A stretch of 64,000 nt of DNA from a virus (Duplodnaviria; Heunggongvirae; Uroviricota; Caudoviricetes), in the IMG/VR virus record IMGVR_UViG_3300028666_000001, positions 64,001 through 128,000 of that record, one strand, 5' to 3'. Below are positions 1 to 64,000 of the stretch, one piece after another. Numbering within the stretch: position 1 is the first letter of the stretch; each line of letters begins with the position of its first letter. The position numbers and the translations under genes were made by a program. Below the pieces are notes generated by a model. It saw nothing but the letters and a program-made list of their open reading frames with translations. It was not told the origin of the DNA and ran no database searches.

Positions 1-2
1 AT

Positions 3-1916
3 GTAGCCTATTGTGAAACTCACCATGTATGGGTTACTGACAATAGAGATTTAAAAGAATATTTGCCAGGGTATAAATTTGATAGTTGGGATAACCATAA
101 TAATGAAACATGTCAGGTTGTTCGTTATCAAGCTGGTAAAGCTGCTTGGGATGAATTGCAGGAGAATGCCAAAAAGCAATTAGAATTATTTAAACGTGAG
201 AGAAAGGAAGAAAAACCCCAACAACTAAAACTACCAGAAGCTCAAGCTTCTTTACATAAACAAGCAGTAGAAGGCTATTGGGTAGCTCCTACCAATTTCA
301 ATGATTATACTGCCAAAGATTTTTATAACATTTTTGAGTATGCCCCATGGAAGCATCTCTTCGGGGGTCCTTTATGGGCTGAAGTAGCTAAGACCATTTA
401 TGAGATGCAGAATACAACAGCTTGGGAAAAGCTTGTAGTATTGATTGACCATTTTCACGATCTTGGACATAATACAGGTAAGCTCTTAGATAAGTTCCCT
501 GAGTGGCATCAATGGTTTAAAAAACTGTTGGATATGAAAGCTCAGAAGAATTCTATTAGATACCTTTTACCTAAAGCTTCTAAACCAGTTCAAAGTCTTG
601 TTACTGAGTATCTTCGAATCCATGGTAAGGATTGGAGAGCAGATGAAAGCCCTAAACAGAAACAAAAGAGTGGTTGGGAAGTTGGTGATGAAGTTTTAGT
701 TACAGAACCTGCAAAGGGTGGACAGTATGTTCCAGGAGTAATTGTAAATATGGTTGATGAGGCTTTATATAAAACTCCCTATGAAGTTAAATATGATGGA
801 ATTATGAGATGGGTAAGACCAGATGAGTTAAAATCTCCTCAGTTTAATGCTTCTTCTTTACGTAGACCATTTAGTAAGAAAGCTAAACTTCCTTCTCGTT
901 TATGGATTGCCCCTGATGGAGTAGAATTTGAGGTTTTTAGTGCAGGACATGGTATGTGGATTAAACAAAATCCTGATATTTTAAAAAAATACAGAATAGA
1001 TACAACTGAACCACAATGGACCCAAGAAAAAATGATAGATGCAGGTTGGGTTCGAGTTTCTGATGAACCTTCTGGAACTGGATTTGTAATAGAAGTTAAG
1101 GATTTAAATAGTATACCAAATTTTGTAGATGATCTTATTGCTAAATATTATCAAAAGGGTGAAACTATTCTAATAGGAGCTAAACAACAATTCATTGAAA
1201 TTACTAATCCTTTCCCTTCTATTCAAAAAGCAGTTAATAAGCAGCTAATGGGTACTCGTGCGTCACTTAAAAAAGCTGATCTTAATGGTCGCACCGTTAA
1301 TGAGATCTTACAGGGTATTCAGTCTTCAGGTGGTGTTACTTATAATCTTTCCCAGGGTAATATGGCTGGAACAGATAATTATTCTGTTTCCATCTATCCA
1401 GATCGCTCAAAGATACTTCCATCAGGAGTTGACTTTGATGAAATTGAGAATTTTATTGTTGCAAATGAAGATTTATTAAATAATGCAAGTAATTCTTTTG
1501 GGGCTTGGACCCATGACGGAAAGGTATATCTTGATGTCGTAGCTACAATTCCAGACCAACAGAAGGCAGTAGATTTAGGTAAACAACACAATCAGATTGC
1601 AATTTGGGATCTTAAGAATAATCGAGAGATTCCTACAGGTGGTACTGGAGAGGTCGTTCGAGCCTTTAGTAAGAAAAGCCTTACTAAAGTGGCTGAGGAA
1701 GAGATCCTACCCCAGGAAGCTCAGAATGAGATCGCTGCAGATTCATCTCCTGTTTATAATATAGCACTAAATAACTATGCTCAGGCCGTTAAAAGAGGCC
1801 ATAGCAAAGATAGAGCACTTGCTTATGCAGTTGAATCAGTAGGTAATCTAGAGAAAATTGATGAAAAGAAGCTTGTAGAATTTATAAATAATTATCTTAC
1901 TGGATTAGTAAAATAA
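3..1916 (+). CDS. Multi-domain putative head-cargo protein, 5'-truncated by the window edge
   Basis: The frame is open from base 3 (VAYCETHHVWVTDNRDLKEY-LPGYKF), so the track start at 63 is not the true start. Contains a GGPLWAEVAK...IDHFHDLGHNTGKLLDK segment, an SH3/Tudor-like segment, one WIxPxG...H...GWxR repeat (~876-1277), a GAW...VYLDV...NQIAIWDL domain (~1278-1690) and K-x-A linkers. Confidence 0.75.
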   Translation, partial: VAYCETHHVWVTDNRDLKEYLPGYKFDSWDNHNNETCQVVRYQAGKAAWDELQENAKKQLELFKRERKEEKPQQLKLPEAQASLHKQAVEGYWVAPTNFNDYTAKDFYNIFEYAPWKHLFGGPLWAEVAKTIYEMQNTTAWEKLVVLIDHFHDLGHNTGKLLDKFPEWHQWFKKLLDMKAQKNSIRYLLPKASKPVQSLVTEYLRIHGKDWRADESPKQKQKSGWEVGDEVLVTEPAKGGQYVPGVIVNMVDEALYKTPYEVKYDGIMRWVRPDELKSPQFNASSLRRPFSKKAKLPSRLWIAPDGVEFEVFSAGHGMWIKQNPDILKKYRIDTTEPQWTQEKMIDAGWVRVSDEPSGTGFVIEVKDLNSIPNFVDDLIAKYYQKGETILIGAKQQFIEITNPFPSIQKAVNKQLMGTRASLKKADLNGRTVNEILQGIQSSGGVTYNLSQGNMAGTDNYSVSIYPDRSKILPSGVDFDEIENFIVANEDLLNNASNSFGAWTHDGKVYLDVVATIPDQQKAVDLGKQHNQIAIWDLKNNREIPTGGTGEVVRAFSKKSLTKVAEEEILPQEAQNEIAADSSPVYNIALNNYAQAVKRGHSKDRALAYAVESVGNLEKIDEKKLVEFINNYLTGLVK

Positions 1917-1919
1917 AGG

Positions 1920-1948
1920 TTGCTAAGTAGATCCAAACGTGGTATACT
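1920..1948 (+). promoter_or_regulatory. sigma70-type promoter TTGCTA-N17-TATACT with extended -10 TG
   Basis: Near-consensus hexamers, 17-nt spacer, directly upstream of deoC. Confidence 0.65.
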
Positions 1949-1953
1949 TAAGT

Positions 1954-2637
1954 ATGGATAATATAGCAGGTATGATAGACCATACGCTTCTAAGACCAGA
2001 TGCCCCATTAGGTAAATACACAGAGATTTGTCGTGAGGCTATTGAGTATAAGTTTGCCAGCGTTTGCGTGAATTCATTTCATGTTCCCCTTATTTCTAAT
2101 CTTTTAAATGCTCACCCAGAAGCTAAGGTTAAGACCTGCTCTGTTATTGCTTTTCCCTTTGGGGCAACAGATATTCATACCAAATCCTTAGAGATTGAAC
2201 GAGCTATCTCAAAGGGAGCCCATGAGCTTGATGCTGTAATCAATATAAGCCTTGTTAAGACAGGTGAATGGAAGCGTCTTAAAGATGAGCTTATGGAGAT
2301 TCGGGAAGCTTCTGATCATCATATTTTAAAGCTCATTCTTGAGGTTGGGGCTTTGACTGATGATGAGATCAAAAGATGTTGTGATTTAGCAGTAGAGACT
2401 AATTTAGATTTTGTCAAAACTTCTACAGGATTCTTTAAAGAGCTTAAGCCAGTAGAAACAGCACGTTATGTAAAGCTAATGAAAGAGAGTGTTAATGGGT
2501 CCAGGGTGAAGGTTAAAGCTTCAGGATGGATTCGAACATTGGCTGATTTCAATATGATGGTGGAGGCTGGAGCCTCTAGAGTCGGTTGCAGTAGATCAGT
2601 CGATATTATAAAAGAATGGAAAGGAGATATAAAATGA
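1954..2637 (+). CDS. deoC: Deoxyribose-phosphate aldolase (DERA)
   Basis: Motifs IDHTLLRPDA, VIAFPFG, GAHELDAVIN, LKLILE, DFVKTSTG, VKASG(W)IR and GASRVGCS. ATG at 1954 preferred over the track GTG at 1939, which overlaps the -10 box. Confidence 0.9.
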   Translation: MDNIAGMIDHTLLRPDAPLGKYTEICREAIEYKFASVCVNSFHVPLISNLLNAHPEAKVKTCSVIAFPFGATDIHTKSLEIERAISKGAHELDAVINISLVKTGEWKRLKDELMEIREASDHHILKLILEVGALTDDEIKRCCDLAVETNLDFVKTSTGFFKELKPVETARYVKLMKESVNGSRVKVKASGWIRTLADFNMMVEAGASRVGCSRSVDIIKEWKGDIK

Positions 2638-3053
2638 GTGATGAAAAAGAATTTGGTTTGACCAGCGTAGGATCAGAAGGTGTAGTAAAGGTTCCAGTTG
2701 ACGCTCCACGAGAACGTACTGAACTTGAGAAAGAAGTTGATGCCGAGATTATTGCTAAAGGCAAAGATGCTGTTAATGATTTTGATGAATCTTCAGCTAT
2801 TACAGTTACACCCAAGAAAAAGCGTGGTAGACCTGCCAAGAAAGTTGCTACTGAAGAAGTAGCTCCTCCAAAAGAATGGTATTGCTCAACTTGCCGAGAG
2901 AATATCAATGATAAGAACGTTATGAAGATTGGTGCTGGGCTTAACCGATGGGCTGTTTTTTGTCCTCAGTGTCAGCGCAGCTTTGGTTTTCAAGATCAAG
3001 CTATGCACGATAAAGTAGCTGATTTTATCAAAAATAACCCTACTGGAAAGTAA
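2634..3053 (+). CDS. Zn-finger protein with AT-hook-like motif
   Basis: ATG at 2634 overlaps the deoC stop (ATGA) and follows AAGGAG. Contains KKKRGRPAKK and CSTC...CPQC. Confidence 0.7.
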   Translation: MSDEKEFGLTSVGSEGVVKVPVDAPRERTELEKEVDAEIIAKGKDAVNDFDESSAITVTPKKKRGRPAKKVATEEVAPPKEWYCSTCRENINDKNVMKIGAGLNRWAVFCPQCQRSFGFQDQAMHDKVADFIKNNPTGK

Positions 3054-3277
3054 TGAAAAGGCGAAAGCCTCAGCCCCGTTGCAAATGTAATCACGCTCGT
3101 AAGAATCATGATCGTGGCTATATAACGATTGATAATAAGATGAATATGATCGATAAGTGGCTTAGATGCGGATATTGCTACGATGAATGTCTTGAATTTG
3201 AGCAGGATAATTTAAAGACACTTGAGGGATTGTATGCGTTCCAAGAACAAAAAGAAAGCTCTACTCTTCCCCTGTAA
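3053..3277 (+). CDS. Small Cys/His metal-binding protein, DNLxxLE family
   Basis: CKCNH...H...CGYC...C followed by DNLKTLE; start overlaps the upstream stop. Confidence 0.65.
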   Translation: MKRRKPQPRCKCNHARKNHDRGYITIDNKMNMIDKWLRCGYCYDECLEFEQDNLKTLEGLYAFQEQKESSTLPL

Positions 3278-3476
3278 TTGTGGGCATTCTAATAAATTAC
3301 ATGCTTGGGCTGGTGTATCGATAGGTGATGAGTGGTGTAACGGTTTTGAACGAAGAGCTAAAACAATTGGTGAATTAAAACTCAAATGGCCTTGTCCTTG
3401 TGAGGCATACGTACCTGATAATTTAAAGTATTTGGAACAATGTCTAAAAAAGAAAGGGAAAGGTAAATTAAAATGA
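3234..3476 (+). CDS. Small Cys/His metal-binding protein, DNLxxLE family
   Basis: ATG at 3234 after GAGGGA. CNCGH...H...C...CPC followed by DNLKYLE. Confidence 0.65.
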   Translation: MRSKNKKKALLFPCNCGHSNKLHAWAGVSIGDEWCNGFERRAKTIGELKLKWPCPCEAYVPDNLKYLEQCLKKKGKGKLK

Positions 3477-3691
3477 CTACACTTTCTGAGGTATGCCCAA
3501 TGAAAATTTACACTGAGGAACGATATCTATGTACGATTTGTAATCGGAATAGTAATTTTATGTATGTCGTTAAACAAGTAGAATCAATATATTACCTCAT
3601 TGAAATGTGCCCAAAATGTAATAAGCATGTTGAAGATGTACGGGAAATTCCTAGCAGAGCTGCTAAGGAATATCCTGCTGCTACGAAGTAA
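3473..3691 (+). CDS. Small Zn-ribbon protein
   Basis: CTIC...CPKC; ATGA overlap with the previous gene. Confidence 0.6.
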   Translation: MTTLSEVCPMKIYTEERYLCTICNRNSNFMYVVKQVESIYYLIEMCPKCNKHVEDVREIPSRAAKEYPAATK

Positions 3692-3713
3692 ATCTAAGTT
3701 CCCCCCACAAACT

Positions 3714-6700
3714 ATGAAGAAATCTGCTTCTATCCTTGATTATTCCTATCCATTTCTTGATCCAGCCGTTTGGGATCATGAGAGGAAGCTTTTTGCCTAC
3801 CAGAAAGATTTTATTCTTCGTTTAATCAGTACGATGTATGAAACTTATAGTCTTCAGCAGCCTGAGACTTGGGTAGAGGATATCGTTATCATAGGTTCTT
3901 TGACTACTTCTAAATGGCTGTTCACTTCTGATTTGGATGTTCATATACGTGTCAATTTAGATGCATTTATAGCATCAAATATGCCTGGGAGTACCAAGGA
4001 ACAGGCTTTTGAGAAACTTGATCTTACTCGCAAGGAATTTGATCGTGCTAAAATCTTAGCTCCTATGACACAGCATCCTATTGAATTTTATTTTGAGAGT
4101 ATTGAATTTAAACCAAGTAACACAGCTCTCGTAGGAATCTATTCCTTAGCGCAGGATGCATGGGTTAAAGAGCCTATTACGTTTGATGCTGACTTGGACT
4201 TCGAAGAGTCTAGAAAGGACGTTGTAGCTCAAGCTGAGGCCCTAGCAGAAGAGCTAGATGGCAGCTTGGGTAAGATTAGGCGTGATATAAAGCGTATTGA
4301 TGAACTTGAGGCTGTTATTAAGGCTTGGGACCAGGATAAACAACAACTCTTTTATGCCAAGGTTGAATCTAAACTCAAAGCTATTGAAGCAGAGATTATG
4401 AAGGATCTGCAGCTTAAGCAGGAATTGGTTGATGCTAGACATGCTAACCAGGATGCTACATCTGAAGTTGAAATTAAATTTAAATGGCTTGCACGTTTTG
4501 GTTTCTTTGGAATCCTATCGAATCTGAAGACTCTTATGGAACAGACTGGTGGGCAGGTGACTACACAGGAACTTCCTTTGATTGAAAAGATTATTAGTCA
4601 AGGATCTGTAAAAGAAGCTAGTGATATGAGTTATGCTTATTGGGTAGACCCAGCAGGTAAAATTTATACAGTTAGACCTAATGAATATTCTAAAGATCTT
4701 TTTACCCATAGTGATTGGGTTGTTGCAAATCAGGAATTGCTTAAGGAACAGTATGGTCTAACTTTAGATCTGAATTGTTTTAAGATCATTAAAGAAATGT
4801 ATACCTCTGGGTGGGCTAGAATAGGAGATTCTGGACGAAGTGATATTGGGTATTCAATTTGTGTTTGGGATTTAGGTTCTATTTCAAATGGTGTGGATAA
4901 TGCTCTTGCTCAATTCTATAAAGGTGGAGAATTAATGGTTGAAGGTGAGTCTGACCATAGAACGGTTATTGTGGGTGATCCTTTTCCAAATCTTCAACAA
5001 GCTGTTAATAAAGCTCTACAGAAGAAAAGAATGGGATCTCTTAAAGAAGCTTTCTTAAAAGAAGCTTTTGAAGAAGAGCCTAAAGAATTAGAGACAGACG
5101 TTTGTGTAGATTTTGATAAAACTATTGCACATGAGGCAAAGTATCCAGCTATCGGTGAACCTATTGAAGGAGCTAAGGAATCTTTAGCTAAGCTTCAAGA
5201 TCTAGGCTATAATGTTATCATTTATTCCTGCAGAGGTGATAGTGATGAGGGTATCGAACTAATTACCAAGTGGCTTGATGAACATGATATGCCTTATGAT
5301 TCTATTTTCAGCGGCGATAAACCCTTCTTCAAGTATGTGATTGATGACAAGGCTATCCATTTCGATTCTTGGGATAAAGTAATGCAGAAGGTTGAGAAGT
5401 CTAATAAGACAGCTTCCTCGAATGTTCTTAGGGTTGAACCTTATGGTGGTGGTCCTGAGTTTCCAGTTCTAGTCAATCCTTCTCGTCAACAGGTTGCTCG
5501 TGCATTACCACAAACTGGTTTTGGTCAACTTCGTGTTATCCAAGCCAATAACAATTATATTTGGGATGCAGAAAAGGCTACCCACGATCATGTAATGGAA
5601 TATTTAGCAGAGCAGGGACTTGAGGAGTATGATCATTGTCAGACAGGTTATATTACAGATGCTTCTGACATAGATGAATTTTCCTGGCAAAAAGCAGCTT
5701 CGTTGCACGTTACTGCTAGGATTGCTAATAAATACTGGATAGCACCAGATGGTAAGGAATTTGCTTTTTCCCCATCTGATAGTAATATTGGTGGTCATTT
5801 AGGTTGGATACCAAAAAATAAAGATATTCTTAAGGGATATGGAATAGATTTAAATATTCATGGACCCTATGGGCATCATGCAATAGCAGATGATATGATT
5901 AAAGCGGGTTGGACACGAGTTACAACCGAATCAGATTATGATTTTGCTATGGAGGTCGCTGATATAAACAATCTTCCTCCTTATTTGGATAATTTTGTTG
6001 CTAAAAATTATTATGGTGGTGGAGTTGAGATTGATGATTTAGAGGGTAACTACCAGGATATTTCTGATCCATTTCCTAATCTTAGAAAAGCTATTTATCA
6101 AGCAAAAAGATTAAGACAGCAACCAATTGCAGCTTCTTTGAAAATAGAAGCTGATTATGAACATGCTTATTGGATAGATCCTAATGGTAAAACCTTTCAA
6201 GTAAGAGGTGAGGGTGTTACTGGTGTTGATATAGATGAGGGTAAAGCTGATACACATTTTAAATGGGTCCAAAAAAATAGAGAAATGTTGATAAAAGATT
6301 ATGGATTTAAACCTGTTACAAATCAATGGACAAGTGATCGTCTTACTTCAAATGATCTTATGGCAGCTGGATGGATTAGAATCGGGGATAGTTCTGGTGG
6401 TTCAGAATGGGGTGTTACTCTTAAAAGTTTAAGCCATGTACCTACCTCAGTAGATAGTTTACTTGCTCAGTTTGTTCCTGAAGGTGCTCAAATTACAATT
6501 GAAGAAGATACTAGATGGGAAAATCATGTCGCTATTATATGGCCTGTTAAATCCGTCCAACAAGCTGTTAATCAGGCATTGCAACAAAAAAGATTACAAC
6601 CTGTATCTAAAGCTTTCTCAAAGAAAGAGATTACAGCTCAAACTAAGAAAGTTAAACAAGGTGATTACTCCTGTCTCATGGCTTTAGTTCCTCATGATCT

Positions 6701-9700
6701 GGCCCAGGAAATTGTTGCTTGGGGAGTACGCAACGTTCCTGATGAGGAACTATATTTAGATGAAGATGGGAATTTGGGACGTGAGCTTGAATCTCATATT
6801 ACAATTAAGTATGGTCTATTGACCAATAATGCTAAACATGTTCGACGTTCTTTTAATGATGCAAAGCCATTCCATGCTAAACTTGGAAAGGTACGACACT
6901 TTCAGCCCCCTGAACTTCCTTTTGATGTTCTTACTGTAGAAATTATTAGTGACGATCTACAGGAAGCTAATGAGAAAGTATGTGATAAATTTGAATGCGC
7001 TAAGGGTCTTGTATCTGATGAGTATAAACCCCATATTACAATAGCCTATATGAAGCGTGATACAGCTAAGGAGTATGTTGGAGCTGATGAATTTGAAGGT
7101 AAAGAGGTTGAACTTGATACTGTGATCTTCAGTCCTCATAAGGGCAATCGAACCTATTTCAGTCTTTCACAGGATAAAGAGAGTTCTTTTATTTTACAGG
7201 AGATTAATAAAGTTGCATATCCTGCTGGTAATTGGGCTGAGTCTGCTTGGATTTCTCCAACTGGTGAAGTTGAGGAATTCGAGGGGGATAGTCACGTAGA
7301 TATGATTTTTGATTTGCTTGATGATGATAGAAAATATGATAGTGAAGATGTTCTTTCTTTAGCTATCAATAAGGGTTGGACTCGTTTTGGAGAAATGGGT
7401 GGTGGAGGAGAAACTGGAGCTAATGTTCAAAGCCTCAGAAATATAAATCCTGCTGTTTTTAATCATGCCCTGAAGTATACAGGTCAAGGTAAGGAAATGG
7501 TTGTATCAGATCTTTCAGGTGCATATGTTAAAATGCCCGTAGATGAATTTGTATTGGGTCAGGGGGCAGTTAATAAAGCTTTGATGGGGGCAACAAAGAC
7601 AGCAGCTCAAGTGCCTTTTTCAGGTGAAGCTTGGAGAGGAATGTCTATGGGTGGTTTTCCTCCAGGAACTACAGCTGCCGATGTCATACGATATGAAGCT
7701 GAAGAACTAGGTAATGACAATAAAGTAGATCCAAATATTTTACCTCTATTAGAAAAACGTCCAGCCTCTGATCTTATTTGGGTAACGAAGAGTAAAGAAG
7801 ATGCTACAAAATATGGTAATCCACAACCTGTTAAAATTGATCCTAACTCTACTGTTATTGGTCAAGATGAGGAAGGTGGTTATTTAATTTTAAAATCTGC
7901 CGAGTTTCTTCCTTCTATGGCAGAGAATGCTCCTACTAATCGTTGGCAGTTTGCTCAAGGTGGAGATGATGTTGAGATTGCTTTACAGCCAGATAGTGTA
8001 TCGGATGATGCTACAGAAGCAGAACCATGCACAACAGGTAAACCACGTACCAAAGATATGTGGAGACAGTTCATGTCCATCTTTCAAAATGCCTTCTCAA
8101 AGAAAGAAAATGTAACTATAAAATCCTATGATAAAGAATTAGAACAGGAAGAGAAGGATGCATTAGGTGAAGATCAAACTCTTCTCGAATATTCTAAGGG
8201 TTTCTATGATCCAGCAAAGCATGACTTTCCACATAATACAACTTGGGATTCATTGACGCAAGATGGAGAACCAAGTAAACCTACCTCAGTAACTTATTCT
8301 CCTCAGATATCTAATGACGACAATTTGGATCAGAATTCTCCTGGTGGATTTCCCCGTCGTTTCATGGGTAAGCCAAAAGGTGAATGGTTCTCTAATGAGG
8401 GTGAGGTTAATCACACTCTTATTGATATGCTTAAGAATCGTCAGGCATCTCTTGATAGTATGACAAGAGATATTACTGCTGGTTATGGTCCTGGGTATTG
8501 GATAGATCCCAATGGTAAAGCTTATCAGGTAAGAGGTGAAGATGATCTTGTTACACACTATGACTGGATTAATAGAAATAAAGAACTTTTATTAAATGAG
8601 TATGGAATTGAAATTGATACTCCAAATGCCGATTTTAATTCTAAAGCTTTAATAAAAAAGGGTTGGACACGAGTTGGAGATTCTAGTTTTGGGTACATTA
8701 GCATTGAGACTCCAGATTTAACACATCTTCCAGCTGGTCCTTTAGATTCTATTTTAAGTACCATTAATAATGGTAAGGGAATTATTGTAGAGGATATGAA
8801 CGGTGGACATGTAGAGATAAATTGGATTGACGAAGTGTATAATGGGAATATTCAAAAGGCAGTTAATAAAGCTCTTCAGAGAAAACGTTTGGGTAAACAA
8901 GCTTCAATCGAAGAAGTTAATGGTATTAAGGTTTTGGTAAATCCTAGTCCTGAAGAGGTAAAAGGTTTCGTAAAAAAATTTAGATCTCTTCGTGCTTTGG
9001 TTGATCCGCAGTCAGGAGATATCTTTGTTTGGAATGCATATCAATCAGAGCATAATACAATGATTCGTTATTATGGGTTAGATATTGATTGGGAAAATGA
9101 TGATGGTACTTATATTCGTCATGTTACTATTCCAAATGATATTAATTACTTATTTGATACTCAGGCTGAGATTAAGAATCGTAAGGGTACAATGAAGCAA
9201 GCAGGTTCCAATAATGTAAGTTACTGGATAGATCCAAAGGGAGAAGTTTACTTAGTTCCAGAAACTACTCACGATATTTGGATGGTTAATGAAAATCAAT
9301 TACTGAAAGATAAATATGGAATAGATACAACCAAAGAAGATTGGAGAAATCTTATTGAACGAGGCTGGACAAGGGTTAATGCATCCAAGGATAGTGTGAG
9401 TTTGGAGGTAGCTGATATTCATAATGTTCCATCTTTTATAAAGAATTTTATTAAAGAATATATTGGTGAAACCCCTAAAGTATTTATAGAAGATAGAATG
9501 AATAATAGTGTAACAATACCATTCTTTAGAGGCTCTATTCCAAAGAGTGCAGGTGATCAAAGTGCTTCAGTTCCTGATTATTTAATTGATGAGTGGAAGA
9601 CTGATCAATTGCATGATGATATTTCTGAAGAGCCATATGTCAATCATGATCAAAGAGATTATCCATATGGGATGCATGATAGTCCAGAAAACACAGGCTA

Positions 9701-9863
9701 TAATATTGGTTGGGCTAAAGACAATCAGCCAGCCGTTGTTCGTTTAGATACCCTTGAAAATCCAGCTTACAGATTAGATCCCTTTGGAATCGGGGAATAT
9801 AATGTAACGTGGTATACTTCATTGCCAGCTAGTGACGGTATAGAGAAAACCAACCCTGAGTAA
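3714..9863 (+). CDS. Giant multi-domain (polyvalent/polyprotein-like) protein with nucleotidyltransferase, HAD, 2H phosphoesterase, ART-like and repeated unknown domains
   Basis: Likely start MKKSAS at 3714; the track start at 3600 overlaps the upstream gene. NTase IIGSLTT...SDLDVH; HAD VDFDKT...YSCR...IDDK; 2H HITIKY and HITIAY; ART-like AWRG...WVT...A..YG; six WxxPxG repeats; two VLVNPS domains. Confidence 0.85.
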   Translation: MKKSASILDYSYPFLDPAVWDHERKLFAYQKDFILRLISTMYETYSLQQPETWVEDIVIIGSLTTSKWLFTSDLDVHIRVNLDAFIASNMPGSTKEQAFEKLDLTRKEFDRAKILAPMTQHPIEFYFESIEFKPSNTALVGIYSLAQDAWVKEPITFDADLDFEESRKDVVAQAEALAEELDGSLGKIRRDIKRIDELEAVIKAWDQDKQQLFYAKVESKLKAIEAEIMKDLQLKQELVDARHANQDATSEVEIKFKWLARFGFFGILSNLKTLMEQTGGQVTTQELPLIEKIISQGSVKEASDMSYAYWVDPAGKIYTVRPNEYSKDLFTHSDWVVANQELLKEQYGLTLDLNCFKIIKEMYTSGWARIGDSGRSDIGYSICVWDLGSISNGVDNALAQFYKGGELMVEGESDHRTVIVGDPFPNLQQAVNKALQKKRMGSLKEAFLKEAFEEEPKELETDVCVDFDKTIAHEAKYPAIGEPIEGAKESLAKLQDLGYNVIIYSCRGDSDEGIELITKWLDEHDMPYDSIFSGDKPFFKYVIDDKAIHFDSWDKVMQKVEKSNKTASSNVLRVEPYGGGPEFPVLVNPSRQQVARALPQTGFGQLRVIQANNNYIWDAEKATHDHVMEYLAEQGLEEYDHCQTGYITDASDIDEFSWQKAASLHVTARIANKYWIAPDGKEFAFSPSDSNIGGHLGWIPKNKDILKGYGIDLNIHGPYGHHAIADDMIKAGWTRVTTESDYDFAMEVADINNLPPYLDNFVAKNYYGGGVEIDDLEGNYQDISDPFPNLRKAIYQAKRLRQQPIAASLKIEADYEHAYWIDPNGKTFQVRGEGVTGVDIDEGKADTHFKWVQKNREMLIKDYGFKPVTNQWTSDRLTSNDLMAAGWIRIGDSSGGSEWGVTLKSLSHVPTSVDSLLAQFVPEGAQITIEEDTRWENHVAIIWPVKSVQQAVNQALQQKRLQPVSKAFSKKEITAQTKKVKQGDYSCLMALVPHDLAQEIVAWGVRNVPDEELYLDEDGNLGRELESHITIKYGLLTNNAKHVRRSFNDAKPFHAKLGKVRHFQPPELPFDVLTVEIISDDLQEANEKVCDKFECAKGLVSDEYKPHITIAYMKRDTAKEYVGADEFEGKEVELDTVIFSPHKGNRTYFSLSQDKESSFILQEINKVAYPAGNWAESAWISPTGEVEEFEGDSHVDMIFDLLDDDRKYDSEDVLSLAINKGWTRFGEMGGGGETGANVQSLRNINPAVFNHALKYTGQGKEMVVSDLSGAYVKMPVDEFVLGQGAVNKALMGATKTAAQVPFSGEAWRGMSMGGFPPGTTAADVIRYEAEELGNDNKVDPNILPLLEKRPASDLIWVTKSKEDATKYGNPQPVKIDPNSTVIGQDEEGGYLILKSAEFLPSMAENAPTNRWQFAQGGDDVEIALQPDSVSDDATEAEPCTTGKPRTKDMWRQFMSIFQNAFSKKENVTIKSYDKELEQEEKDALGEDQTLLEYSKGFYDPAKHDFPHNTTWDSLTQDGEPSKPTSVTYSPQISNDDNLDQNSPGGFPRRFMGKPKGEWFSNEGEVNHTLIDMLKNRQASLDSMTRDITAGYGPGYWIDPNGKAYQVRGEDDLVTHYDWINRNKELLLNEYGIEIDTPNADFNSKALIKKGWTRVGDSSFGYISIETPDLTHLPAGPLDSILSTINNGKGIIVEDMNGGHVEINWIDEVYNGNIQKAVNKALQRKRLGKQASIEEVNGIKVLVNPSPEEVKGFVKKFRSLRALVDPQSGDIFVWNAYQSEHNTMIRYYGLDIDWENDDGTYIRHVTIPNDINYLFDTQAEIKNRKGTMKQAGSNNVSYWIDPKGEVYLVPETTHDIWMVNENQLLKDKYGIDTTKEDWRNLIERGWTRVNASKDSVSLEVADIHNVPSFIKNFIKEYIGETPKVFIEDRMNNSVTIPFFRGSIPKSAGDQSASVPDYLIDEWKTDQLHDDISEEPYVNHDQRDYPYGMHDSPENTGYNIGWAKDNQPAVVRLDTLENPAYRLDPFGIGEYNVTWYTSLPASDGIEKTNPE

Positions 9864-9864
9864 G

Positions 9865-9937
9865 TAACAATGTTTAAGTAGCTAAGAAAGTATAATATTT
9901 CCGTGTTAATATAGGAGTCCTACGCTCTAACGATTTT
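9865..9937 (+). promoter_or_regulatory. Conserved late-gene upstream element, copy 1
   Basis: TAACAAT...AAGTATAATATTTCCGTGTTAATATAGGAG..CTACG.TC. The 30-bp core (9888-9917) is identical to the copies at 23089 and 53726. Confidence 0.75.
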
Positions 9938-9963
9938 TATAATGCTTTATGGAGTAGGTAAGA

Positions 9964-10491
9964 ATGTCTTCTGAGAAACAAAAAGAACTGCAAAGAAAAT
10001 GGTACTTAGATAATAAAGAGAGATTGTTATCTAAGGCTAAAGAACTGTATAAAGATAACCCAGAGATCCTTATTGCTGATAAGAAACGTAAAAAGCATAA
10101 ATACAATACTGATCCTGAATATAGAGCTAAAGAGATTTTAAGAAAAACAATCTATTATAAACAGAGATATAATACTGATTTAAATTTTAGATTGATTTGT
10201 AATTTGAGAATTAGATTAACCCAAGCTATAAAAAAGAATTTTAAAGTTGGATCAGCCGTTAGAGATTTAGGATGTTCTGTTGATTTTTTAAAACAATATC
10301 TTGAGTCGAAGTTTCTTCCAGGAATGTCTTGGGATAATTATGGTTCATATTGGGAAATTGATCATATATTTCCTTTGTCACAATTTAACTTAGACGATAA
10401 AGAGCAATTTTTAAAAGCAGTACATTATACTAATCTTCAGTCATTAACAGTTTCAGATAATAGAAGTAAAGGAATCAAACTAGACTATTAG
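9964..10491 (+). CDS. HNH endonuclease (homing-endonuclease-like)
   Basis: Basic, repetitive N-terminus. C-terminal LGCSVDFLKQYLESKF...WEIDHIFPLS...HYTNLQSL...N is a typical viral HNH pattern. Confidence 0.8.
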   Translation: MSSEKQKELQRKWYLDNKERLLSKAKELYKDNPEILIADKKRKKHKYNTDPEYRAKEILRKTIYYKQRYNTDLNFRLICNLRIRLTQAIKKNFKVGSAVRDLGCSVDFLKQYLESKFLPGMSWDNYGSYWEIDHIFPLSQFNLDDKEQFLKAVHYTNLQSLTVSDNRSKGIKLDY

Positions 10492-10502
10492 GAGCCTCCA
10501 CC

Positions 10503-12122
10503 ATGCCAACCAATCCAAAATTTAATGAAGCTAAAGAACGAATAATTAACGCTGCTCAGAGAGTAGCAGGAGCATATCTTCTGTCAAAGTATGGTTCTGC
10601 TCATCTGTCAGGAGAGCCAAAGGTTGAGCTGACCGCTACAGAAGGTCCTACAAGCTCTAGTTTTGTATTTAAAGGCCAGATTACCTGTTATGCAGCAGAT
10701 AGCTTGTTAAATCAAGTAGGAGTCAATATGACAATTAATGAGAATGATATTGAAGTTACTTCTGAAGATATCCAAGCAAATATTTCTGGTGCATTAAATG
10801 CAGCAGAAGAGCATTCTGAAGTAGTCGTAGCTTCCTTGGATTCTTTCAATTTGACTGACACTGGTTCTAAATACCTCCAGGTTAGCCATTCAGCTCTACA
10901 AGATGCCAATTTGGGCATAGTAGGTAAGAATGAATATGCAGCCTCTAAAGATAAATCAGCACTTTTACAAGGTATTGTTAAAGATGCTATGCTTGAAACC
11001 CCTATTACTTTTACAGGTGAATTTAAAGAACCAACAATTGAGAAAGCTGCACGATTAAAAGATTGTTGGGAATGTGGTAAAGAATATGATGACAAGAATA
11101 AGTACCAAGATGATTTATGTGATAAATGCCGTGGAGCTAAACCTAAGAAAGAAGCATCTCTTGTTGAACCAAAAATACAGCCCAAGAAATCTTCATGGAT
11201 TACAGCCGATTTTATGAGTGAACCATCAGCAGATCCATTTACAGAGTTTACCGCTATCGTTCAAAAACAATATGGCGTAACACCTGCAGATATGGGTATT
11301 GATGGACCAGAAGCTATGCCTATGGATGAAGCCCCACAGGAATTAGCAGATCGTCTAGGTATGAAATATGATATGGACAAAATTGCTGATAGTGATGTGA
11401 ATATCGGTAATCCAATGGGTGTTAAAGATGATATGCCAATGGCTCGTGCAACTGATTCAATGGCTCAAATGGCTCAATTAGAATCCCAGACACTTTCAGC
11501 TTCCAAAGAGAAGCTTACGAATGAAGCAGCTAATGCTCTCATCTCTATGCTTCATGGTATGGGTTATGGTACAGCAAAAATTGCTGAAGTAACTGATTCT
11601 AAAGATGGTTTAGATTTTATGGCAGCTGTTGATGATGGTGGATCTGTCAAAGCTGTCAGTATTCCAGTAGCAATCAAAGAGTCCAAAGTAGTTCTTCCAA
11701 AGAAAGCTCTTGTTTCAACTCTTATCTCCAAAGGTCTGGATATTCGAGCTAAACTCTCTGAACAATTTGACTTAGAAGCATTAGAGAAGATTGCAGCTAT
11801 TGAGGAAAAGATTGCTTATGAAACTAAAGAAGCTGAAGACATTCTTGCAGAAAGACCAGTTAAAAAAGAAGCTTCAGGAAGCACAAATGAAATGTTTCTT
11901 GGAGAAACTGATGTACTTGAAGTTCAAAAACATTTACTACCTAATCATGAAGAAATGAAGAAGGGTGATAAAATTTCAGACGGTGCAGATCAATGGGAAC
12001 TTGTTGATACAGATAGTAATCAAAATGATAAAAATGAAGATTCAGCTTCTATTTGGAAATTTAAGAAATGTGCTCCTCCAAAGGCCGACGAAAAAGAACC
12101 AGAAACAAAAATTAAAGCATAA
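10503..12122 (+). CDS. Acidic putative head-associated protein with Zn-finger insert and K-x-A linkers
   Basis: RBS AGGAG; CWECGK...CDKC; KKEAS twice, KAAR, KIAD. Confidence 0.7.
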   Translation: MPTNPKFNEAKERIINAAQRVAGAYLLSKYGSAHLSGEPKVELTATEGPTSSSFVFKGQITCYAADSLLNQVGVNMTINENDIEVTSEDIQANISGALNAAEEHSEVVVASLDSFNLTDTGSKYLQVSHSALQDANLGIVGKNEYAASKDKSALLQGIVKDAMLETPITFTGEFKEPTIEKAARLKDCWECGKEYDDKNKYQDDLCDKCRGAKPKKEASLVEPKIQPKKSSWITADFMSEPSADPFTEFTAIVQKQYGVTPADMGIDGPEAMPMDEAPQELADRLGMKYDMDKIADSDVNIGNPMGVKDDMPMARATDSMAQMAQLESQTLSASKEKLTNEAANALISMLHGMGYGTAKIAEVTDSKDGLDFMAAVDDGGSVKAVSIPVAIKESKVVLPKKALVSTLISKGLDIRAKLSEQFDLEALEKIAAIEEKIAYETKEAEDILAERPVKKEASGSTNEMFLGETDVLEVQKHLLPNHEEMKKGDKISDGADQWELVDTDSNQNDKNEDSASIWKFKKCAPPKADEKEPETKIKA

Positions 12123-12148
12123 ATTTTAATTCCTTCTCAGGAGCTACC

Positions 12149-15100
12149 ATGAATTCATTCTTCAAAGACGTAATCTCTCACCTATTAAAAAATGCTTTCG
12201 AAGGGCATACCAAGTTCTCTGTTGCTGATGATACAGCAGTAGGGGCTAATCCTGTTCGTTCAATTTCTCTTGATGCTGTACCAGTCAATAATGATGTATT
12301 GATATCATTATCCTGGGATGGTGGGGAGAAACTGTTTGAAAAGACTTTAAGTGAACAGGAAGCATCTCATCAATTTGATTTAATTTCAACCGATCTTGCC
12401 GAAGTAGCAGCTCTTACTAAGCAAGGTGAATATGATTCAGCTAAAGCTCTTATGAAGAAATTGGGCCAGAAGTATGCTGAAAATACAGGTGATATTGTAG
12501 ATACAAATTTGCCAAAACTCCATAATACACAAGCTTCTAAAGAAGATTCTCGCCTTTGGAAACAAGCCAAAATTACCATGCAGAATCTATGGTTCTCCAC
12601 AAATGACGAGCTATTAGAATATCAGCAAAAGCAGAAAGGTGCAAAACCAGGAAATGATCAGGATCACATTCCTCTTTGGGATAAAACCAAGAAAGAGAAA
12701 TCTCCCGAGTCCATGGATAAGGGTCTTGCTCCAGCCTCATTATCCTACGAAGATGTTGAGAATCAGAAAGAAAGAGAACATGAGGATATGCAGAAGCATA
12801 TTGATGAGAAAATTAAGACTGAGCTAGAATCAGCTCTTCAGGAAAAAGCTGCCAGCGTATTTGGTCCTGATCAAATTGAATTAGTTAAAGTTCTTCGAAA
12901 GAATGGACGTAATTGGGATGAAATTAAGAAAATCCTAATTAAGGATTTCAATTTTGATAAAGAAGCAACTACAATTTTTATAGATGAGCAACGTGAAAGT
13001 ATGGACCCAACTGGTATTGATGTAGAGCCAGTTAAAGAAGAACCAAAAGGTCCAGAAGAGAAATCTCCTCTTACTCCCCCAGAAGACTTAGTTTCACCTG
13101 AAACTCATGATAAATTGCTGCAGGATCATGAAGATAAAAAAAAAGATGAAACTCCCCTAGAGAATAAAGAACCTTCCTTTACTCCCAAAGATGTTATGGA
13201 CATTCCAGAGGATGACGAGATTGTAGATCAATCTTCTCTATCCAATGAGATTGCTCGTGCAGATAATGATGATATTCATAAAGTAGCTGCTAAAAGATGG
13301 ACAGGAGATATGGATAAAGATCTCCAAGTCTTGATGCCCCATATTGTTGCTGATGGTGTTGCTCCTGATCGAGAATTATCAGATTGGTTAGTTAATTATG
13401 CTAAAGCAATCTATAAGAATAACGCTGATTGGGGCAAAATGATTGCTAAAGAAGACAATAATTCCAGAGATACTTTGAAGTCGTTTATGGAACATTGGAT
13501 GAAGGCAAAAGCAGCAAATCCAAATTTGCGTCCTGAATTACATACACAATCCTCGTTAAAAACAGCAGCACCTTCTGATTTAAATCCTCTCCAGGAACCT
13601 ATCGAAGAAAGACCTACTGCAGAAACTAGCACACCTCAACAAGATCTTGTTCCAATGGGGAAGAAACCATTGGATCATAATGCCCCTCAGAAAGGGGATA
13701 GAGTATTTGTGTCTTCAGATATGACCGATGAGAAAGCGGGATTTGAAGCTACATATATTTCTAATTATCAAGCAAAGGGTGTTGATTTCTCTATTGTTGA
13801 GACAGATGCTGGAGACTTGATTGATATCGAGACTAACCGTGTTGTTAAAACGTCTGAAGGAACATCTGGTGCTCAAGATACTGAGCCAGTAGCAGAACCT
13901 CAGATTGAAAAACCACAGGAAACTGATATTCCAGTAACTCCTAAGATGGATGATTTTCATACTAGTGAGCAAGAATCTGCTTTGACAATTAAAGCTGAGG
14001 TTGAAGCTCTTTTAAAAGAAGTTGAGGGAATGGCAAAGACTTCTTATATTTTTATTAAACAGGGCTTAGAGAAACATGCTGATGACTCAGCATTTGAGGG
14101 TAATGGGTGGTGCAGAGTTTGGGTTCAGGAAGATGAACTTGCATCTGATAACCGATATCCTGAGATTTTAAAATTAGCTGATGAAAATTCTAAAATTGCT
14201 GCTCTTAAAGATCTTGCACGAGAACTTGCACATGAGGCTCTAAGACTTGCAGATAGTGCATCTTCTAAGGTTGGAGTTCAATCTTGGTTCGAATCATTAA
14301 AGCCTTCTGATCACGATAGGATTGATTGGGTTAAACTAGCCAATCCTCAGACAGAAGAACAGGAAATGGCTGAATTTAATAAAGATATGGGATATGAATC
14401 GTCCCAGAATAAAATGTTTATGAAAAAGGGTGAACTTCCACCCGAACATATTTGTGAACAATGCAAGAAACCTATGGGGTATCAAGGTTTTTTAGGACCA
14501 GTTTGTGAGAAGTGTGTTCGTAAGAACCACAAAAAGGTAACTGGATCTGACTTTGAGAAAGGAATTTCACAGAATAAGACATCTGATGAAACACTTCCAG
14601 CTGCTAAATCAGTTAAAAAGAATCCAAGTTTAAAGGATAAAGATATTGATCCTTATAAGCATCATTCTGATTTGGAATGGGAAACTGGCGATCCTTGCAA
14701 ACTCTGTAAGTCTCCTATTGATGATAATTGCCAGTGTACAAATGCTGAGTGTGAATTCCATAGATGTGGTCAAGCTTATGCTGCTACTAAGCCAGAAGGC
14801 TCAGAACCAGATCAAGTTGATCTAATTATGGCTTATGAAACTGGCGAATTAGATGATGCTGGTATTCTTAAGCTTTTCAGTATGCTGATTAAGAGTGGTG
14901 ATGCCTGGAGCTTACAGGGCTCTTATGGGCGTACCGCTAAAGCTCTTATTGAAGCTGGATACATTAATGATCGTGGTACTATTACAAAAGATGTAGTAGA
15001 TACTGAGGTTGTTCCAGAACAAAAGATGCTTTCTAAACAGTATGCTTTTAATAAGGTTACAAAAAAAGCTAATCAAACATCAAAAGAAGATTATATAGCT

Positions 15101-16003
15101 TATCTTACACAGACACTTATTCCTGATATGAAGGAATCAGGCACTATTGAGACAGCTAAAGATTTTCAAACTATTATTAAATTACTTAAATCAGGTAAGC
15201 AAGATCCATCTTATGTTGAATGGTTACTTAATACACTTATTCCCGATCTTGCAGATTCAGGTAAGATGGCAACTGCAGAAGATCTCTTAGAAGGTATTTT
15301 CTGGATGACAGGTGAGCAACACCCATTACCTGAATCAGAGAATTATGACTCTGAAGGTTTTGCTAAGAACTATCCTGGAATGGCTGATGAAGCTGCTCAA
15401 AAAACTGCTGCTGAGCCTGAAGTTGCTCCAAAGACTCAATTTAAAGACTATAAAATAACTCCTAAATATGCTCCAAAAGAACAAGCTGTTCCAGCCACAC
15501 CAGAGATTGATCAGGTATTATCCAAGATGGATGCCCTTCAACAGAATCTAGCTACATTGGAAACTGCACGTAAACAGATCCAGGCTAAGATGAAAGAAGA
15601 GATGGATAAAATTGATCAACAGGGTGAACGAGCACAGATGGAAGCAGCTCTTCAGGAATCTATTGAAAAAGCAGCCGTTCTTATTGATGCAGTTGAATCT
15701 AAGGTTGTTCAATGGAAAGATAAACTATTTACTATGCAGACTGAACAGGTTGATCTTGTTCCAGGTCTTACTCCTAAAGAAATGTTAGCAAAGATTTATG
15801 CTAAGTTTGAGGGTGCTGAGAAGTATGTACAGGATGTCCTTAATGGGATGTTGAGTCAGGCAAAACGAGTGGTTGAAAAGACACTCATCCGATGGCCTAA
15901 TAAGAAGAGTTCTTTAGATAAATCTTCTTCACTTGTTGATGATATGAACCATTATAATGAAGAGCTTATGGCTGCACTTAAATTATTGTCCGAACCAATG
16001 TAA
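12149..16003 (+). CDS. Large acidic multi-domain putative head-associated protein
   Basis: 1284 aa, RBS AGGAG. Many K-x-A linkers, two Cys clusters, a YETGEL...LQGSYGRTA domain, tandem TLIPD..SG...TA.D repeats and a C-terminal coiled coil. Confidence 0.75.
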   Translation: MNSFFKDVISHLLKNAFEGHTKFSVADDTAVGANPVRSISLDAVPVNNDVLISLSWDGGEKLFEKTLSEQEASHQFDLISTDLAEVAALTKQGEYDSAKALMKKLGQKYAENTGDIVDTNLPKLHNTQASKEDSRLWKQAKITMQNLWFSTNDELLEYQQKQKGAKPGNDQDHIPLWDKTKKEKSPESMDKGLAPASLSYEDVENQKEREHEDMQKHIDEKIKTELESALQEKAASVFGPDQIELVKVLRKNGRNWDEIKKILIKDFNFDKEATTIFIDEQRESMDPTGIDVEPVKEEPKGPEEKSPLTPPEDLVSPETHDKLLQDHEDKKKDETPLENKEPSFTPKDVMDIPEDDEIVDQSSLSNEIARADNDDIHKVAAKRWTGDMDKDLQVLMPHIVADGVAPDRELSDWLVNYAKAIYKNNADWGKMIAKEDNNSRDTLKSFMEHWMKAKAANPNLRPELHTQSSLKTAAPSDLNPLQEPIEERPTAETSTPQQDLVPMGKKPLDHNAPQKGDRVFVSSDMTDEKAGFEATYISNYQAKGVDFSIVETDAGDLIDIETNRVVKTSEGTSGAQDTEPVAEPQIEKPQETDIPVTPKMDDFHTSEQESALTIKAEVEALLKEVEGMAKTSYIFIKQGLEKHADDSAFEGNGWCRVWVQEDELASDNRYPEILKLADENSKIAALKDLARELAHEALRLADSASSKVGVQSWFESLKPSDHDRIDWVKLANPQTEEQEMAEFNKDMGYESSQNKMFMKKGELPPEHICEQCKKPMGYQGFLGPVCEKCVRKNHKKVTGSDFEKGISQNKTSDETLPAAKSVKKNPSLKDKDIDPYKHHSDLEWETGDPCKLCKSPIDDNCQCTNAECEFHRCGQAYAATKPEGSEPDQVDLIMAYETGELDDAGILKLFSMLIKSGDAWSLQGSYGRTAKALIEAGYINDRGTITKDVVDTEVVPEQKMLSKQYAFNKVTKKANQTSKEDYIAYLTQTLIPDMKESGTIETAKDFQTIIKLLKSGKQDPSYVEWLLNTLIPDLADSGKMATAEDLLEGIFWMTGEQHPLPESENYDSEGFAKNYPGMADEAAQKTAAEPEVAPKTQFKDYKITPKYAPKEQAVPATPEIDQVLSKMDALQQNLATLETARKQIQAKMKEEMDKIDQQGERAQMEAALQESIEKAAVLIDAVESKVVQWKDKLFTMQTEQVDLVPGLTPKEMLAKIYAKFEGAEKYVQDVLNGMLSQAKRVVEKTLIRWPNKKSSLDKSSSLVDDMNHYNEELMAALKLLSEPM

Positions 16004-16056
16004 TTATTTGGAGAACTCCAATCGAATTTCTAATTAATTTACTTACCGATCCAAAG

Positions 16057-16275
16057 ATGTTGTCCATGTTATCGTTACCAACAATAGCGATAGCTGCGTT
16101 GTCTTATGCTTTGTATAAACTATTTCAGAAGTATGATCGTCTCCAAGAGCAGCGTTTACACGAATGGAAGAGTATGGTTGATGATTACAACCATTTAGCT
16201 AAGGATATTAATAATACCCTTGACCTTCTCATTAAGCTGAGTGGTAATAAAAATGGAAACGGCGGGAGTAAATAA
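16057..16275 (+). CDS. Small single-TM membrane protein, possibly holin-like
   Basis: Hydrophobic N-terminus (LPTIAIAALSYALY) followed by a charged helix; function uncertain. Confidence 0.45.
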   Translation: MLSMLSLPTIAIAALSYALYKLFQKYDRLQEQRLHEWKSMVDDYNHLAKDINNTLDLLIKLSGNKNGNGGSK

Positions 16276-16276
16276 C

Positions 16277-16462
16277 ATGAGTGCCGACAAAATCAAAAAG
16301 ATTGAAAAGGATGTTAAAGAGATTCATACTCAGATTAAAAAAGCTAATCTTGTGCTGAGACAAAGGATGAAGGATATCCAGCAAGAAATGGTTGAGTGGG
16401 ACTCTTTAGGTGGATTAATAGATGGAGAAAATAAAAGCAACGGATATATGCACAAAGACTAA
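16277..16462 (+). CDS. Small coiled-coil protein
   Basis: ATG at 16277 after GGAG; helical, charged sequence. Confidence 0.5.
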   Translation: MSADKIKKIEKDVKEIHTQIKKANLVLRQRMKDIQQEMVEWDSLGGLIDGENKSNGYMHKD

Positions 16463-16586
16463 AGAACATGATTATAGCGAGATCTATTCATTCCTTATGG
16501 GAGATGAGTACTCACTTCATGCTTTTTGGCGCATTTATCGCTGTACCATCTGTCGTAAAATGAACCTGATAACAAACGAAAAATAA
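16422..16586 (+). CDS. Small Cys/His protein (54 aa), not in the ORF track
   Basis: MEKIKATDICTKTKEHDY...YRCTICRKMN; fills the gap before terL. Confidence 0.45.
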   Translation: MEKIKATDICTKTKEHDYSEIYSFLMGDEYSLHAFWRIYRCTICRKMNLITNEK

Positions 16587-16619
16587 TTTTGTCATATAAA
16601 GATAAGGTACGAGGTAATA

Positions 16620-18269
16620 ATGTCTCAATACGATTTGATGTTGGAAACGCAAATACCTTCTAAACTTGCAAACATGGTCGAACTTGCCATGAATCCAAGT
16701 TATTGGGCTCTTACCAACTTGGATATTAATTTATATGATAATCAAGTTGAGATTCTAGACGCTGTTTGTGATCTTAGTCTCCCATATGTAGGTGTACTTG
16801 CTTCTCGTGGATCTGGTAAAACATATTCCGTTGCTATTGCTATTGTTAAGCTTTGTTTAGATAACCCAGGATTTCGTGTAGGTATTTTTGGTCCAAAAGC
16901 TGATACATCAAAACGTCTAGTTAAAGAAGATATTATTGGTCGTATCCTTTCACCTACCTCTAGGGTCTATGATCAAATAGACTGGAATAAAACCTCAAAT
17001 TCTTTCATCCAATTTAAAAATGGTTCAACTGTAAAAGCTCTTTCTGCTTCACCAACTGCTACTCAAGAATCAGAGCATTTTCACGTTTTGGTACTAGATG
17101 AAGCACATCGTACTAGTGACTTCGTTGTTAAAGAAAAATTAGTCCCAATGCTTGGGTCTTTTACTGTTGCGAAGACCATTAAGATTGGGATTTCGCTTTA
17201 TAAAAACAATTTTTGGCATAGCTGTAATGATAATGGGACTCGTTATAAAGTATTACGCAAAGGCTGGGCTGATTGTGATATTTATTGGCAGCAAGGATCT
17301 ATTTTATACGAAGGTAAGGAATACCCAAAGCGTATTGTAGAACTAATGCCAAAGTCTGTTAAAGAGAAGTATTTTCCTAATGATCCTACCTTACATTATG
17401 ATTCTGTGGAAGGCTATTCTGAAATTGAATGGAATACTCAGTATGAGATGATCTGGATGGAGGATATTAACCTCGTTCTATCAGGTGATCAGCAAAAGAA
17501 GCTTGCGTCTGGTTTATTTCCTATCCTTAAGGCTGGTCGTCCTGAAATGACTGAGAAGTATTATTTCGGACTTGATACTGCATCTGGTACTTTGATGCCT
17601 GGGCAAAAGGATCTTGACTGGACTGTTTTAACAATTTTAAGAAAGAATCAAGACAATACAAAAGATATAGTAGCTAAGTATATGTGGCAGGGTGAAACTA
17701 CTACACAAATGCAGGAAATTAGAGATTTGGTCCATCCAATTGACGGGACTTTCCAATGCATTATGGGTCTTGCAGACTTTTCAAACTTTGCTATTGGTTT
17801 AATTGATATTTTTAAAAAAGAAGGTATTCCAATAGCTGGTGTTAGTTTTGGTGCAAAAGAACCAATTACTAACAAGAATTATAAAAATGCTATGGTAGAT
17901 CAATTCGTTTTTGAACTTGACAGTGGACGTGTCCAATATCCAAGCCTTGAAGTAATTAAGAAAAACAAGGTTTTTAAAGAAGGATATGAGCAGTGGGGTT
18001 TATTAGAAAGACATCGTACTGCTGCAGGTATCAATGATAAGATTTTCGTAGATCCATCTGCTGGTCATGATGACCATGTTTCTGCAGATGTGCTTGCTGT
18101 GTGGTGTGCTGATCAAGAGAAGGCATATGCTGGTAAGGTTGTACGCACAATGAGAAATATTCCTTCTCCTATTGCAGGTCCCGCTAATTTAAGTGGTATG
18201 GGAACACCAATGCCAGGGCAACCTGGAGATCCAAATTCAGGTAAGTTCCTAAAGGATAGGTTGACCTAA
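16620..18269 (+). CDS. terL: Terminase large subunit
   Basis: Walker A ASRGSGKT, Walker B VLVLDEAH, nuclease YFGLDTA and C-terminal HDDHVSAD. Confidence 0.93.
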   Translation: MSQYDLMLETQIPSKLANMVELAMNPSYWALTNLDINLYDNQVEILDAVCDLSLPYVGVLASRGSGKTYSVAIAIVKLCLDNPGFRVGIFGPKADTSKRLVKEDIIGRILSPTSRVYDQIDWNKTSNSFIQFKNGSTVKALSASPTATQESEHFHVLVLDEAHRTSDFVVKEKLVPMLGSFTVAKTIKIGISLYKNNFWHSCNDNGTRYKVLRKGWADCDIYWQQGSILYEGKEYPKRIVELMPKSVKEKYFPNDPTLHYDSVEGYSEIEWNTQYEMIWMEDINLVLSGDQQKKLASGLFPILKAGRPEMTEKYYFGLDTASGTLMPGQKDLDWTVLTILRKNQDNTKDIVAKYMWQGETTTQMQEIRDLVHPIDGTFQCIMGLADFSNFAIGLIDIFKKEGIPIAGVSFGAKEPITNKNYKNAMVDQFVFELDSGRVQYPSLEVIKKNKVFKEGYEQWGLLERHRTAAGINDKIFVDPSAGHDDHVSADVLAVWCADQEKAYAGKVVRTMRNIPSPIAGPANLSGMGTPMPGQPGDPNSGKFLKDRLT

Positions 18270-18418
18270 TGATTTCGGATAAAGAGCTTAAAAAGGAACT
18301 TAAAGCCACAAAAGCCTTCTTAAAGTATCTAATTAAGACACATACGGGTGAAGACTTTCCTGAAGTACAGGGTTATCTAGATGGTCTTACCTATGCCTTA
18401 AAAGGTAAACTCGAATAG
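18269..18418 (+). CDS. Small hypothetical protein (49 aa), not in the ORF track
   Basis: TAATG coupling to terL; MISDKELKKELKATKAFLKYL... Confidence 0.45.
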   Translation: MISDKELKKELKATKAFLKYLIKTHTGEDFPEVQGYLDGLTYALKGKLE

Positions 18419-18442
18419 TAAATAACAATGCGTAAAAACACG

Positions 18443-18471
18443 TTGGATTTGATTAGATATTAGGGTATACT
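18443..18471 (+). promoter_or_regulatory. sigma70-type promoter TTGGAT-N17-TATACT
   Basis: Hexamers with 17-nt spacer upstream of the ORF at 18488; -35 less canonical than the other copies. Confidence 0.5.
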
Positions 18472-18487
18472 TATAAGAGATCATTCT

Positions 18488-18922
18488 ATGAAACCAAACC
18501 AAACCCTTAATGAGGCACGTAAATATTTGCTCTATGTATCTGATGCTTTACATGCTGTTGCTCAATCTCATTTAGTTGATAGAGAAGCGAGAAGCATCTT
18601 AGATAAATATGCTGCAGATATTTTTGAGTATTCTAATGGTCTTGAGAAGTTAGGTAATCATATAACTGCTAAAGAACAAACACAAAAGAAGTTGCAAGTG
18701 GTTGCGGAGTTGCAAGATATATATGAAGCACGTAAACGTAATACAATTAAAGCACGAGAAAATTTGCGTATTGTAAAAGCACGTTTGAAACAGGCAGAAG
18801 AAACAGGAATAGAGAAGGATATTGAAGAGGCTAAACAGCGTGTCGCATATTATAGTAAACAAAATATAATTGCACAGCAAAATGAATTGACAGCGAAACG
18901 AGAGTTCGAGCAAGGAGCCTAA
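18488..18922 (+). CDS. Coiled-coil hypothetical protein
   Basis: 144-aa helical ORF between terL and the portal gene. Confidence 0.65.
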   Translation: MKPNQTLNEARKYLLYVSDALHAVAQSHLVDREARSILDKYAADIFEYSNGLEKLGNHITAKEQTQKKLQVVAELQDIYEARKRNTIKARENLRIVKARLKQAEETGIEKDIEEAKQRVAYYSKQNIIAQQNELTAKREFEQGA

Positions 18923-18923
18923 T

Positions 18924-20663
18924 ATGGCAAGTAAAAAGAACGGAAAAAAAGGTAACTCAAAGAAAGGAACAATGTCTCCTACAGGATTTAATGGTGGTCT
19001 TCAGGACCCCAATTCTGGGGCTAATGCATTTTCTATTGGTATTGGAAAGACAGCATCAATGGATAAAAGTGCAGGTAGTGAGTATTCTGTCTCACAGACA
19101 CAATCGTTTTTCTATTCCCCTGAACTTACCTCAGATTCATGGGTACTTCCAAAGTCTCGTCAGGAAATTTTAAAGTGGATTCGTATTTTCTTCAATTTGG
19201 AACCATATATTCAACAGATCACTATGATGCATTCATTGTATCCCTTTTCGAAGTTCGATCTCGTTGTTTCTGATCCTACTATTAAAAAGTTTTATGAAGA
19301 GATGGCTTCAAATGGAGATTTTAATTTGTTTGAGTTTATTCTTCAAGCCTCTTTATCACGAGAGAAATTTGGTGAGGCTATTTGTTTTGGTAATTTAGCC
19401 CAGGATGAAAATCCCTCTAAGAATGGTAAGAAACTTTTCCGATGGCACAATTTTATTCTTTTAGAACCTGAGCTTGTAGAAATCAAAACAGATATGATGA
19501 GTGGTAAAAAGACCTTTGAGATGGTTCCTACTGAGGAAATCAAGGCTCTTATTTCTTCTACTCGCCCAGAAGATATTGAACGAGTTGAACAACTTAAAGA
19601 AACTTCTCCAGAGCTTGTTAATGCAGTTATGGAGCATAGAAATATTAAACTTGATGAGAATTGTGTATCACAGGTTGCTCGTGTTACCGATCCTTCAGCT
19701 ACTCGTGGTACGTCACGCATTCAATCTTGTTTCAAAGCTTTGATTCTTCAGGACTGGATTCGTCTTGCACAATCAGCTTATGCTAAGAACTATGTGTTCC
19801 CAAAAGAGTTGTGGACCATTGGAGACTTAGCCAGTAACACAATGCCTTCAAAGGATGACCTGAATAACTGGAGACAGTTGATCAACCAATCCATTCAAAG
19901 TCCTCCATTCACAATCATTGCTCCTCCAATCGTGCATTATGAGGCATTGAGCGTTATGGGTAAGCAATTCCCCTTGAACAATGAGTATGACTACATTCAG
20001 GATCAATTGCTCGTAGGCTTAGGCGTAAACAAAAACATTATTTTAGGTGAAGGTCCAAACTTTGGTAATAGCAAGACTATGGCTCTTCAAGCATTGGTCA
20101 TGCAATATAAGGCTGTACGTGATAAGTTTGAAGACTGGATTATTAATAAGTTCTTCAGACCTATTGCTGAGAAAAATGAATTTTATACTGTTGATCCTGA
20201 TACTGGTGAGAAGCAGCTCATTCTCCCACAGATTGCTTGGTATAAGTCTTTGGATATCGATGCTCAGGAACGTGAACAGGAACAATTTGCAGAATTCCAT
20301 AAAGAAGGTCTTATTTCTACGAAGACTTTATTTAGCAAGTATCCTAACCTTGATTACGAAACAGAACGTAAGCAGTTGGAAGAGGAAAAAGGAACCATCT
20401 TTGATAAGGGTGGTAAGGATAATCGCTTGCCAGCTCAAATCTCCAAACCTAGCGGTGGTGGAGGCGGTGGTGGTGGAATGCCAGAAGATTTAGGTGGAGA
20501 AGAAGGTGCTGGTGGTGCTCCAGTTGAGCCCACAGAGCCCATAGAGCCAGGACAAGGTGGCGGTGCAGAAGGTCTTCCAGATGGTCAAGAGGGTAGCGCA
20601 GAGGTTGGAGGAGAAGGAAATGTCGGTGGAGCAAGTGACTTGGGTGCTCCTGAGATAGGATAA
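18924..20663 (+). CDS. Portal protein
   Basis: Follows terL. Helical core WIRIFFNLEPYI...FGEA...RGTSRIQSCFKAL...LLVGLGV...IINKFFRPIA; low-complexity Gly/Glu tail. Confidence 0.88.
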   Translation: MASKKNGKKGNSKKGTMSPTGFNGGLQDPNSGANAFSIGIGKTASMDKSAGSEYSVSQTQSFFYSPELTSDSWVLPKSRQEILKWIRIFFNLEPYIQQITMMHSLYPFSKFDLVVSDPTIKKFYEEMASNGDFNLFEFILQASLSREKFGEAICFGNLAQDENPSKNGKKLFRWHNFILLEPELVEIKTDMMSGKKTFEMVPTEEIKALISSTRPEDIERVEQLKETSPELVNAVMEHRNIKLDENCVSQVARVTDPSATRGTSRIQSCFKALILQDWIRLAQSAYAKNYVFPKELWTIGDLASNTMPSKDDLNNWRQLINQSIQSPPFTIIAPPIVHYEALSVMGKQFPLNNEYDYIQDQLLVGLGVNKNIILGEGPNFGNSKTMALQALVMQYKAVRDKFEDWIINKFFRPIAEKNEFYTVDPDTGEKQLILPQIAWYKSLDIDAQEREQEQFAEFHKEGLISTKTLFSKYPNLDYETERKQLEEEKGTIFDKGGKDNRLPAQISKPSGGGGGGGGMPEDLGGEEGAGGAPVEPTEPIEPGQGGGAEGLPDGQEGSAEVGGEGNVGGASDLGAPEIG

Positions 20664-20962
20664 TGATTAATCATTCCCATTCATCCAATGTCGTATGGAA
20701 TATGAATTATTCAGGTGTTGTAAGTGCTGGAGTCTATACAACTACTTCAAATAGTAGTGTCTCGAATAATGTAACGTTTGAGTATATTATTAAACGTTGC
20801 CGAGAATGTAAACATGCTCATGCACAGGAAGGTGCAAGAGGCTGTTACGATGTATGTGATGCTTCAATTGCTTTTGTGGTTAATTGCCATTGCAAAGAGC
20901 ATGTACCAGAGGATAATCTGGAGTACTTGGAATATCTAATTAAGAAAAAGGAACCTCTATGA
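20663..20962 (+). CDS. Small Cys/His metal-binding protein, DNLxxLE family
   Basis: CRECKHAH...C..C...CHC followed by DNLEYLE. Confidence 0.65.
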   Translation: MINHSHSSNVVWNMNYSGVVSAGVYTTTSNSSVSNNVTFEYIIKRCRECKHAHAQEGARGCYDVCDASIAFVVNCHCKEHVPEDNLEYLEYLIKKKEPL

Positions 20963-21645
20963 AGAAAACTATCGCTGCTTTACTTACTGCCTTATTGCTG
21001 TTACCTGCTTGTGCCTTTAATGTTAATACTCCACATATTTCCAGTCTATCCAATAGAATGGAAGATTCAACTGTTTTAGTGCATCTGAAAGTTCATATGA
21101 CATCTATAAATAAAGAAACTGGCAAAAAGAAAGAAAGATCTGGATGGGGAACATGCAGTGGTGTTTACATCAAAGAGAATATTATCTTATCTGCAGCTCA
21201 TTGTGTTGAGGTTCCAGAGGGAATGGACCTAAAGCAAATTTGGGTCAGGAAAGGTGATCAATCAGAACAAGCTATTGTTGTTAAGCTTGATGGTCCTGCT
21301 GACTTAGTTCTATTATATACACCTATGACAGGTACTCCAGTTAGCTTATCCAATAGAGTTGTTCGTGGACAAGATTGTTGGATTATTGGAAATCCTCTGG
21401 GTCTTACAGATATATTGACAAAAGGTATTGTAAGCAAAATTCATTTTGCTGTACCTGAAGAGAAAGCATCATTTATAATTGTAGATGCTGTAGCTCTTCC
21501 TGGAAATTCTGGTGGGGCTGTTGTGGATTCTCAAGGTAGATTAATTGGAATTTTGACAAGATCTACATCTCTGTTTGGTGGATTTGGTGCAAGTGGTCTT
21601 GGTATTGCTGTTGATTTACATACGATTAGAGAATTTTTAAAATAA
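20959..21645 (+). CDS. Trypsin-like (S1) serine protease with lipoprotein signal peptide
   Basis: SAAHC (His), ADLVLL (Asp), PGNSGG (Ser); N-terminus MKK...LLLLPAC lipobox. Confidence 0.88.
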   Translation: MKKTIAALLTALLLLPACAFNVNTPHISSLSNRMEDSTVLVHLKVHMTSINKETGKKKERSGWGTCSGVYIKENIILSAAHCVEVPEGMDLKQIWVRKGDQSEQAIVVKLDGPADLVLLYTPMTGTPVSLSNRVVRGQDCWIIGNPLGLTDILTKGIVSKIHFAVPEEKASFIIVDAVALPGNSGGAVVDSQGRLIGILTRSTSLFGGFGASGLGIAVDLHTIREFLK

Positions 21646-21646
21646 C

Positions 21647-21757
21647 ATGGGCGTATACCCACTAGATTGTTTTGTTTGTAAAAAGCCATTTTTGTGGTTG
21701 AGTTGGAACATACAGGATCAACGTTGCCCAGATTGCCAGAAAAAAGATACAAAATAA
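21647..21757 (+). CDS. Tiny Zn-ribbon protein (36 aa), not in the ORF track
   Basis: MGVYPLDCFVCKKPFLW...RCPDCQKK. Confidence 0.45.
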   Translation: MGVYPLDCFVCKKPFLWLSWNIQDQRCPDCQKKDTK

Positions 21758-21833
21758 ATATACCCTCCTTTGTAAAACGGGGCTTGTTCAGTGCCCTCAT
21801 CGAAACTGAATAAAATGAAAAAAAAGGAGCAAC

Positions 21834-22757
21834 ATGGACATGTATAGAGATAGTTACATCGTGGCATTAATGGTTGGTGGAAAGATTCAGAAGGAAGGGG
21901 ATGATGGTTCAGTCCTTATTCCATTCGGATCTGAGTATGTAATTCGACTCAAGAATAAACTTCGTAAACGAGCTGTTGCAGATGTGTGGCTTGATGGTCG
22001 CATAGCTGTTAAGGGTATTGTAATAGATGCTAATGGAACTGTAGACCTGGAAAGGTTTGTCGAAGATGGCAATCTTTCAGAAGGAAAGCGATTCAAATTA
22101 GCTAGACTTTCCGATCCCAAAGTTGAACAGCCTAATGATAGTGAGAATGGTATTGTAGAAGTAAATTTTTATCCTGAGAAGGATGAACCTGTAGTTGAGA
22201 AGACAGTTATCCATGAGTATAAACACGATTGTTCACATCATGGGTTTAATTGGCTTGGTCATTGCAGTCACTGTTGCAATAATCAGTGGTGCAATACTTG
22301 TTATCCATATGCTAAGACATTTACTTATGGAACTACTACCACAGATTGGAGTGGTAATGCAATTGGTGGTAACACCAGTGGTAATATTACATTCACAGGT
22401 GGTTTAAATACTTCTGGTGCTGTTGGAAAAGGTATTGTTCATACCAATTCCCTGAATGCCACTTATTCAGCAGAAGCTTCTGCATTGTCTCAGGTTAATG
22501 TTGGAACTGGTTTACCTGAAGGGGCAACTCTCAATAATGCTTCTTTAAGTATGGGTGAGGCTGCAGCAACAGTTGAAGGAAGCACGTCATTACAGAAGTT
22601 TAGTTCTATTCACGTTGATGTAGATCGTTCAAAGCCTACTACCATCCGTTTAACGGTAAAGGGTCTAAGCAAGATCATTGATGTATGTGGTTGTGGCTAT
22701 AAGCGCAAGAAAGATGTTAAGTACTGTCCAAATGATGGTATTCAGTTAGTGGCCTAA
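21834..22757 (+). CDS. Hypothetical protein with beta-rich N-terminal domain and Cys/His-rich middle
   Basis: Strong RBS AAGGAG. GSEYVIRLKN...VWLDG...IDANGTVDLERF...RFK segment; CxC...C C-terminus. Confidence 0.7.
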   Translation: MDMYRDSYIVALMVGGKIQKEGDDGSVLIPFGSEYVIRLKNKLRKRAVADVWLDGRIAVKGIVIDANGTVDLERFVEDGNLSEGKRFKLARLSDPKVEQPNDSENGIVEVNFYPEKDEPVVEKTVIHEYKHDCSHHGFNWLGHCSHCCNNQWCNTCYPYAKTFTYGTTTTDWSGNAIGGNTSGNITFTGGLNTSGAVGKGIVHTNSLNATYSAEASALSQVNVGTGLPEGATLNNASLSMGEAAATVEGSTSLQKFSSIHVDVDRSKPTTIRLTVKGLSKIIDVCGCGYKRKKDVKYCPNDGIQLVA

Positions 22758-22765
22758 GAGAAATC

Positions 22766-22811
22766 TGGGCCTGTTCTAATTGAATATAGATTGTCAGTTG
22801 GGACAGGCCCA
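22766..22811 (+). terminator. Long hairpin, probable intrinsic terminator
   Basis: TGGGCCTGTTCTAATTGA pairs with TCAGTTGGGACAGGCCCA (18 bp including G-U) and is followed by ATTTTTATT. Confidence 0.7.
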
Positions 22812-22833
22812 ATTTTTATTATAAGAGGTTAAA

Positions 22834-23070
22834 ATGTCATTATCTAAACGTGGCTCACCTAATAAGATTCAAGTAGTTAAGAATGCTGGATTCTCTCTCG
22901 ATCCTAACTTTCTGGCAGAGATGATTTTAAAGCAAATCCCTGAGAAAAAGCTTACAGTAGATCAGCTTCATTCTGCTGTAAAGAGTATTGGGGTAGTTAA
23001 CTATAGTTCTGACGATATGGCTATCCTTATGGACCGTCTCCAGGCTATTGGCTTTTCTATTAGTAAATAA
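22834..23070 (+). CDS. Small hypothetical protein
   Basis: RBS GAGG; 78 aa. Confidence 0.6.
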   Translation: MSLSKRGSPNKIQVVKNAGFSLDPNFLAEMILKQIPEKKLTVDQLHSAVKSIGVVNYSSDDMAILMDRLQAIGFSISK

Positions 23071-23139
23071 CAATCAAAAGAAGCAGAAAAGTATAATATT
23101 TCCGTGTTAATATAGGAGCACTACGTTCTAAACGATTTT
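23068..23139 (+). promoter_or_regulatory. Conserved late-gene upstream element, copy 2
   Basis: 30-bp core at 23089-23118 identical to copies 1 and 3; the flanks TAACAAT and CTACGTTCTAAACGATTTT resemble copy 1. Confidence 0.75.
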
Positions 23140-23172
23140 TCTAATTAAAAAGGCCAGTAAAGAGGAGCATTT

Positions 23173-23430
23173 ATGCATCATGATAGCAATGAAAGAGGCG
23201 AAAAGAAAGAACTAAATTACATTACAGAAGATGGGGATCTCAATATTCCTGTGATGTTTGAAGCTGTTATGGTTAAGTATATGGGACGAGTGCTAGATCT
23301 CATTAGAATTTCTGATATTTCAGAAAGAAACTTAACTCAATTGTCTCGTACAATCAAAGATGATTGTTATGAGAAAATCAAATTTGCTAAAGCAATCCTA
23401 GAGAAACATGGTGTTGATGAGAGCAAGTAA
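23173..23430 (+). CDS. Small hypothetical protein
   Basis: RBS GAGGAG; 85 aa, helical. Confidence 0.65.
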   Translation: MHHDSNERGEKKELNYITEDGDLNIPVMFEAVMVKYMGRVLDLIRISDISERNLTQLSRTIKDDCYEKIKFAKAILEKHGVDESK

Positions 23431-23627
23431 TGCCTCTCAGAAGAATTAAGAATCCATATAATTTTGAGAAGTGTAGAGCTTGTCATCACTCCTATATATC
23501 TCATACAAGTATTGATCATAAACCAAGTAAGTGTCAATATGTCGTCAATGGAAGTTGCCGTTGCATCGAATTTTTACCAGAAGACAATTTAGAGTTTCTT
23601 GAGTATAAATATGCCAAACGAAAATGA
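23430..23627 (+). CDS. Small Cys/His metal-binding protein, DNLxxLE family
   Basis: CRACHH...H...C...CRC followed by DNLEFLE. Confidence 0.65.
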   Translation: MPLRRIKNPYNFEKCRACHHSYISHTSIDHKPSKCQYVVNGSCRCIEFLPEDNLEFLEYKYAKRK

Positions 23628-23850
23628 GTGTCGCACCTGTGGGCATTGTTGGGAAATACATGATCATCATGGCATGAAAAAATGTTTTCAGAATATGGGT
23701 GATGATTACGATTCATATTCTTTATTCTGTGACTGCAATACTGGATGGATTCCTGGAGATAACCTAGAATTTTTGGAAATGAAATATGACAGATCAAAAT
23801 TGGCTATCGAGTCTCGCAACAAAAGCAATGAGGATCTGCCGACTGACTAA
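23611..23850 (+). CDS. Small Cys/His metal-binding protein, DNLxxLE family
   Basis: CRTCGHC..IH...C...CDC followed by DNLEFLE; probable start at 23611. Confidence 0.65.
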   Translation: MPNENECRTCGHCWEIHDHHGMKKCFQNMGDDYDSYSLFCDCNTGWIPGDNLEFLEMKYDRSKLAIESRNKSNEDLPTD

Positions 23851-24493
23851 AGAGGCTGCAGGTAATCATCGTCAGGATATGACTGGTCCAGTATTACAAA
23901 ATTTGCTTCAAGATGGTTACACTCAGGTCACATGGAATTCAAATGGTTCTCATCATGGTGAATGTAGAGATTTAAATAAACAGGTTTGGGACCTACAAGA
24001 TTTTTTAGCTACAACTGAGTATGATGCACCTTTATTTTCACGTTCACATCCAGGAGATGCTTCCTGTACTTTAACTGTTAGTGGTCAGGGTCTTCCACCA
24101 GTAGAAGTTGATTCATATGGTGAGACAGATGAGGCAATTGGAACTAGTCGTCCAGCTCCTACTCCAGCAAAACCAGTACAGCAACAGCAACCTATGGTTC
24201 GAACAATAGCTCCTCCTGAACCTAAAGTTGAGCGAACACCTGAAAAGCCTGAAACAAAAGTGCGCTATGTAACCCCAGAGGTCCATAAAGAGATTAAAGA
24301 TCCATTTGAGCATCATGATCTTAGCCCTGAAGAGTATGAGCAGTGGCTTAAAGAATTAGAGCAGGAAGAAGTTCAAGAGTCTATCCCAGCTAAGAAAGAA
24401 CTAACTGATGAAGATTGGGATGAAAGACGCAATTTTAATGTTGAAAATAGTAAGAAAGTACCTAATTGGATTACAGGGTTATTTAAAGGATAA
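23828..24493 (+). CDS. MuF-like (minor head) protein
   Basis: VTW...HHGECRDLN...APLFSRSHPGDASC resembles the MuF W...C..L...P.HPxCxC motif. N-terminal KEAA linker; lies just before the protease gene. Start at 23786 or 23828. Confidence 0.55.
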   Translation: MRICRLTKEAAGNHRQDMTGPVLQNLLQDGYTQVTWNSNGSHHGECRDLNKQVWDLQDFLATTEYDAPLFSRSHPGDASCTLTVSGQGLPPVEVDSYGETDEAIGTSRPAPTPAKPVQQQQPMVRTIAPPEPKVERTPEKPETKVRYVTPEVHKEIKDPFEHHDLSPEEYEQWLKELEQEEVQESIPAKKELTDEDWDERRNFNVENSKKVPNWITGLFKG

Positions 24494-24499
24494 TTTATT

Positions 24500-27400
24500 A
24501 TGAGTTTGGTCAAATTGGGATCTCATCTACGAATTTTAAAGACAGCAGCTGTTGCTGAAGATTTGCTTATTGAGAAACCCGTAGCTACTCCAGCTACAAA
24601 AGTTATCGAAGCAAAGAATTCCGATTTTCTATACTATCGCGCTCGTGCTATTTCTGCTGGTGATCAAGGTCCATTAACTAAAGATGGAAGTCGTGGTTGG
24701 AATTTTAATGGCAATAAAGATTATTTTCCTCGTAAAGAATTAGAATCTTCTTACGAAAGTTTCATTGGTCGTAATATTTTCTTAGATCATAACTCTGAAA
24801 GTTCTCTATATTCCATTGGTAAGATCATTGATGCTTTGCCTATTGACGATCCTGAGACTGGTGAGTTTTACATTGAGTTGGTTGGTAAGATTGATCGTAC
24901 CCTCCATCCTGAGATTTGCCGTAAGATTGAGACTGGTGAATTGAATAGCACAAGTATGGGTTGTTCAGTTGATGAATCTATTTGTTCTATTTGTGGTCAT
25001 GTGCTTCATTCAGATGCTGATGAGAAGTGTGATCATATGGGTATGAATCTTGGTAAGCAGTTTCCCGCTGAAGTTGATGCTCCAGAATACAATATTAAGA
25101 AAGGTGATATGGTTCCTTGCTTTTCTATTAATAAAGGTATTGTATTTAATGAAGATTCAATTGTAGGAGTTCCAGCAGATCCAACAGCTGTTATTAAAAC
25201 TGTTTTGTCTAACATGAAGAATCAGATATCGAAGAAAGCTTCTTTGACAAAGAAAGAGCAGTTAGACTTGGCTGCACAGATGGATAAATTATTTGACAAA
25301 CTTGATGAAAGTACTAAGATCCAATTAAAAGCTGATTTTTGTGGCATTTGCCCACCAGTTGAAAAGGAGTCGTCCATGGCTGACAAGAGCGTTGTTCCCA
25401 ATGAGGAAACAAAAAAGATTTTAAATAAAATTTCGGCTTATGAAATGGAACAACTTGAATCTTACGTTATTGGTAAGACCAAGAAAGTTGCTGAAGAGAA
25501 ACAAGTTGTAGCTGACTCCGTTGCTAAAGAGGAATCATTCTTGTCAAAGATCGTTGCTAAAGTGAAAGATGCTCTCGCAGGTGATAAACCAGCTATTTCA
25601 GCTAAGTTCCAGGAAGATAAAAATAACGTTTTAGATTCAACATGGTCTGTATATGAAGGTGATAAGTGTGCATTGGAAGCTTCCCTTAAAGAAATTTGGG
25701 GAGCACAGTTCGAACTTCTTTCCTTTGATGATCAGAAATGGGCAACCAGTACTGATTATGCTAAAGAGATTGTATCTCGTTATACCAAAGATGGTATTGA
25801 GAAACTTGCCGATGCTTGGGATGTTTCTGATAAATTAACGAAGACAGCTAAAGGCCCAGAATTAGGTCCTGATGGTTCTTATGCAAAACCCTCAACTGGT
25901 TCTTCTAATAAAGAGCATAGCTATCCAACCAATCCTAAATTTGAAAAACCTAAACCAGGAACAAGTTCAAAAGGTCCTGCAGCTCCAGCACATAAAGATG
26001 TAAAGGACTCTAAAGTTGAAATGCCTGGGCAGGAAAAAGGGCAGAAAGGCCAACCTGCACCAAAGGCAAAAGAAGTAAAAACTGATTATAGTGAACCAAA
26101 GGCAGAGGCCGAAGGCAAAGAAGTAAAGACAACTCCTAAGAATCCAGAAGAAAAAAAGATGGAGAAGTCTGAGAAAGAAGTAAAGACAGATTACGTTGCT
26201 GCAGGTACTGAAGCAATGGAAGCTGAGGATAAAGGAGAGAAGTCAGATAAAAAGTCTTCTATTAGTTGGGCCTCTCTTACTCCCAAAGCACAAACATTTA
26301 TTAAGACAGCTGCAAAAAAGTATATTGAAAGTGGAATGAAAAATGCTGAAGCCGTTGCGAAAGCACACAGCGAATTTACAGCCCAGGAGACTACTATGCA
26401 AAAGAAAGCTGAAGGAACTACTGTACCAGAAGGAAAAACAAGTTTTGAAGGCAAACCAATAGAGTCAGTTGATGGCTCTACCTTACCTGATGGTACGAAA
26501 GAAATGGGTGATAAGGCCGTTGAATCTGTAAAAGGTGATGGTCAGCCAAAAGGTTCTGCTCCCTCAGCTGCTCCTGAGACAAGTGCTCAGGATGATAAGC
26601 CAGGAAAAACTCCTGATATGACAAAAGCTCCTGAAGAAGCTGTTCAAGATAAACCAACTGAAGTAGGTAAGGATAAAAATCCTGATGAATCAGTAAAAGA
26701 TCCTAAAGAACCAGCTCCTTCTGATTTAACAAGCAAGCCCGAAGAGTCCGTTAAAAAGGCTGCTGCTACAGATATGCCAATGCCTGAAGAGAAAGATCCT
26801 ATGGGCAAAGATCCAATCGTTGAAGATCCTTTAGCCGAAGAGAAACCTATGGACCTTCCAATGGGTGGACCTAAAATTGATGAACCAGCCGCAGAAATGT
26901 CTGCTTTTGATACTGCTGAGAATGTTGAAATCGGTGAAGGTTATACAGCCAATAAGGACAAAGAAACTAAAGAAATTATTGTTATGAAAGATGGACAGGA
27001 AGTAAAACGTCTCCCAGATGGATTTGGTAAAGACCTTTCTGTAGTTCTACCTCTTATGAAAGCAGTTCTTGGTCTTCCTCCAGAAGCAGCACAACCAGAA
27101 GCTCCTGGTGCAATGCCACCAGTAGAAAAGCCTATGGAAGAGCCTAAAGTTGAAGAGCATCCAGCAGCTGAAGAGGCTCATGAAGACGAACTAGGCATGA
27201 AAGAATCAGCTCTTAAGGTTAAAGAAGCAGCTCTTGCAGAGAAAGAAGCAGCAATCACTGCAAAAGAAGCTGAGATTAAGGCTGCAGAACAATCTAAGAA
27301 ATTTGCTTCAGTTCTTCAAGCTCGTACAGAACGTTGCAAAAAAGTTATTGCTTCAATGGTTGAGAAAGATGCACTTCAGATGGACAAAGAAGTATATGAA

Positions 27401-27673
27401 AGCGAAATGAAGATTGGTACTTATCTATTAGATGCTCAGAAGAAAGCTTTTGAACATGCTATCAAAGCAAAACAGAAAGAATTGTTAGCTATGGATGATA
27501 ATGCACTTCTCGCCACAGAGAAAGTAATTGCTGATCTTAAAACTCCTTCAAATGTAAACACAAAGAGAGCAAGTCGTATTTATGTCTCTCCTTCATTTGG
27601 TGAAGAGCTTTCAGAAGACGCACAACTGAAGAAAATCTTTGACACATTCGGGACAAAGAATCGTCCTCAGTAA
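24500..27673 (+). CDS. Prohead protease fused to a long scaffold/core region
   Basis: N-terminal DYFPRKEL...FIGRNIFLDHN...IGKIIDA...TSMGCSVDESICSICG...C.H protease domain, then an acidic Pro/Lys-rich region and a C-terminal coiled coil; directly upstream of the decoration and MCP genes. Confidence 0.82.
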   Translation: MSLVKLGSHLRILKTAAVAEDLLIEKPVATPATKVIEAKNSDFLYYRARAISAGDQGPLTKDGSRGWNFNGNKDYFPRKELESSYESFIGRNIFLDHNSESSLYSIGKIIDALPIDDPETGEFYIELVGKIDRTLHPEICRKIETGELNSTSMGCSVDESICSICGHVLHSDADEKCDHMGMNLGKQFPAEVDAPEYNIKKGDMVPCFSINKGIVFNEDSIVGVPADPTAVIKTVLSNMKNQISKKASLTKKEQLDLAAQMDKLFDKLDESTKIQLKADFCGICPPVEKESSMADKSVVPNEETKKILNKISAYEMEQLESYVIGKTKKVAEEKQVVADSVAKEESFLSKIVAKVKDALAGDKPAISAKFQEDKNNVLDSTWSVYEGDKCALEASLKEIWGAQFELLSFDDQKWATSTDYAKEIVSRYTKDGIEKLADAWDVSDKLTKTAKGPELGPDGSYAKPSTGSSNKEHSYPTNPKFEKPKPGTSSKGPAAPAHKDVKDSKVEMPGQEKGQKGQPAPKAKEVKTDYSEPKAEAEGKEVKTTPKNPEEKKMEKSEKEVKTDYVAAGTEAMEAEDKGEKSDKKSSISWASLTPKAQTFIKTAAKKYIESGMKNAEAVAKAHSEFTAQETTMQKKAEGTTVPEGKTSFEGKPIESVDGSTLPDGTKEMGDKAVESVKGDGQPKGSAPSAAPETSAQDDKPGKTPDMTKAPEEAVQDKPTEVGKDKNPDESVKDPKEPAPSDLTSKPEESVKKAAATDMPMPEEKDPMGKDPIVEDPLAEEKPMDLPMGGPKIDEPAAEMSAFDTAENVEIGEGYTANKDKETKEIIVMKDGQEVKRLPDGFGKDLSVVLPLMKAVLGLPPEAAQPEAPGAMPPVEKPMEEPKVEEHPAAEEAHEDELGMKESALKVKEAALAEKEAAITAKEAEIKAAEQSKKFASVLQARTERCKKVIASMVEKDALQMDKEVYESEMKIGTYLLDAQKKAFEHAIKAKQKELLAMDDNALLATEKVIADLKTPSNVNTKRASRIYVSPSFGEELSEDAQLKKIFDTFGTKNRPQ

Positions 27674-27877
27674 ATTTGTAAAGACGTACCTGGGTACAAA
27701 CCTTGTTATAATTGTGAGAAAGTATAACATTGTAATGTTTTAAAGTAAGATTAGTATAAAAGCTTAAAAGACTACCGATTTCTCACAACATGTTTGTGGG
27801 ACCTTTAAATAAGATCCACAACTAGATTAGAAACGACTCGATGCCAAGAAACAAAAAATAAACTAAGGAGTTCCAAA

Positions 27878-28354
27878 ATGGCAATTCGACAAGTTAAAGA
27901 AGTAAACCGTTCAGTCGGTTATGCAATCGCCTCTGGAAATATCGTTGGTGGAAATTTGCTTCAACTAAATGCAGCTGGTCAGGTTTTGCCTTGGGTTCAC
28001 ACCCAGACAACTGGACAGCCATTTGGATTAGCAATTGAATCCAATGTGTTTTTCCCCCTCCAGGCAGCTAATGGAGAACAGGCAGGACAAGGTTTTGACT
28101 ATACCAACTTCAATCGTGGTGGACTCGAATCCGTTTACAACAACGGTGGAGATTTCGTCCTTTATGATGATGGTCGTGGTTATCCTTATGCTCGTGGTGG
28201 AGTAACATACGCAGTTAACCAGCCAGTCTATGCTTCCGCAGTTACAGATGGTCTTATTGACTCTGCAGCTACAAGCACAGTTCTAGTTGGGTATGTTGTC
28301 AGTTTCGACGTTGCAACTGACCCAACACAGCTCGAAATCAAAGCTACTATCTAA
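27878..28354 (+). CDS. Capsid decoration/cement protein
   Basis: Small beta-rich protein between protease and MCP; RBS AAGGAG; ends VGYVVSFD...LEIK. Confidence 0.7.
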   Translation: MAIRQVKEVNRSVGYAIASGNIVGGNLLQLNAAGQVLPWVHTQTTGQPFGLAIESNVFFPLQAANGEQAGQGFDYTNFNRGGLESVYNNGGDFVLYDDGRGYPYARGGVTYAVNQPVYASAVTDGLIDSAATSTVLVGYVVSFDVATDPTQLEIKATI

Positions 28355-28426
28355 GTAATTAGATACTAGATCTAGTTGTAAACATGATTGGTCGTGAGAC
28401 TGACATGTATTTTAAAGGAGAAATTT

Positions 28427-29383
28427 ATGAATGACAAGCTAAATGTTGAAGCTTCCATGGAAGTTCTCTCAAGCGCACAGGTTGAGGAAAAGCTCACCCG
28501 TTTGATGAATTCCCCAGGTGGACTTCAGAAAATTGCACAACAGATGCTCTCGCCCCTAAAGCGCGAACTTCTGTACGAAGGTCGTATTCGCCAACTCTTC
28601 CAGACCTATAAACTAGCTCTCGGAGAGGAAGCCGTATTCGACGCTGATGTAGATGTACCAGCAGCCAGCATCTCGGTTGAAGGTCTTCCAGCACAGCTCG
28701 AAGTTCTCGCAGATCGTATTCGCGTAGAAACGTCACCTATTTCTACACGTCCTATGATTCGTTGGAATGAATCGAACTTCCGTAAATATGACGTTCTAAA
28801 CAGAACACAGGAACGCGCAAAAGCATCAATCATGCTTCAGGAAGATACTCGTGGTTTTAATTTGATCAACTTCGCAAGCGGTTTGACAAATCAGACACCC
28901 GCAGCATCTCTTGCTGGTACGACTGCTGCAACAAACAACCCATCGGTGATTCCAAACGGAGCACCTGGATTGTCAATGTACACCTTGGCTACCGCAATCG
29001 TAACCCTAAGCTCCAAGCTTTTGGTTGCCAGCAAGCTATACATCAATCCAATCACACGCAGAGACTTGCTTTTGTTTAACAATGCTCCTGCAGGTAATGG
29101 TGGACTTGGAATCTTCGCTCCTAACTTCCAGGACACAGCTCTAAAGGCTGGTCGTGTAGGTGGAATCATGGGCGTTGACGTTCTAGAGTCTGTCGTTGTT
29201 CCTTCCTCAGCCTGTTTCGTCTTGGCTCCAGCCGATTACCTCGGCGTGTTGGCAATTCGTACAGACCTGTCAGTTGAGACAATGAAAGATGTAAACAAGA
29301 TGGCAGATGTATTCGCTATCTGGGAAGATCTAGGATTCTTGATCCGATACGCTAAAGGTATCGTCAAAATCACACTTCCATAA
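28427..29383 (+). CDS. Major capsid protein (HK97-type fold expected)
   Basis: ATG at 28427 after AAAGGAG; 318 aa. LKRELLYEGRIRQLF, RAKASIMLQED, GRVGGIMGVDVLES and FAIWEDLG motifs; position after protease and decoration genes; strong hairpin downstream. Confidence 0.88.
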   Translation: MNDKLNVEASMEVLSSAQVEEKLTRLMNSPGGLQKIAQQMLSPLKRELLYEGRIRQLFQTYKLALGEEAVFDADVDVPAASISVEGLPAQLEVLADRIRVETSPISTRPMIRWNESNFRKYDVLNRTQERAKASIMLQEDTRGFNLINFASGLTNQTPAASLAGTTAATNNPSVIPNGAPGLSMYTLATAIVTLSSKLLVASKLYINPITRRDLLLFNNAPAGNGGLGIFAPNFQDTALKAGRVGGIMGVDVLESVVVPSSACFVLAPADYLGVLAIRTDLSVETMKDVNKMADVFAIWEDLGFLIRYAKGIVKITLP

Positions 29384-29387
29384 TCTG

Positions 29388-29430
29388 TTGATAAATAGGA
29401 GGGGTCGCAAGGCCCCTCTTAGTTTATCAA
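29388..29430 (+). terminator. GNRA-capped hairpin after the MCP gene (family copy 1)
   Basis: GAGGGGTC-GCAA-GGCCCCTC, extended by TTGATAAA/TTTATCAA. Confidence 0.7.
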
Positions 29431-29436
29431 TACAAG

Positions 29437-29465
29437 TTGCAAAGTTGATAAAGATATGTTATAAT
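29437..29465 (+). promoter_or_regulatory. sigma70-type promoter of the tRNA cluster, TTGCAA-N17-TATAAT with extended -10 TG
   Basis: Near-consensus, 20 nt upstream of tRNA-Ala. Confidence 0.75.
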
Positions 29466-29485
29466 AAAGAACGAGTTTGTTTTGT

Positions 29486-29559
29486 GGGCCTGTAGCTCAA
29501 TCTGGGGGAGCAGGTCCTTTGCAAGGACAAGGCTGCAGGTTCAATTCCTGTCAGGTCCA
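29486..29559 (+). tRNA. tRNA-Ala(TGC)
   Basis: Acceptor GGGCCTG/CAGGTCC with G3-U70, anticodon loop TT-TGC-AA, T-loop TTCAATT; CCA not encoded. Confidence 0.9.
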
Positions 29560-29583
29560 CTGAACAAATTCAGTTTGTTTCGT

Positions 29584-29658
29584 TGTCTTGTAGCTCAATG
29601 GTAGAGTACTCGGCTGTTAACCGAGTTGTTACTGGTTCGAGTCCAGTCGAGACAGCCA
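29584..29658 (+). tRNA. tRNA-Asn(GTT)
   Basis: Acceptor TGTCTTG/CGAGACA, anticodon arm CTCGG-CTGTTAA-CCGAG, T-arm ACTGG-TTCGAGT-CCAGT; CCA encoded. Confidence 0.93.
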
Positions 29659-29670
29659 AACAAATTTATT

Positions 29671-29965
29671 CCCCCTGTTATTCGTAGCAGGGCGCGGGGT
29701 TTCTGAAGTGGGCTCGTTCCCATTAGTAGGAGCAACTCCAGCATTATGGCTGTGCAGGGCAAAACCCGACAAGGAACATAGCCTGACGTAGAAGTATAAT
29801 TGACGTATAAGCCCTGATTAGGGTATGCGCTCATTGTAGCAAACCTTAGTCAGGCACAATTTGATGACTAGGCAAGCCTCTTAACAATGCTCATTTTGGC
29901 CTAGTGTAATTTAAGTATACTCAGCAATTGGTCCTATAAGAAGATCTTATATCCAACCTGAGTCA
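29671..29965 (+). ncRNA. Candidate structured ncRNA of unknown class inside the tRNA cluster
   Basis: No credible ORF, higher GC than the surroundings, several helices (UUCG hairpin, GCCTGAC/GTCAGGC, CTAGGC/GCCTAG, and a long hairpin at 29919-29963). Confidence 0.55.
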
Positions 29966-29969
29966 ATTT

Positions 29970-30044
29970 CGCGGGGTGGTGCAGTAGTAGCATGTCGGCC
30001 TCATAAGCCGAAGATCGTTGGTGCAATTCCAACCTCCGCAACCA
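29970..30044 (+). tRNA. tRNA-Met(CAT), initiator-like
   Basis: CGCGGGG/CTCCGCA with C1-A72 mismatch, anticodon arm TCGGC-CTCATAA-GCCGA; CCA encoded. Confidence 0.9.
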
Positions 30045-30047
30045 TTT

Positions 30048-30146
30048 GGTGAACCTATTGTCTATGCGACTGGTGACTAGGAGGCTCTTTTGCAGGGGCT
30101 TAAAGATAATCTGGGGAATTGCTTCCCCGAAGTGCATAGTCCACCA
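30048..30146 (+). ncRNA. Candidate small structured RNA ending in CCACCA
   Basis: Two hairpins both capped by TTGC (AGGCTCTT/AGGGGCTT and GGGGAA/TTCCCC), enclosed by CTATGC/GCATAG; no T-loop. Confidence 0.4.
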
Positions 30147-30328
30147 ATAATTATTGCAAGATCGCTACTTGCCTACCCTTGAGTGCTAGTGTATATGGGG
30201 ATAAAATAGTTAACTAGCTCCAATTTTGAAAAGAAGTGTATTTACACTCACGCCTCGATTAGAAAAATCAAGAATTTGAATTCGATTCGAATTTTTAAAA
30301 ATCTAATAATCTTAAGGAGATTCAAATC

Positions 30329-32071
30329 ATGCCTAGTAATCCAAAACCCACATTAGCAGCAATAAGTCCTACACAAATTCTATCAGGAACAGCTTTTACA
30401 TTAACTGTTACTGGAACAAACTTTATACCAACTTCCAAGGTTCATTTTGGTGTATCGACATTAGCTACAACATTCCTTAATAGCACTACATTAACAGCAG
30501 TTGTGCCTTCTACTATTATTGAACAACGACTTGGAACAAAAAATGTTCATGTTACTAATCCTGCTCCAGGTGGTGGAAGTTCTAATGTTAAAGTATTTGA
30601 AGTATATGGAAGTTTGATTAAGGTAGTATCAAGTAATTTATCTACTGATCTTGTTATAGCTGTTACTGGTGATAAAACTAATAGTGCTGTTGTTATTCCA
30701 GCAAATATTACAGGTTTTGATCTAGGAGCAGTTTTAAGTGGAGATCAGTTGAATAGTGTTCAATCGTATCTTGCACGACTAGTTGGAACTAACAGTATTA
30801 GCATTGTATCTTCAGCACCAGCTCTTACTTATAATGTTGAGACAGGAGGAAGTTCTGAATCATCAAATAGTTCGCCTTTCATTAAAGCACCAGTACGTTT
30901 AGCTTCTATTACACCCCTCTCTCCAGTTGCAACTTATAATAATGGAGTTTCTGGGATTGGAGCAACACTTACAGGAAGTTCAAATTCTCAATTAATTGTG
31001 GACGGTACATTAGCAAATATAGGAGATCGTATTCTAGTGGCTGGTGAAACAGTACCATCTCATAATGGTATTTATACTGTTACAAATATTGGTCAAAGTG
31101 GAGCAGCCTCTTCCGTCAGTTTTCCAACGAATTCTGATTATAGTTTAGTTTCTGATCCTACTTTTGCAGATGCGTTGCCCAATCTTTCAGCAAGTATGTG
31201 GGTAAAAACTTCTTCTTCTGCTGCATGTAGACTTATAGGTAAAACAAGTGATGCTACTGCAAATGGTGGTTGGAGTGCTGATATTCTAACTGGTGGTCAA
31301 TTTGCTTTCACATTATGGCAACCAAATGATCAGTTCCAGTATGTAACTGCAACTGTTGCTCCTTTTAATGACGGAGCTTGGCATAACTTTGCAATGACAT
31401 ATGATTCTGTGAATGGTAGTGTAGTGTACATTGATGGTGTGCTTGTTCCACAAACATCAAATTCACCTATCCCAGGAACTAATTATTCTTCTCCTGATCT
31501 TCTCGGTATGGGAAATTGGGATACTTATGCTGGAAGTTTGGTAGGTAATATTACTCATATTCAAATATGGAATACTACATTAGCACCATCAGATGTTGCT
31601 ATATTAGCAACTGGAGGATCAGTTTCTACGGGATTGATTGCTTCCTGGGCTTTTGCAGAAGGGGTAGGAACTACAGCAGCAGATTCAATTGGTGGTAACA
31701 CTCTCTTTTTTACAAATGTAAATTGGATTGGTGATGCTCCCTCACAATTAGGTGCTGTTGGATCAGCTTACATATTAAATAGAGCAACAGACTTTAATAC
31801 GTGGAATGATGTTCCTTCTTCTTTAGTTACTAGTTTAGAAGGCGTTGCTGAAGCAAATTCAGAGTTCTTAAACCATTCTTCTTCAGTGGGAACTATTGGA
31901 ACTACAGCAATTACGTTTAGTCCTTTAGTTACTCTCGTACCTCCTAGATTAACAGCAACACAAATAAGTGCTGTTCAAAATCCAACTGAAGGAATGATGG
32001 TATGGAATCTTACTACACATACTATTAATGCTTATGATGGGACATCTTGGAAAGCAGTTACATTAAGCTAA
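30329..32071 (+). CDS. Virion accessory/fibre protein with IPT/TIG-like and LamG-like domains
   Basis: N-terminal P.L..ISP...G..FTLTVTGTNF (IPT-like); GDRILV...NGIYTV fibre motif; SASMWVK...WHNFAMTYD...VYIDG...IQIWN (LamG-like). Confidence 0.75.
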   Translation: MPSNPKPTLAAISPTQILSGTAFTLTVTGTNFIPTSKVHFGVSTLATTFLNSTTLTAVVPSTIIEQRLGTKNVHVTNPAPGGGSSNVKVFEVYGSLIKVVSSNLSTDLVIAVTGDKTNSAVVIPANITGFDLGAVLSGDQLNSVQSYLARLVGTNSISIVSSAPALTYNVETGGSSESSNSSPFIKAPVRLASITPLSPVATYNNGVSGIGATLTGSSNSQLIVDGTLANIGDRILVAGETVPSHNGIYTVTNIGQSGAASSVSFPTNSDYSLVSDPTFADALPNLSASMWVKTSSSAACRLIGKTSDATANGGWSADILTGGQFAFTLWQPNDQFQYVTATVAPFNDGAWHNFAMTYDSVNGSVVYIDGVLVPQTSNSPIPGTNYSSPDLLGMGNWDTYAGSLVGNITHIQIWNTTLAPSDVAILATGGSVSTGLIASWAFAEGVGTTAADSIGGNTLFFTNVNWIGDAPSQLGAVGSAYILNRATDFNTWNDVPSSLVTSLEGVAEANSEFLNHSSSVGTIGTTAITFSPLVTLVPPRLTATQISAVQNPTEGMMVWNLTTHTINAYDGTSWKAVTLS

Positions 32072-32082
32072 ATTAAAAAGAT

Positions 32083-32118
32083 TACATTAGGAGGGGTCGA
32101 AAGGCCCCTCTGTATGTA
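32083..32118 (+). terminator. GNRA-capped hairpin (family copy 2)
   Basis: GAGGGGTC-GAAA-GGCCCCTC with outer TACAT/ATGTA pairing, followed by a T-rich tract. Confidence 0.7.
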
Positions 32119-32236
32119 GTTTTTATGGGCATTATATCAATTTCGTATACTCACCTAATTGCCTAGAAGAGAAATATAAACTTAGTTGCATTAGATAAGA
32201 ATATGTAAAAATATGAAGTAAATAAGGAGACTCACA

Positions 32237-33166
32237 ATGACAGAAAATTGGATTATAAAAGGCAACAACATAATTGAGCAGGTTGTATCAGATTACAAAT
32301 CTCCAGTTATTACAAGTGATTCAGAAATTTATGTTCGTTCTGGCAATACTACACTTCTATCAGCATCTACATTTGCTGTTTTGGGTGACACAGCAGTTAC
32401 CAATACAGGAGCTACAGTACTTAATGGAGACTTGGGTATTTCCCCAGGATCTTCAATCACTGGTTTCCCTCCAGGCACATATACAGGAACACTTCATCAG
32501 GCTGATGCAGCTGCAGCACAAGCTCACGCTGATGCAACAGCAGCAGCAGCAGTATTGATCGCTATGGGTCCTGGGACTGATATCAGTTCTACAGATCTTG
32601 GTGGTTATGTAGCAGTACCTGGAGTTTATTCTGCTTCCTCAACAGGAACATGGTCAGCTGGTCCATTGACATTAAATGGTGCAGGAACCTATGTATTCCT
32701 ATTCGGAACAGGTCTTACACTTCCAGCAAATGCTTCTGTCGTATTGCAAAATGGAGCAACAGCTGATAACGTTTACTTTGTTACTGGCACAACATTCACA
32801 TTTGGGGCCAATAGCACTGTCAGCGGAACAATCTTAGCTGGTACTTCTATTACATTTGGAGCTGCAAGTGTGCTTAATGGTCGAGCATTAACATATGGTC
32901 CTTCTGGAACAACAGTAACATTCCCAAGTGCAGGAACAGTCACTGTTCCAGCTACTTCTGGAAATGCATTTAGTTATCAAATTACTGCTATTAACTCACC
33001 AACAGCATTCTATGCAACGTATTTGCCATGGGATCTGGTTATTAATCATAGTACTGGCTTAATCTCTGGTACAATTTTCCCTAATAGTGTTGGGGAATTT
33101 CGTATTCCATTGCAAGCTGCCAATGATTTTGGTGTTGGTACAATGATCTTGACAATATTAATCTAA
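32237..33166 (+). CDS. DUF3494 ice-binding-like beta-solenoid protein with C-terminal putative Ig (He_PIG-like) domain
   Basis: FAVLG..AVTNTG.T...GDLG.SPG.SITGFPPG...A.A.AD...PGVY...VF...LQNGA.A.NVYF...GT..A..SITF...LNGRAL; then FSYQITAINSP...TGLISGT. Confidence 0.85.
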   Translation: MTENWIIKGNNIIEQVVSDYKSPVITSDSEIYVRSGNTTLLSASTFAVLGDTAVTNTGATVLNGDLGISPGSSITGFPPGTYTGTLHQADAAAAQAHADATAAAAVLIAMGPGTDISSTDLGGYVAVPGVYSASSTGTWSAGPLTLNGAGTYVFLFGTGLTLPANASVVLQNGATADNVYFVTGTTFTFGANSTVSGTILAGTSITFGAASVLNGRALTYGPSGTTVTFPSAGTVTVPATSGNAFSYQITAINSPTAFYATYLPWDLVINHSTGLISGTIFPNSVGEFRIPLQAANDFGVGTMILTILI

Positions 33167-33181
33167 TAATTAATATTTAAG

Positions 33182-33223
33182 AATCTACATTGGAGGGATC
33201 GCAAGGTCCCTCTAAATGTGGAT
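33182..33223 (+). terminator. GNRA-capped hairpin (family copy 3)
   Basis: GAGGGATC-GCAA-GGTCCCTC with outer AATCTACATT/AATGTGGATT pairing, followed by a T-rich tract. Confidence 0.7.
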
Positions 33224-33251
33224 TTTGCTTGATTTGTTTTTAGGAGATTAA

Positions 33252-34409
33252 ATGGCTATAATTATTCGTACAGTGAAAAATATACATTCTGCCCATTCAA
33301 GTATTACTCTATCAGCTCCAGGGTATGATAATACAACAGCTCCAGTAGTGATTAATTATAACCAAACTGTAGATTTATTTACTGTGCTCGGTGGAGAACA
33401 ACTTCAAACCATTCAACCTGTATTAACTGCTTATGTAGTAGCTCAAGAATTACAGGTTATTGCTACCGTCGATACTGCTTCATTTAATCCTGTTGGTGGT
33501 GGAAGTGGTGGAGTTTCTACTTTAAATGGTCTTTCAGGTCCTCTAACTATCTTACCTGGAGCTAATGTTACAGTTACTCCTTTTGGCAATACAATTACAA
33601 TCGCTTCTTCTGGAGGTGGAGGTGGATCACCTTCAGCTCCTATTAACTCAATCCAATTCAATGATGCTGGTTCATTTGGTGGAAGTGCAAAACTTACTTT
33701 TGATAATTCTGATGCCGATCTTTTCCAACTTTTGATAGCTGATTCTGTTAGTGGGTTAGGTGCAGGTTTGACTTTAGCTTCTCTCAGCTCTACATATTCA
33801 CGAATTGAGTTAGAAGGTACACCTGGGAATGCCAATCTTCAAATTCGAGCTTCTGCTGATACAACTGATATCGCTATCTCTTCAATTGCACAATTGGCCC
33901 TTCAAGCTGGTCCTCAAACGTGGGCATTTAATACTGATGGAAGTTTAACAGTTCCTGGATCAATAAATTCAAATACTGGTACTTTTATAATTTCTGCTAA
34001 TGCTGGTCCTTTGAATTTAATATCACAAACTAGTGATGTTAATATTACATCAACTGTTGGAGATGTTATAGTTTCACCAACAACAGGTTTATTTCTCAGT
34101 GGAAAATTGATTCGTAATCTTGCAGATCCACTCTTACCACAAGATGCAGCCACTAAGAACTATGTAGATACAAATTCTAATATCAAATCTGTTGTTTCAG
34201 CTCCAACAATCAGTATGTCTGGTACTCAACCACTTGTAGTTACTGGTCTTTTACTTACAAGCCAAATTATTTCTGTTTCTCAGAATAAGCCAGGAGCTGC
34301 TGGAACACTTTCATTGCTTGGGTTTAACCAGACAATTGATGGTTCTCTCAATTGTACTTGGGTCGCTGATCCAGGTATTGGAGGAACAGTTTTAGTATCA
34401 TTTATTTAA
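33252..34409 (+). CDS. Fibre-like virion protein
   Basis: VSTLNG...G.NVT.T...NTITI, IQFND.G.FGG and DP..PQDAATKNYVD fibre motifs. Confidence 0.7.
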   Translation: MAIIIRTVKNIHSAHSSITLSAPGYDNTTAPVVINYNQTVDLFTVLGGEQLQTIQPVLTAYVVAQELQVIATVDTASFNPVGGGSGGVSTLNGLSGPLTILPGANVTVTPFGNTITIASSGGGGGSPSAPINSIQFNDAGSFGGSAKLTFDNSDADLFQLLIADSVSGLGAGLTLASLSSTYSRIELEGTPGNANLQIRASADTTDIAISSIAQLALQAGPQTWAFNTDGSLTVPGSINSNTGTFIISANAGPLNLISQTSDVNITSTVGDVIVSPTTGLFLSGKLIRNLADPLLPQDAATKNYVDTNSNIKSVVSAPTISMSGTQPLVVTGLLLTSQIISVSQNKPGAAGTLSLLGFNQTIDGSLNCTWVADPGIGGTVLVSFI

Positions 34410-34442
34410 AAGAGAAGTTTAAAGCGTTAGAAAAGGAAAGAT

Positions 34443-35048
34443 ATGCGATTACGTGTTAAAATTAGAAACTCAAAAGAATGCCGTACTGAGTTGAATTTCC
34501 CAGATTTATCAATAAAATATAATAATGGGTATGCTCCTTCTTTACGAGTAGCTGAAGGTGCAGAAATACCATTAGATGTATTAGATCCAGAAGATGTTCG
34601 AAAGAGTTTAAAGGTTGGAAGTCTTAAAGGATATACTGATAGTGGGTGGATCGAAGAGTTTATAGAAGATCCCGCTAAAGCTGTTGAAGCTCCTACACCC
34701 CTTTCTCATTTTATTACAGAACAGATGATTTCATCTCCAAACATGTTGCTTCCATTGAAGCCACTTGAAAAAGTTGTAGAACCAAAAGAAGTTTCCCCTC
34801 TCCCAACAAATTTACCTGAAGTACAAGAGATAGATAAGAATCCAGTTTCAGTACCAGTAGTTGAAACAATCAATGATTTAACATTAGTCAAGTCATATGA
34901 AGATTTTAACAGATTGCCACATACTTTGAAACTACGCTGGATTAAAGAATCTACCAATATAGAGCTATTGAAAGATATTGCAGGTAAAACCACATCAGTT
35001 CAATTCAAAAATAACATTAATTTACGTCTTACCCAAATAAAGATTTAA
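34443..35048 (+). CDS. Hypothetical protein
   Basis: 201-aa ORF with RBS in the same gene run. Confidence 0.6.
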   Translation: MRLRVKIRNSKECRTELNFPDLSIKYNNGYAPSLRVAEGAEIPLDVLDPEDVRKSLKVGSLKGYTDSGWIEEFIEDPAKAVEAPTPLSHFITEQMISSPNMLLPLKPLEKVVEPKEVSPLPTNLPEVQEIDKNPVSVPVVETINDLTLVKSYEDFNRLPHTLKLRWIKESTNIELLKDIAGKTTSVQFKNNINLRLTQIKI

Positions 35049-35070
35049 AGTAATATTTAGGAGCATCACT

Positions 35071-36897
35071 ATGTCAAAAATCCCTCAATTTGGAGTTCCT
35101 ATAACACCATCTGAAGCTTCTTTAGGATTGCCATTTTATCCTATGTATGGTGTTACTCCTAGTAATGAATATATTCCAATACAAGTAGATGGGGCGGGAT
35201 CAGTTGCTGTTACTGCTACATTTAGTGGATCAATTACAATTGGTGAAATTGGTACAGATGATAAAACTAATTTTATTTATGGAACTTCATTAGAGCAACC
35301 AATTGGTGGTGTTTATCAAGATACAGCTCCTACTCTTACTGCTGGGCAAACAGGTGTAATGCGCCTTACTCAGTATAGAGGTTTACATACCAATCTTCGA
35401 GATGCTTTAGGTAATGAGTTACTAGGACAATCTCTTTCTGCTTCTTCTTTACCTGTTGTAATTGCTTCTGATCAATCTCCTATTCCAGTTTTGGCTACAT
35501 TTCCTAGCTCTATTACAGTAGATCAGGGAACAAGTCCTTGGGTCGTTTCTGGTGCTGTTTCTATTTCAAATTTCCCTGCTACTCAGCCAATATCAGCTGT
35601 ATCTTTACCACTTCCAACTGGAGCTGCTACTGCTACGAACCAAACAACACAGCAAGTAGCTCTTAACGCAATTGAAACAAATACATCCAATATTCCTCCT
35701 TTAGGACAAGCCCTTGCCACAGGTTCAGTACCTGTTGTTTTAACTGCTGCTCAGCTCTCAACCTTAACTCCTTTATCTATAGTAGCTGTTACTCAAAGTA
35801 CAAGCCCTTGGGTTGTATCTGGTACAGTTACTACATCTCCTGATGTCAATGTTCATGATGGAGCTGGAAACACAATTGGTTCTACTGGTACATCGTTGAA
35901 TGTAGATGTTACAAATACTGTTCCTGTAACAGGTACATTCTTTCAAGCCACACAACCAGTTTCAGCAGCTTCATTACCTTTACCTACAGGGGCAGCTACT
36001 GAAGCTACTCTTTCAGCTTTAAATACTAAAGTAACAACTACTGCCAATGGTATTAAAGTTGACGGTAGTGCTGTAACTCAACCAATTTCAGGTACAGTTG
36101 CTTCTACACAATCTGGTCCTTGGACCGTTTCTCTTACAAATGAAAGTATTGAAATTGGTACAGTAGATCAAGGTACACCTAATACAATTGCTAATGCATG
36201 GCCTGTTGAATTATCAGATGGTACAAATCTTTTAGGAACACCTGCTAATCCAATTCGTGTTGATCCAACAGGAACAACTATTCAACCAGTTAGTGGTACT
36301 ATTACAGCTAATCAGGGAACAAGTCCTTGGGTTGTTTCTGGTACAGTTACTTCTAATATTGGAACTACCAATGGTTTAGCATTAGATGCTACACTTACTG
36401 GTGGTACACAGAAAACACAGATCGTAGATGGTTCAGGAAATGTTGTTGGTCCTGTTCAAACTATATCTGGAACTAATTATGCTCCAGTTGTACTTGCTTC
36501 TAGCGGTGCATCAGGTTCTGCTGTTCCTGCTCGTACACTTCAGGTCGGTGGATCTGATGGTACAAATCTAAGAACATTAAAAGTTTCTTCAACTGGTGTA
36601 TTATCAGTTGATGGATCAGCAACAACTCAGCCAGTTTCAAATACTCTGCTTAGCAACCTTACTGGTACATGGAGTTACTATTCTGGGGTTTCAGGAACAG
36701 TCAATGTAACTACAAGTCAGCGTGTAACGGGTATATCAGCACATTCAACTGCTGGTGGTACTATGACAATTAATGGTGGATCTACAATTACAATTCCAGC
36801 CAATTGTGCAATTAGTATTTCACCAAATGGAAATTTGGTTGCTCCTACTATTGTATTTACAACTACAGATGCTTATTTCATTGAGGCGGTATTATAA
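35071..36897 (+). CDS. Repetitive Thr/Ser/Val-rich fibre-like protein
   Basis: Repeats QGTSPWVVSG, TQP(I/V)S and SLPLPTGAAT. Confidence 0.7.
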   Translation: MSKIPQFGVPITPSEASLGLPFYPMYGVTPSNEYIPIQVDGAGSVAVTATFSGSITIGEIGTDDKTNFIYGTSLEQPIGGVYQDTAPTLTAGQTGVMRLTQYRGLHTNLRDALGNELLGQSLSASSLPVVIASDQSPIPVLATFPSSITVDQGTSPWVVSGAVSISNFPATQPISAVSLPLPTGAATATNQTTQQVALNAIETNTSNIPPLGQALATGSVPVVLTAAQLSTLTPLSIVAVTQSTSPWVVSGTVTTSPDVNVHDGAGNTIGSTGTSLNVDVTNTVPVTGTFFQATQPVSAASLPLPTGAATEATLSALNTKVTTTANGIKVDGSAVTQPISGTVASTQSGPWTVSLTNESIEIGTVDQGTPNTIANAWPVELSDGTNLLGTPANPIRVDPTGTTIQPVSGTITANQGTSPWVVSGTVTSNIGTTNGLALDATLTGGTQKTQIVDGSGNVVGPVQTISGTNYAPVVLASSGASGSAVPARTLQVGGSDGTNLRTLKVSSTGVLSVDGSATTQPVSNTLLSNLTGTWSYYSGVSGTVNVTTSQRVTGISAHSTAGGTMTINGGSTITIPANCAISISPNGNLVAPTIVFTTTDAYFIEAVL

Positions 36898-37244
36898 TGA
36901 CTGTTATGTACTCACCTAATGGTGGTGGAAGTACTGGTGGTGGGGGATCAATCCCAGCTGCAAATCAGGTTACTGTCACTGCTGCAACATATACTATCAC
37001 AGCATCGAATTTCTTAGTATTAGTTGATACGACTTCTAATGCTATTACATTAACATTACCAAATCCAACTGGTTATGCTACAATTTATATTAAAGATAAA
37101 GCTGGAAATTTAGCTACAAATAATTTAACAGTAGCCCGTTTTGGATCAGAGAAGATTGAAGGATTAGCAGCTAGTAAGGTATTTCAATCTGCTTGGGGTG
37201 CTTGGACTTTTCAATCTAATGGAACGGACTGGTTCTTACTCTAA
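36897..37244 (+). CDS. Small beta-rich virion protein
   Basis: VLVDTTSNAITLTLP...IYIKD.AG...NNLT...IEG...W fibre-associated motif. Confidence 0.65.
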   Translation: MTVMYSPNGGGSTGGGGSIPAANQVTVTAATYTITASNFLVLVDTTSNAITLTLPNPTGYATIYIKDKAGNLATNNLTVARFGSEKIEGLAASKVFQSAWGAWTFQSNGTDWFLL

Positions 37245-38098
37245 TGAATAGAATTGTACGTCAAACTTTTACAGCTTCTGGTACTTGGGTCTGTCCTGCT
37301 GGAGTTACACTAGTCGTACTATGTGGTCGTGGTGGAACTGGTGGTGGAGCAGGTGGTTCTGGTGGTGGTGGTGGTTCAACTGGTGCTGCAGCTCGTGGTG
37401 GTGGATCTGGATCTCCAGGTGGTAGCTTTCCTACTTTATTTCAAGTTGCAACAGTAGTTCCTGGTACTTCTTATACAGTTACTATTGGTGCAGGTGGTGC
37501 TGGTGGTGCAGGTGGAGCTGGTGCATCTGCAGCTGCAGGTGGTGCTACTGGTACAGCTGGTACAGCTGGAACTGATGGTGGAAATACAACATTTGGTACT
37601 CTTGCAACCTTTATAGGATCTCAAGGTGGTAGAGCTGGAACTGCTGGTGGATTAGCTACGACTGGTGCTGCTGGTGGAAACACTAATGGAATTTTTGGTA
37701 TGTTCGCTGGTACTAATGGTGCTGGTGGTCTTGTTAATGCAGTAGGTGGATCAGGAAATTTAGCTACAGGTGTTGGTCCTTTTTATGCTCAAGGTGCTTT
37801 AGGAACTGGTGGAGCTGCAGGTGGAGCTGGTGGTGGTGGTGGAGGGGGAGCTTCTTCTCCTGTCGTACCAGGAGATTCTACTGGTCAAGCTGGTACTAAT
37901 GGTGGAGCTGGTGGTGCATCAGGTTCTGGTGGATCTAATGGTTCTGCAGGTGCTTCTTCTACTGCTGGTAATGGTGGTTCAGGTGGAGGCGGTGGAGGTG
38001 GGGGCGGTTTGAAAGCTACTACTGGTTCTACTGGTGGTACAGGTGGTAATGGATCTACTGGTTCTAATGGACAAATAATTATTGAATGGGTTGAATAA
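37244..38098 (+). CDS. Glycine-rich fibre-tip-type protein, paralog 1
   Basis: FTASGTWVCPAGV...GGGG...VVPGTSYTVTIGAGG...GQIIIEW. Confidence 0.8.
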   Translation: MNRIVRQTFTASGTWVCPAGVTLVVLCGRGGTGGGAGGSGGGGGSTGAAARGGGSGSPGGSFPTLFQVATVVPGTSYTVTIGAGGAGGAGGAGASAAAGGATGTAGTAGTDGGNTTFGTLATFIGSQGGRAGTAGGLATTGAAGGNTNGIFGMFAGTNGAGGLVNAVGGSGNLATGVGPFYAQGALGTGGAAGGAGGGGGGGASSPVVPGDSTGQAGTNGGAGGASGSGGSNGSAGASSTAGNGGSGGGGGGGGGLKATTGSTGGTGGNGSTGSNGQIIIEWVE

Positions 38099-38099
38099 A

Positions 38100-38969
38100 A
38101 TGAATAGGATTGTAAGACAATCTTTTACAGCTTCTGGTACGTGGGTTTGTCCCGCTGGTGTACGTGAAGTACGACTTTGGGGCAGAGGTGGAACTGGTGG
38201 TGGAGGCGGTGGTGGGGGCGGTGGTGGCGGTTCTACAACAAACGGTGCTGGTGCTGGAGCTGGGGGATGTACTGGTGGTCCAACTCAATTAAATCGCTAT
38301 CCTACTGTTGATGTAGTTCCTGGTACTTCTTATACAGTTACTATTGGTGCAGGTGGAACAGGTGGAACAGCAGGAGCTGGTGCTACTGCAGCTGCTGCTG
38401 GTGCTTCTGGTACTCAAGGTGGAGCTGGTGGAGATGGTGGAAATACAACATTTGATTCTCTTGCAACATTTATGGGAACATCTGGTGGATTAAACACAGC
38501 CAATTTTGGTGGTAATTTTGGAACTTTTGCTGGTGGTGGTCTTGGTGTTAATACTGATGGGAGAGGAACATATGATTCTGTTATGGGATCAAATGGTCAA
38601 GGTGGAGATAGAAATACTGCTGGTTTAACTGGAGCTATAGCTCAAGGTGTCGTTAAACCTCTTTTATTAACACCATCCTCATTAGGAACTGTTGGTGCAG
38701 CAGGTGGAGCAACTACAAGTGGTGGCGGTGGTGGGAATAGTTCTTCTGGTGGTAATGGTGGTAATGGTGGAGCTTCTGGTTCTGGTGGATCTGATGGAAC
38801 TATTGGAGCTGTTGGTGTAGTAGATGGTAGTGGTGTTGCTACTGGTGGTGGTGGTGGAGGCGGTGGTGGGGGCGGTGGAAAGTTAGCTACTACTGGTTCA
38901 GCTGGTGGTAATGGTGGAGCTGGTGGTGCTGGTATTGCAGGTCAATTAATAGTTGAATGGGTGGAATAA
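38100..38969 (+). CDS. Glycine-rich fibre-tip-type protein, paralog 2
   Basis: Probable start MNRIVRQ at 38100, matching paralog 1; same architecture. Confidence 0.8.
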   Translation: MNRIVRQSFTASGTWVCPAGVREVRLWGRGGTGGGGGGGGGGGGSTTNGAGAGAGGCTGGPTQLNRYPTVDVVPGTSYTVTIGAGGTGGTAGAGATAAAAGASGTQGGAGGDGGNTTFDSLATFMGTSGGLNTANFGGNFGTFAGGGLGVNTDGRGTYDSVMGSNGQGGDRNTAGLTGAIAQGVVKPLLLTPSSLGTVGAAGGATTSGGGGGNSSSGGNGGNGGASGSGGSDGTIGAVGVVDGSGVATGGGGGGGGGGGGKLATTGSAGGNGGAGGAGIAGQLIVEWVE

Positions 38970-38970
38970 T

Positions 38971-39183
38971 ATGATTTATGCTCAAATAAAAAATGGAATA
39001 GTTGTAAATACAATCGTCGTCGATGATGGTAGTGTACTTCCTTTGGTATCTACAGGATTTGATGCTCTTGTTAGAACTGACAATTTAGACCCTCAGCCAG
39101 GAATGAGATGGTTATATGATGGGACAAATTTTACTCCTCCTCCTCCTGTACCATATGATCCTGCAGATGACTCTGGTAATTAA
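38971..39183 (+). CDS. Small fibre-associated protein
   Basis: MIYAQIKNGIVVNTIV...GWxYDGTNFTPP-like pattern typical of proteins encoded next to Gly-rich fibre genes. Confidence 0.6.
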   Translation: MIYAQIKNGIVVNTIVVDDGSVLPLVSTGFDALVRTDNLDPQPGMRWLYDGTNFTPPPPVPYDPADDSGN

Positions 39184-39195
39184 TAGGATAATTTT

Positions 39196-39474
39196 ATGAA
39201 TGAACCTTTACATATCTTAGATATTGAGTATTCACAATGGAAAGAAATGAAAACATTTCTTTCTGGAACAGTTTATTATATACCAAATATGTTAAGTTAT
39301 ATTTTGGTGTTGGTAGATTTGCAACGAAATTTTATCACTATCACTCATATAAAGTTTAAGAGTATGGATGATGCAGATAACAAAGTAGATTTTGAGACAA
39401 ATATTAAATCTTCCGCTATTAGGCAATGCTCTATTGAAGCATGTGTTGCAGCAGCAATCATAAGTTCTCACTAA
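39196..39474 (+). CDS. Hypothetical protein
   Basis: RBS AGGA; N-terminus resembles that of the ORF at 39683 (I.ld...WK..). Confidence 0.55.
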   Translation: MNEPLHILDIEYSQWKEMKTFLSGTVYYIPNMLSYILVLVDLQRNFITITHIKFKSMDDADNKVDFETNIKSSAIRQCSIEACVAAAIISSH

Positions 39475-39485
39475 GGAGTGCTACA

Positions 39486-39665
39486 GTGCCATGCCCAAAA
39501 TGTACCAGGAAGAGATATAAAGAAAAGATTATAAAACGAAGTAAACGAAATTTTTTAGTAAGAATGTGCTTATCATGTGATACACAATACGAACTTATTG
39601 AAGTCCGTAAATCAAAAATTACAAATGAATGGGTTGAAAAAGACATAGATAACGAAGATAAATAG
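39486..39665 (+). CDS. Small Zn-ribbon protein
   Basis: GTG at 39486 after AAGGAG; CPKC...CLSC. Confidence 0.55.
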   Translation: MPCPKCTRKRYKEKIIKRSKRNFLVRMCLSCDTQYELIEVRKSKITNEWVEKDIDNEDK

Positions 39666-39682
39666 ATTTAAGGAGAATTAAA

Positions 39683-40312
39683 ATGGCATACTATCAAAAC
39701 ATTGAACTAGACTGGACTACATGGAAAGCAGTTGAAGTTAAACTCGCAGGTACTACTTATTATCTGAAGAATGATCTTCAGTACGTACCATTTGTAATTG
39801 ATGAGACAAATACCATACTTTATTATACAAATGTTAATCGAGATCCTTCTGCTAGTGGTCCTTATGCAACTTTAGCTTCTGGAGCTAAAGCACATGCAGT
39901 AATTCAGGATATTACTTATACAGCTAATCTGCTTGGAACTACTGGTAATAGTATTTCAATTCAATATACAAATGATGCTATTGCTGTTGGTCAAGAATTT
40001 GTAACAGTAGTTGGGAATGCTATTACTGTTCATATTGTTAGTGGTCATTCTACAGCTCAGCAAGTATTGACAGCTGCAATTGCATGGAGTGCCTACAATG
40101 GTTTGATTAATCATTCTCAAGCAGCTGCTCAGTTGGTTTCAGCAATTGTTTCTGGAGCTTCTGGTCATGCACAAACTACACAAGGTCCTACCTCATTAGC
40201 AGGTGGAGTTGCCTCTGAGACAGTATTAGCAGATTGGACAACTAACTTTTTAGGTTCTTCTACAGTAGTTGCAAGTTTTGCAAATGGAATCGGAGAAGAC
40301 GTTTCAGCATAA
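39683..40312 (+). CDS. Virion structural protein with sheath-like beta domain
   Basis: QDITYTA...GNSISIQY...VVGNAITVHI...STAQQV...LAGG pattern seen in contractile-tail proteins. Confidence 0.55.
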   Translation: MAYYQNIELDWTTWKAVEVKLAGTTYYLKNDLQYVPFVIDETNTILYYTNVNRDPSASGPYATLASGAKAHAVIQDITYTANLLGTTGNSISIQYTNDAIAVGQEFVTVVGNAITVHIVSGHSTAQQVLTAAIAWSAYNGLINHSQAAAQLVSAIVSGASGHAQTTQGPTSLAGGVASETVLADWTTNFLGSSTVVASFANGIGEDVSA

Positions 40313-40323
40313 GGAAATAATCT

Positions 40324-41145
40324 ATGAGTCTTGTAATTCCTCAACCTCCTGTAATTACAAATATAGGAACTAGCTTCTTCACTGTTAACATTCTTCCAAA
40401 TAATCCTGTTGGTACTTATTATGCTATTCAGGTTATTTATAATGGAACTGGTGGGTTTGTTACTGCACAAGGAACACTCCAGCCTGTTCAGATGTGGATC
40501 AATACAACTCTGATTCAAGTAACAGGATTGACTCCTGGTAATAATTACTCTATTCGTCTTAGTGCTGCAGATGATTCTCTTGGGACCAATGCTACAGCAT
40601 TTGGTACAACCAATAATATTACTACGATAAGTGGACAGGCAGCTGCAAGTCTAAGTGGGCGATCTTTTACCAGTGCAGAACAACAGGTAATTGCTGAAGC
40701 TCGTAGACTTATGCCTGAGATCTTTTCCCGTAATACACGAGATGAGAAAATTTTAGCCTATGCAAATTTGATTTTAGCTGATATTAATCTTTTCCCTCCT
40801 CTTACAAATTTTACAATTGCAGATGTTGCTGGGAATCCTACATTAGCTGAAATCCTATATTTTGGTATTTCTTTGATGACAGAACTATTTCTTCAGGCAC
40901 GAGCTACTTTGGAAGACTTTCAATATAATGATAATGGTCTTTCTTTGAATGTAGATCAGGTCGGTAAGATTGCTCAGTCTTATGCAAACATGTTAGAATT
41001 CTACCGTAACATGATTTTGTACTATAAGAAAACACAGATATTTCAAGTTGGAGCAGTTGGATTGGGTACTCCTCGCTATCAATCGCAAATTGGTCAGTTT
41101 TTGAAGATTTCATTAGGTAGTGCATTCTCTTGGAATACACCCTAA
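40324..41145 (+). CDS. Head-tail adaptor/neck protein with N-terminal FN3-like domain
   Basis: N-terminal VTGLTPGNNYSIRLSA (FN3-like). C-terminal helical LADINLFPP.T.F...FQYNDNGLSL..D...Y adaptor-type region. Confidence 0.65.
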   Translation: MSLVIPQPPVITNIGTSFFTVNILPNNPVGTYYAIQVIYNGTGGFVTAQGTLQPVQMWINTTLIQVTGLTPGNNYSIRLSAADDSLGTNATAFGTTNNITTISGQAAASLSGRSFTSAEQQVIAEARRLMPEIFSRNTRDEKILAYANLILADINLFPPLTNFTIADVAGNPTLAEILYFGISLMTELFLQARATLEDFQYNDNGLSLNVDQVGKIAQSYANMLEFYRNMILYYKKTQIFQVGAVGLGTPRYQSQIGQFLKISLGSAFSWNTP

Positions 41146-41154
41146 ATTTAGTAG

Positions 41155-41183
41155 TTGCGAATTGTAAAGAATTGTGCTATAAT
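41155..41183 (+). promoter_or_regulatory. sigma70-type promoter TTGCGA-N17-TATAAT with extended -10 TG
   Basis: Directly upstream of AGGAG and the ORF at 41197. Confidence 0.7.
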
Positions 41184-41196
41184 TAGGAGATAAGCT

Positions 41197-41478
41197 ATGT
41201 ATCAAAAATTTTTTAAATATTTAGAGTTTCTTGCTCCTCCTGCCCCAATTGTTGTGGGTACTTGGAGTATCGTAATGTTAATAGGATGTGCTTATTCTAT
41301 TTATTGTACGAAACAAGTTTCAATGCCAGTTGCAATGATTTTTAGTGCTGTACTAACCAATTTCACAGCCCACAAGATTGCAAAAGTTATGAATGGACCA
41401 GCTCCAGTAGATAATAATGATACCAACCTCGATATACAAGGAGACGACAATGGAAATACTGACAAGCCTAGTAAATAA
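41197..41478 (+). CDS. Two-TM membrane protein, possibly holin-like
   Basis: Two hydrophobic segments and an acidic tail. Confidence 0.55.
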   Translation: MYQKFFKYLEFLAPPAPIVVGTWSIVMLIGCAYSIYCTKQVSMPVAMIFSAVLTNFTAHKIAKVMNGPAPVDNNDTNLDIQGDDNGNTDKPSK

Positions 41479-42022
41479 GATTAAATCAAATTTAAAGCTA
41501 TATGCGATTGCAGGAGTTATTATCCTCTTGGGGCTATTCGGGTTCAAAGCCTGTAGAAAAGTGGCTAAAAAGCAAGATAAACAGGTTACAAGCACTGTTT
41601 TAACGCCTGATCAGAAGGAAAAGATCGTAGTAGACCCCACAAAGCACACAATTACAATAACGACTAAGAATGCTGATGGTACAGATCACACTACAACCAC
41701 TTATTTGCCAGATCGCCCAACATCTATTACCGAAGGTAATAACGGTAAGCTTACTATTGTTGATCATAAGTTTGGGGCTGAGCTGCGTCCTTATATGGGA
41801 ATTGGTGGATCTTTGGATGGCACACCTCGTGTGCATATTGGTAGTGATGTATTTTACTACCATAAATTAGATTTAGGACTTGGTATTGATGATAATCCAG
41901 CACATTTGAAAGATGTACGTGGTAACTTAAACCTATCGTATAATTTTTATAGTAATACAAGTGTTGCAATTTCGTATGACAACCATAAGTACGCTGGACT
42001 GTTTTTAAAAGTTCGCTTCTAA
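41450..42022 (+). CDS. Membrane-anchored or lipoprotein with beta-strand-rich C-terminus ending in Phe
   Basis: ATG at 41450 after GGAG; TM segment followed by FKAC; alternating beta pattern ending GLFLKVRF. Confidence 0.6.
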   Translation: MEILTSLVNKIKSNLKLYAIAGVIILLGLFGFKACRKVAKKQDKQVTSTVLTPDQKEKIVVDPTKHTITITTKNADGTDHTTTTYLPDRPTSITEGNNGKLTIVDHKFGAELRPYMGIGGSLDGTPRVHIGSDVFYYHKLDLGLGIDDNPAHLKDVRGNLNLSYNFYSNTSVAISYDNHKYAGLFLKVRF

Positions 42023-42073
42023 AATCAGTAGTTCTAAATCAAATCCAAAACTCCTAGATAAAACGAGGGTCCT

Positions 42074-42613
42074 ATGACTTATAATAACTATCTTCCTCCC
42101 GAAGATGATAAGCTTGTTGGTGTTTACAAAGTGTCCTTTGAGATTAAAGTTGAATCTCAAGACGAACTTTCTTTGTCTGATATCACCCAGGATCTTACGG
42201 AAGGCTTTCAACGTGGATTTGCAGATGGTTTTGTAAACAAGGTTGCCTCTTTATCTATTGAAAAAATTTCTAAGAGAGAAAAAGAAGCTGTTAAAGTTGG
42301 AGATAAAATTCGACTTGTAAGTGACGTTACTCTGGAAGCCGAGATTTATAGTGATGACGGGTATATGTTTATTGGTAAACCAAATGAGATTTCCGAAAAA
42401 TTGCTCAGTGAGAAGATTAATGTTCAAGTCAAGGCTGGATGCATTGGTTATGTAAATGGAATCCATAAAGATGGTAGCCTAGAGATTGCTGATTTAGATA
42501 AGCCATACGTTAATGAGGCATGGGCTGAGCTTGGTATCGATGCTGTTAACGTAGATTTGATTACCGTGAAGGCAGAGCAGGTCGAGAAAATTGATTCTGA
42601 AGAGGTAAAGTAA
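42074..42613 (+). CDS. Hypothetical acidic protein
   Basis: 179-aa ORF with GAGG RBS. Confidence 0.6.
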   Translation: MTYNNYLPPEDDKLVGVYKVSFEIKVESQDELSLSDITQDLTEGFQRGFADGFVNKVASLSIEKISKREKEAVKVGDKIRLVSDVTLEAEIYSDDGYMFIGKPNEISEKLLSEKINVQVKAGCIGYVNGIHKDGSLEIADLDKPYVNEAWAELGIDAVNVDLITVKAEQVEKIDSEEVK

Positions 42614-42615
42614 TC

Positions 42616-43782
42616 ATGCCATTAAATATTCCCACAACACCTAGTATTTCTAGTGTTGCAGCTAATAGTGCTGTAATCACAAAAGGTATTGACAGTAATC
42701 CACCTTCCACATATTATTGTTTTCAATTAACCTTTAATATTAATTTAGTAACTCAACTGAAGTATCTTAAATCTGATGGCACATTCAGTGATATTCCTGT
42801 TTGGTTAAATGTAACTGCTTTGATGGCTACAGTTCTTCTTCCAAATACATTATACAGTGTTACTCTAGCTGCTGCTACTGATGCTTTTGGAACGGGTATG
42901 ACAGCCTATGGTCCTCCTGCCACCTTTACAACTGCTGCAGCTATTCCTCTCTTCCAACCTTTTAGTGCAATTTATTCAACAACAGCTACTGCTAATTGGC
43001 TTCCAAATTTTAATAGTGATGAGACAGAGTATCAGGTTCAGTACTCTACTGATCCTTCTTTTGTCTTTAATGTGACTACCTCTCCCTGGATCACTGATAA
43101 CTCATATATCCTTCAGAATATTCTTCCAAACACAATTTATTTTGCTCAAGTAAAAGCACGTAACAGTGTTTTGGCTGAAACTGCTTTTACAACTCTAGGA
43201 TCAGCTACTACGCCTGTAGGTCCTGCTCAAGTACAGGGTATTCGAGCAACCAACTTACTTGCCAATCGTGGATTTATTATTCAATGGGCTGCAAATGTAG
43301 AACCAAATATCGTTCTTTATAAGGTATATAGAAGTAGCTCCCCTACAGATAATAGTAGTTTCCAATTGATTGGATCTACCCCAGCTAATGTAACCTCATT
43401 CGTTGATAATGTTCCATACACCTTTGGAATCACTTGGTATTATAAGGTTACAGCACTTGATAATGGAAATAATGAGAGCAGCATAGATATTACTGCTCCT
43501 GTTCAGGATATGTCCTTTTCTCAATTCGTTGAGCAGCCATTCCCTACTCAGGTTGAAGTAAATGATTTGGTTAATGGTGAGATTCCAAGTGGTGCTTTAA
43601 ATGGTATCAATACTTTGTTTGTAACTACTAACCCTTTTAAGCTTGGTACACTTGCAGTATTCTTAAATGGAGTAAAGTTGATGGCTGGAGTGGATTACAC
43701 ATTAAACATACCTCAGCAATTTACCCTCGTTTCAGCTCCTCTTTCCACAGATTATATTCGTGTCGATTATTTGAAATTCTAA
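42616..43782 (+). CDS. Multi-FN3-domain virion protein
   Basis: Three FN3-like units (LLPNTLYSVTL, ILPNTIYFAQV, WYYKVTALD) and a C-terminal GEIPSG..NG.NT.F...VFLNGV domain. Confidence 0.75.
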   Translation: MPLNIPTTPSISSVAANSAVITKGIDSNPPSTYYCFQLTFNINLVTQLKYLKSDGTFSDIPVWLNVTALMATVLLPNTLYSVTLAAATDAFGTGMTAYGPPATFTTAAAIPLFQPFSAIYSTTATANWLPNFNSDETEYQVQYSTDPSFVFNVTTSPWITDNSYILQNILPNTIYFAQVKARNSVLAETAFTTLGSATTPVGPAQVQGIRATNLLANRGFIIQWAANVEPNIVLYKVYRSSSPTDNSSFQLIGSTPANVTSFVDNVPYTFGITWYYKVTALDNGNNESSIDITAPVQDMSFSQFVEQPFPTQVEVNDLVNGEIPSGALNGINTLFVTTNPFKLGTLAVFLNGVKLMAGVDYTLNIPQQFTLVSAPLSTDYIRVDYLKF

Positions 43783-43794
43783 GGATAATAATAT

Positions 43795-46700
43795 ATGCCA
43801 TTAAATTTCGCACACATTAACGGTAATGAACAAATCTTTCCAGGCTCTATCGGTACAGCACTTTTAGCCGATGGATCGGTTACTGCTGCTAAACTTGCAT
43901 CTGGGGCTATTCCATCTTCTGGTCTTATAATTAATTCTCCCCTAGATTTCAATAATTTCCCTGTATCTAATTTTAGAATTGAAAATTTAGCTTTTAATCC
44001 TCTTCCTGGTGAAGCAGGACGTTTGATTTGGAATACTACACTTAATGATTTATTTGTTGATGCAGAAACTCTAATTACAATTTCTGCAATTGCAAATGCT
44101 TCTTTTTATGTTTTATCGGTTACTGATAGCACCCATTTAGTAGTTTCTTCTACAACTGGAATTCTTGCAGGTGAGGCAATTTTTCAAGGCCCAAATGTTT
44201 TTCCTATTTCTCCTATTACTACTGTTTCATCTATCCCTAATAGTACTCATTTAGTTGTTGCTAATACTGCAGGATTTATCGGGCAAGGTATTGCATCTGT
44301 TGATTTTGGCATCATTTCCATTACACCAGGGGCTCCTGGAACTTTATTTGTTACAAATACAGCTGGCATGAGTGCTGGAGATGTGATTACCCAGGGGCTT
44401 ACTGTAACGTCTATTGTATCAGTAACTGATTCTACTCATTTAGTTGTTGCTAATACTGCAGGATTAGTTGTTTCTGCTCCTCCAGCAGTAGCATCTATTC
44501 CTTTTAATATTGATGCTGTCACTGATAGCACTCATTTAGTAGTTTCTTCTACATTGGGCATGGGTCCTGGGGTTGTACTCACTCAGGGTCTTAATTCTAC
44601 TACAATTGTATCTGTCACTGATAGCACTCATTTAGTTGTAACTCCTATGACGGGATGGGCTTCTAATGCTACCTTTGATCATACTATTACTGTTTCTGAT
44701 ACAACTGGTCTTGTGCAAGGTGCATATCTTATTCAAGGTGCTATAAAATCCATTGTTACAGATGTTGTAGACATGACACATCTGATTGTTGCTAGTAATA
44801 CTGGTTTTACTGTTGGAGCTGCACAATTTGGTTCTTTCCTTCCAATTTTAGAAGGTGCAGCAGTTACTTCTCTTACTGGTACAGCCAATGAAGTTCTTGT
44901 TAATGGAACTGTTGGCTTACCTATAACTGGTCCTGTTACTTTAACAACTCCTCAACCAATTGGTCCAACTAATAGTCCAACATTTGCAGGGCTCACATTA
45001 ACAGCTGGTCCATTGACTGTTACAGGAACTTCTTCACTGAATGGACAGGTTGATGTTCATAACAATAAGATTATTAATCTTACTGATCCTACTGTTCCCC
45101 AAGATGCTGCAACAAAAGCATACGTCGATGCTTCTGTGTCAGTTGAAAATACATGGGATCGAGATCTCATCAATGGCTATTTGTATCCACATAATATTGG
45201 AGATAAAGTCGGTATTGGGACGACTACTCCAGATGCAGAGTTGGAAGTTAATGGTACTGGACATTTTACTAATGATGTTACCGTTGATACAATCCTTCAT
45301 GTAACTGAGATTGATTCCACAGGTGATCTACTTCTTAGACCACAAGCTGCTGGCGTAGTAGCTATTGAGGGATCATCCATTGAATCACAATTACGTTTTG
45401 ATTTTTCGGGTACGGATGAGCTTTATGTTGGCTATGAACAACCTGATAATGTGTCTAGATTATTTTCACGAAATCCTCTTTGGATAGTTACAAATTTCGC
45501 AGGAACACCACAAACATGGACATTTGATAACAGTGGGGTTTTAACTCTGCCAAAAGGTTCAGTTCTTTCTGAGCAATCAATAGGTTATTGGATTTTTGGT
45601 GGTAACGGATCAGGTAACGCTCAATTAAATTCAAATCCAGGTGATGATTTATCACTTCAGGCAGCAGTGGGTGCAGGTGGTGCAGCATTAGTTTTAAGAG
45701 CTACTGGTGATGTTTTACTTTTACCAAGTGCTCCTTCAAATGTAGTTGATGCTTCTACACATAACATTGTAAATGTTGTAGATCCTGTTAATCCTCAAGA
45801 TGCAGCCACTAAGAACTATGTAGATGGTGGTTCTCATACAGTTGCTGGTTCTAATACAGATGTTCAATTTAATAATAATGGTGTATTTGGTGCTGACCCT
45901 AATTTTACATGGGTTACAGGACAAGGTATTCATCTTCTCAATTCTGATGCAATATATCTTGAAGCTGGAGCAACTGTACTTGAGATAGCTAGTATACCTG
46001 GGTTTTCAATTATTAATGGAACAGATGCTTTACGACTCGTTTCTAATAGTAATGTTACTCCTCAGACTTGGCTCTTTGATACAACTGGAGTTTTAACGAC
46101 TCCATCAACAGTGGTTATTGGTCCTACCAATACAGATTATTTAAAATTAGTCACTGCTCCAGCAAGTGCTGTTGTACCCGACCTTATTTTTCAGGCAGAT
46201 GCAGGTGGTGAAATTGCTTGGACAGATTCTACTGAATCTACTACCTATGGAGAAATTCAACAACTTGTTAATGATAATCTTCATCTGATCCAGTTACAGG
46301 CTGGTCAGGGAATTAAATTATCTACACCTTCTTATAATTGGTTATTTTCTGATGTTGATGGAAGTTTTACAACTGGTGGTCCTGTTGCTATTCATAATGT
46401 ACCAAATACGTCTGGACATGGTGATCTAACATTCTACAACGATTCTCCAGCTGAGACAACAATTGAATCACGTTCTTCAGATGGATCAACTGTTTTTGGT
46501 AATTTACTTCTTTCTGCAGGTGGCTTTGAACTCCAATCAAATGGTAATATTGGTGGAGGTTCTATTTCTGTTAACACAAGTGGATCAATTCAAACATGGA
46601 ATTTTAACTTAGATGGAAGCTTCAATTCTCCAGTATCTTTAAGTGTTGGATATGGAAATGGGGTAGTTGCACCAATAGCCACATTAGATGTTAATGGTAC

Positions 46701-48168
46701 TGGTAATTTTAATAATAATCAGATTCATAATGTCGCTGATCCAACAGCACCTCAAGATGCAGCTACTAAGAACTATGTAGATACACATCCAACAACCCCA
46801 GCTGGTTCTAATACTCAGATCCAATATAATAATGGTGGAGCTTTCGGTGCAAGTCCAAATTTGACTTTTATTAATAATGAAGAGCTTGCTGTATTTGGTG
46901 CAGCAGCACAGGCTAATATCTCTATTAATAATGATACCGCTGGACATCTCTATTTTAATAATTCAAATCAATCTGTTACATATGCTTTAATTCAAGGCAA
47001 TTCATCTGGACTTTTACTACAGGTTAATGGTGAAAGTTGGTTATTTGATCCTAGTGGAAATTTAACAGTTGCAGGATTAATCGAGAATGTAACAGATCCA
47101 GTTAATCCACAAGACGCTGCTACAAAAGCATATGTAGATGCTGCTGTATCCTCTGAAGACTTCTGGGATAGAACAGGTACAGTACTTACGACCCATTTCC
47201 CCAATGATTCAGTTTCCCTTGATGGTAATTTAACTCTTGGGGCTGATGTTCAGACAGGACCAAATCTATTATTAACTACAGTAGATCAGAATACGAATTT
47301 AACGGGTGGAAGTCTTACACTCTCAACTGGTAATATAAGTGGTGGAAGCAATCTTACAAATACTGGTGGAAGTCTTTTACTTACCTCTGGTTCAAATAGC
47401 TCAAGTGGTGGAAGTACCGTTGGTGGTGGTATTACCTTAACAGCTGGGGCTGATTCTGGCAACAGTTCAACAGGTGGAAGCATCTTACTTACATCAAGTA
47501 GTGCTCCTGCAAATGCTACTGGTGGTAGTATCACATTAACATCAGGAAACGGTACAATTGGTGGAAATGCCAATGGTGGAAGTCTTACTCTTACATCAGG
47601 AAATGGAGCATTTGGTGGTCAGGTAACAGGTGGAAGCATCTTACTTACATCGGGGGATCAACCTTTTGGTAATGGTACATCTCCCTCCGTTCATGGTGGA
47701 AGTATAACACTAACAACAGGCAATCCAAACGCAAATGAGTGTATTGGTGGAGATATTACTTTAACTGCTTTCCATCCTGGTAAGGGTGGTAATCTTACTC
47801 TAACAGGAACTGGCCCCTCTAATGGTCTAGTTACAGCCAACAAAGCAGTTCTTACTGCTATTCAAATCACAACAGCTCCTACAGCTGGAGATGTCCTTAC
47901 TTCTGATGCAAGTGGTAATGGAACATGGGCTCCCTCTTTTGGACCTGCTAACTTTGTTACTCGTGAAGTTCCATCTGGAGCAATCGATGGTGTGAATGCT
48001 GTCTTTACATTAGCTTTTACACCAGGGGTCGGGACTGAGTGTGTATTCTTAAATGGTCTGCTTCAGAATGTTGGTGGTGGTAATGACTACACAATCTCTG
48101 GGGCTATAATTACCTTTAATGCTGCTCCTACAATTGGTAGCGTTATCTTGGTTAATTATCAGAAGTAA
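43795..48168 (+). CDS. Long tail fibre/adhesin
   Basis: TDSTHLVV repeats, four DP..PQDAATK.YVD motifs, GG.I.LT.G repeats and C-terminal REVPSG..DG.N.VF.L. Confidence 0.8.
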   Translation: MPLNFAHINGNEQIFPGSIGTALLADGSVTAAKLASGAIPSSGLIINSPLDFNNFPVSNFRIENLAFNPLPGEAGRLIWNTTLNDLFVDAETLITISAIANASFYVLSVTDSTHLVVSSTTGILAGEAIFQGPNVFPISPITTVSSIPNSTHLVVANTAGFIGQGIASVDFGIISITPGAPGTLFVTNTAGMSAGDVITQGLTVTSIVSVTDSTHLVVANTAGLVVSAPPAVASIPFNIDAVTDSTHLVVSSTLGMGPGVVLTQGLNSTTIVSVTDSTHLVVTPMTGWASNATFDHTITVSDTTGLVQGAYLIQGAIKSIVTDVVDMTHLIVASNTGFTVGAAQFGSFLPILEGAAVTSLTGTANEVLVNGTVGLPITGPVTLTTPQPIGPTNSPTFAGLTLTAGPLTVTGTSSLNGQVDVHNNKIINLTDPTVPQDAATKAYVDASVSVENTWDRDLINGYLYPHNIGDKVGIGTTTPDAELEVNGTGHFTNDVTVDTILHVTEIDSTGDLLLRPQAAGVVAIEGSSIESQLRFDFSGTDELYVGYEQPDNVSRLFSRNPLWIVTNFAGTPQTWTFDNSGVLTLPKGSVLSEQSIGYWIFGGNGSGNAQLNSNPGDDLSLQAAVGAGGAALVLRATGDVLLLPSAPSNVVDASTHNIVNVVDPVNPQDAATKNYVDGGSHTVAGSNTDVQFNNNGVFGADPNFTWVTGQGIHLLNSDAIYLEAGATVLEIASIPGFSIINGTDALRLVSNSNVTPQTWLFDTTGVLTTPSTVVIGPTNTDYLKLVTAPASAVVPDLIFQADAGGEIAWTDSTESTTYGEIQQLVNDNLHLIQLQAGQGIKLSTPSYNWLFSDVDGSFTTGGPVAIHNVPNTSGHGDLTFYNDSPAETTIESRSSDGSTVFGNLLLSAGGFELQSNGNIGGGSISVNTSGSIQTWNFNLDGSFNSPVSLSVGYGNGVVAPIATLDVNGTGNFNNNQIHNVADPTAPQDAATKNYVDTHPTTPAGSNTQIQYNNGGAFGASPNLTFINNEELAVFGAAAQANISINNDTAGHLYFNNSNQSVTYALIQGNSSGLLLQVNGESWLFDPSGNLTVAGLIENVTDPVNPQDAATKAYVDAAVSSEDFWDRTGTVLTTHFPNDSVSLDGNLTLGADVQTGPNLLLTTVDQNTNLTGGSLTLSTGNISGGSNLTNTGGSLLLTSGSNSSSGGSTVGGGITLTAGADSGNSSTGGSILLTSSSAPANATGGSITLTSGNGTIGGNANGGSLTLTSGNGAFGGQVTGGSILLTSGDQPFGNGTSPSVHGGSITLTTGNPNANECIGGDITLTAFHPGKGGNLTLTGTGPSNGLVTANKAVLTAIQITTAPTAGDVLTSDASGNGTWAPSFGPANFVTREVPSGAIDGVNAVFTLAFTPGVGTECVFLNGLLQNVGGGNDYTISGAIITFNAAPTIGSVILVNYQK

Positions 48169-48187
48169 ATAACAATATATTTAGTAG

Positions 48188-48216
48188 TTGCAGAGAAATA
48201 AGACATGTGGTATACT
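48188..48216 (+). promoter_or_regulatory. sigma70-type promoter TTGCAG-N17-TATACT with extended -10 TG
   Basis: Upstream of the small ORF at 48266. Confidence 0.65.
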
Positions 48217-48265
48217 TAAAAATGAGAGATCATCTCAAGATACTAATTAATAGGAGAGAAAAGCC

Positions 48266-48499
48266 ATGAGTGACAATGAACAGAAAGCCGTTGATGCAAC
48301 AGTTGTAGAGATTCCAGTTGTAAATCCAGGTGTTGATGCCGCTAATTTACAAAAAGCTAACTTTACTGCACAGCTTGAACAAGTGAAGAAAGAAATGCTT
48401 CGTCATCAGCAGGAATTTGAAGGGCTAAAAATTCGAGGGACGAAACTCGAAGGGGCTCTTGAAAGTCTAGAAATTTTAATTAAAAGCCTGTCTAAGTAA
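48266..48499 (+). CDS. Small coiled-coil protein
   Basis: RBS AGGAG; heptad pattern; has its own promoter and a downstream hairpin. Confidence 0.65.
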   Translation: MSDNEQKAVDATVVEIPVVNPGVDAANLQKANFTAQLEQVKKEMLRHQQEFEGLKIRGTKLEGALESLEILIKSLSK

Positions 48500-48523
48500 T
48501 TTCAAAAAATCTTACCTAAACGT

Positions 48524-48554
48524 GCAGTAGGACCTCCTAATAGGGAGGTTCTGC
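48524..48554 (+). terminator. Hairpin after the 48266 gene, possible terminator
   Basis: GCAG..GGACCTCC-loop-GGAGGTTCTGC. Confidence 0.5.
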
Positions 48555-48582
48555 TGTTATGTTTAAAAATCGGAGTAACCCA

Positions 48583-51432
48583 ATGGGCACAACAGAAATT
48601 AATTTAACTACACAAGCAATGGATGGTACACTTACGCCTTCAAAGCTAAGTACTAATCCTGCTGATAATTTCGCATTTCCTGGAGATGTATCCGTTGCTG
48701 GTACTTTGACATCAATTGGGACAATTAGTAGTGCATCCCCATTGTCTATTTCAACTCTTGCTCTTACAACTAATTTTATTGCACAATATATAGTTCCTAC
48801 TGGTGGATCTTCTCCTACAGGTATTTGTTCAGGACCTGATGGTAATTTATGGTTTACAGAACAGGGTGCGCCTTCAACAGGTAAAATTGGTGTAGTAACT
48901 CCTTTAGGAGTTTTTACAGCAGAATATCCTACTGTTGGTAATGCACAATATCCTTTTGCAATTTGTTCAGGACCTGATGGTAATTTATGGTTTATAGGTT
49001 CATCGAATTCCGTTAGTAAGATAACCACTGCTGGAGTTGTTACCTCCTATCCCATCCCATCTGATGGAGGTTTCCAGTATTATCTAGGAATTTGTGCAGG
49101 TCCAGATGGAAATGTGTGGTTTACAGAGTATAATCAACAGATTATTGCCAAAGTTACTCCTGCTGGAGTTGTTACTGAGTATCCAATTCCTTTTGGTGTT
49201 AATCCTGTGAGTATTTGTTTAGGCCCAGATGGAAACCTTTGGTTTGCTGGTTCTAATGGAGCTTTTCTTGGTACTGTTACTCCTTCTGGAAGTTTTACAT
49301 CTTATCCTATTCCTCTTTATTCAAATAGTGGACCTGGACCAAATTCAATTTGTGTTGGATCTGATAATAACTTATGGTGGGTTGATACGGGTGGTAGTCG
49401 TATAAATAAAAGTACTACTTCAGGTATCATAACCCAATATACTTCTCCTAATCCTATTTATAGTATTTGTACTGGTCCTGATAGTAATTTATGGGGTACA
49501 GAAGGTCCTACGAATAAAATTATTGTAATTAATACTTCTGGTATCTCTATTAATCAGTATTTTGTTCCAACATTAAGTAGTCAACCATTTGGGATATGTC
49601 TTGGCCCTGATAATAATATTTGGATTACAGAGCAGAATGCAAATCAGATTGGTGTTATAAATACTACATCAAATGCTATAAGCATACTCACTCCTCCATT
49701 AACTGCCCCTTATTCTTTAACTTTTCCTGCAACTCCAGGACCTGGAGCATTAACAAATGATGGCTCTGGTAATTTAAGTTGGGTATCGCTAGTTGCTGGA
49801 GCTAATATTACTATTACTCCTTCTGGAAATACACTTACAATTGCTTCAATAAGTATTCCTACAACTCCAGCAGGTTCTAATGGAGATGTTCAATTTAATA
49901 ACTCTGGTGCTTTTGGTGGTACGGATAATTTCATTTGGAATAATTCAAGTGATCAACTTACTATAAATGGTGATCCTACTACCAGTGGTTCAGGGACTAT
50001 TACATTAACAAAACCAGATATTTATCCTAGTATAGGAGATTCACTTGGTGGTGGGATTACTTTAACTGCTGGACAAGTTGTTAATAGTAATTCTGAGGGT
50101 GGTAATGTTACCTTAACTGGAGGAACACACCAGGGTAATGCTACTGGTCATAGTAAGGGTGGAGATATTATTCTTACTTCTGGTTTTTCTTTAACTAAGG
50201 CAGCTATAGGTGGAAATATCCTTATGACTTCTGGCGGTACAGTCGCTGGTAGTGCTACAGGTGGAAATATTACTTTAACTGATGGGTATAATGGACTACG
50301 TGGTGGTAATATCTTCATGTCAGGATCTAACCCAGGTTTTGGACAAATAGGTGTTGGAACATTAACACCTGATGCAAGTGCTTCAGTTGATATCACCTCA
50401 ATAAGTCGTGGATTTTTACCTCCAAGAATGACAGCAGCTCAAAGAGATGCTATTACATCTCCAGCTGAAGGCTTACTTGTATACGTTACAGATTTATTTC
50501 AATTATGGGAATACCAAAATGGAGCATGGGCAGAAATAGGTGGTGGTTTACCTTTTGGTGCTAATACACAATTACAGTTTAATAACTCTGGAGTATTTGG
50601 TGCTTCTCCCAATCTTACATGGGATGGTACAACATTAGCAGCAAGTAATGTAACTCTTACTGGTGCTCTTAATTCAGACCTTATCACAGGAGCAACTGGT
50701 GACATGGTAATTAGGGCATTTGCTGACAGTTCAACAGCTATTTCGATAGAAAAGACGAATGGTTCACCTTTAATAGTATTTAATACTAATACAAATCCAG
50801 CAAGAATTCAAACATTAGGTGTTCTTCAGGTAGAAGCAGGAATTGATGTTACCTTTAATAATACAATAGCATTTGATTCAAATACTGGTTTTACAGTCAG
50901 TCTTGAGGCTCCAACAGGAATTGCTACTGATTATACGCTTAAATTTCCAGTTAGTCAGGGTGCAGCAAATACATTCCTCCAGAATGATGGTAGTGGTAAT
51001 TTAAGTTGGGCAGCTATCAGTAATCCAAGTTTTACTCCTACAGTGTTAGCCTCTTTTGGTGGAAGTCCTTTCACTACAAGCAGTACATTTAGTGATACAT
51101 CTATTGTTCAGTCTTTTACAATGGCTGATCCAACACATCGTGTAAAAGTAACTGTATCAGCTGATGGCTATACTGTTAATCCAGCGAATGCTATCCAAGG
51201 AACTATCGCCATGGATGGAGTAAACACTAGTGGCAATATACTTGCAAATTGGTCACATACTAATGATGTGGGACAGGGCGCACTTCAAGGCACAATATTC
51301 ATGACATATATTTTTACTCCTGGTGATGCTTCACCACATATTTATTCAGCACAATATGCAAGTGGAGACAACGCTAGTCAAGTTGTGTTCCCCAACGTTT
51401 ATGGTCAGATAATTATAGAAGAGATTATATAA
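48583..51432 (+). CDS. Fibre protein with a Vgb/NHL-type beta-propeller
   Basis: Seven repeats of IC.GPDGN(L/V)WF/W; then QFNN.G.FG fibre motifs and LPPRMT.AQR.AI.SPAEGLLVY. Probable start 48583 after GGAG. Confidence 0.8.
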   Translation: MGTTEINLTTQAMDGTLTPSKLSTNPADNFAFPGDVSVAGTLTSIGTISSASPLSISTLALTTNFIAQYIVPTGGSSPTGICSGPDGNLWFTEQGAPSTGKIGVVTPLGVFTAEYPTVGNAQYPFAICSGPDGNLWFIGSSNSVSKITTAGVVTSYPIPSDGGFQYYLGICAGPDGNVWFTEYNQQIIAKVTPAGVVTEYPIPFGVNPVSICLGPDGNLWFAGSNGAFLGTVTPSGSFTSYPIPLYSNSGPGPNSICVGSDNNLWWVDTGGSRINKSTTSGIITQYTSPNPIYSICTGPDSNLWGTEGPTNKIIVINTSGISINQYFVPTLSSQPFGICLGPDNNIWITEQNANQIGVINTTSNAISILTPPLTAPYSLTFPATPGPGALTNDGSGNLSWVSLVAGANITITPSGNTLTIASISIPTTPAGSNGDVQFNNSGAFGGTDNFIWNNSSDQLTINGDPTTSGSGTITLTKPDIYPSIGDSLGGGITLTAGQVVNSNSEGGNVTLTGGTHQGNATGHSKGGDIILTSGFSLTKAAIGGNILMTSGGTVAGSATGGNITLTDGYNGLRGGNIFMSGSNPGFGQIGVGTLTPDASASVDITSISRGFLPPRMTAAQRDAITSPAEGLLVYVTDLFQLWEYQNGAWAEIGGGLPFGANTQLQFNNSGVFGASPNLTWDGTTLAASNVTLTGALNSDLITGATGDMVIRAFADSSTAISIEKTNGSPLIVFNTNTNPARIQTLGVLQVEAGIDVTFNNTIAFDSNTGFTVSLEAPTGIATDYTLKFPVSQGAANTFLQNDGSGNLSWAAISNPSFTPTVLASFGGSPFTTSSTFSDTSIVQSFTMADPTHRVKVTVSADGYTVNPANAIQGTIAMDGVNTSGNILANWSHTNDVGQGALQGTIFMTYIFTPGDASPHIYSAQYASGDNASQVVFPNVYGQIIIEEII

Positions 51433-51443
51433 GAGGATAAAAT

Positions 51444-51953
51444 ATGGGCAATCTTTATACCGTTGATGGGGTAACAGGTAACATTGTAACAGCAGGATCA
51501 ATTTCTGCTACTGGTGGAATTGTTGGTACAGCAACTAACGATAATGCTGCAGCTGGAAATGTTGGGGAATATATTGAATCTGTTGTAACTTCAGCATTCT
51601 CATTTGCAGCTTCGAATACTTGGTCAGATATGACTAGTATATCTCTTACAGCAGGAGATTGGGATGTTACATTTATGGCTGTTTCAGAAGCAAATGTTAG
51701 TACTTGGTCAGCAGTAGTTATCGGGATTAGTCCTAATTCAGGTAATAGTTCATCTGGTTTAGCAACAGGAAATAATAAATTAGTTGAACAATTTGCTTCT
51801 TCAAGTACAACTCCTTTAGCATTAAGTTGTTCTATCCCAAATTATAGAGTTTCATTAGCTAGTACAACAACCTACTATGCAAAAATTTTATCTGTCTATA
51901 GTGCTGGAACACCAGCTATATCTGGCAGACTTGTAGCTCGTAGAGTAAGATAA
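51444..51953 (+). CDS. Small fibre-tip/virion protein
   Basis: GTATNDNAAAGNVGEY...SISLTAGDWDV motif typical of phage fibre C-termini. Confidence 0.7.
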   Translation: MGNLYTVDGVTGNIVTAGSISATGGIVGTATNDNAAAGNVGEYIESVVTSAFSFAASNTWSDMTSISLTAGDWDVTFMAVSEANVSTWSAVVIGISPNSGNSSSGLATGNNKLVEQFASSSTTPLALSCSIPNYRVSLASTTTYYAKILSVYSAGTPAISGRLVARRVR

Positions 51954-51971
51954 CAAAATGGAGTTAAGATA

Positions 51972-52535
51972 ATGGGTGATTCATTCCAAATTTTGCCAGA
52001 TCAATCACAGTTCGGGCCTGATAGCCTTGAGTGGTACTTCCTTTCTATTCGAGAGAAAGATAAATGGATCTTGAATATGAGTGGTGAACGAGTACTACTT
52101 TATAAAAGACGCTATGAAGGTCAACGTTGCCCAAAATTTGATCCTATTCGTCATACCAATGCTCAACATGAAGATGAAATCTGTTATGGTACAGGATGGA
52201 TTGCTTCTGATGCTAATTTAACTGGTGATAATATTGGTGGACCTTACTATGGATATTTTCAACCTATTGAAATAGTTGTAAGTTTGCTTTCAAGTGGGCC
52301 AACTGATTTAGCTCTTACTGATTATGGTCAGCAACGAATTTATAAACCTCATTCTTGGACAGCCCATGAGCCTTTATTGACTCCTGGAGATTTAATTGTT
52401 CGAAGAAACAATGAGAGATTTTTTATTACTGAAGTCTTTCCTCGTCGATGGAAGCATTATGTTACACATCAGGATTTCGAGATGGCTGAAGTAGAACGTG
52501 GATCAATAGTATACAAACTCGCTAGTGGACTCTAA
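51972..52535 (+). CDS. Head-closure/neck protein
   Basis: GERVLLYKR...CP...C.GTGW...W...EPLL.PGD.IV...RF pattern; located before the tail terminator and sheath genes. Confidence 0.65.
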   Translation: MGDSFQILPDQSQFGPDSLEWYFLSIREKDKWILNMSGERVLLYKRRYEGQRCPKFDPIRHTNAQHEDEICYGTGWIASDANLTGDNIGGPYYGYFQPIEIVVSLLSSGPTDLALTDYGQQRIYKPHSWTAHEPLLTPGDLIVRRNNERFFITEVFPRRWKHYVTHQDFEMAEVERGSIVYKLASGL

Positions 52536-52537
52536 TC

Positions 52538-53695
52538 ATGGCAAACTCTAATCCATATTTAATTCTTACAAGAGTAAGAAATGCTGTTATTACTGAGCTA
52601 AGGGATATCTTTGCTCCTCAAAATAATTTAGCTGTAGTGCCTCCATTTGAATATAATTATATTGAAACCGCTTCTGCAGCTACTCTTCAATTTTATGGAA
52701 ATCCTCTTACCAATGATACTATTACCATAGGCGTAAATGTAATTACCTTTGGTGTAGATGTTGTGATTGGATTAACGCAGCAGATTACTTTAGCAAATTT
52801 GGTCGCATATATTAATGCTCATAATATTACACTTTTGGTCGCAGCTACAACAAACTCAATTCCAAATGTCCTAAAAATTACTGCTACAACTCCTGGGATC
52901 GCAGGAAACTCTATTCTTTTAGGAACCACTTCAAAGGTTTTAAAATTCTCATCTCCTGCTCTACGTGAGGGTGGTCTTTGGGATCATGATAACTCTGAGA
53001 TTTTTATTGGGGATGCTGTTCCACAAGATTATCAGGATTGGCCTATGATCATTGTAGATACGGCTAGTGCCAGCGAGACTCGTTATCTTGGGCCTGAAGA
53101 TAGCTTTGAAACTAAGAATGCTTCAAACGTGGTTATCACAGATGAGATCTTTTCAAGCCTAGTAGTTAACATTAATATCAAAGTATACGTTATTGATGAT
53201 ACCTTAGCTAGGGATAAGATTATTGATTTGATTTATAATAATATGTCCGAAATTAGGCATCAGTTGGCTGTAAATGGTATAGAGATGATTGATCGTACTA
53301 TGCCTACTGAGACTAGGATCGCCCAGAACCAACGAATCTATATTGAGAGCCACTTTATTTTAAGAGTATATTGCGAATGGTCTGATAACCTGGAGATTAC
53401 AAATATTTCCAGCCTCAATATTACAATTCCCCTTACAGGTCCTATTCCAGTTATAAATAGTCCTTTATTTTATAATTGGTCTACAGTTGGTGGAATCCCC
53501 TTTAGCTATCAAATAACGGCTATAAATAGCCCTACATCCTATTCAGCTACTGGATTGCCTTCTGGAGTCTCCCTAGATGTCTCTAATGGCCTTATAGATG
53601 GTACACCAACTGTCCCTGGCACATATGATGTTATTTTAGGCGCAACCAATGCTAATGGCACAGGTACTTTACCCCTTTCTTTGACTGTTTCTTAA
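52538..53695 (+). CDS. Tail terminator/completion protein with inserted beta domain and C-terminal He_PIG-like domain
   Basis: Core WPMIIVD...INIKVY..DDTL.RD.I.D; insert TITIG...LVAYIN...ITATTPG.AGNSI; C-terminal FSYQITAINSPTSYSATGLPSG. Confidence 0.6.
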   Translation: MANSNPYLILTRVRNAVITELRDIFAPQNNLAVVPPFEYNYIETASAATLQFYGNPLTNDTITIGVNVITFGVDVVIGLTQQITLANLVAYINAHNITLLVAATTNSIPNVLKITATTPGIAGNSILLGTTSKVLKFSSPALREGGLWDHDNSEIFIGDAVPQDYQDWPMIIVDTASASETRYLGPEDSFETKNASNVVITDEIFSSLVVNINIKVYVIDDTLARDKIIDLIYNNMSEIRHQLAVNGIEMIDRTMPTETRIAQNQRIYIESHFILRVYCEWSDNLEITNISSLNITIPLTGPIPVINSPLFYNWSTVGGIPFSYQITAINSPTSYSATGLPSGVSLDVSNGLIDGTPTVPGTYDVILGATNANGTGTLPLSLTVS

Positions 53696-53704
53696 GGTAG
53701 TAGA

Positions 53705-53766
53705 TAACAATAAAAATAGTTCAAAAAGTATAATATTTCCGTGTTAATATAGGAGCACTACGTTCA
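53705..53766 (+). promoter_or_regulatory. Conserved late-gene upstream element, copy 3
   Basis: 30-bp core at 53726-53755 identical to copies 1 and 2; upstream of the tail sheath gene. Confidence 0.75.
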
Positions 53767-53843
53767 AGACGCAGGATAATGTTGTTTACTCTCAATTTTT
53801 TGTATCTAAATCGATTTAAAATCTTTGTTAAGGAGATTCACCA

Positions 53844-63474: not shown

Positions 63475-63957
63475 ATGCCCCCATCAACTCCTGTAGCTTT
63501 ATCTATTTGTGTATTACAATTTATTAGGCAGATTCTTTGTAATAACCCAATTCTTAAATCTACCTTTAAAACTTTTTTGAATAGCCAGATATTGTTAGCT
63601 GATGCTCAGATTGCTTTATTGGGATCTCAATTAGCAAGACTTGATATTTTGAATTCATTTGCTCAGCTTGAAATTAATACATTAGCTGCTGTACAGAATA
63701 AGATTCAAGCTGATCTTAATGTAGTCTTAGGTCCAATGCAGACTTATGCTACTTGTCCTACTATAAGTCAATTTATTGCTCAGGCAGAAAGCGGTGCAAC
63801 TATTAAAGCTTTAGCAGGACTTCAAAATCTTATCTATACATATAATAGAAGAGCTTATGTTGCGACAGCAATTTCAAATCAAGTAAAACAGTTACAGAAT
63901 TTTGTGAATACAGCCCAATCATTTTTAAATCTTATTGATCAAGTTTGTAATTCTTAA
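63475..63957 (+). CDS. Helical hypothetical protein of the baseplate region
   Basis: 160-aa ORF following the spike gene. Confidence 0.6.
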   Translation: MPPSTPVALSICVLQFIRQILCNNPILKSTFKTFLNSQILLADAQIALLGSQLARLDILNSFAQLEINTLAAVQNKIQADLNVVLGPMQTYATCPTISQFIAQAESGATIKALAGLQNLIYTYNRRAYVATAISNQVKQLQNFVNTAQSFLNLIDQVCNS

Positions 63958-63967
63958 GGAGAGTTAA

Positions 63968-64000
63968 GTGAGCGATTTAGAACTTTCAACAAAAAATCAA
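63968..64000 (+). CDS. Start of the next gene (possibly gp25-like baseplate wedge), truncated by the window edge
   Basis: AAGGAG then GTG AGC GAT TTA GAA CTT (MSDLEL...), open to the end of the window. Confidence 0.4.
   Translation, partial: MSDLELSTKNQ

What the first reader, a model, noticed from the sequence alone, without database searches (positions are those of the whole stretch)
876..9550. Uncharacterised ~130-aa domain expanded to seven diverged copies in two cargo proteins
Seen in sequence: consensus W(I/V)xPxG-x(6-20)-H-xx-W...(L/M)xxGWxR(V/I/F)...P-xx-(L/V)D...AVNKAL. One copy at ~876-1277 and six in the giant ORF at ~4623, 5720, 6156, 7216, 8480 and 9200, each flanked by K-x-A-type linkers. 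Invariant W, P, G, H, GW and R with variable loops suggest a conserved binding or active site with diversified specificity. I cannot assign it to a characterised family. Inference: since neighbouring domains act on nucleotides, it could be a nucleotide-signal binder or an inhibitor family tuned to different host targets.
Basis: partly seen in the sequence, partly recalled or inferred. Interest (0 to 1): 0.8.

Follow-up and report, generated by a model that had tools for sequence, protein, structure and literature searches.

The report
Unannotated repeated domain in phage cargo polyproteins
Two giant proteins encoded beside the head genes of an uncultured 192-kb phage carry seven old, diverged copies of a roughly 130-residue domain that matches no curated family or solved structure; it recurs in about 300 protein clusters of similar phage "cargo" proteins, and its function is still only inferred.

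Summary
Seven copies of one ~120-147-aa domain lie at the stated places: one in the 1026-aa protein ending at window 1916, six in the 2049-aa protein at 3714-9863. Leave-one-out profile E-values run from 7e-9 to 4e-30, and there are no further copies in the 192-kb genome. The same invariant residues hold across 187 instances from other phages (W6, P9, G11, H25, W28, G62-W63-x-R65; 91-98%).

The family is real but rare: 307 clusters among 1.84 billion representatives. Members are almost all giant multi-enzyme head-module proteins with 1-10 copies, plus a few pure arrays and stand-alone genes. Its commonest partners are 2H/Acb1 phosphoesterases.

Nothing known matches. There is no Pfam, PHROG or PDB-sequence hit, no GenBank-phage hit, and no convincing fold match. 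The best fold match is the anti-CRISPR AcrVA3 at Z 4.9, covering the N-terminal half only.

The copies are ancient paralogues, each with its own orthologues in other phages. Each is bracketed by K-x-A-S or FSKK linkers that also occur in the portal, scaffold-like and capsid proteins, so they are probably head-protease cut sites.

My best reading (0.35) is a non-catalytic binding module, cut free in the capsid and ejected with the DNA. Its Trp/Arg patch sits on the polar face of the sheet. The main rivals are a cargo-loading handle or a purely structural spacer.

The scan's sequence look-up found this domain on no other DNA.

The parts
888..1262 (+). Domain copy A, in the 1026-aa protein (P0001 residues 296-420)
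   Evidence: HMM domain E 9e-48; leave-one-out E 9.7e-29; AF2 model pLDDT 89
4626..5033 (+). Domain copy 1 of the giant protein (P0002 343-478)
   Evidence: its orthologue P0011 305-440 lies at tree distance 0.27
5721..6125 (+). Domain copy 2 (P0002 708-842)
6156..6599 (+). Domain copy 3 (P0002 853-1000), with the longest loop insert; directly precedes the 2H domain
7233..7598 (+). Domain copy 4 (P0002 1212-1333). It is the most diverged copy and lacks H25 and W28. It follows the 2H domain without a K-x-A-S linker.
   Evidence: (E 6.8e-9)
8484..8894 (+). Domain copy 5 (P0002 1629-1765), closest to the family consensus
   Evidence: AF2 model with a 63-sequence alignment, pLDDT 90.8
9210..9569 (+). 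Domain copy 6 (P0002 1871-1990), with a degenerate C-terminal helix
   Evidence: phrog_1615 touches its N-terminal hairpin
3..1916 (+). 3' two-thirds of the 1026-aa cargo protein. The gene starts 1165 bases before the window, at L008:12836.
3714..9863 (+). 2049-aa polyvalent/cargo polyprotein: Pol-beta NTase-like N-domain, HAD-type phosphatase, 2H phosphoesterase, six copies of the domain and two copies of a second ~90-aa repeat
6612..7214 (+). 2H (Acb1/LigT-like) phosphoesterase domain with two H-x-T motifs, flanked by copies 3 and 4
   Evidence: Pfam PF13563 E 6e-8; local profile
1275..1682 (+). DUF3293-like / phrog_17808 domain directly after copy A. This [copy]-linker-[domain] unit recurs in 19 of the 29 relatives and related-provirus proteins that carry the domain.

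Best explanation
What is shown. The seven copies are true paralogues of one autonomously folding alpha/beta domain.
- The N-terminal half (beta-hairpin, three short helices, beta-hairpin; about 65 aa) carries every near-invariant residue.
- The C-terminal half (helix, beta-hairpin, helices) ends in a basic helix, ..QKAVNKAL..KR.
- The family is confined to giant multi-enzyme 'polyvalent/cargo' proteins in the head-gene clusters of uncultured large phages, plus a few arrays and stand-alone genes.
- Each paralogue has its own orthologues in other phages.

What is inferred, step 1. The K-x-A-S and FSKK linkers that bracket every module are cut by the prohead protease inside the capsid. Each copy would then become a free, acidic protein of about 15 kDa that leaves the virion with the DNA.

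What is inferred, step 2. The domain is non-catalytic and works by binding.
- W6, W63 and R65 lie on the otherwise polar and variable face of the sheet. H25 and W28 sit at the start of the first helix; that they lie near this patch is assumed, not measured.
- Such an exposed aromatic-basic platform usually holds a base, a nucleotide or a peptide.
- Multiplying the copies raises the dose of a stoichiometric binder relative to the single-copy enzymes.

Most speculative step. The patch is the same in nearly all paralogues and phages, and the usual partners are 2H/Acb1, LigD 3'-phosphoesterase, HAD phosphatase and nucleotidyltransferase. The ligand is therefore more likely a nucleotide or nucleic-acid-type molecule common to all hosts than a host-specific defence protein.
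For: - Family and copies.
- 307 related clusters with 1-10 copies per protein. Pure arrays exist (P0006: 7 HMM matches, 5 of them full copies, in a complete 1009-aa gene), as do stand-alone proteins of 128-153 aa.
- Conservation in 187 instances: W6 98%, P9 98%, G11 94%, H25 96%, W28 91%, G62 94%, W63 96%, R65 96%.
- Distant members keep only the N-terminal half.
- Strand periodicity puts W6, W63 and R65 on the polar face.
- No conserved acidic or nucleophilic residue, so the pattern is not enzyme-like.
- The domains are acidic: median pI 5.0.
- Each copy's nearest tree neighbour is in another phage's protein (distance 0.27-1.0), while paralogues are at least 1.8 away.
- Partner domains in 95 relatives: 2H/Acb1 in 29, then LMW phosphatase, ART-PolyVal, LigD_N, SAM lyase, NTase and HAD.
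- Head-module location: terminase, portal, protease and major capsid protein lie downstream on the same strand.
- Linkers are enriched (8 against 2.1 expected). They also occur at the portal N-terminus, in the scaffold-like 1057-aa protein and at the capsid protein N-terminus, and in a related provirus.
- The polyvalent-protein concept comes from Iyer et al. 2017 (PMC5512222).
Against: - No ligand, partner or cleavage has been shown; every functional step is inference.
- I could not read model coordinates, so exposure of the patch rests on sequence periodicity alone. A Trp-Arg-Trp ladder on a sheet face can be purely structural.
- A virion holds few molecules, so a stoichiometric sponge would be weak compared with the 2H enzyme carried in the same polyprotein.
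- Guilt by association with 2H is soft. A copy lies within 60 aa before a 2H domain in 13 of 35 cases and after it in 12 of 35, and copies are dense in these proteins anyway.
- No fold match to known nucleotide sponges or nucleic-acid-binding folds turned up.
Confidence: 0.35

Rival explanations
1. Cargo 'header' or loading handle. The domain binds a conserved phage component (scaffold/core, portal or inner capsid wall), or binds itself. In this way it brings or holds each cargo cassette in the prohead. The head protease then cuts it off, much as T4's capsid-targeting sequence is removed by gp21, and it has no role in the host.
For: - The domain is found almost only in head-module polyproteins.
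- In the giant protein every cargo module except the N-terminal NTase is preceded by a copy.
- The [copy]-ASLK linker-[DUF3293-like] unit occurs in 19 of the 29 proteins with that domain. It sits in the small protein here but in the large polyprotein of the related provirus.
- Universal conservation of one patch fits a conserved phage partner.
- The scan has noted short conserved 'header' peptides before cargo modules in other phages (unchecked leads).
Against: - One handle per polyprotein should be enough, yet there are 6-10 copies, pure arrays and tandem triplets.
- Stand-alone genes exist with no cargo attached.
- Each paralogue has been kept as a distinct lineage across phages, which is not expected of redundant handles.
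- No partner was identified.
Confidence: 0.25
2. Inert structural spacer. The domain is a stable, soluble fold that separates enzyme modules and presents the protease sites. Its conserved Trp, His and Arg residues only build a small core or a Trp-Arg ladder.
For: - The near-invariant residues are mostly W, P and G, typical of fold determinants.
- There is no detectable similarity to any binding or catalytic family.
- The domain is interspersed between enzymes.
Against: - Arrays without enzymes and stand-alone genes exist.
- H25 and R65 are 96% conserved across instances that mostly share under 45% identity.
- Simple low-complexity linkers would be cheaper spacers.
- Paralogue lineages have been kept over long times.
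Confidence: 0.15
3. Small enzyme. H25 and R65 (with N32) would form a minimal active site, for example for a metal-independent phosphotransfer or RNase-type reaction. The domain would be amplified in the same way that ART domains are amplified in some polyvalent proteins.
For: - His and Arg are near-invariant.
- The neighbouring domains act on nucleotides.
- Up to 12 ART copies in one polyvalent protein are on record (PMC5512222).
Against: - No conserved acidic residue, second His, Ser, Cys or Lys is present.
- Copy 4 and its orthologues lack H25 and W28 yet are conserved.
- There is no fold match to any hydrolase or transferase above noise.
Confidence: 0.08
4. Distant relative of the anti-CRISPR AcrVA3. 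The N-terminal half would share AcrVA3's fold and act, like it, on DNA or on a CRISPR-Cas step.
For: - AcrVA3 (9kja) is the top VIA-align hit in three searches with two independent models: Z 4.7-4.9, rmsd 2.7-3.2 A, 55-57 of its 69 residues aligned, 16-23% identity.
- The match covers exactly the conserved N-terminal half.
- With the copy-5 model it stands 0.6-1.0 Z unit above the next row.
- AcrIIA15's C-terminal domain also appears, at Z 3.4.
- The AcrVA3 paper reports a new fold and dsDNA cleavage (PMC13001698).
Against: - Z below 5 is under the tool's own noise level; its stated typical best Z without a true match is 7-8.
- Profiles of the whole domain and of the N-terminal half do not find AcrVA3 among PDB sequences even at E 10.
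- Foldseek gives no significant hit.
- AcrVA3's reported key residues (R50, D60, N76, K93) could not be mapped here.
- Our domain is acidic.
Confidence: 0.07

Closest known systems
Polyvalent proteins of phages and conjugative elements, and their uncharacterised 'LPD' domains (Iyer, Burroughs, Anand, de Souza, Aravind 2017, PMC5512222)
   Same: These are giant proteins that string together unrelated enzymes (here NTase-like, HAD phosphatase and 2H phosphoesterase; ART-PolyVal, SAM lyase and LMW phosphatase in relatives). They are encoded with head genes and are presumed to be delivered with the DNA. They also contain recurrent domains of unknown function.
   Different: This domain matches none of the LPD or other polyvalent-protein families held in Pfam. 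The two proteins lack the MuF or zincin-peptidase hub domains of the 2017 set. The domain reaches 6-10 copies per protein. The family has no tblastn hit in 50,697 GenBank phage records. LPDs that were never put into Pfam could not be checked.
T4 internal proteins (IPI-III, Alt) and phiKZ-type inner-body proteins; from general knowledge, not tested here
   Same: These are proteins loaded into the prohead, trimmed by the head protease at short motifs and ejected with the DNA. Some are stoichiometric anti-restriction factors that are needed in many copies.
   Different: There is no sequence or fold relation. Here the candidate cut motif is K-x-A-S / FSKK rather than L/I-x-E or S/A/G-x-E. The repeated unit is a folded 130-aa domain inside polyproteins, not a 10-residue targeting peptide.
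Anti-CRISPR AcrVA3 (PDB 9KJA; PMC13001698)
   Same: AcrVA3 is the best structural neighbour of the conserved N-terminal half (Z 4.9, rmsd 2.7 A, 57 aligned residues, 23% identity). Both are small phage-borne counter-defence-context proteins with a fold described as new.
   Different: The similarity is below the noise level of the search and is invisible to sequence profiles. AcrVA3 is a single stand-alone protein. Our domain has an extra C-terminal half and a different conserved motif set.
Phage nucleotide-signal sponges (Tad1, Tad2, Acb2); from general knowledge
   Same: Aromatic and basic residues are typical of such sites.
   Different: No fold or sequence match was found. Oligomerisation, which those sponges need, remains unknown here. 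Those sponges are expressed after entry, not packaged.

Membership tests
Polyvalent proteins (Iyer et al. 2017) | Several domains of disparate biochemical activity in one polypeptide | tested here: met
   2H phosphoesterase (Pfam E 6e-8), HAD/PNK-type phosphatase (phrog_1238 E 3e-20) and an NTase-like N-domain (phrog_36119; GS..DxD motif). Relatives add ART-PolyVal, SAM lyase, LMWPc and Acb1.
Polyvalent proteins (Iyer et al. 2017) | Encoded in a phage head/packaging (or conjugation) neighbourhood | tested here: met
   Terminase, portal, protease and major capsid protein lie directly downstream on the same strand.
Polyvalent proteins (Iyer et al. 2017) | Typical hub domains (MuF/portal fusion, zincin-like metallopeptidase) | tested here: not met
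   No such Pfam or PHROG hit in either protein. DUF6782 and M78 peptidases occur in only 3 of 69 relatives. This feature is frequent in the family, not obligatory.
Polyvalent proteins (Iyer et al. 2017) | Delivery into the host with the DNA | not testable with these tools
   Needs virion proteomics or infection assays.
Pfam LPD families (large polyvalent-protein-associated domains) | Significant match of the repeat to an LPD profile | tested here: not met
   No Pfam family at E up to 10 for the 7 copies, nor at E up to 1 for 52 N-terminal halves. LPDs that are absent from Pfam could not be compared.
AcrVA3 family | Shared fold | tested here: inconclusive
   Top VIA hit in 2 of 3 searches, second in the other: Z 4.7-4.9, 55-57 residues, N-terminal half only. 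This is below the tool's noise level.
AcrVA3 family | Detectable sequence relationship | tested here: not met
   Profiles A3 and A4 against all PDB sequences do not list 9KJA at E up to 10.
AcrVA3 family | Anti-Cas12 or dsDNA-cleaving activity | not testable with these tools
   Needs a biochemical assay.
Gelsolin / ADF-H fold | Shared fold | tested here: inconclusive
   Many gelsolin-type rows at Z 3-4.9 with 72-80 aligned residues. No Foldseek support.
Nucleotide-signal sponges (Tad1/Tad2/Acb2) | Fold or sequence match to a solved sponge | tested here: inconclusive
   None appears in the Foldseek or VIA lists. By the tools' own rule, absence from the lists does not exclude the family.

The most novel reading that the evidence does not exclude
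The domain is a new fold of virion-delivered, non-enzymatic counter-defence effector: a base, nucleotide or nucleic-acid-binding platform, possibly sharing ancestry with AcrVA3. Phages would multiply it inside cleavable polyproteins to set its dose, so that many copies are released in the host at the moment of DNA entry.
Probability: 0.2. Interest if true: 0.8.

Novelty: new variant of a known kind. Interest (0 to 1): 0.5.

Why it matters
Packaged 'polyvalent' proteins are thought to be a phage's first strike against host immunity, but most of their non-enzymatic parts are unexplained. This domain is one of the most repeated parts of such proteins in a set of large uncultured phages, and it has no annotation anywhere.

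It folds with high predicted confidence (pLDDT about 90) into a shape with no clear solved counterpart. It also carries a sharply conserved Trp/His/Arg motif.

If it is a binder, it would add a new class of pre-loaded anti-defence factor and a new ligand-binding fold. If it is a loading handle, it would show how modular cargo is recruited into capsids, which could be used to package foreign proteins. Either way it gives a profile for annotating about 300 protein clusters and a small, easily expressed target for structural and binding work.

Tried and rejected
- Pfam and PHROGs scans of the single copies, of 52 N-terminal halves and of small relatives gave nothing significant. phrog_1615 touches only the hairpin of copy 6.
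- PDB sequence search with two profiles gave only chance-level hits: SBDS at E 0.38 and heparinase III at E 0.13.
- Foldseek against PDB, BFVD and Swiss-Prot models gave no hit at E <= 0.001. AFDB clusters returned only unnamed small proteins, the best at E 1.6e-6.
The Atlas feature search gave no usable hit.
- The cytidine-deaminase and DYW rows were rejected: TM is about 0.2-0.3 and no zinc motif is present.
- Homodimer test (complex prediction, two copies of copy 5): no verdict, score 0.00, so it counts neither for nor against.
- tblastn of copy 5 against GenBank phages found no match. megablast of window 1-12000 found none.
- The genome-contig scan found no relative. The word-index protein search found one weak hit.
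With the single copy it found one related provirus.
- Neighbourhoods of the stand-alone genes are phage-like but uninformative.
- Self-cleaving module idea rejected: the same linkers occur between modules that are not this domain and in proteins that lack it.
- DNA-binding filler idea judged unlikely: median pI 5.0 and net charge -6.
- The supplements of the 2017 paper with the LPD alignments are not held. A literature search for DUF3293 returned nothing.

Full report
**Setting.** The window is bases 64001-128000 of a 192,085-bp IMG/VR virus record with direct terminal repeats. Its first 16 kb hold large same-strand ORFs, followed by terminase (16620-18269), portal (18924-20663), a protease (20959-21645), a 1057-aa scaffold-like protein with a head-protease-like N-domain (24500-27673) and the major capsid protein (28388-29383). 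The finding concerns two of these ORFs:
- the 3' part of a 1026-aa protein, which ends at 1916 and starts upstream at L008:12836;
- a giant ORF at 3600-9863, whose true start is most likely the ATG at 3714, because relatives begin MKK..SILDY.

**Observation.**
- A regex for W[IV]xPxG together with G[WF]xR[VIF] finds seven units, at P0001 residue 301 and at P0002 residues 348, 713, 858, 1217, 1634 and 1876.
- Aligned (A1), they share 23-37% identity with invariant W6, P9, G11, G53-W54-x-R56.
- An HMM of the seven finds exactly these seven in a six-frame scan of the window. The next best E-value is 2.5. The whole genome holds no others.
- Leave-one-out HMMs give E 6.8e-9 (copy 4) to 3.7e-30. Pairwise BLASTP reaches 5e-26.

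**The family.** The profile was searched against 1.84 billion cluster representatives and found 307 proteins at E <= 1e-3, 101 at E <= 1e-10 and 45 at E <= 1e-30.
- Mapping the domain on the best 150 shows mostly proteins of 600-2650 aa with 1-10 copies. There are tandem pairs and triplets, near-pure arrays (P0006, a complete 1009-aa gene with 7 HMM matches, 5 of them full copies) and a few stand-alone proteins of 128-153 aa.
- In 187 full-length instances the conserved set is W6 98%, P9 98%, G11 94%, H25 96%, W28 91%, N32 71%, L36 76%, Y40 76%, G62 94%, W63 96%, R65 96% and P86 82%.
- More distant members match only profile positions 3-68, so the N-terminal half is the conserved core.
- One related IMG/VR provirus has the same two-gene layout: 754 aa with one copy and 1789 aa with three copies.
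- GenBank phages give no tblastn hit, and the species-representative prokaryote genomes give no close relative.
- The scan's own index holds this domain on no other DNA.

**No known family.**
- Pfam and PHROGs give nothing for the copies, for 52 N-terminal halves or for small relatives.
- Profiles A3 (63 diverse copies) and A4 (52 N-terminal halves) find nothing real among PDB sequences.
- Two AlphaFold2 models are confident: copy A with 7 sequences at pLDDT 89.3, and copy 5 with 63 sequences at pLDDT 90.8. They agree on strand-strand, three helices, strand-strand, helix, strand-strand, helices.
- Foldseek finds no significant PDB, BFVD or Swiss-Prot-model match. It finds only unnamed small proteins among AFDB clusters, the best at E 1.6e-6.
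- The exhaustive VIA-align search gives no Z of 5 or more.
- Its best row with the copy-5 model is the anti-CRISPR AcrVA3 (9kja): Z 4.9, rmsd 2.7 A, 57 aligned residues, 23% identity. The match covers just the N-terminal half.
Gelsolin-type domains follow at Z 3-4.9.
- By the tool's own calibration these values are within noise, so I treat AcrVA3 as a lead only. Its paper describes a new fold with dsDNA-cleaving activity (PMC13001698).

**Context in the proteins.** The giant protein reads as follows:
- NTase-like domain (GS..DxD)
- copy 1
- HAD-type phosphatase (DxDxT)
- a ~90-aa domain X
- copy 2
- copy 3
- 2H phosphoesterase (two HxT motifs)
- copy 4
- an unassigned region
- copy 5
- domain X again
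- copy 6
- a C-terminal tail

In 95 relatives the commonest partner is 2H/Acb1 (29 proteins). Others are LMW phosphatase (4), ART-PolyVal (3), LigD 3'-phosphoesterase (2), DUF6782 peptidase (2), SAM lyase, NTase and HAD. These are hallmarks of the polyvalent proteins of Iyer et al. 2017 (PMC5512222).

Adjacency to 2H is frequent but not exclusive: 13 of 35 before and 12 of 35 after. A tighter unit is [copy]-(A-S-L-K type linker)-[DUF3293-like domain], found in 19 of the 29 proteins that carry that domain. It lies in the 1026-aa protein here but in the large polyprotein of the related provirus.

**Age of the copies.** In a maximum-likelihood tree of 108 instances, every copy of this phage has its nearest neighbour in another phage's protein (distance 0.27-1.0). 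The closest paralogue in the same protein is at least 1.8 away. The copies are therefore ancient and individually maintained, not recent duplicates or products of concerted evolution.

**Linkers.** K/Q-x-A-S/G occurs 8 times in the giant protein, against 2.1 +/- 1.4 in shuffles. It falls at domain boundaries, together with (A/P/R)FSKK motifs. Similar motifs stand at the portal N-terminus (GKTASMDKSAGS), in the scaffold-like protein (SKKASL, EASLKE, KKFASV, KRASR) and near the capsid protein N-terminus (VEASM). The related provirus has them too. I infer, but have not shown, that they are prohead-protease sites. If so, each copy would be freed as a protein of about 15 kDa. Other agents of this scan reached similar inferences for other phages' polyproteins; I use those only as leads.

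**What the domain may do.** The domain is acidic: median pI 5.0 and charge -6. That argues against a general DNA-coating role. No acidic, Ser, Cys, Lys or second His position is conserved, and copy 4 with its orthologues lacks H25 and W28. Both points argue against an enzyme.

Strand periodicity is informative. Positions 5, 7, 14, 16, 64, 66, 75, 77 and 79 are 64-99% hydrophobic (all but position 64 at 88% or more). The alternate positions 8, 15, 17, 67, 76, 78 and 80 are polar and variable, and position 13 is mixed. W6, W63 and R65 sit on this second face. This suggests an exposed aromatic-basic platform, but a structural Trp-Arg ladder would look the same, and I could not read coordinates.

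Arrays, stand-alone genes and long-kept paralogue lineages favour a module with its own activity that is needed in dose. Hence my best reading (0.35) is a non-catalytic binder released into the host, with a ligand common to all hosts.

The main rival (0.25) is a cargo-loading or retention handle that is cut off in the capsid. An inert spacer (0.15), a small enzyme (0.08) and an AcrVA3-type effector (0.07) remain possible. A homodimer prediction gave no verdict and is not used.

**Verdict.** The family is real, rare, unannotated and structurally unassigned, and it belongs to a known kind of system (phage polyvalent/cargo polyproteins). I rate it a new variant of a known kind, with interest 0.5.

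Noticed in passing
window 19047-19082 (portal N-terminus), 25229-25246, 25679-25696, 27299-27316 and 27563-27580 (1057-aa scaffold-like protein), 28442-28459 (capsid protein N-terminus): The same K/E-x-A-S motifs that separate modules in the cargo polyproteins also occur in the portal, scaffold-like and major capsid proteins. This fits one head-protease recognition rule for the whole head module. No cleavage has been shown.
   Followed up: partly
window 5409-5705 and 8895-9197: A second repeated domain of about 90 aa occurs twice in the giant protein (VLVNPS...W(D/N)A...H...). BLASTP between the two copies gives E 4e-6. It has no family match. Its 'strand, H-xx-hydrophobic, YG-(L/I)-(D/E)-I' stretch looks a little like part of the main domain's N-terminal half.
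   Followed up: partly
window 1275-1682: A DUF3293-like / phrog_17808 domain of unknown function forms a recurrent unit with a preceding copy and an A-S-L-K linker (19 of 29 proteins). In a related provirus the unit sits in the other polyprotein.
   Followed up: partly
window 20959-21645: Directly after the portal gene lies a 228-aa trypsin-like serine protease (GNSGG motif, phrog_9683). It has a lipoprotein-type signal sequence (LLLLPAC). An apparently exported protease is odd inside a head module.
   Followed up: no
window 1939-2637: A DeoC/LacD-family aldolase gene (Pfam E 3.8e-16) lies between the two cargo polyprotein genes. The related provirus has a 247-aa ORF at the matching place.
   Followed up: no
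window 3600-3713: The giant ORF is open from a TTG at 3600, but relatives start at the equivalent of the ATG at 3714 (MKK.ASILDY). That start itself contains a K-x-A-S motif.
   Followed up: partly
window 12149-16003 and L008:3392-12811: Four more large acidic head-region proteins (933, 870, 1178 and 1284 aa) have zinc-ribbon pairs, low-complexity Ala/Pro/Gly tracts, a DUF7417 domain and scattered A-S-L-K or FSKK motifs, but no copy of the repeated domain.
   Followed up: no
L013 (IMGVR_UViG_3300020123_000589, 39032-55451): A 151-kb provirus record has the same layout: a 754-aa protein with one copy, several small genes, then a 1789-aa NTase-HAD-copy-2H polyprotein with three copies and the same linker types.
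   Followed up: partly

What the first reader, a model, noticed from the sequence alone, without database searches (positions are those of the whole stretch)
3714..9863. 2050-aa apparent polyprotein: separate enzyme-sized domains joined by a recurring K-x-A linker
Seen in sequence: about 12 domain-sized blocks (NTase, HAD, 2H, ART-like, six repeat-A, two repeat-B). Nearly every junction carries K-x-A or a close variant: MKKSAS, VKEAS, LKEAF twice, NKTAS, QKAAS, NKVAY, TKTAA, LKSAE, NRQAS, GKQAS, MKQAG, PKSAG. Established: prohead proteases such as T4 gp21 and phiKZ gp175 cut head cargo at short 3-residue motifs, and polyvalent proteins of phages deliver multiple effector domains. Inference: this protein is packaged and cut by the phage protease into a cocktail of individual effectors injected at infection, a modular polyprotein delivery system into which new domains can be inserted between linkers.
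Basis: partly seen in the sequence, partly recalled or inferred. Interest (0 to 1): 0.92.

Follow-up and report, generated by a model that had tools for sequence, protein, structure and literature searches.

The report
Phage cargo polyprotein with protease-site linkers
An uncultured 192-kb phage encodes a 2049-residue chain of about 14 enzyme-sized domains joined by a short Lys-x-Ala signal that also sits at the ends of its capsid, portal and head-protease proteins, so the chain is probably packed into the capsid and cut into separate enzymes there; cutting has not been shown.

Summary
ORF 3714-9863 encodes a 2049-aa protein with six copies of an undescribed ~135-aa domain (repeat A), two repeat-B copies, an NTase-like N-terminal module, a HAD phosphatase and a 2H phosphoesterase. 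It has only 13 K-x-A tripeptides (10 expected). Ten of the 12 internal ones fall in domain-boundary zones covering 17% of the length (P=1e-6).

In 45 metagenomic homologues with shuffled domain content, K-x-A is the most boundary-enriched of the scored X-x-Y patterns (7.9-fold) and is about 4-fold depleted inside repeat-A cores.

The same motif is conserved where a head-maturation protease usually cuts. These places are the capsid-protein and portal N-termini and both flanks of the assemblin-fold protease domain of the protease-scaffold fusion (24500-27673). A sister lineage uses [V/I/L]-x-A both at its polyprotein junctions and in its scaffold.

Cleavage, packaging and injection remain untested. 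It is a new variant of two known themes: polyvalent proteins and prohead-protease processing of cargo. This scan has noted similar motif-punctuated polyproteins, with other motifs, on other phage DNA.

The parts
3714..9863 (+). Polyvalent protein gene, 2049 aa (P0002)
   Evidence: Open frame. It has 45 multi-domain homologues of 1180-2749 aa, plus one marginal hit, with conserved N- and C-terminal modules and a variable middle.
3729..4619 (+). N-terminal module aa 6-302: Pol-beta-type NTase-like core plus a helical region, conserved in nearly all homologues
   Evidence: phrog_36119 E=5.3e-10. Weak PF01909 hit. G-S...D-L-D-V motif seen in the sequence. HSP coverage of about 42 homologues starting at residue 1.
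4626..5033 (+). Repeat A copy 1 (aa 305-440)
   Evidence: HMM E=1.5e-37.
5067..5414 (+). HAD-type phosphatase domain (aa 452-567), DxDxT motif present
   Evidence: phrog_1238 E=2.9e-20. Sub-threshold NCBIfam HAD_phos_BT0820 match, E=1.1e-8.
5415..5699 (+). Repeat B copy 1 (aa 568-662)
   Evidence: 27% identical to copy 2, E=4e-6. No family match.
5721..6122 (+). Repeat A copy 2 (aa 670-803)
   Evidence: HMM E=2.8e-38.
6156..6596 (+). Repeat A copy 3 (aa 815-961)
   Evidence: HMM E=3.3e-41.
6639..7217 (+). 2H phosphoesterase domain (aa 976-1168) with two H-x-T motifs
   Evidence: PF13563, 33.4 bits against a cutoff of 27. phrog_755. TIGR02258 weak.
7233..7595 (+). Repeat A copy 4 (aa 1174-1294)
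   Evidence: HMM E=1.3e-24.
7605..7901 (+). Small domain aa 1298-1396, possibly ADP-ribosyltransferase-like (unproven)
   Evidence: No Pfam or NCBIfam hit. Only weak Atlas leads to ART families, scores 0.85-0.90.
7902..8447 (+). Unassigned conserved block aa 1397-1578, ending in R-Q-A|S
   Evidence: Covered by about 39 homologues. No family or Atlas hit.
8484..8891 (+). Repeat A copy 5 (aa 1591-1726), the copy that was modelled
   Evidence: HMM E=2.3e-37. AF2 pLDDT 88.8, alpha/beta fold. No significant PDB match.
8904..9203 (+). Repeat B copy 2 (aa 1731-1830)
9210..9542 (+). Repeat A copy 6 (aa 1833-1943), C-terminally shortened
   Evidence: HMM E=6.1e-31.
9552..9860 (+). Conserved C-terminal module aa 1947-2049, shared by most homologues; a candidate packaging handle
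   Evidence: 31 HSPs end at aa 2041-2049. C-terminal sequences are alike across the family. No family hit.
4611..4619 (+). K-E-A junction site (aa 300-302). The other K-x-A sites start at nt 3720, 5043, 5058, 5406, 5691, 7209, 7596, 7893, 8154, 8895, 9195 and 9543. Variant sites are I-E-A (6144-6152), I-T-A (6630-6638) and R-Q-A (8439-8447).
   Evidence: Positions. Ten of 12 internal sites lie in boundary zones. Codons vary (AAA/AAG; GCT/GCA/GCC), so conservation is at the protein level. The I-T-A site aligns with L-K-Q-A in 27 of 42 homologues.
24500..27673 (+). Prohead protease-scaffold fusion, 1057 aa. The protease core is aa 40-238 (nt 24617-25213). Candidate self-cleavage sites are K-T-A|A at aa 14-16 (24539-24547) and K-K-A|S at aa 245-247 (25232-25240). 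About 20 conserved K-x-A lie along the whole protein.
   Evidence: phrog_18299 head maturation protease E=3.8e-12. Invariant H97 and S152, and K245 at least 90% conserved in 54 sequences. The AF2 core has pLDDT above 90, and both sites lie in segments below 50. The top Foldseek PDB hits are herpesvirus assemblins and T4 gp21.
28388..29383 (+). Major capsid protein. Candidate maturation site is V-E-A|S at nt 28445-28453. It reads K-E-A|S/A in 10 of 16 relatives and L-R-A|S at the aligned position in lineage L026.
   Evidence: phrog_2522 E=7.4e-34. Alignment. L026 MCP is 46% identical. The start codon is ambiguous (TTG 28388 or ATG 28427).
18924..20663 (+). Portal protein. Two tandem sites, K-T-A|S (19047-19055) and K-S-A|G (19065-19073), sit at the end of a variable N-terminal segment, just before the conserved core.
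   Evidence: phrog_16240 E=1e-32. Alignment of 14 orthologues.
23786..24493 (+). 235-aa head-module protein with a conserved K-E-A|A at aa 22-24 (23849-23857)
   Evidence: The site is present in 16 of 19 orthologues. No family hit.
888..1262 (+). Seventh repeat-A copy, in the upstream large protein (ORF running off the window start to 1916), flanked by K-K-A on both sides
   Evidence: HMM E=3.5e-34.

Best explanation
P0002 is a phage 'polyvalent' protein: a string of independently folding effector-type domains. The identified domains are an NTase-like module, a HAD phosphatase, a 2H phosphoesterase and a possible ART, together with six copies of an undescribed domain A and two of domain B. It is encoded just upstream of the terminase-portal-protease-capsid genes.

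I infer the following mechanism. The protein is incorporated into the prohead, perhaps through its conserved N- and C-terminal modules. There the assemblin-fold prohead protease, which is fused to the scaffold (24500-27673), cuts it at exposed inter-domain linkers carrying [K, less often I/V/L/R]-x-A followed by a small residue. The cut is most likely after the Ala, as in the herpesvirus assemblin rule (V/L/I)-x-A|S. This would yield about 13-15 pieces of roughly 90-300 aa, which stay in the capsid and enter the host with the DNA.

Shown here: the domain architecture, the placement statistics of the motif, the presence and fold of the protease, and the same motif at the ends of head proteins. 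Inferred: packaging, cleavage, the exact scissile bond and delivery.
For: 1. Placement in P0002. Ten of 12 internal K-x-A lie in boundary zones covering 17% of the length (P=1e-6). They exceed composition-preserving shuffles (P=0.0008) and are depleted elsewhere.

2. Placement across the family. K-x-A ranks first among the scored X-x-Y patterns for boundary enrichment (340 in zones, 243 outside, ratio 7.9). The reversed A-x-K gives only 67 in zones. K-x-A[SAG] gives 172 in zones and 66 outside.

3. Repeat-A flanks. Of 156 full repeat-A copies, 124 have K-x-A within 25 aa upstream and 98 have one downstream. Inside the cores there are only 0.12 per 100 aa, against about 0.49 expected.

4. The motif is not part of one domain. 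It also follows or precedes the NTase, HAD, 2H and B domains. The codons differ between sites.

5. The same motif in head proteins. It is conserved at the MCP N-terminus, at the portal N-terminus (two tandem sites just before the conserved core), in a 235-aa head-module protein, and at both flanks of the protease domain. About 20 conserved sites lie along the protease-scaffold fusion. K245 is at least 90% conserved in 54 proteases down to 25% identity. Both flanking sites lie in AF2 segments with pLDDT below 50.

6. The protease. It matches PHROG head-maturation protease. Its model's top PDB hits are herpesvirus assemblins and T4 gp21.

7. Co-variation. In lineage L026 (MCP 46% identical) the polyprotein junctions read R-H-R-V-x-A. 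There [VIL]-x-A[SAG] is enriched in the polyprotein (13 against 6.8), the scaffold (9 against 2.5) and a 446-aa head protein (5 against 2.2), while K-x-A[SAG] is not. The window's lineage shows the reverse.

8. Precedent. The prohead proteases of SPN3US, phiKZ and T4 cut ejection and internal proteins at 3-residue motifs (PMC10052503). Polyvalent proteins were predicted to be packaged and proteolytically released (PMC5512222).
Against: - There is no proteomic or biochemical evidence, and no cultured relative exists.
- The total K-x-A count in P0002 is not above expectation (13 against 10.1), and the genome as a whole shows none (304 against 283).
- The motif is degenerate: three junctions use I/R at P3. 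Site choice would therefore depend on accessibility, which weakens any motif-only prediction.
- K-x-A is often directly adjacent to the repeat-A start (modal gap of one residue), so part of its recurrence could be inherited by duplication.
- The co-variation rests on a single sister lineage with small counts.
- Known prohead proteases mostly trim N-terminal propeptides rather than dice multi-domain chains.
- The protease domain matches no Pfam or NCBIfam peptidase model, and the Foldseek E-values are only 1e-3 to 2e-2.
- No capsid-targeting signal or MuF/portal-binding domain was identified.
Confidence: 0.6

Rival explanations
1. K-x-A is a conserved but uncleaved linker element, for example a helix cap or a flexible hinge. 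In this reading the protein acts as one giant multi-enzyme chain, either packaged whole or working in the cytoplasm.
For: Many polyvalent proteins have no demonstrated processing (PMC5512222). The motif often lies within 1-2 residues of the repeat-A start and just after its C-terminal helix, so it could be a structural boundary feature.
Against: A structural cap would not be expected at the N-termini of the MCP, the portal and the protease, or along the scaffold part of the protease fusion. It would not be expected to change in step with the scaffold motif in a sister lineage. It would not explain the depletion inside domains.
Confidence: 0.15
2. The junctions are cut, but by another protease. 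Candidates are the trypsin-fold protease encoded between the portal and scaffold genes (20959-21645), which might cut after the Lys; one of the phage's ClpP homologues; or a host enzyme.
For: A conserved S1-type protease gene (phrog_9683, E=1.1e-22) sits inside the head module in 16 related loci. Lys is the most conserved motif position, which fits trypsin-like P1 specificity.
Against: The S1 protease carries an N-terminal lipoprotein-type signal (hydrophobic stretch then L-P-A-C), so it is probably exported. P3 can be I/V/L at aligned junctions and in the MCP, which a Lys-specific enzyme would not cut. The invariant Ala plus a small next residue resembles the assemblin rule. The sites flank the assemblin-like domain itself.
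Confidence: 0.12
3. The motif is a scar of gene fusion or a DNA-level recombination junction used for domain shuffling, with no role in the protein.
For: Domain content is heavily shuffled among homologues. One junction keeps a Met directly before the Lys (T-M-K-Q-A-G, aa 1826-1831). The scan noted a DNA-conserved junction in another phage (e1-1835050).
Against: Codons for K, x and A and the flanking DNA differ among the 13 sites, so there is no extended nucleotide identity. Only one site has an adjacent ATG. The same peptide motif occurs in non-shuffled head proteins.
Confidence: 0.05

Closest known systems
Polyvalent proteins of phages and conjugative elements (Iyer, Burroughs, Anand, de Souza, Aravind 2017; PMC5512222)
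   Same: Both are large single polypeptides of many effector-type domains (2H, NTase and, in homologues, ART-PolyVal, ParB and LMW phosphatase). Both are encoded next to portal-terminase packaging genes. Both are predicted to be packaged and released by proteolysis.
   Different: No embedded zincin metallopeptidase, MuF or C-terminal assemblin domain was detected. Release would instead depend on a trans-acting prohead protease and a short motif at nearly every junction, which that paper does not describe ('linker' occurs 0 times). The dominant domain, repeat A, is not in Pfam.
Prohead-protease processing of internal and ejection proteins: T4 gp21 (L/I-x-E), phiKZ gp175 and SPN3US gp245 (A/S/G-x-E)
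   Same: An assemblin-fold protease and a three-residue motif that is shared by the capsid protein, the portal, the protease itself and the cargo. Several candidate sites occur per substrate.
   Different: The motif is K-x-A (P1 Ala, not Glu). In the characterised phages mostly N-terminal propeptides are removed. Here the sites separate complete functional domains along a 2049-aa chain.
Herpesvirus assemblin maturation and release sites, (V/L/I)-x-A|S (own knowledge; Welch et al. 1991, cited as ref 56 in PMC5512222)
   Same: Best structural matches of the protease model. Ala at P1 with Ser favoured at P1'. Self-release from a protease-scaffold fusion. Aliphatic P3 variants occur here too and dominate in lineage L026.
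   Different: Lys is the preferred P3 residue in this clade. The substrates include a multi-enzyme cargo protein. This protease has an inserted Cys/His cluster.
Phage P1 Dar system (DarA, DarB, DdrB) and T4 Alt/IPs
   Same: Head-packaged anti-defence or host-takeover proteins, some of them proteolytically processed before or at packaging.
   Different: Those are separate gene products with at most one or two cuts, not a string of domains with repeated junction sites.

Membership tests
Polyvalent proteins (Iyer et al. 2017) | Two to 15 distinct, mostly catalytic, conflict-type domains in one polypeptide | tested here: met
   2H above the Pfam threshold. HAD. NTase motif. Six A and two B domains. 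Homologues add ART-PolyVal, ParB, NTP_transf_2 and LMWPc.
Polyvalent proteins (Iyer et al. 2017) | Encoded by a phage in the context of portal-terminase packaging or virion genes | tested here: met
   Terminase, portal, protease-scaffold and MCP lie 7-20 kb downstream on the same strand.
Polyvalent proteins (Iyer et al. 2017) | Embedded peptidase (zincin MPTase or C-terminal assemblin-like) or a MuF/portal anchor domain, common but not universal | tested here: not met
   No such Pfam, PHROG or NCBIfam hit on the whole protein or its unassigned pieces.
Polyvalent proteins (Iyer et al. 2017) | Packaged in the virion and delivered with the DNA | not testable with these tools
   No isolate and no proteome. 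Nothing similar among 50,697 phage records.
Substrates of a prohead (head-maturation) protease | The phage encodes an assemblin/gp21/HK97-type protease in the head module | tested here: met
   phrog_18299 E=3.8e-12. Invariant His97 and Ser152. The fold's top PDB hits are assemblins and T4 gp21, probability 0.9-1.0, E 1e-3 to 2e-2. No Pfam peptidase model is matched.
Substrates of a prohead (head-maturation) protease | The same short motif recurs at maturation positions of the capsid protein, portal, scaffold and the protease itself | tested here: met
   Alignments of 14-22 orthologues. Both protease-flanking sites lie in disordered segments.
Substrates of a prohead (head-maturation) protease | Motif and protease lineage change together | tested here: inconclusive
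   One sister lineage (L026) shifts to [VIL]-x-A in its polyprotein and scaffold, but its protease gene was not recovered. Other lineages show other junction motifs, but their contigs, where fetched, showed no recognised head genes.
Substrates of a prohead (head-maturation) protease | Demonstrated cleavage at the motif | not testable with these tools
   Needs mass spectrometry or an in vitro assay.

The most novel reading that the evidence does not exclude
Motif-punctuated cargo polyproteins may be a general, lineage-programmable delivery format of large uncultured phages. In this reading any domain flanked by the clade's own prohead-protease signal can be inserted, duplicated or swapped. The signal would be K-x-A here, [VIL]-x-A in L026, and possibly [LVM]-F-E, N-P-C or R-I-K-G elsewhere. 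The ubiquitous repeat-A domain (803 representative proteins, up to 11 copies per chain) would be an undescribed effector or carrier module that alternates with the enzymes. The junction motif could then be used to read out the specificity of uncharacterised head proteases directly from metagenomes.
Probability: 0.3. Interest if true: 0.85.

Novelty: new variant of a known kind. Interest (0 to 1): 0.7.

Why it matters
If the junctions are cut, one gene supplies a whole set of separately acting enzymes to the first minutes of infection. A 2H enzyme that could destroy cyclic-nucleotide defence signals, a phosphatase, an NTase and others would all be made in fixed stoichiometry.

Evolution could then add or swap effectors simply by placing them between protease signals. 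It would define a new specificity, K-x-A|S, for an assemblin-fold phage protease. It would give a sequence-only way to predict capsid cargo and protease specificity in uncultured phages. It would also point to repeat A, an abundant domain with no Pfam model or PDB match, as a target for functional study.

The concept extends two established ideas, polyvalent proteins and prohead-protease processing, rather than founding a new one. This scan has flagged analogous motif-punctuated polyproteins in several other phage genomes.

Tried and rejected
- Nucleotide and protein searches of 50,697 phage records found no relative of the polyprotein beyond isolated HAD and 2H pieces. The MCP is only 29.5% identical to Bacillus phage G gp27. 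No characterised relative with proteomics is therefore available.
- Repeat A gave no Pfam hit in any of 130 copies. It gave no significant PDB match by Foldseek or VIA-align (best Z 4.8 over 57 residues). AFDB clusters returned only uncharacterised proteins. The Atlas searches by features and by shape were uninformative.
- Unassigned blocks 1397-1593 and 1945-2049 had no family hit.
- The protease domain gave no PDB hit by sequence and no Pfam or NCBIfam hit.
- I tried to test the [LVM]-F-E lineage (P0114) against a T4-type protease. Its contig is only 6.8 kb with no head genes, and no isolate phage matches it.
- I tried to find the protease of lineage L026 in its 98-kb record, but the record is not held.
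- The N-P-C lineage locus L027 showed no recognisable head genes by Pfam.
- Gene-fusion or internal-start explanation: only one junction has an adjacent ATG, and there is no shared DNA block.
- A plain self-BLAST found no repeats. phmmer and HMM searches were needed.
- No complex prediction was run, because no binding claim is made.

Full report
**What is there.** The window is part of a single 192-kb contig of an uncultured phage. Nothing in 50,697 phage records matches the polyprotein gene at the DNA level. The major capsid protein is only 29.5% identical to Bacillus phage G gp27.

ORF 3714-9863 (+) encodes 2049 aa. Homologues start at the same M-K-K-x-A-S, so the ATG at 3714 is the likely start.

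The gene lies in a one-strand block of large genes just upstream of the head genes:
- terminase, 16620-18269
- portal, 18924-20663
- a secreted-looking trypsin-fold protease, 20959-21645
- a 1057-aa protease-scaffold fusion, 24500-27673
- the major capsid protein, 28388-29383

**Architecture.** HMM searches confirm six copies of a ~135-aa domain, repeat A, at aa 305-440, 670-803, 815-961, 1174-1294, 1591-1726 and 1833-1943. A seventh copy sits in the upstream large protein at window nt 888-1262. The two repeat-B copies share 27% identity (E=4e-6).

- The 2H phosphoesterase passes Pfam's threshold and has two H-x-T motifs.
- The HAD domain is supported by PHROG and by sub-threshold NCBIfam matches and shows DxDxT.
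- The N-terminal module carries the Pol-beta NTase signature and a weak PF01909 match.
- The 'ART-like' block (aa 1298-1396) has only weak language-model leads to ART families.
- Blocks 1397-1578 and 1947-2049 are conserved but unassigned.

Repeat A folds confidently (pLDDT 88.8) into an alpha/beta domain. It has no significant PDB match and no Pfam match in 130 copies. A profile search nevertheless finds it in 803 representative proteins, often in many copies per chain.

**Is the K-x-A observation real?** Yes. P0002 has just 13 K-x-A (10.1 expected), so the signal is in where they sit.

I defined domain boundaries independently of the motif. I used clusters of BLAST-HSP endpoints against 45 homologues whose domain order differs.
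- Ten of 12 internal sites fall in zones that make up 17% of the length (binomial P=1e-6).
- Shuffles that preserve zone composition give 3.4 in-zone against 10 observed (P=0.0008).
- Outside the zones they give 7.0 against 2 observed (P=0.024).

Across the family:
- K-x-A is 1.56-fold over expectation (607 against 389).
- It ranks first among the scored X-x-Y patterns for boundary enrichment (340 in zones, 243 outside, ratio 7.9).
- The reversed A-x-K gives 67 in zones. K-x-A followed by S, A or G gives 172 in zones against 66 outside.
- Of 156 full repeat-A copies, 124 have the motif within 25 aa upstream and 98 downstream. Cores hold 0.12 per 100 aa, against about 0.49 expected.

The motif also borders the NTase, HAD, B and 2H domains, so it is not merely part of repeat A. 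Codons and flanking DNA differ among the sites. This argues for selection on the peptide rather than on a DNA junction.

Three junctions without K-x-A carry I-E-A (aa 811-813), I-T-A (973-975) and R-Q-A (1576-1578). The I-T-A site aligns exactly with L-K-Q-A in 27 of 42 homologues. The working motif is therefore [K > I/V/L/R]-x-A followed by a small residue.

**Link to the head protease.** The N-terminal 330 aa of the 1057-aa protein match PHROG 'head maturation protease'. In 54 homologues down to 25% identity, His97 and Ser152 are invariant.

The AF2 model has a core at aa 40-238 with pLDDT above 90. Its best PDB matches are herpesvirus assemblins and T4 gp21, with probability 0.9-1.0 but modest E-values of 1e-3 to 2e-2. 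No Pfam or NCBIfam peptidase model is matched.

In 14-22 orthologue sets taken from 24 IMG/VR loci, K-x-A is conserved at these places:
- The MCP N-terminus. Ten of 16 relatives read N-K-E-A|S/A, and the window reads N-V-E-A|S.
- The end of the portal's variable N-terminal segment. Two tandem sites sit directly before the conserved core.
- aa 22-24 of a 235-aa head-module protein.
- aa 14-16 and 245-247 of the protease-scaffold fusion.
- About 20 positions in all along that fusion protein.

The two protease-flanking sites fall exactly in the model's two disordered segments, aa 1-30 and 239-249. K245 is at least 90% conserved across all 54 sequences. This is the pattern known for T4, phiKZ and SPN3US, where one short motif serves the capsid protein, portal, protease and cargo (PMC10052503).

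Ala followed by Ser resembles the herpesvirus assemblin rule (V/L/I)-x-A|S. That rule is from my own knowledge (Welch et al. 1991, ref 56 of PMC5512222).

**Co-variation.** Repeat-A polyproteins of other lineages carry other conserved junction strings:
- R-H-R-V-x-A (P0118, P0132)
- [LVM]-F-E (P0114)
- N-P-C (P0074)
- R-I-K-G (P0109)

For P0118 I recovered part of its contig, locus L026. Its MCP is 46% identical to the window's, and it has a separate scaffold homologue.

In that lineage [VIL]-x-A[SAG] is enriched in the polyprotein (13 against 6.8), the scaffold (9 against 2.5) and a 446-aa head protein (5 against 2.2). K-x-A[SAG] is not enriched there. The window's lineage shows the reverse pattern. 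The MCP site is positionally conserved as L-R-A|S.

This is one lineage pair with small counts, so it is suggestive rather than conclusive. Attempts to extend the test failed for lack of long contigs.

**Interpretation.** The best explanation is a polyvalent cargo protein that the prohead protease cuts at its linkers into about 13-15 pieces. It remains an inference, because no packaging, cleavage or delivery data exist.

The rivals are:
- An uncleaved structural linker motif.
- Cleavage by another protease. The trypsin-fold enzyme in the head module has a lipoprotein-type signal and could not cut the I/V/L variants.
- Fusion or recombination scars, which the lack of shared DNA at the sites argues against.

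**Comparison with the literature.** Iyer et al. (PMC5512222) defined polyvalent proteins. They predicted release by embedded zincin peptidases, with assemblin-like domains at a few C-termini. They do not describe inter-domain motifs for a trans-acting head protease; 'linker' occurs 0 times. Full-text searches found no paper describing such punctuated polyproteins.

This scan's own earlier notes report analogous motif-punctuated polyproteins with other motifs in at least seven other phage genomes. Those are unchecked AI notes. They show that the theme recurs in the scan, not that it is proven.

**Verdict.** It is a new variant of a known kind, with interest of about 0.7.

Noticed in passing
window 20959-21645 (+): A 228-aa trypsin/HtrA-like serine protease (phrog_9683) with an N-terminal hydrophobic signal ending in L-P-A-C (lipobox-like). 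It is conserved between portal and scaffold genes in 16 related loci. It contains no K-x-A. Its role in a head module is unexplained.
   Followed up: partly
window 24500-25489 (+), protease domain aa 162-179: Invariant C162, C165, C177 and H179 form a likely zinc-binding insertion inside the assemblin-like protease domain.
   Followed up: no
P0074, P0114, P0118, P0132, P0109, P0101, P0113; loci L025-L027: Repeat-A polyproteins of other lineages have their own conserved junction strings: N-P-C, [LVM]-F-E (which fits the T4-type L-x-E rule), R-H-R-V-x-A, R-I-K-G and F-P-D-K-R. These are leads for protease specificities in uncultured phages.
   Followed up: partly
window 5043-5066 (aa 443-452): The junction peptide L-K-E-A-F is tandemly duplicated (L-K-E-A-F-L-K-E-A-F), giving two adjacent candidate sites between repeat A1 and the HAD domain.
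   Followed up: no
genome 53392-56193 and 59275-62811 (upstream of the window); window 10503-12122 and 12149-16003: Other large proteins around the polyprotein show modest K-x-A excess (20 against 12.5, 16 against 9.3, 12 against 6.1, 18 against 11.1). One of them starts M-I-D-K-T-A-G. They may be further cargo substrates. The 1284-aa protein carries DUF7417.
   Followed up: partly
window 28388-28453: The MCP start is ambiguous. A TTG at 28388 aligns with an ATG used in several relatives, which gives a 22-aa rather than a 9-aa N-terminal peptide before the x-E-A|S site.
   Followed up: partly
P0235, P0248 (protease-scaffold homologues): Some homologues of the protease-scaffold protein carry intein or homing-endonuclease domains (PF05203, PF14890, PF14528).
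   Followed up: no
window 27878-28354 (+): A 158-aa Gly/Asn-rich protein between scaffold and MCP is 70-92% conserved in relatives and has a homologue at the same position in lineage L026. It has no family hit, no Lys-x-Ala and almost no Lys. It is possibly a decoration or core protein.
   Followed up: no

What the first reader, a model, noticed from the sequence alone, without database searches (positions are those of the whole stretch)
29671..29965. Densely paired ~300-nt non-coding region between tRNA-Asn and tRNA-Met
Seen in sequence: CCTGTTA-TTCG-TAGCAGG (UUCG loop); GTGGG/CCCAT; GGAG/CTCC; GGG/CCC; GCCTGAC (29781)/GTCAGGC (29849) enclosing CGTATAAGCCCT-GATT-AGGGTATGCG; CTAGGC/GCCTAG; and ACTCAG..TTGG..TATAAGA/TCTTATA..CCAA.CTGAGT (29919-29963). 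Frequent G-U pairs indicate RNA-level selection. Established: large ncRNAs of unknown function such as GOLLD and ROOL occur in phage tRNA clusters. I cannot match this region to tmRNA, RNase P or SRP hallmarks.
Basis: partly seen in the sequence, partly recalled or inferred. Interest (0 to 1): 0.72.

Follow-up and report, generated by a model that had tools for sequence, protein, structure and literature searches.

The report
Phage tRNA operon carries orphan defence RNAs
The 311-base gap between two tRNA genes of this uncultured 192-kb soil phage holds three small RNA modules, not one large RNA. Two are gene-less copies of RNAs that in bacteria accompany RNA-cutting defence or toxin proteins, so the phage probably makes them as decoys, although that function is untested.

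Summary
The region is not one ~300-nt RNA. It is a mosaic of three modules, each ending in AAUUU.

- **Module A (29668-29862).** It opens with a two-hairpin unit (single-stranded UAUUCC, then H1, then H2) with strong covariation: 95-99% of cells paired and 11-12 of 16 pairs with compensatory changes. The same unit is a stand-alone ~65-nt gene beside one NYN-RNase subfamily (PADLOC candidate defence gene HEC-09) in Acidimicrobiia and soil bacteria. A model built only from bacterial copies finds the phage copy (33 bits, E 2e-6).
- **Module B (29863-29912).** It matches the abiF RNA motif just under Rfam's cut-off (33.7 bits against 37). RNAs with this motif neutralise the AbiF toxin by direct binding.
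- **Module C (29913-29969).** It is a spacer hairpin in front of tRNA-Met.

The complete phage encodes neither an NYN nor an Abi_2 protein. Best reading (about 0.5): RNA decoys or antitoxin mimics expressed from the tRNA operon. Expression, processing and binding are inferred.

Earlier notes of this scan had already found the NYN-RNA pair on other DNA. The orphan phage copy is the new element. The RNA is not in Rfam 15, and I found it in none of the papers searched.

The parts
29437..29465 (+). Sigma-70-type promoter-like site (TTGCAA, 17 nt, TATAAT, with TG before the -10) ahead of the tRNA/RNA cluster. It follows the hairpin-plus-T-run that I read on the + strand after the capsid gene (about 29397-29427).
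   Evidence: 10 of 12 matches. The scan listed this hairpin only on the - strand (29418-29399). The promoter region is conserved in relatives. Function not shown.
29486..29658 (+). tRNA-Ala (29486-29560) and tRNA-Asn (29584-29658), upstream members of the same cluster.
29668..29862 (+). Module A: phage copy of the NYN/HEC-09-associated small RNA with a phage-specific 3' extension. It begins right after AAAUUU and ends in ACAAUUU.
   Evidence: CM hits R1 118.6 bits, R2 53.6 bits, and bacteria-only R3 33.0 bits with E 2e-6. It is the only copy in the 192-kb genome.
29667..29692 (+). Invariant single-stranded UAUUCC (29667-29672) followed by hairpin H1 (CCCUGUUA / UUCG loop / UAGCAGGG, 29673-29692).
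   Evidence: Invariant columns in A5. H1 has 6-7 of 8 pairs with compensatory changes.
29694..29742 (+). Hairpin H2: GCGGGGUU (29694-29701) pairs with AACUCC(A)GC (29734-29742), A29740 bulged. It carries a 32-nt insert (29702-29733) shared with L048; most of it (29698-29738) also stands alone in L025/L026.
   Evidence: The window shows G-C and U-A where relatives have A-U and C-G (compensatory).
29741..29796 (+). 56-nt core that is 94-100% identical in six relatives, although the neighbouring tRNAs are only 70-85% identical. It contains a second UGCAGGG and the GGG-AAAA-CCC hairpin. Function unknown.
29781..29862 (+). Terminal stem GCCUGAC/GUCAGGC enclosing a variable insert, then ACAAUUU. Its counterparts in relatives have quite different stem sequences but the same closing GCC...GGCAC-AAUUU.
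   Evidence: Read (by eye across about 12 loci, not counted formally); MFE.
29863..29912 (+). Module B: orphan abiF-type RNA motif (hit at 29868-29905), ending in GUAAUUU.
   Evidence: RF03085 at 33.7 bits (gathering score 37), E 5e-4 in 1 kb and 5.5e-5 in 118 nt. 18 of 20 internal-loop bases between the outer stems (including the 3-bp inner helix) match the consensus, and the outer stem covaries. A second phage copy, L122:2209-2246, scores 33 bits with a CUGGGC/GCCCAG stem.
29913..29969 (+). Module C: 17-bp interrupted hairpin ending in CAAUUU directly before tRNA-Met. It belongs to the class of spacer hairpins that precede tRNA-Met in relatives.
   Evidence: z = -3.75. 96.8% identical in L013/L014. 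Analogous hairpins with other sequences.
29970..30044 (+). tRNA-Met, downstream member of the cluster.

Best explanation
The gap is part of one tRNA/small-RNA transcription unit. That unit starts at a host-type promoter set between the capsid and tail-fibre genes.

The gap encodes three RNA modules, punctuated by A/U-rich AAUUU sites that also precede each tRNA. The modules would be released by the host's tRNA-processing nucleases.

- Module A is a gene-less (orphan) homologue of the ~65-nt two-hairpin RNA that accompanies HEC-09-type NYN ribonuclease genes in bacteria.
- Module B is an orphan abiF-type motif, the RNA element that binds and neutralises the AbiF toxin.

I propose that both act as decoys or antitoxin mimics. 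Made early and abundantly, they would bind the host's NYN and AbiF-type RNases. That would keep these RNases inactive after the host's own labile partner RNAs stop being made, which would prevent abortive infection. Module C is a processing or stability hairpin for tRNA-Met.

Shown: the structures, the homology, the RNA-NYN gene linkage in bacteria, and the absence of both protein genes from the phage.

Inferred: transcription, processing, protein binding, that NYN/HEC-09 is toxic or defensive, and the anti-defence effect.
For: 1. Real RNA structure. H1 and H2 are 95.4% paired with 11 of 16 pairs compensatory in 43 distinct sequences, and no shuffle of 500 reaches that. In 37 bacteria-only sequences the figures are 99% and 12 of 16.
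2. Homology to a bacterial RNA gene. Shared features are UAUUCC, CCC...GGG, the linker plus GCRGGG, and CYCUKGC with a bulged base. Model R3, built from bacterial copies only, finds the window copy at 29663-29748 (33 bits, E 2e-6) and 16 other phage copies, with no stray hits in 310 kb.
3. RNA-NYN linkage. NYN lies next to the RNA in two different layouts. It is convergent in Acidimicrobiia and co-directional (promoter, RNA, terminator, ATG) in soil contigs. In 30 loci fetched by NYN protein alone, the RNA sits at the NYN 3' end in about 19 of the 21 close homologues and beside none of the distant ones.
4. Accessory distribution. The RNA occurs in 6 of 151 Acidimicrobiia genomes sampled, one copy each in the three genomes checked.
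5. The NYN protein matches PADLOC HEC-09 (E 1e-40), a candidate defence RNase (10.1101/2024.01.29.577857).
6. Orphan status. The complete phage has no PF01936 and no PF07751, with working controls. Five related phage contigs have no NYN; one of them is 94% complete. tblastn finds none in any related locus.
7. Module B matches the abiF motif. The abiF-motif RNA RCd22 neutralises AbiF in trans by direct binding (10.1101/2025.04.15.648962).
8. The RNA is kept across phage relatives whose capsid protein is 74-98% identical, always + strand and inside the tRNA cluster. In L128 only the bacterial-type ~60-nt unit is present.
9. Precedent, from my own knowledge: phage PhiTE escapes ToxIN with a pseudo-ToxI RNA (Blower et al. 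2012).
Against: - No expression or processing data exist; no RNA run holds this DNA.
- The host is unknown, so I cannot show that it carries HEC-09 or AbiF.
- HEC-09 gave no protection against the phages tested in E. coli. Neither its toxicity nor any RNA-protein contact has been demonstrated.
- The abiF match is below Rfam's gathering score.
- RCd22 needs two abiF motifs, whereas this phage has one.
- The phage copy of module A lacks the terminator U-run. It also carries large insertions (the H2 insert, the 56-nt core and the terminal insert) whose roles are unexplained.
- The 94-100% identity of the core could reflect recent exchange by the homing endonucleases seen in relatives rather than selection on RNA function.
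Confidence: 0.5

Rival explanations
1. Passive operon architecture. The modules are spacer or processing and stability elements that help mature the neighbouring tRNAs, with no link to host nucleases. The resemblance to bacterial RNAs would be shared ancestry without shared function.
For: Every module ends in AAUUU, as do the leaders of the tRNAs. Variable hairpins of unrelated sequence precede tRNA-Met in relatives. Module C fits this reading well.
Against: It does not explain an invariant single-stranded UAUUCC and junction that are shared with a bacterial gene linked to NYN. Nor does it explain an abiF-type loop conserved in 18 of 20 bases. Many relatives have tRNAs without these modules.
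Confidence: 0.17
2. Hijacking rather than blocking. The phage RNA recruits or re-targets the host NYN (or AbiF-type) RNase for the phage's own benefit, for example host mRNA decay or processing of phage transcripts.
For: The same homology and orphan status apply as for the decoy reading. The phage-specific 3' extension and the 56-nt core could carry an extra function.
Against: There is no evidence that the bacterial RNA guides rather than restrains NYN. NYN upstream regions show no conserved complement to the RNA. The accessory distribution of NYN makes it an unreliable host factor to depend on.
Confidence: 0.1
3. Relics. The modules are decaying remains of defence cassettes (NYN plus RNA, AbiF plus RNA) once captured by the phage, now without function and shuffled by homing endonucleases.
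For: The cluster is highly mosaic, and relatives carry HNH-type endonuclease and other inserted ORFs in it. Bacterial loci also keep the RNA next to NYN remnants.
Against: Pairing is maintained by compensatory changes among phage copies. The unit is kept in at least 15 distinct phage contigs, and no trace of NYN coding sequence lies nearby. The single-stranded bases are invariant.
Confidence: 0.1
4. One reading: one large (~300-nt) structured ncRNA of the GOLLD/ROOL kind.
For: Dense pairing on the + strand over the whole gap. It lies in a phage tRNA cluster.
Against: There are no Rfam hits to GOLLD, ROOL or any large RNA, even at E up to 10. The pieces occur separately in relatives. No long-range pairing joins the three modules in the MFE or centroid fold.
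Confidence: 0.03

Closest known systems
Small RNA accompanying HEC-09-type NYN RNase genes
   Same: The 5' UAUUCC, H1, the one-base linker, H2 with a bulged base, and the strand. It is detected by a bacteria-only covariance model.
   Different: The phage has no NYN gene. The RNA has no promoter or terminator of its own and sits inside a tRNA operon. The window copy has a 32-nt insert in H2 and a ~120-nt 3' extension.
abiF RNA motif, RF03085, and the antitoxin RNA RCd22 of C. difficile AbiF (Saunier et al., 10.1101/2025.04.15.648962)
   Same: Outer 6-bp stem, inner 3-bp helix and the conserved loop sequence. RCd22 shows that such motifs neutralise the toxin in trans by binding it.
   Different: The score is 33.7 bits, under the gathering score of 37. 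There is one motif rather than two, no Abi_2 gene in the phage, and no terminator.
Pseudo-ToxI of Pectobacterium phage PhiTE versus ToxIN (Blower et al. 2012; recalled from my own knowledge, not re-read here)
   Same: A phage-borne RNA homologous to a host antitoxin RNA, without the toxin gene, proposed or shown to block abortive infection.
   Different: It involves different RNA and toxin families. ToxI is a tandem repeat processed by its toxin; the RNAs here are single-copy structured RNAs delivered from a tRNA operon. The effect is untested here.
Type III toxin-antitoxin loci (ToxIN, CptIN, TenpIN)
   Same: In the soil bacterial group the layout is promoter, RNA, terminator, RNase gene.
   Different: There are no tandem repeats. 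In Acidimicrobiia the RNA gene is convergent with NYN. Toxicity and binding are untested.
Stable RNAs C and D (species 1 and 2) of the phage T4 tRNA gene cluster (from my own knowledge)
   Same: Non-tRNA stable RNAs co-transcribed and processed with phage tRNAs; function unknown.
   Different: Nothing suggests homology.

Membership tests
NYN/HEC-09-associated small RNA (defined here by models R2 and R3) | Invariant single-stranded UAUUCC directly 5' of H1 | tested here: met
   29667-29672; invariant columns in A5.
NYN/HEC-09-associated small RNA (defined here by models R2 and R3) | H1 (CCC/GGG-closed, 8-9 bp, tetraloop), one linker base, then H2 (GCRGGG...CYCUKGC with a bulged base) | tested here: met
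   29673-29742; pair counts. The window shows compensatory G-C and U-A pairs in H2.
NYN/HEC-09-associated small RNA (defined here by models R2 and R3) | Significant score with a model that contains no phage sequence | tested here: met
   R3 gives 33.0 bits, E 2e-6 over 310 kb, and it is the single hit in the window. Caveat: the R3 alignment was made with R2, which had seen phage copies.
NYN/HEC-09-associated small RNA (defined here by models R2 and R3) | Adjacent HEC-09-type NYN gene | tested here: not met
   No PF01936 and no NYN homologue in the complete phage or in five relatives. It is therefore an orphan copy, not a complete module.
NYN/HEC-09-associated small RNA (defined here by models R2 and R3) | Own promoter, with H2 acting as terminator (U-run) | tested here: not met
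   The window has AUUAUGG after H2 and lies 8 nt after tRNA-Asn. The soil bacterial copy L079 has a scanned promoter-like site and terminator. The strict scan of the Acidimicrobiia copy L171 found neither; the promoter-like hexamers and U-runs I read by eye in other Acidimicrobiia copies are.
abiF RNA motif (RF03085) | Outer stem, inner 3-bp helix and conserved loop | tested here: met
   Alignment; second phage copy with a compensatory stem change.
abiF RNA motif (RF03085) | Score at or above Rfam's gathering score (37 bits) | tested here: not met
   33.7 bits in the window and 33.0 bits in L122.
abiF RNA motif (RF03085) | Located upstream of an Abi_2/AbiF gene | tested here: not met
   No PF07751 in the complete phage genome.
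Type III toxin-antitoxin antitoxin RNA | Tandem repeats processed by the toxin; direct RNA-protein neutralisation | not testable with these tools
   I saw no tandem repeats of the unit (no repeat-finding tool was run). Binding and toxicity need experiments.
GOLLD / ROOL and other large ncRNAs; tmRNA; RNase P; SRP | Match to the family covariance model | tested here: not met
   No hit at gathering score or at E up to 10. ARAGORN finds no tmRNA.
Decayed tRNA array | Residual tRNA-like matches in the gap | tested here: not met
   No tRNA hit in 29659-29969 even at E up to 10. Relatives have tRNA-Pro before the element, not in place of it.

The most novel reading that the evidence does not exclude
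Phage tRNA operons serve as delivery arrays for several RNA anti-defence decoys at once. Here one decoy would be aimed at an RNA-regulated NYN (HEC-09) abortive-infection RNase and one at AbiF. That would also imply that HEC-09 is a two-part RNA-protein system whose RNA partner has been overlooked.
Probability: 0.4. Interest if true: 0.85.

Novelty: new variant of a known kind. Interest (0 to 1): 0.72.

Why it matters
If correct, this gives natural examples of RNA-based counter-defence against two RNase families. It would also offer a purpose for the unexplained non-tRNA spacers in this phage's tRNA cluster.

It provides a concrete handle on HEC-09, a candidate defence gene that showed no activity when tested: its conserved RNA partner may be needed to understand it.

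The phage copies also mark which RNA features matter. The 5' UAUUCC, H1 and H2 are kept, while the terminator and the gene context are dispensable.

Tried and rejected
- **Known RNA families.** Rfam at gathering score and at E up to 10 gave only tRNAs and the sub-threshold abiF hit. ARAGORN found no tmRNA.
- **Cultured phages.** blastn of the whole cluster against 50,697 phage records matched only the tRNAs.
- **Pattern scans.** An exact 43-nt pattern in IMG/VR found nothing. My first gapped pattern had the wrong gap range and returned five new loci (L062, L063, L064, L066, L067) that the CM rejected as chance matches.
- **Long-range closing stem.** A stem UUCC/GGAA predicted by RNAalifold on four compact relatives is broken in the window and in L010, so I dropped it.
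- **Antisense mechanism.** I looked for a complement of the RNA's 5' end in NYN upstream regions and found none. Many of those NYN genes look leaderless.
- **Peptide reading.** The AUG just after H2 opens only an 11-codon frame with no ribosome-binding site, and all codon positions are conserved, so I rejected it (by eye).
- **Expression.** No RNA holder was listed among public runs; only rhizosphere, soil and peat DNA runs hold the stretch.
- **Strict promoter/terminator scan.** It found no site at the L171 copy, though the L079 copy has both.
- **Not attempted.** Host assignment, RNA-protein complex prediction (the tool takes no RNA), and a formal pair count for the terminal hairpin.

Full report
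**Setting.** The window is bases 64001-128000 of a 192,085-bp IMG/VR virus record with direct terminal repeats, rated 100% complete. ARAGORN and Rfam find tRNA-Ala (29486-29560), tRNA-Asn (29584-29658) and tRNA-Met (29970-30044), and nothing else at gathering score.

The cluster lies between a capsid-like gene (28388-29383) and tail-fibre-like genes. A terminator-like hairpin and a promoter-like site precede it. The promoter reads TTGCAA, 17 nt, TATAAT with an upstream TG, at 29437-29465.

**The observation.** The 311-nt gap folds slightly better than shuffles on the + strand (z -2.1) and not on the - strand (z -0.6). Energy alone would not settle the matter.

**The gap is a mosaic.** The capsid protein retrieved 55 related loci. 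BLAST of the gap against them matched only pieces, at different places and in different combinations.

- One 56-nt stretch (29741-29796) is 94-100% identical in six relatives, while the adjacent tRNAs are only 70-85% identical.
- Relatives usually have tRNA-Pro before the element, and some have inserted ORFs, including an HNH-type endonuclease.
- Each unit ends in AAUUU, and the same short A/U-rich sequence precedes tRNA-Met in every relative examined.

In the window this divides the gap into module A (29668-29862), module B (29863-29912) and module C (29913-29969).

**Module A is a conserved structured RNA.**

- A covariance model from six close copies (R1) found 18 copies in the related loci. 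All are on the + strand and inside the tRNA cluster.
- The shared part is the 5' end: single-stranded UAUUCC, hairpin H1 (CCC/GGG-closed, tetraloop), one linker base, and hairpin H2 with a bulged base.
- On 43 distinct sequences aligned to a second model (R2), 95.4% of cells pair, against 83% in shuffles and 32-55% in slid controls. Eleven of 16 pairs show both-side changes, and no shuffle of 500 reaches any measure. That alignment is fitted to the model, which favours the structure.
- The MAFFT alignment shows the same compensatory changes directly.
- After H2 the phage copies diverge, but they end in a hairpin closed by GCC...GGC followed by ACAAUUU. The stem sequences differ between loci (judged by eye).
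- In L128 the RNA is just the ~60-nt unit followed at once by tRNA-Met. The two-hairpin unit is therefore the core.

**The same unit is a bacterial gene linked to an NYN RNase.** A pattern scan of metagenomes and of one genome per species, filtered with the model, found two further groups.

- In Acidimicrobiia the unit follows promoter-like hexamers. In several copies H2 is followed by a U-run. The strict scan did not call a promoter or terminator at L171.
- A 207-aa NYN-domain gene (PF01936) converges on it, so the RNA's 3' end abuts the NYN stop codon.
- In high-GC soil contigs the order is promoter-like site, RNA, terminator-like H2, then the ATG of an orthologous NYN gene.
- In other soil contigs the NYN gene has been replaced, after its first codons, by DUF433-DUF5615 or ribbon-helix-helix gene pairs.
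- tblastn confirms a full NYN next to the RNA in most loci and NYN remnants in the rest.

**Independent test of the linkage.**

- I fetched 30 loci from 401 Actinomycetota genomes using the NYN protein alone.
- The RNA model then hit the 3' flank of NYN, convergent, in about 19 of the 21 loci with close NYN homologues. It hit beside none of the distant homologues.
- The RNA is sporadic, in 6 of 151 Acidimicrobiia genomes sampled. The three Acidimicrobiia genomes checked whole each hold a single copy.
- The NYN protein matches PADLOC's HEC-09 over its full length (E 1e-40). HEC-09 is a candidate defence RNase that gave no protection in the published E. coli screen, and that paper does not mention an RNA.
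- NCBIfam and the PDB sequence search gave nothing.

**Is the phage copy truly homologous?** A third model (R3) was built only from 37 bacterial copies, which are 99% paired with 12 of 16 pairs compensatory. It finds the window copy at 29663-29748 (33 bits, E 2e-6) and 16 other phage copies, with no stray hits in 310 kb.

**Orphan status.**

- The complete phage has no PF01936 match and no homologue of the NYN protein; the family search rang in 10 control genomes.
- It holds exactly one copy of the RNA.
- Five related phage contigs, one of them 94% complete, also lack NYN.
- tblastn finds none in any related locus.

**Module B.**

- Rfam's abiF model (RF03085) matches 29868-29905 at 33.7 bits, just under the gathering score of 37.
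- Eighteen of the 20 internal-loop bases between the outer stems match the consensus. These include the 3-bp inner helix, which is kept. The outer stem is different but still paired.
- A relative (L122) has the identical loop with a compensatory stem change and scores 33 bits.
- The abiF-motif RNA RCd22 neutralises the AbiF toxin in trans by direct binding, like a type III antitoxin (10.1101/2025.04.15.648962).
- The phage has no Abi_2 gene.

**Module C.** This is a strong interrupted hairpin (z -3.75) just before tRNA-Met. It resembles the variable hairpins at that position in relatives, so I treat it as a spacer or processing element.

**Interpretation.** Two of the three modules are gene-less copies of RNAs that partner RNase-type toxin or defence proteins. 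They sit in a unit with a host-type promoter and would be released by tRNA processing.

The most economical mechanism is RNA decoy or antitoxin mimicry, as known for PhiTE pseudo-ToxI (recalled from my own knowledge). This is inference. Expression, processing, binding, NYN toxicity and the host are all untested. No RNA run holds the sequence.

The rivals are passive operon architecture, hijacking of the nuclease, and relics of captured cassettes. A single large RNA is effectively excluded.

**Relation to earlier notes of this scan.** After I had found the NYN link, look-ups showed that other agents had repeatedly noted the HEC-09/NYN-plus-small-RNA pair on other DNA. One had read spacers of another phage's tRNA operon as antitoxin-RNA mimics. 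I re-tested the linkage here. What this window adds is an orphan phage copy of the NYN-linked RNA together with an orphan abiF-type motif.

Noticed in passing
window 30045-30328: The non-coding stretch after tRNA-Met is also conserved at 71-85% identity in several relatives (L006, L010, L012, L013/L014, L017). It looks like a further structured RNA. Another first-reader note covers it.
   Followed up: partly
L122:1413-1512: The tRNA-Ala of a related phage contig spans 100 nt in the Rfam hit, with about 27 extra bases in the anticodon region. It may be an intron-containing or interrupted phage tRNA.
   Followed up: no
L053:2387-2708: A group I intron (RF00028, 58.9 bits) lies upstream of the capsid gene in a related 180-kb phage contig.
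   Followed up: no
L122:1783-2108, L128:887-1201 (-), L014 about 5650-5970: A small ORF (~104 aa) is inserted in the tRNA cluster of relatives. It resembles the N- and C-terminal parts of window ORF 32237-33166. HNH-type zinc-finger endonuclease genes lie nearby (L128:1962-2504). This is a likely cause of the mosaic structure.
   Followed up: partly
L092, L089, L108, L081, L139 (soil metagenome contigs): Directly after the RNA and the first few NYN codons, the NYN gene is replaced by DUF433+DUF5615 or ribbon-helix-helix toxin-antitoxin-type genes. This suggests a recombination hot spot just downstream of the RNA.
   Followed up: partly
window 29741-29796: The 56-nt core repeats the junction motif UGCAGGG of the 5' unit and is more conserved than the flanking tRNAs. 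I cannot say whether this reflects a second protein-binding site or recent horizontal exchange.
   Followed up: partly
window 29702-29733; L025/L026:4976-5016: Most of the insert in H2 of the window copy, together with its flanks (window 29698-29738), also occurs on its own shortly after the capsid gene in more distant relatives (85% identity), so it may be an independent mini-module.
   Followed up: no
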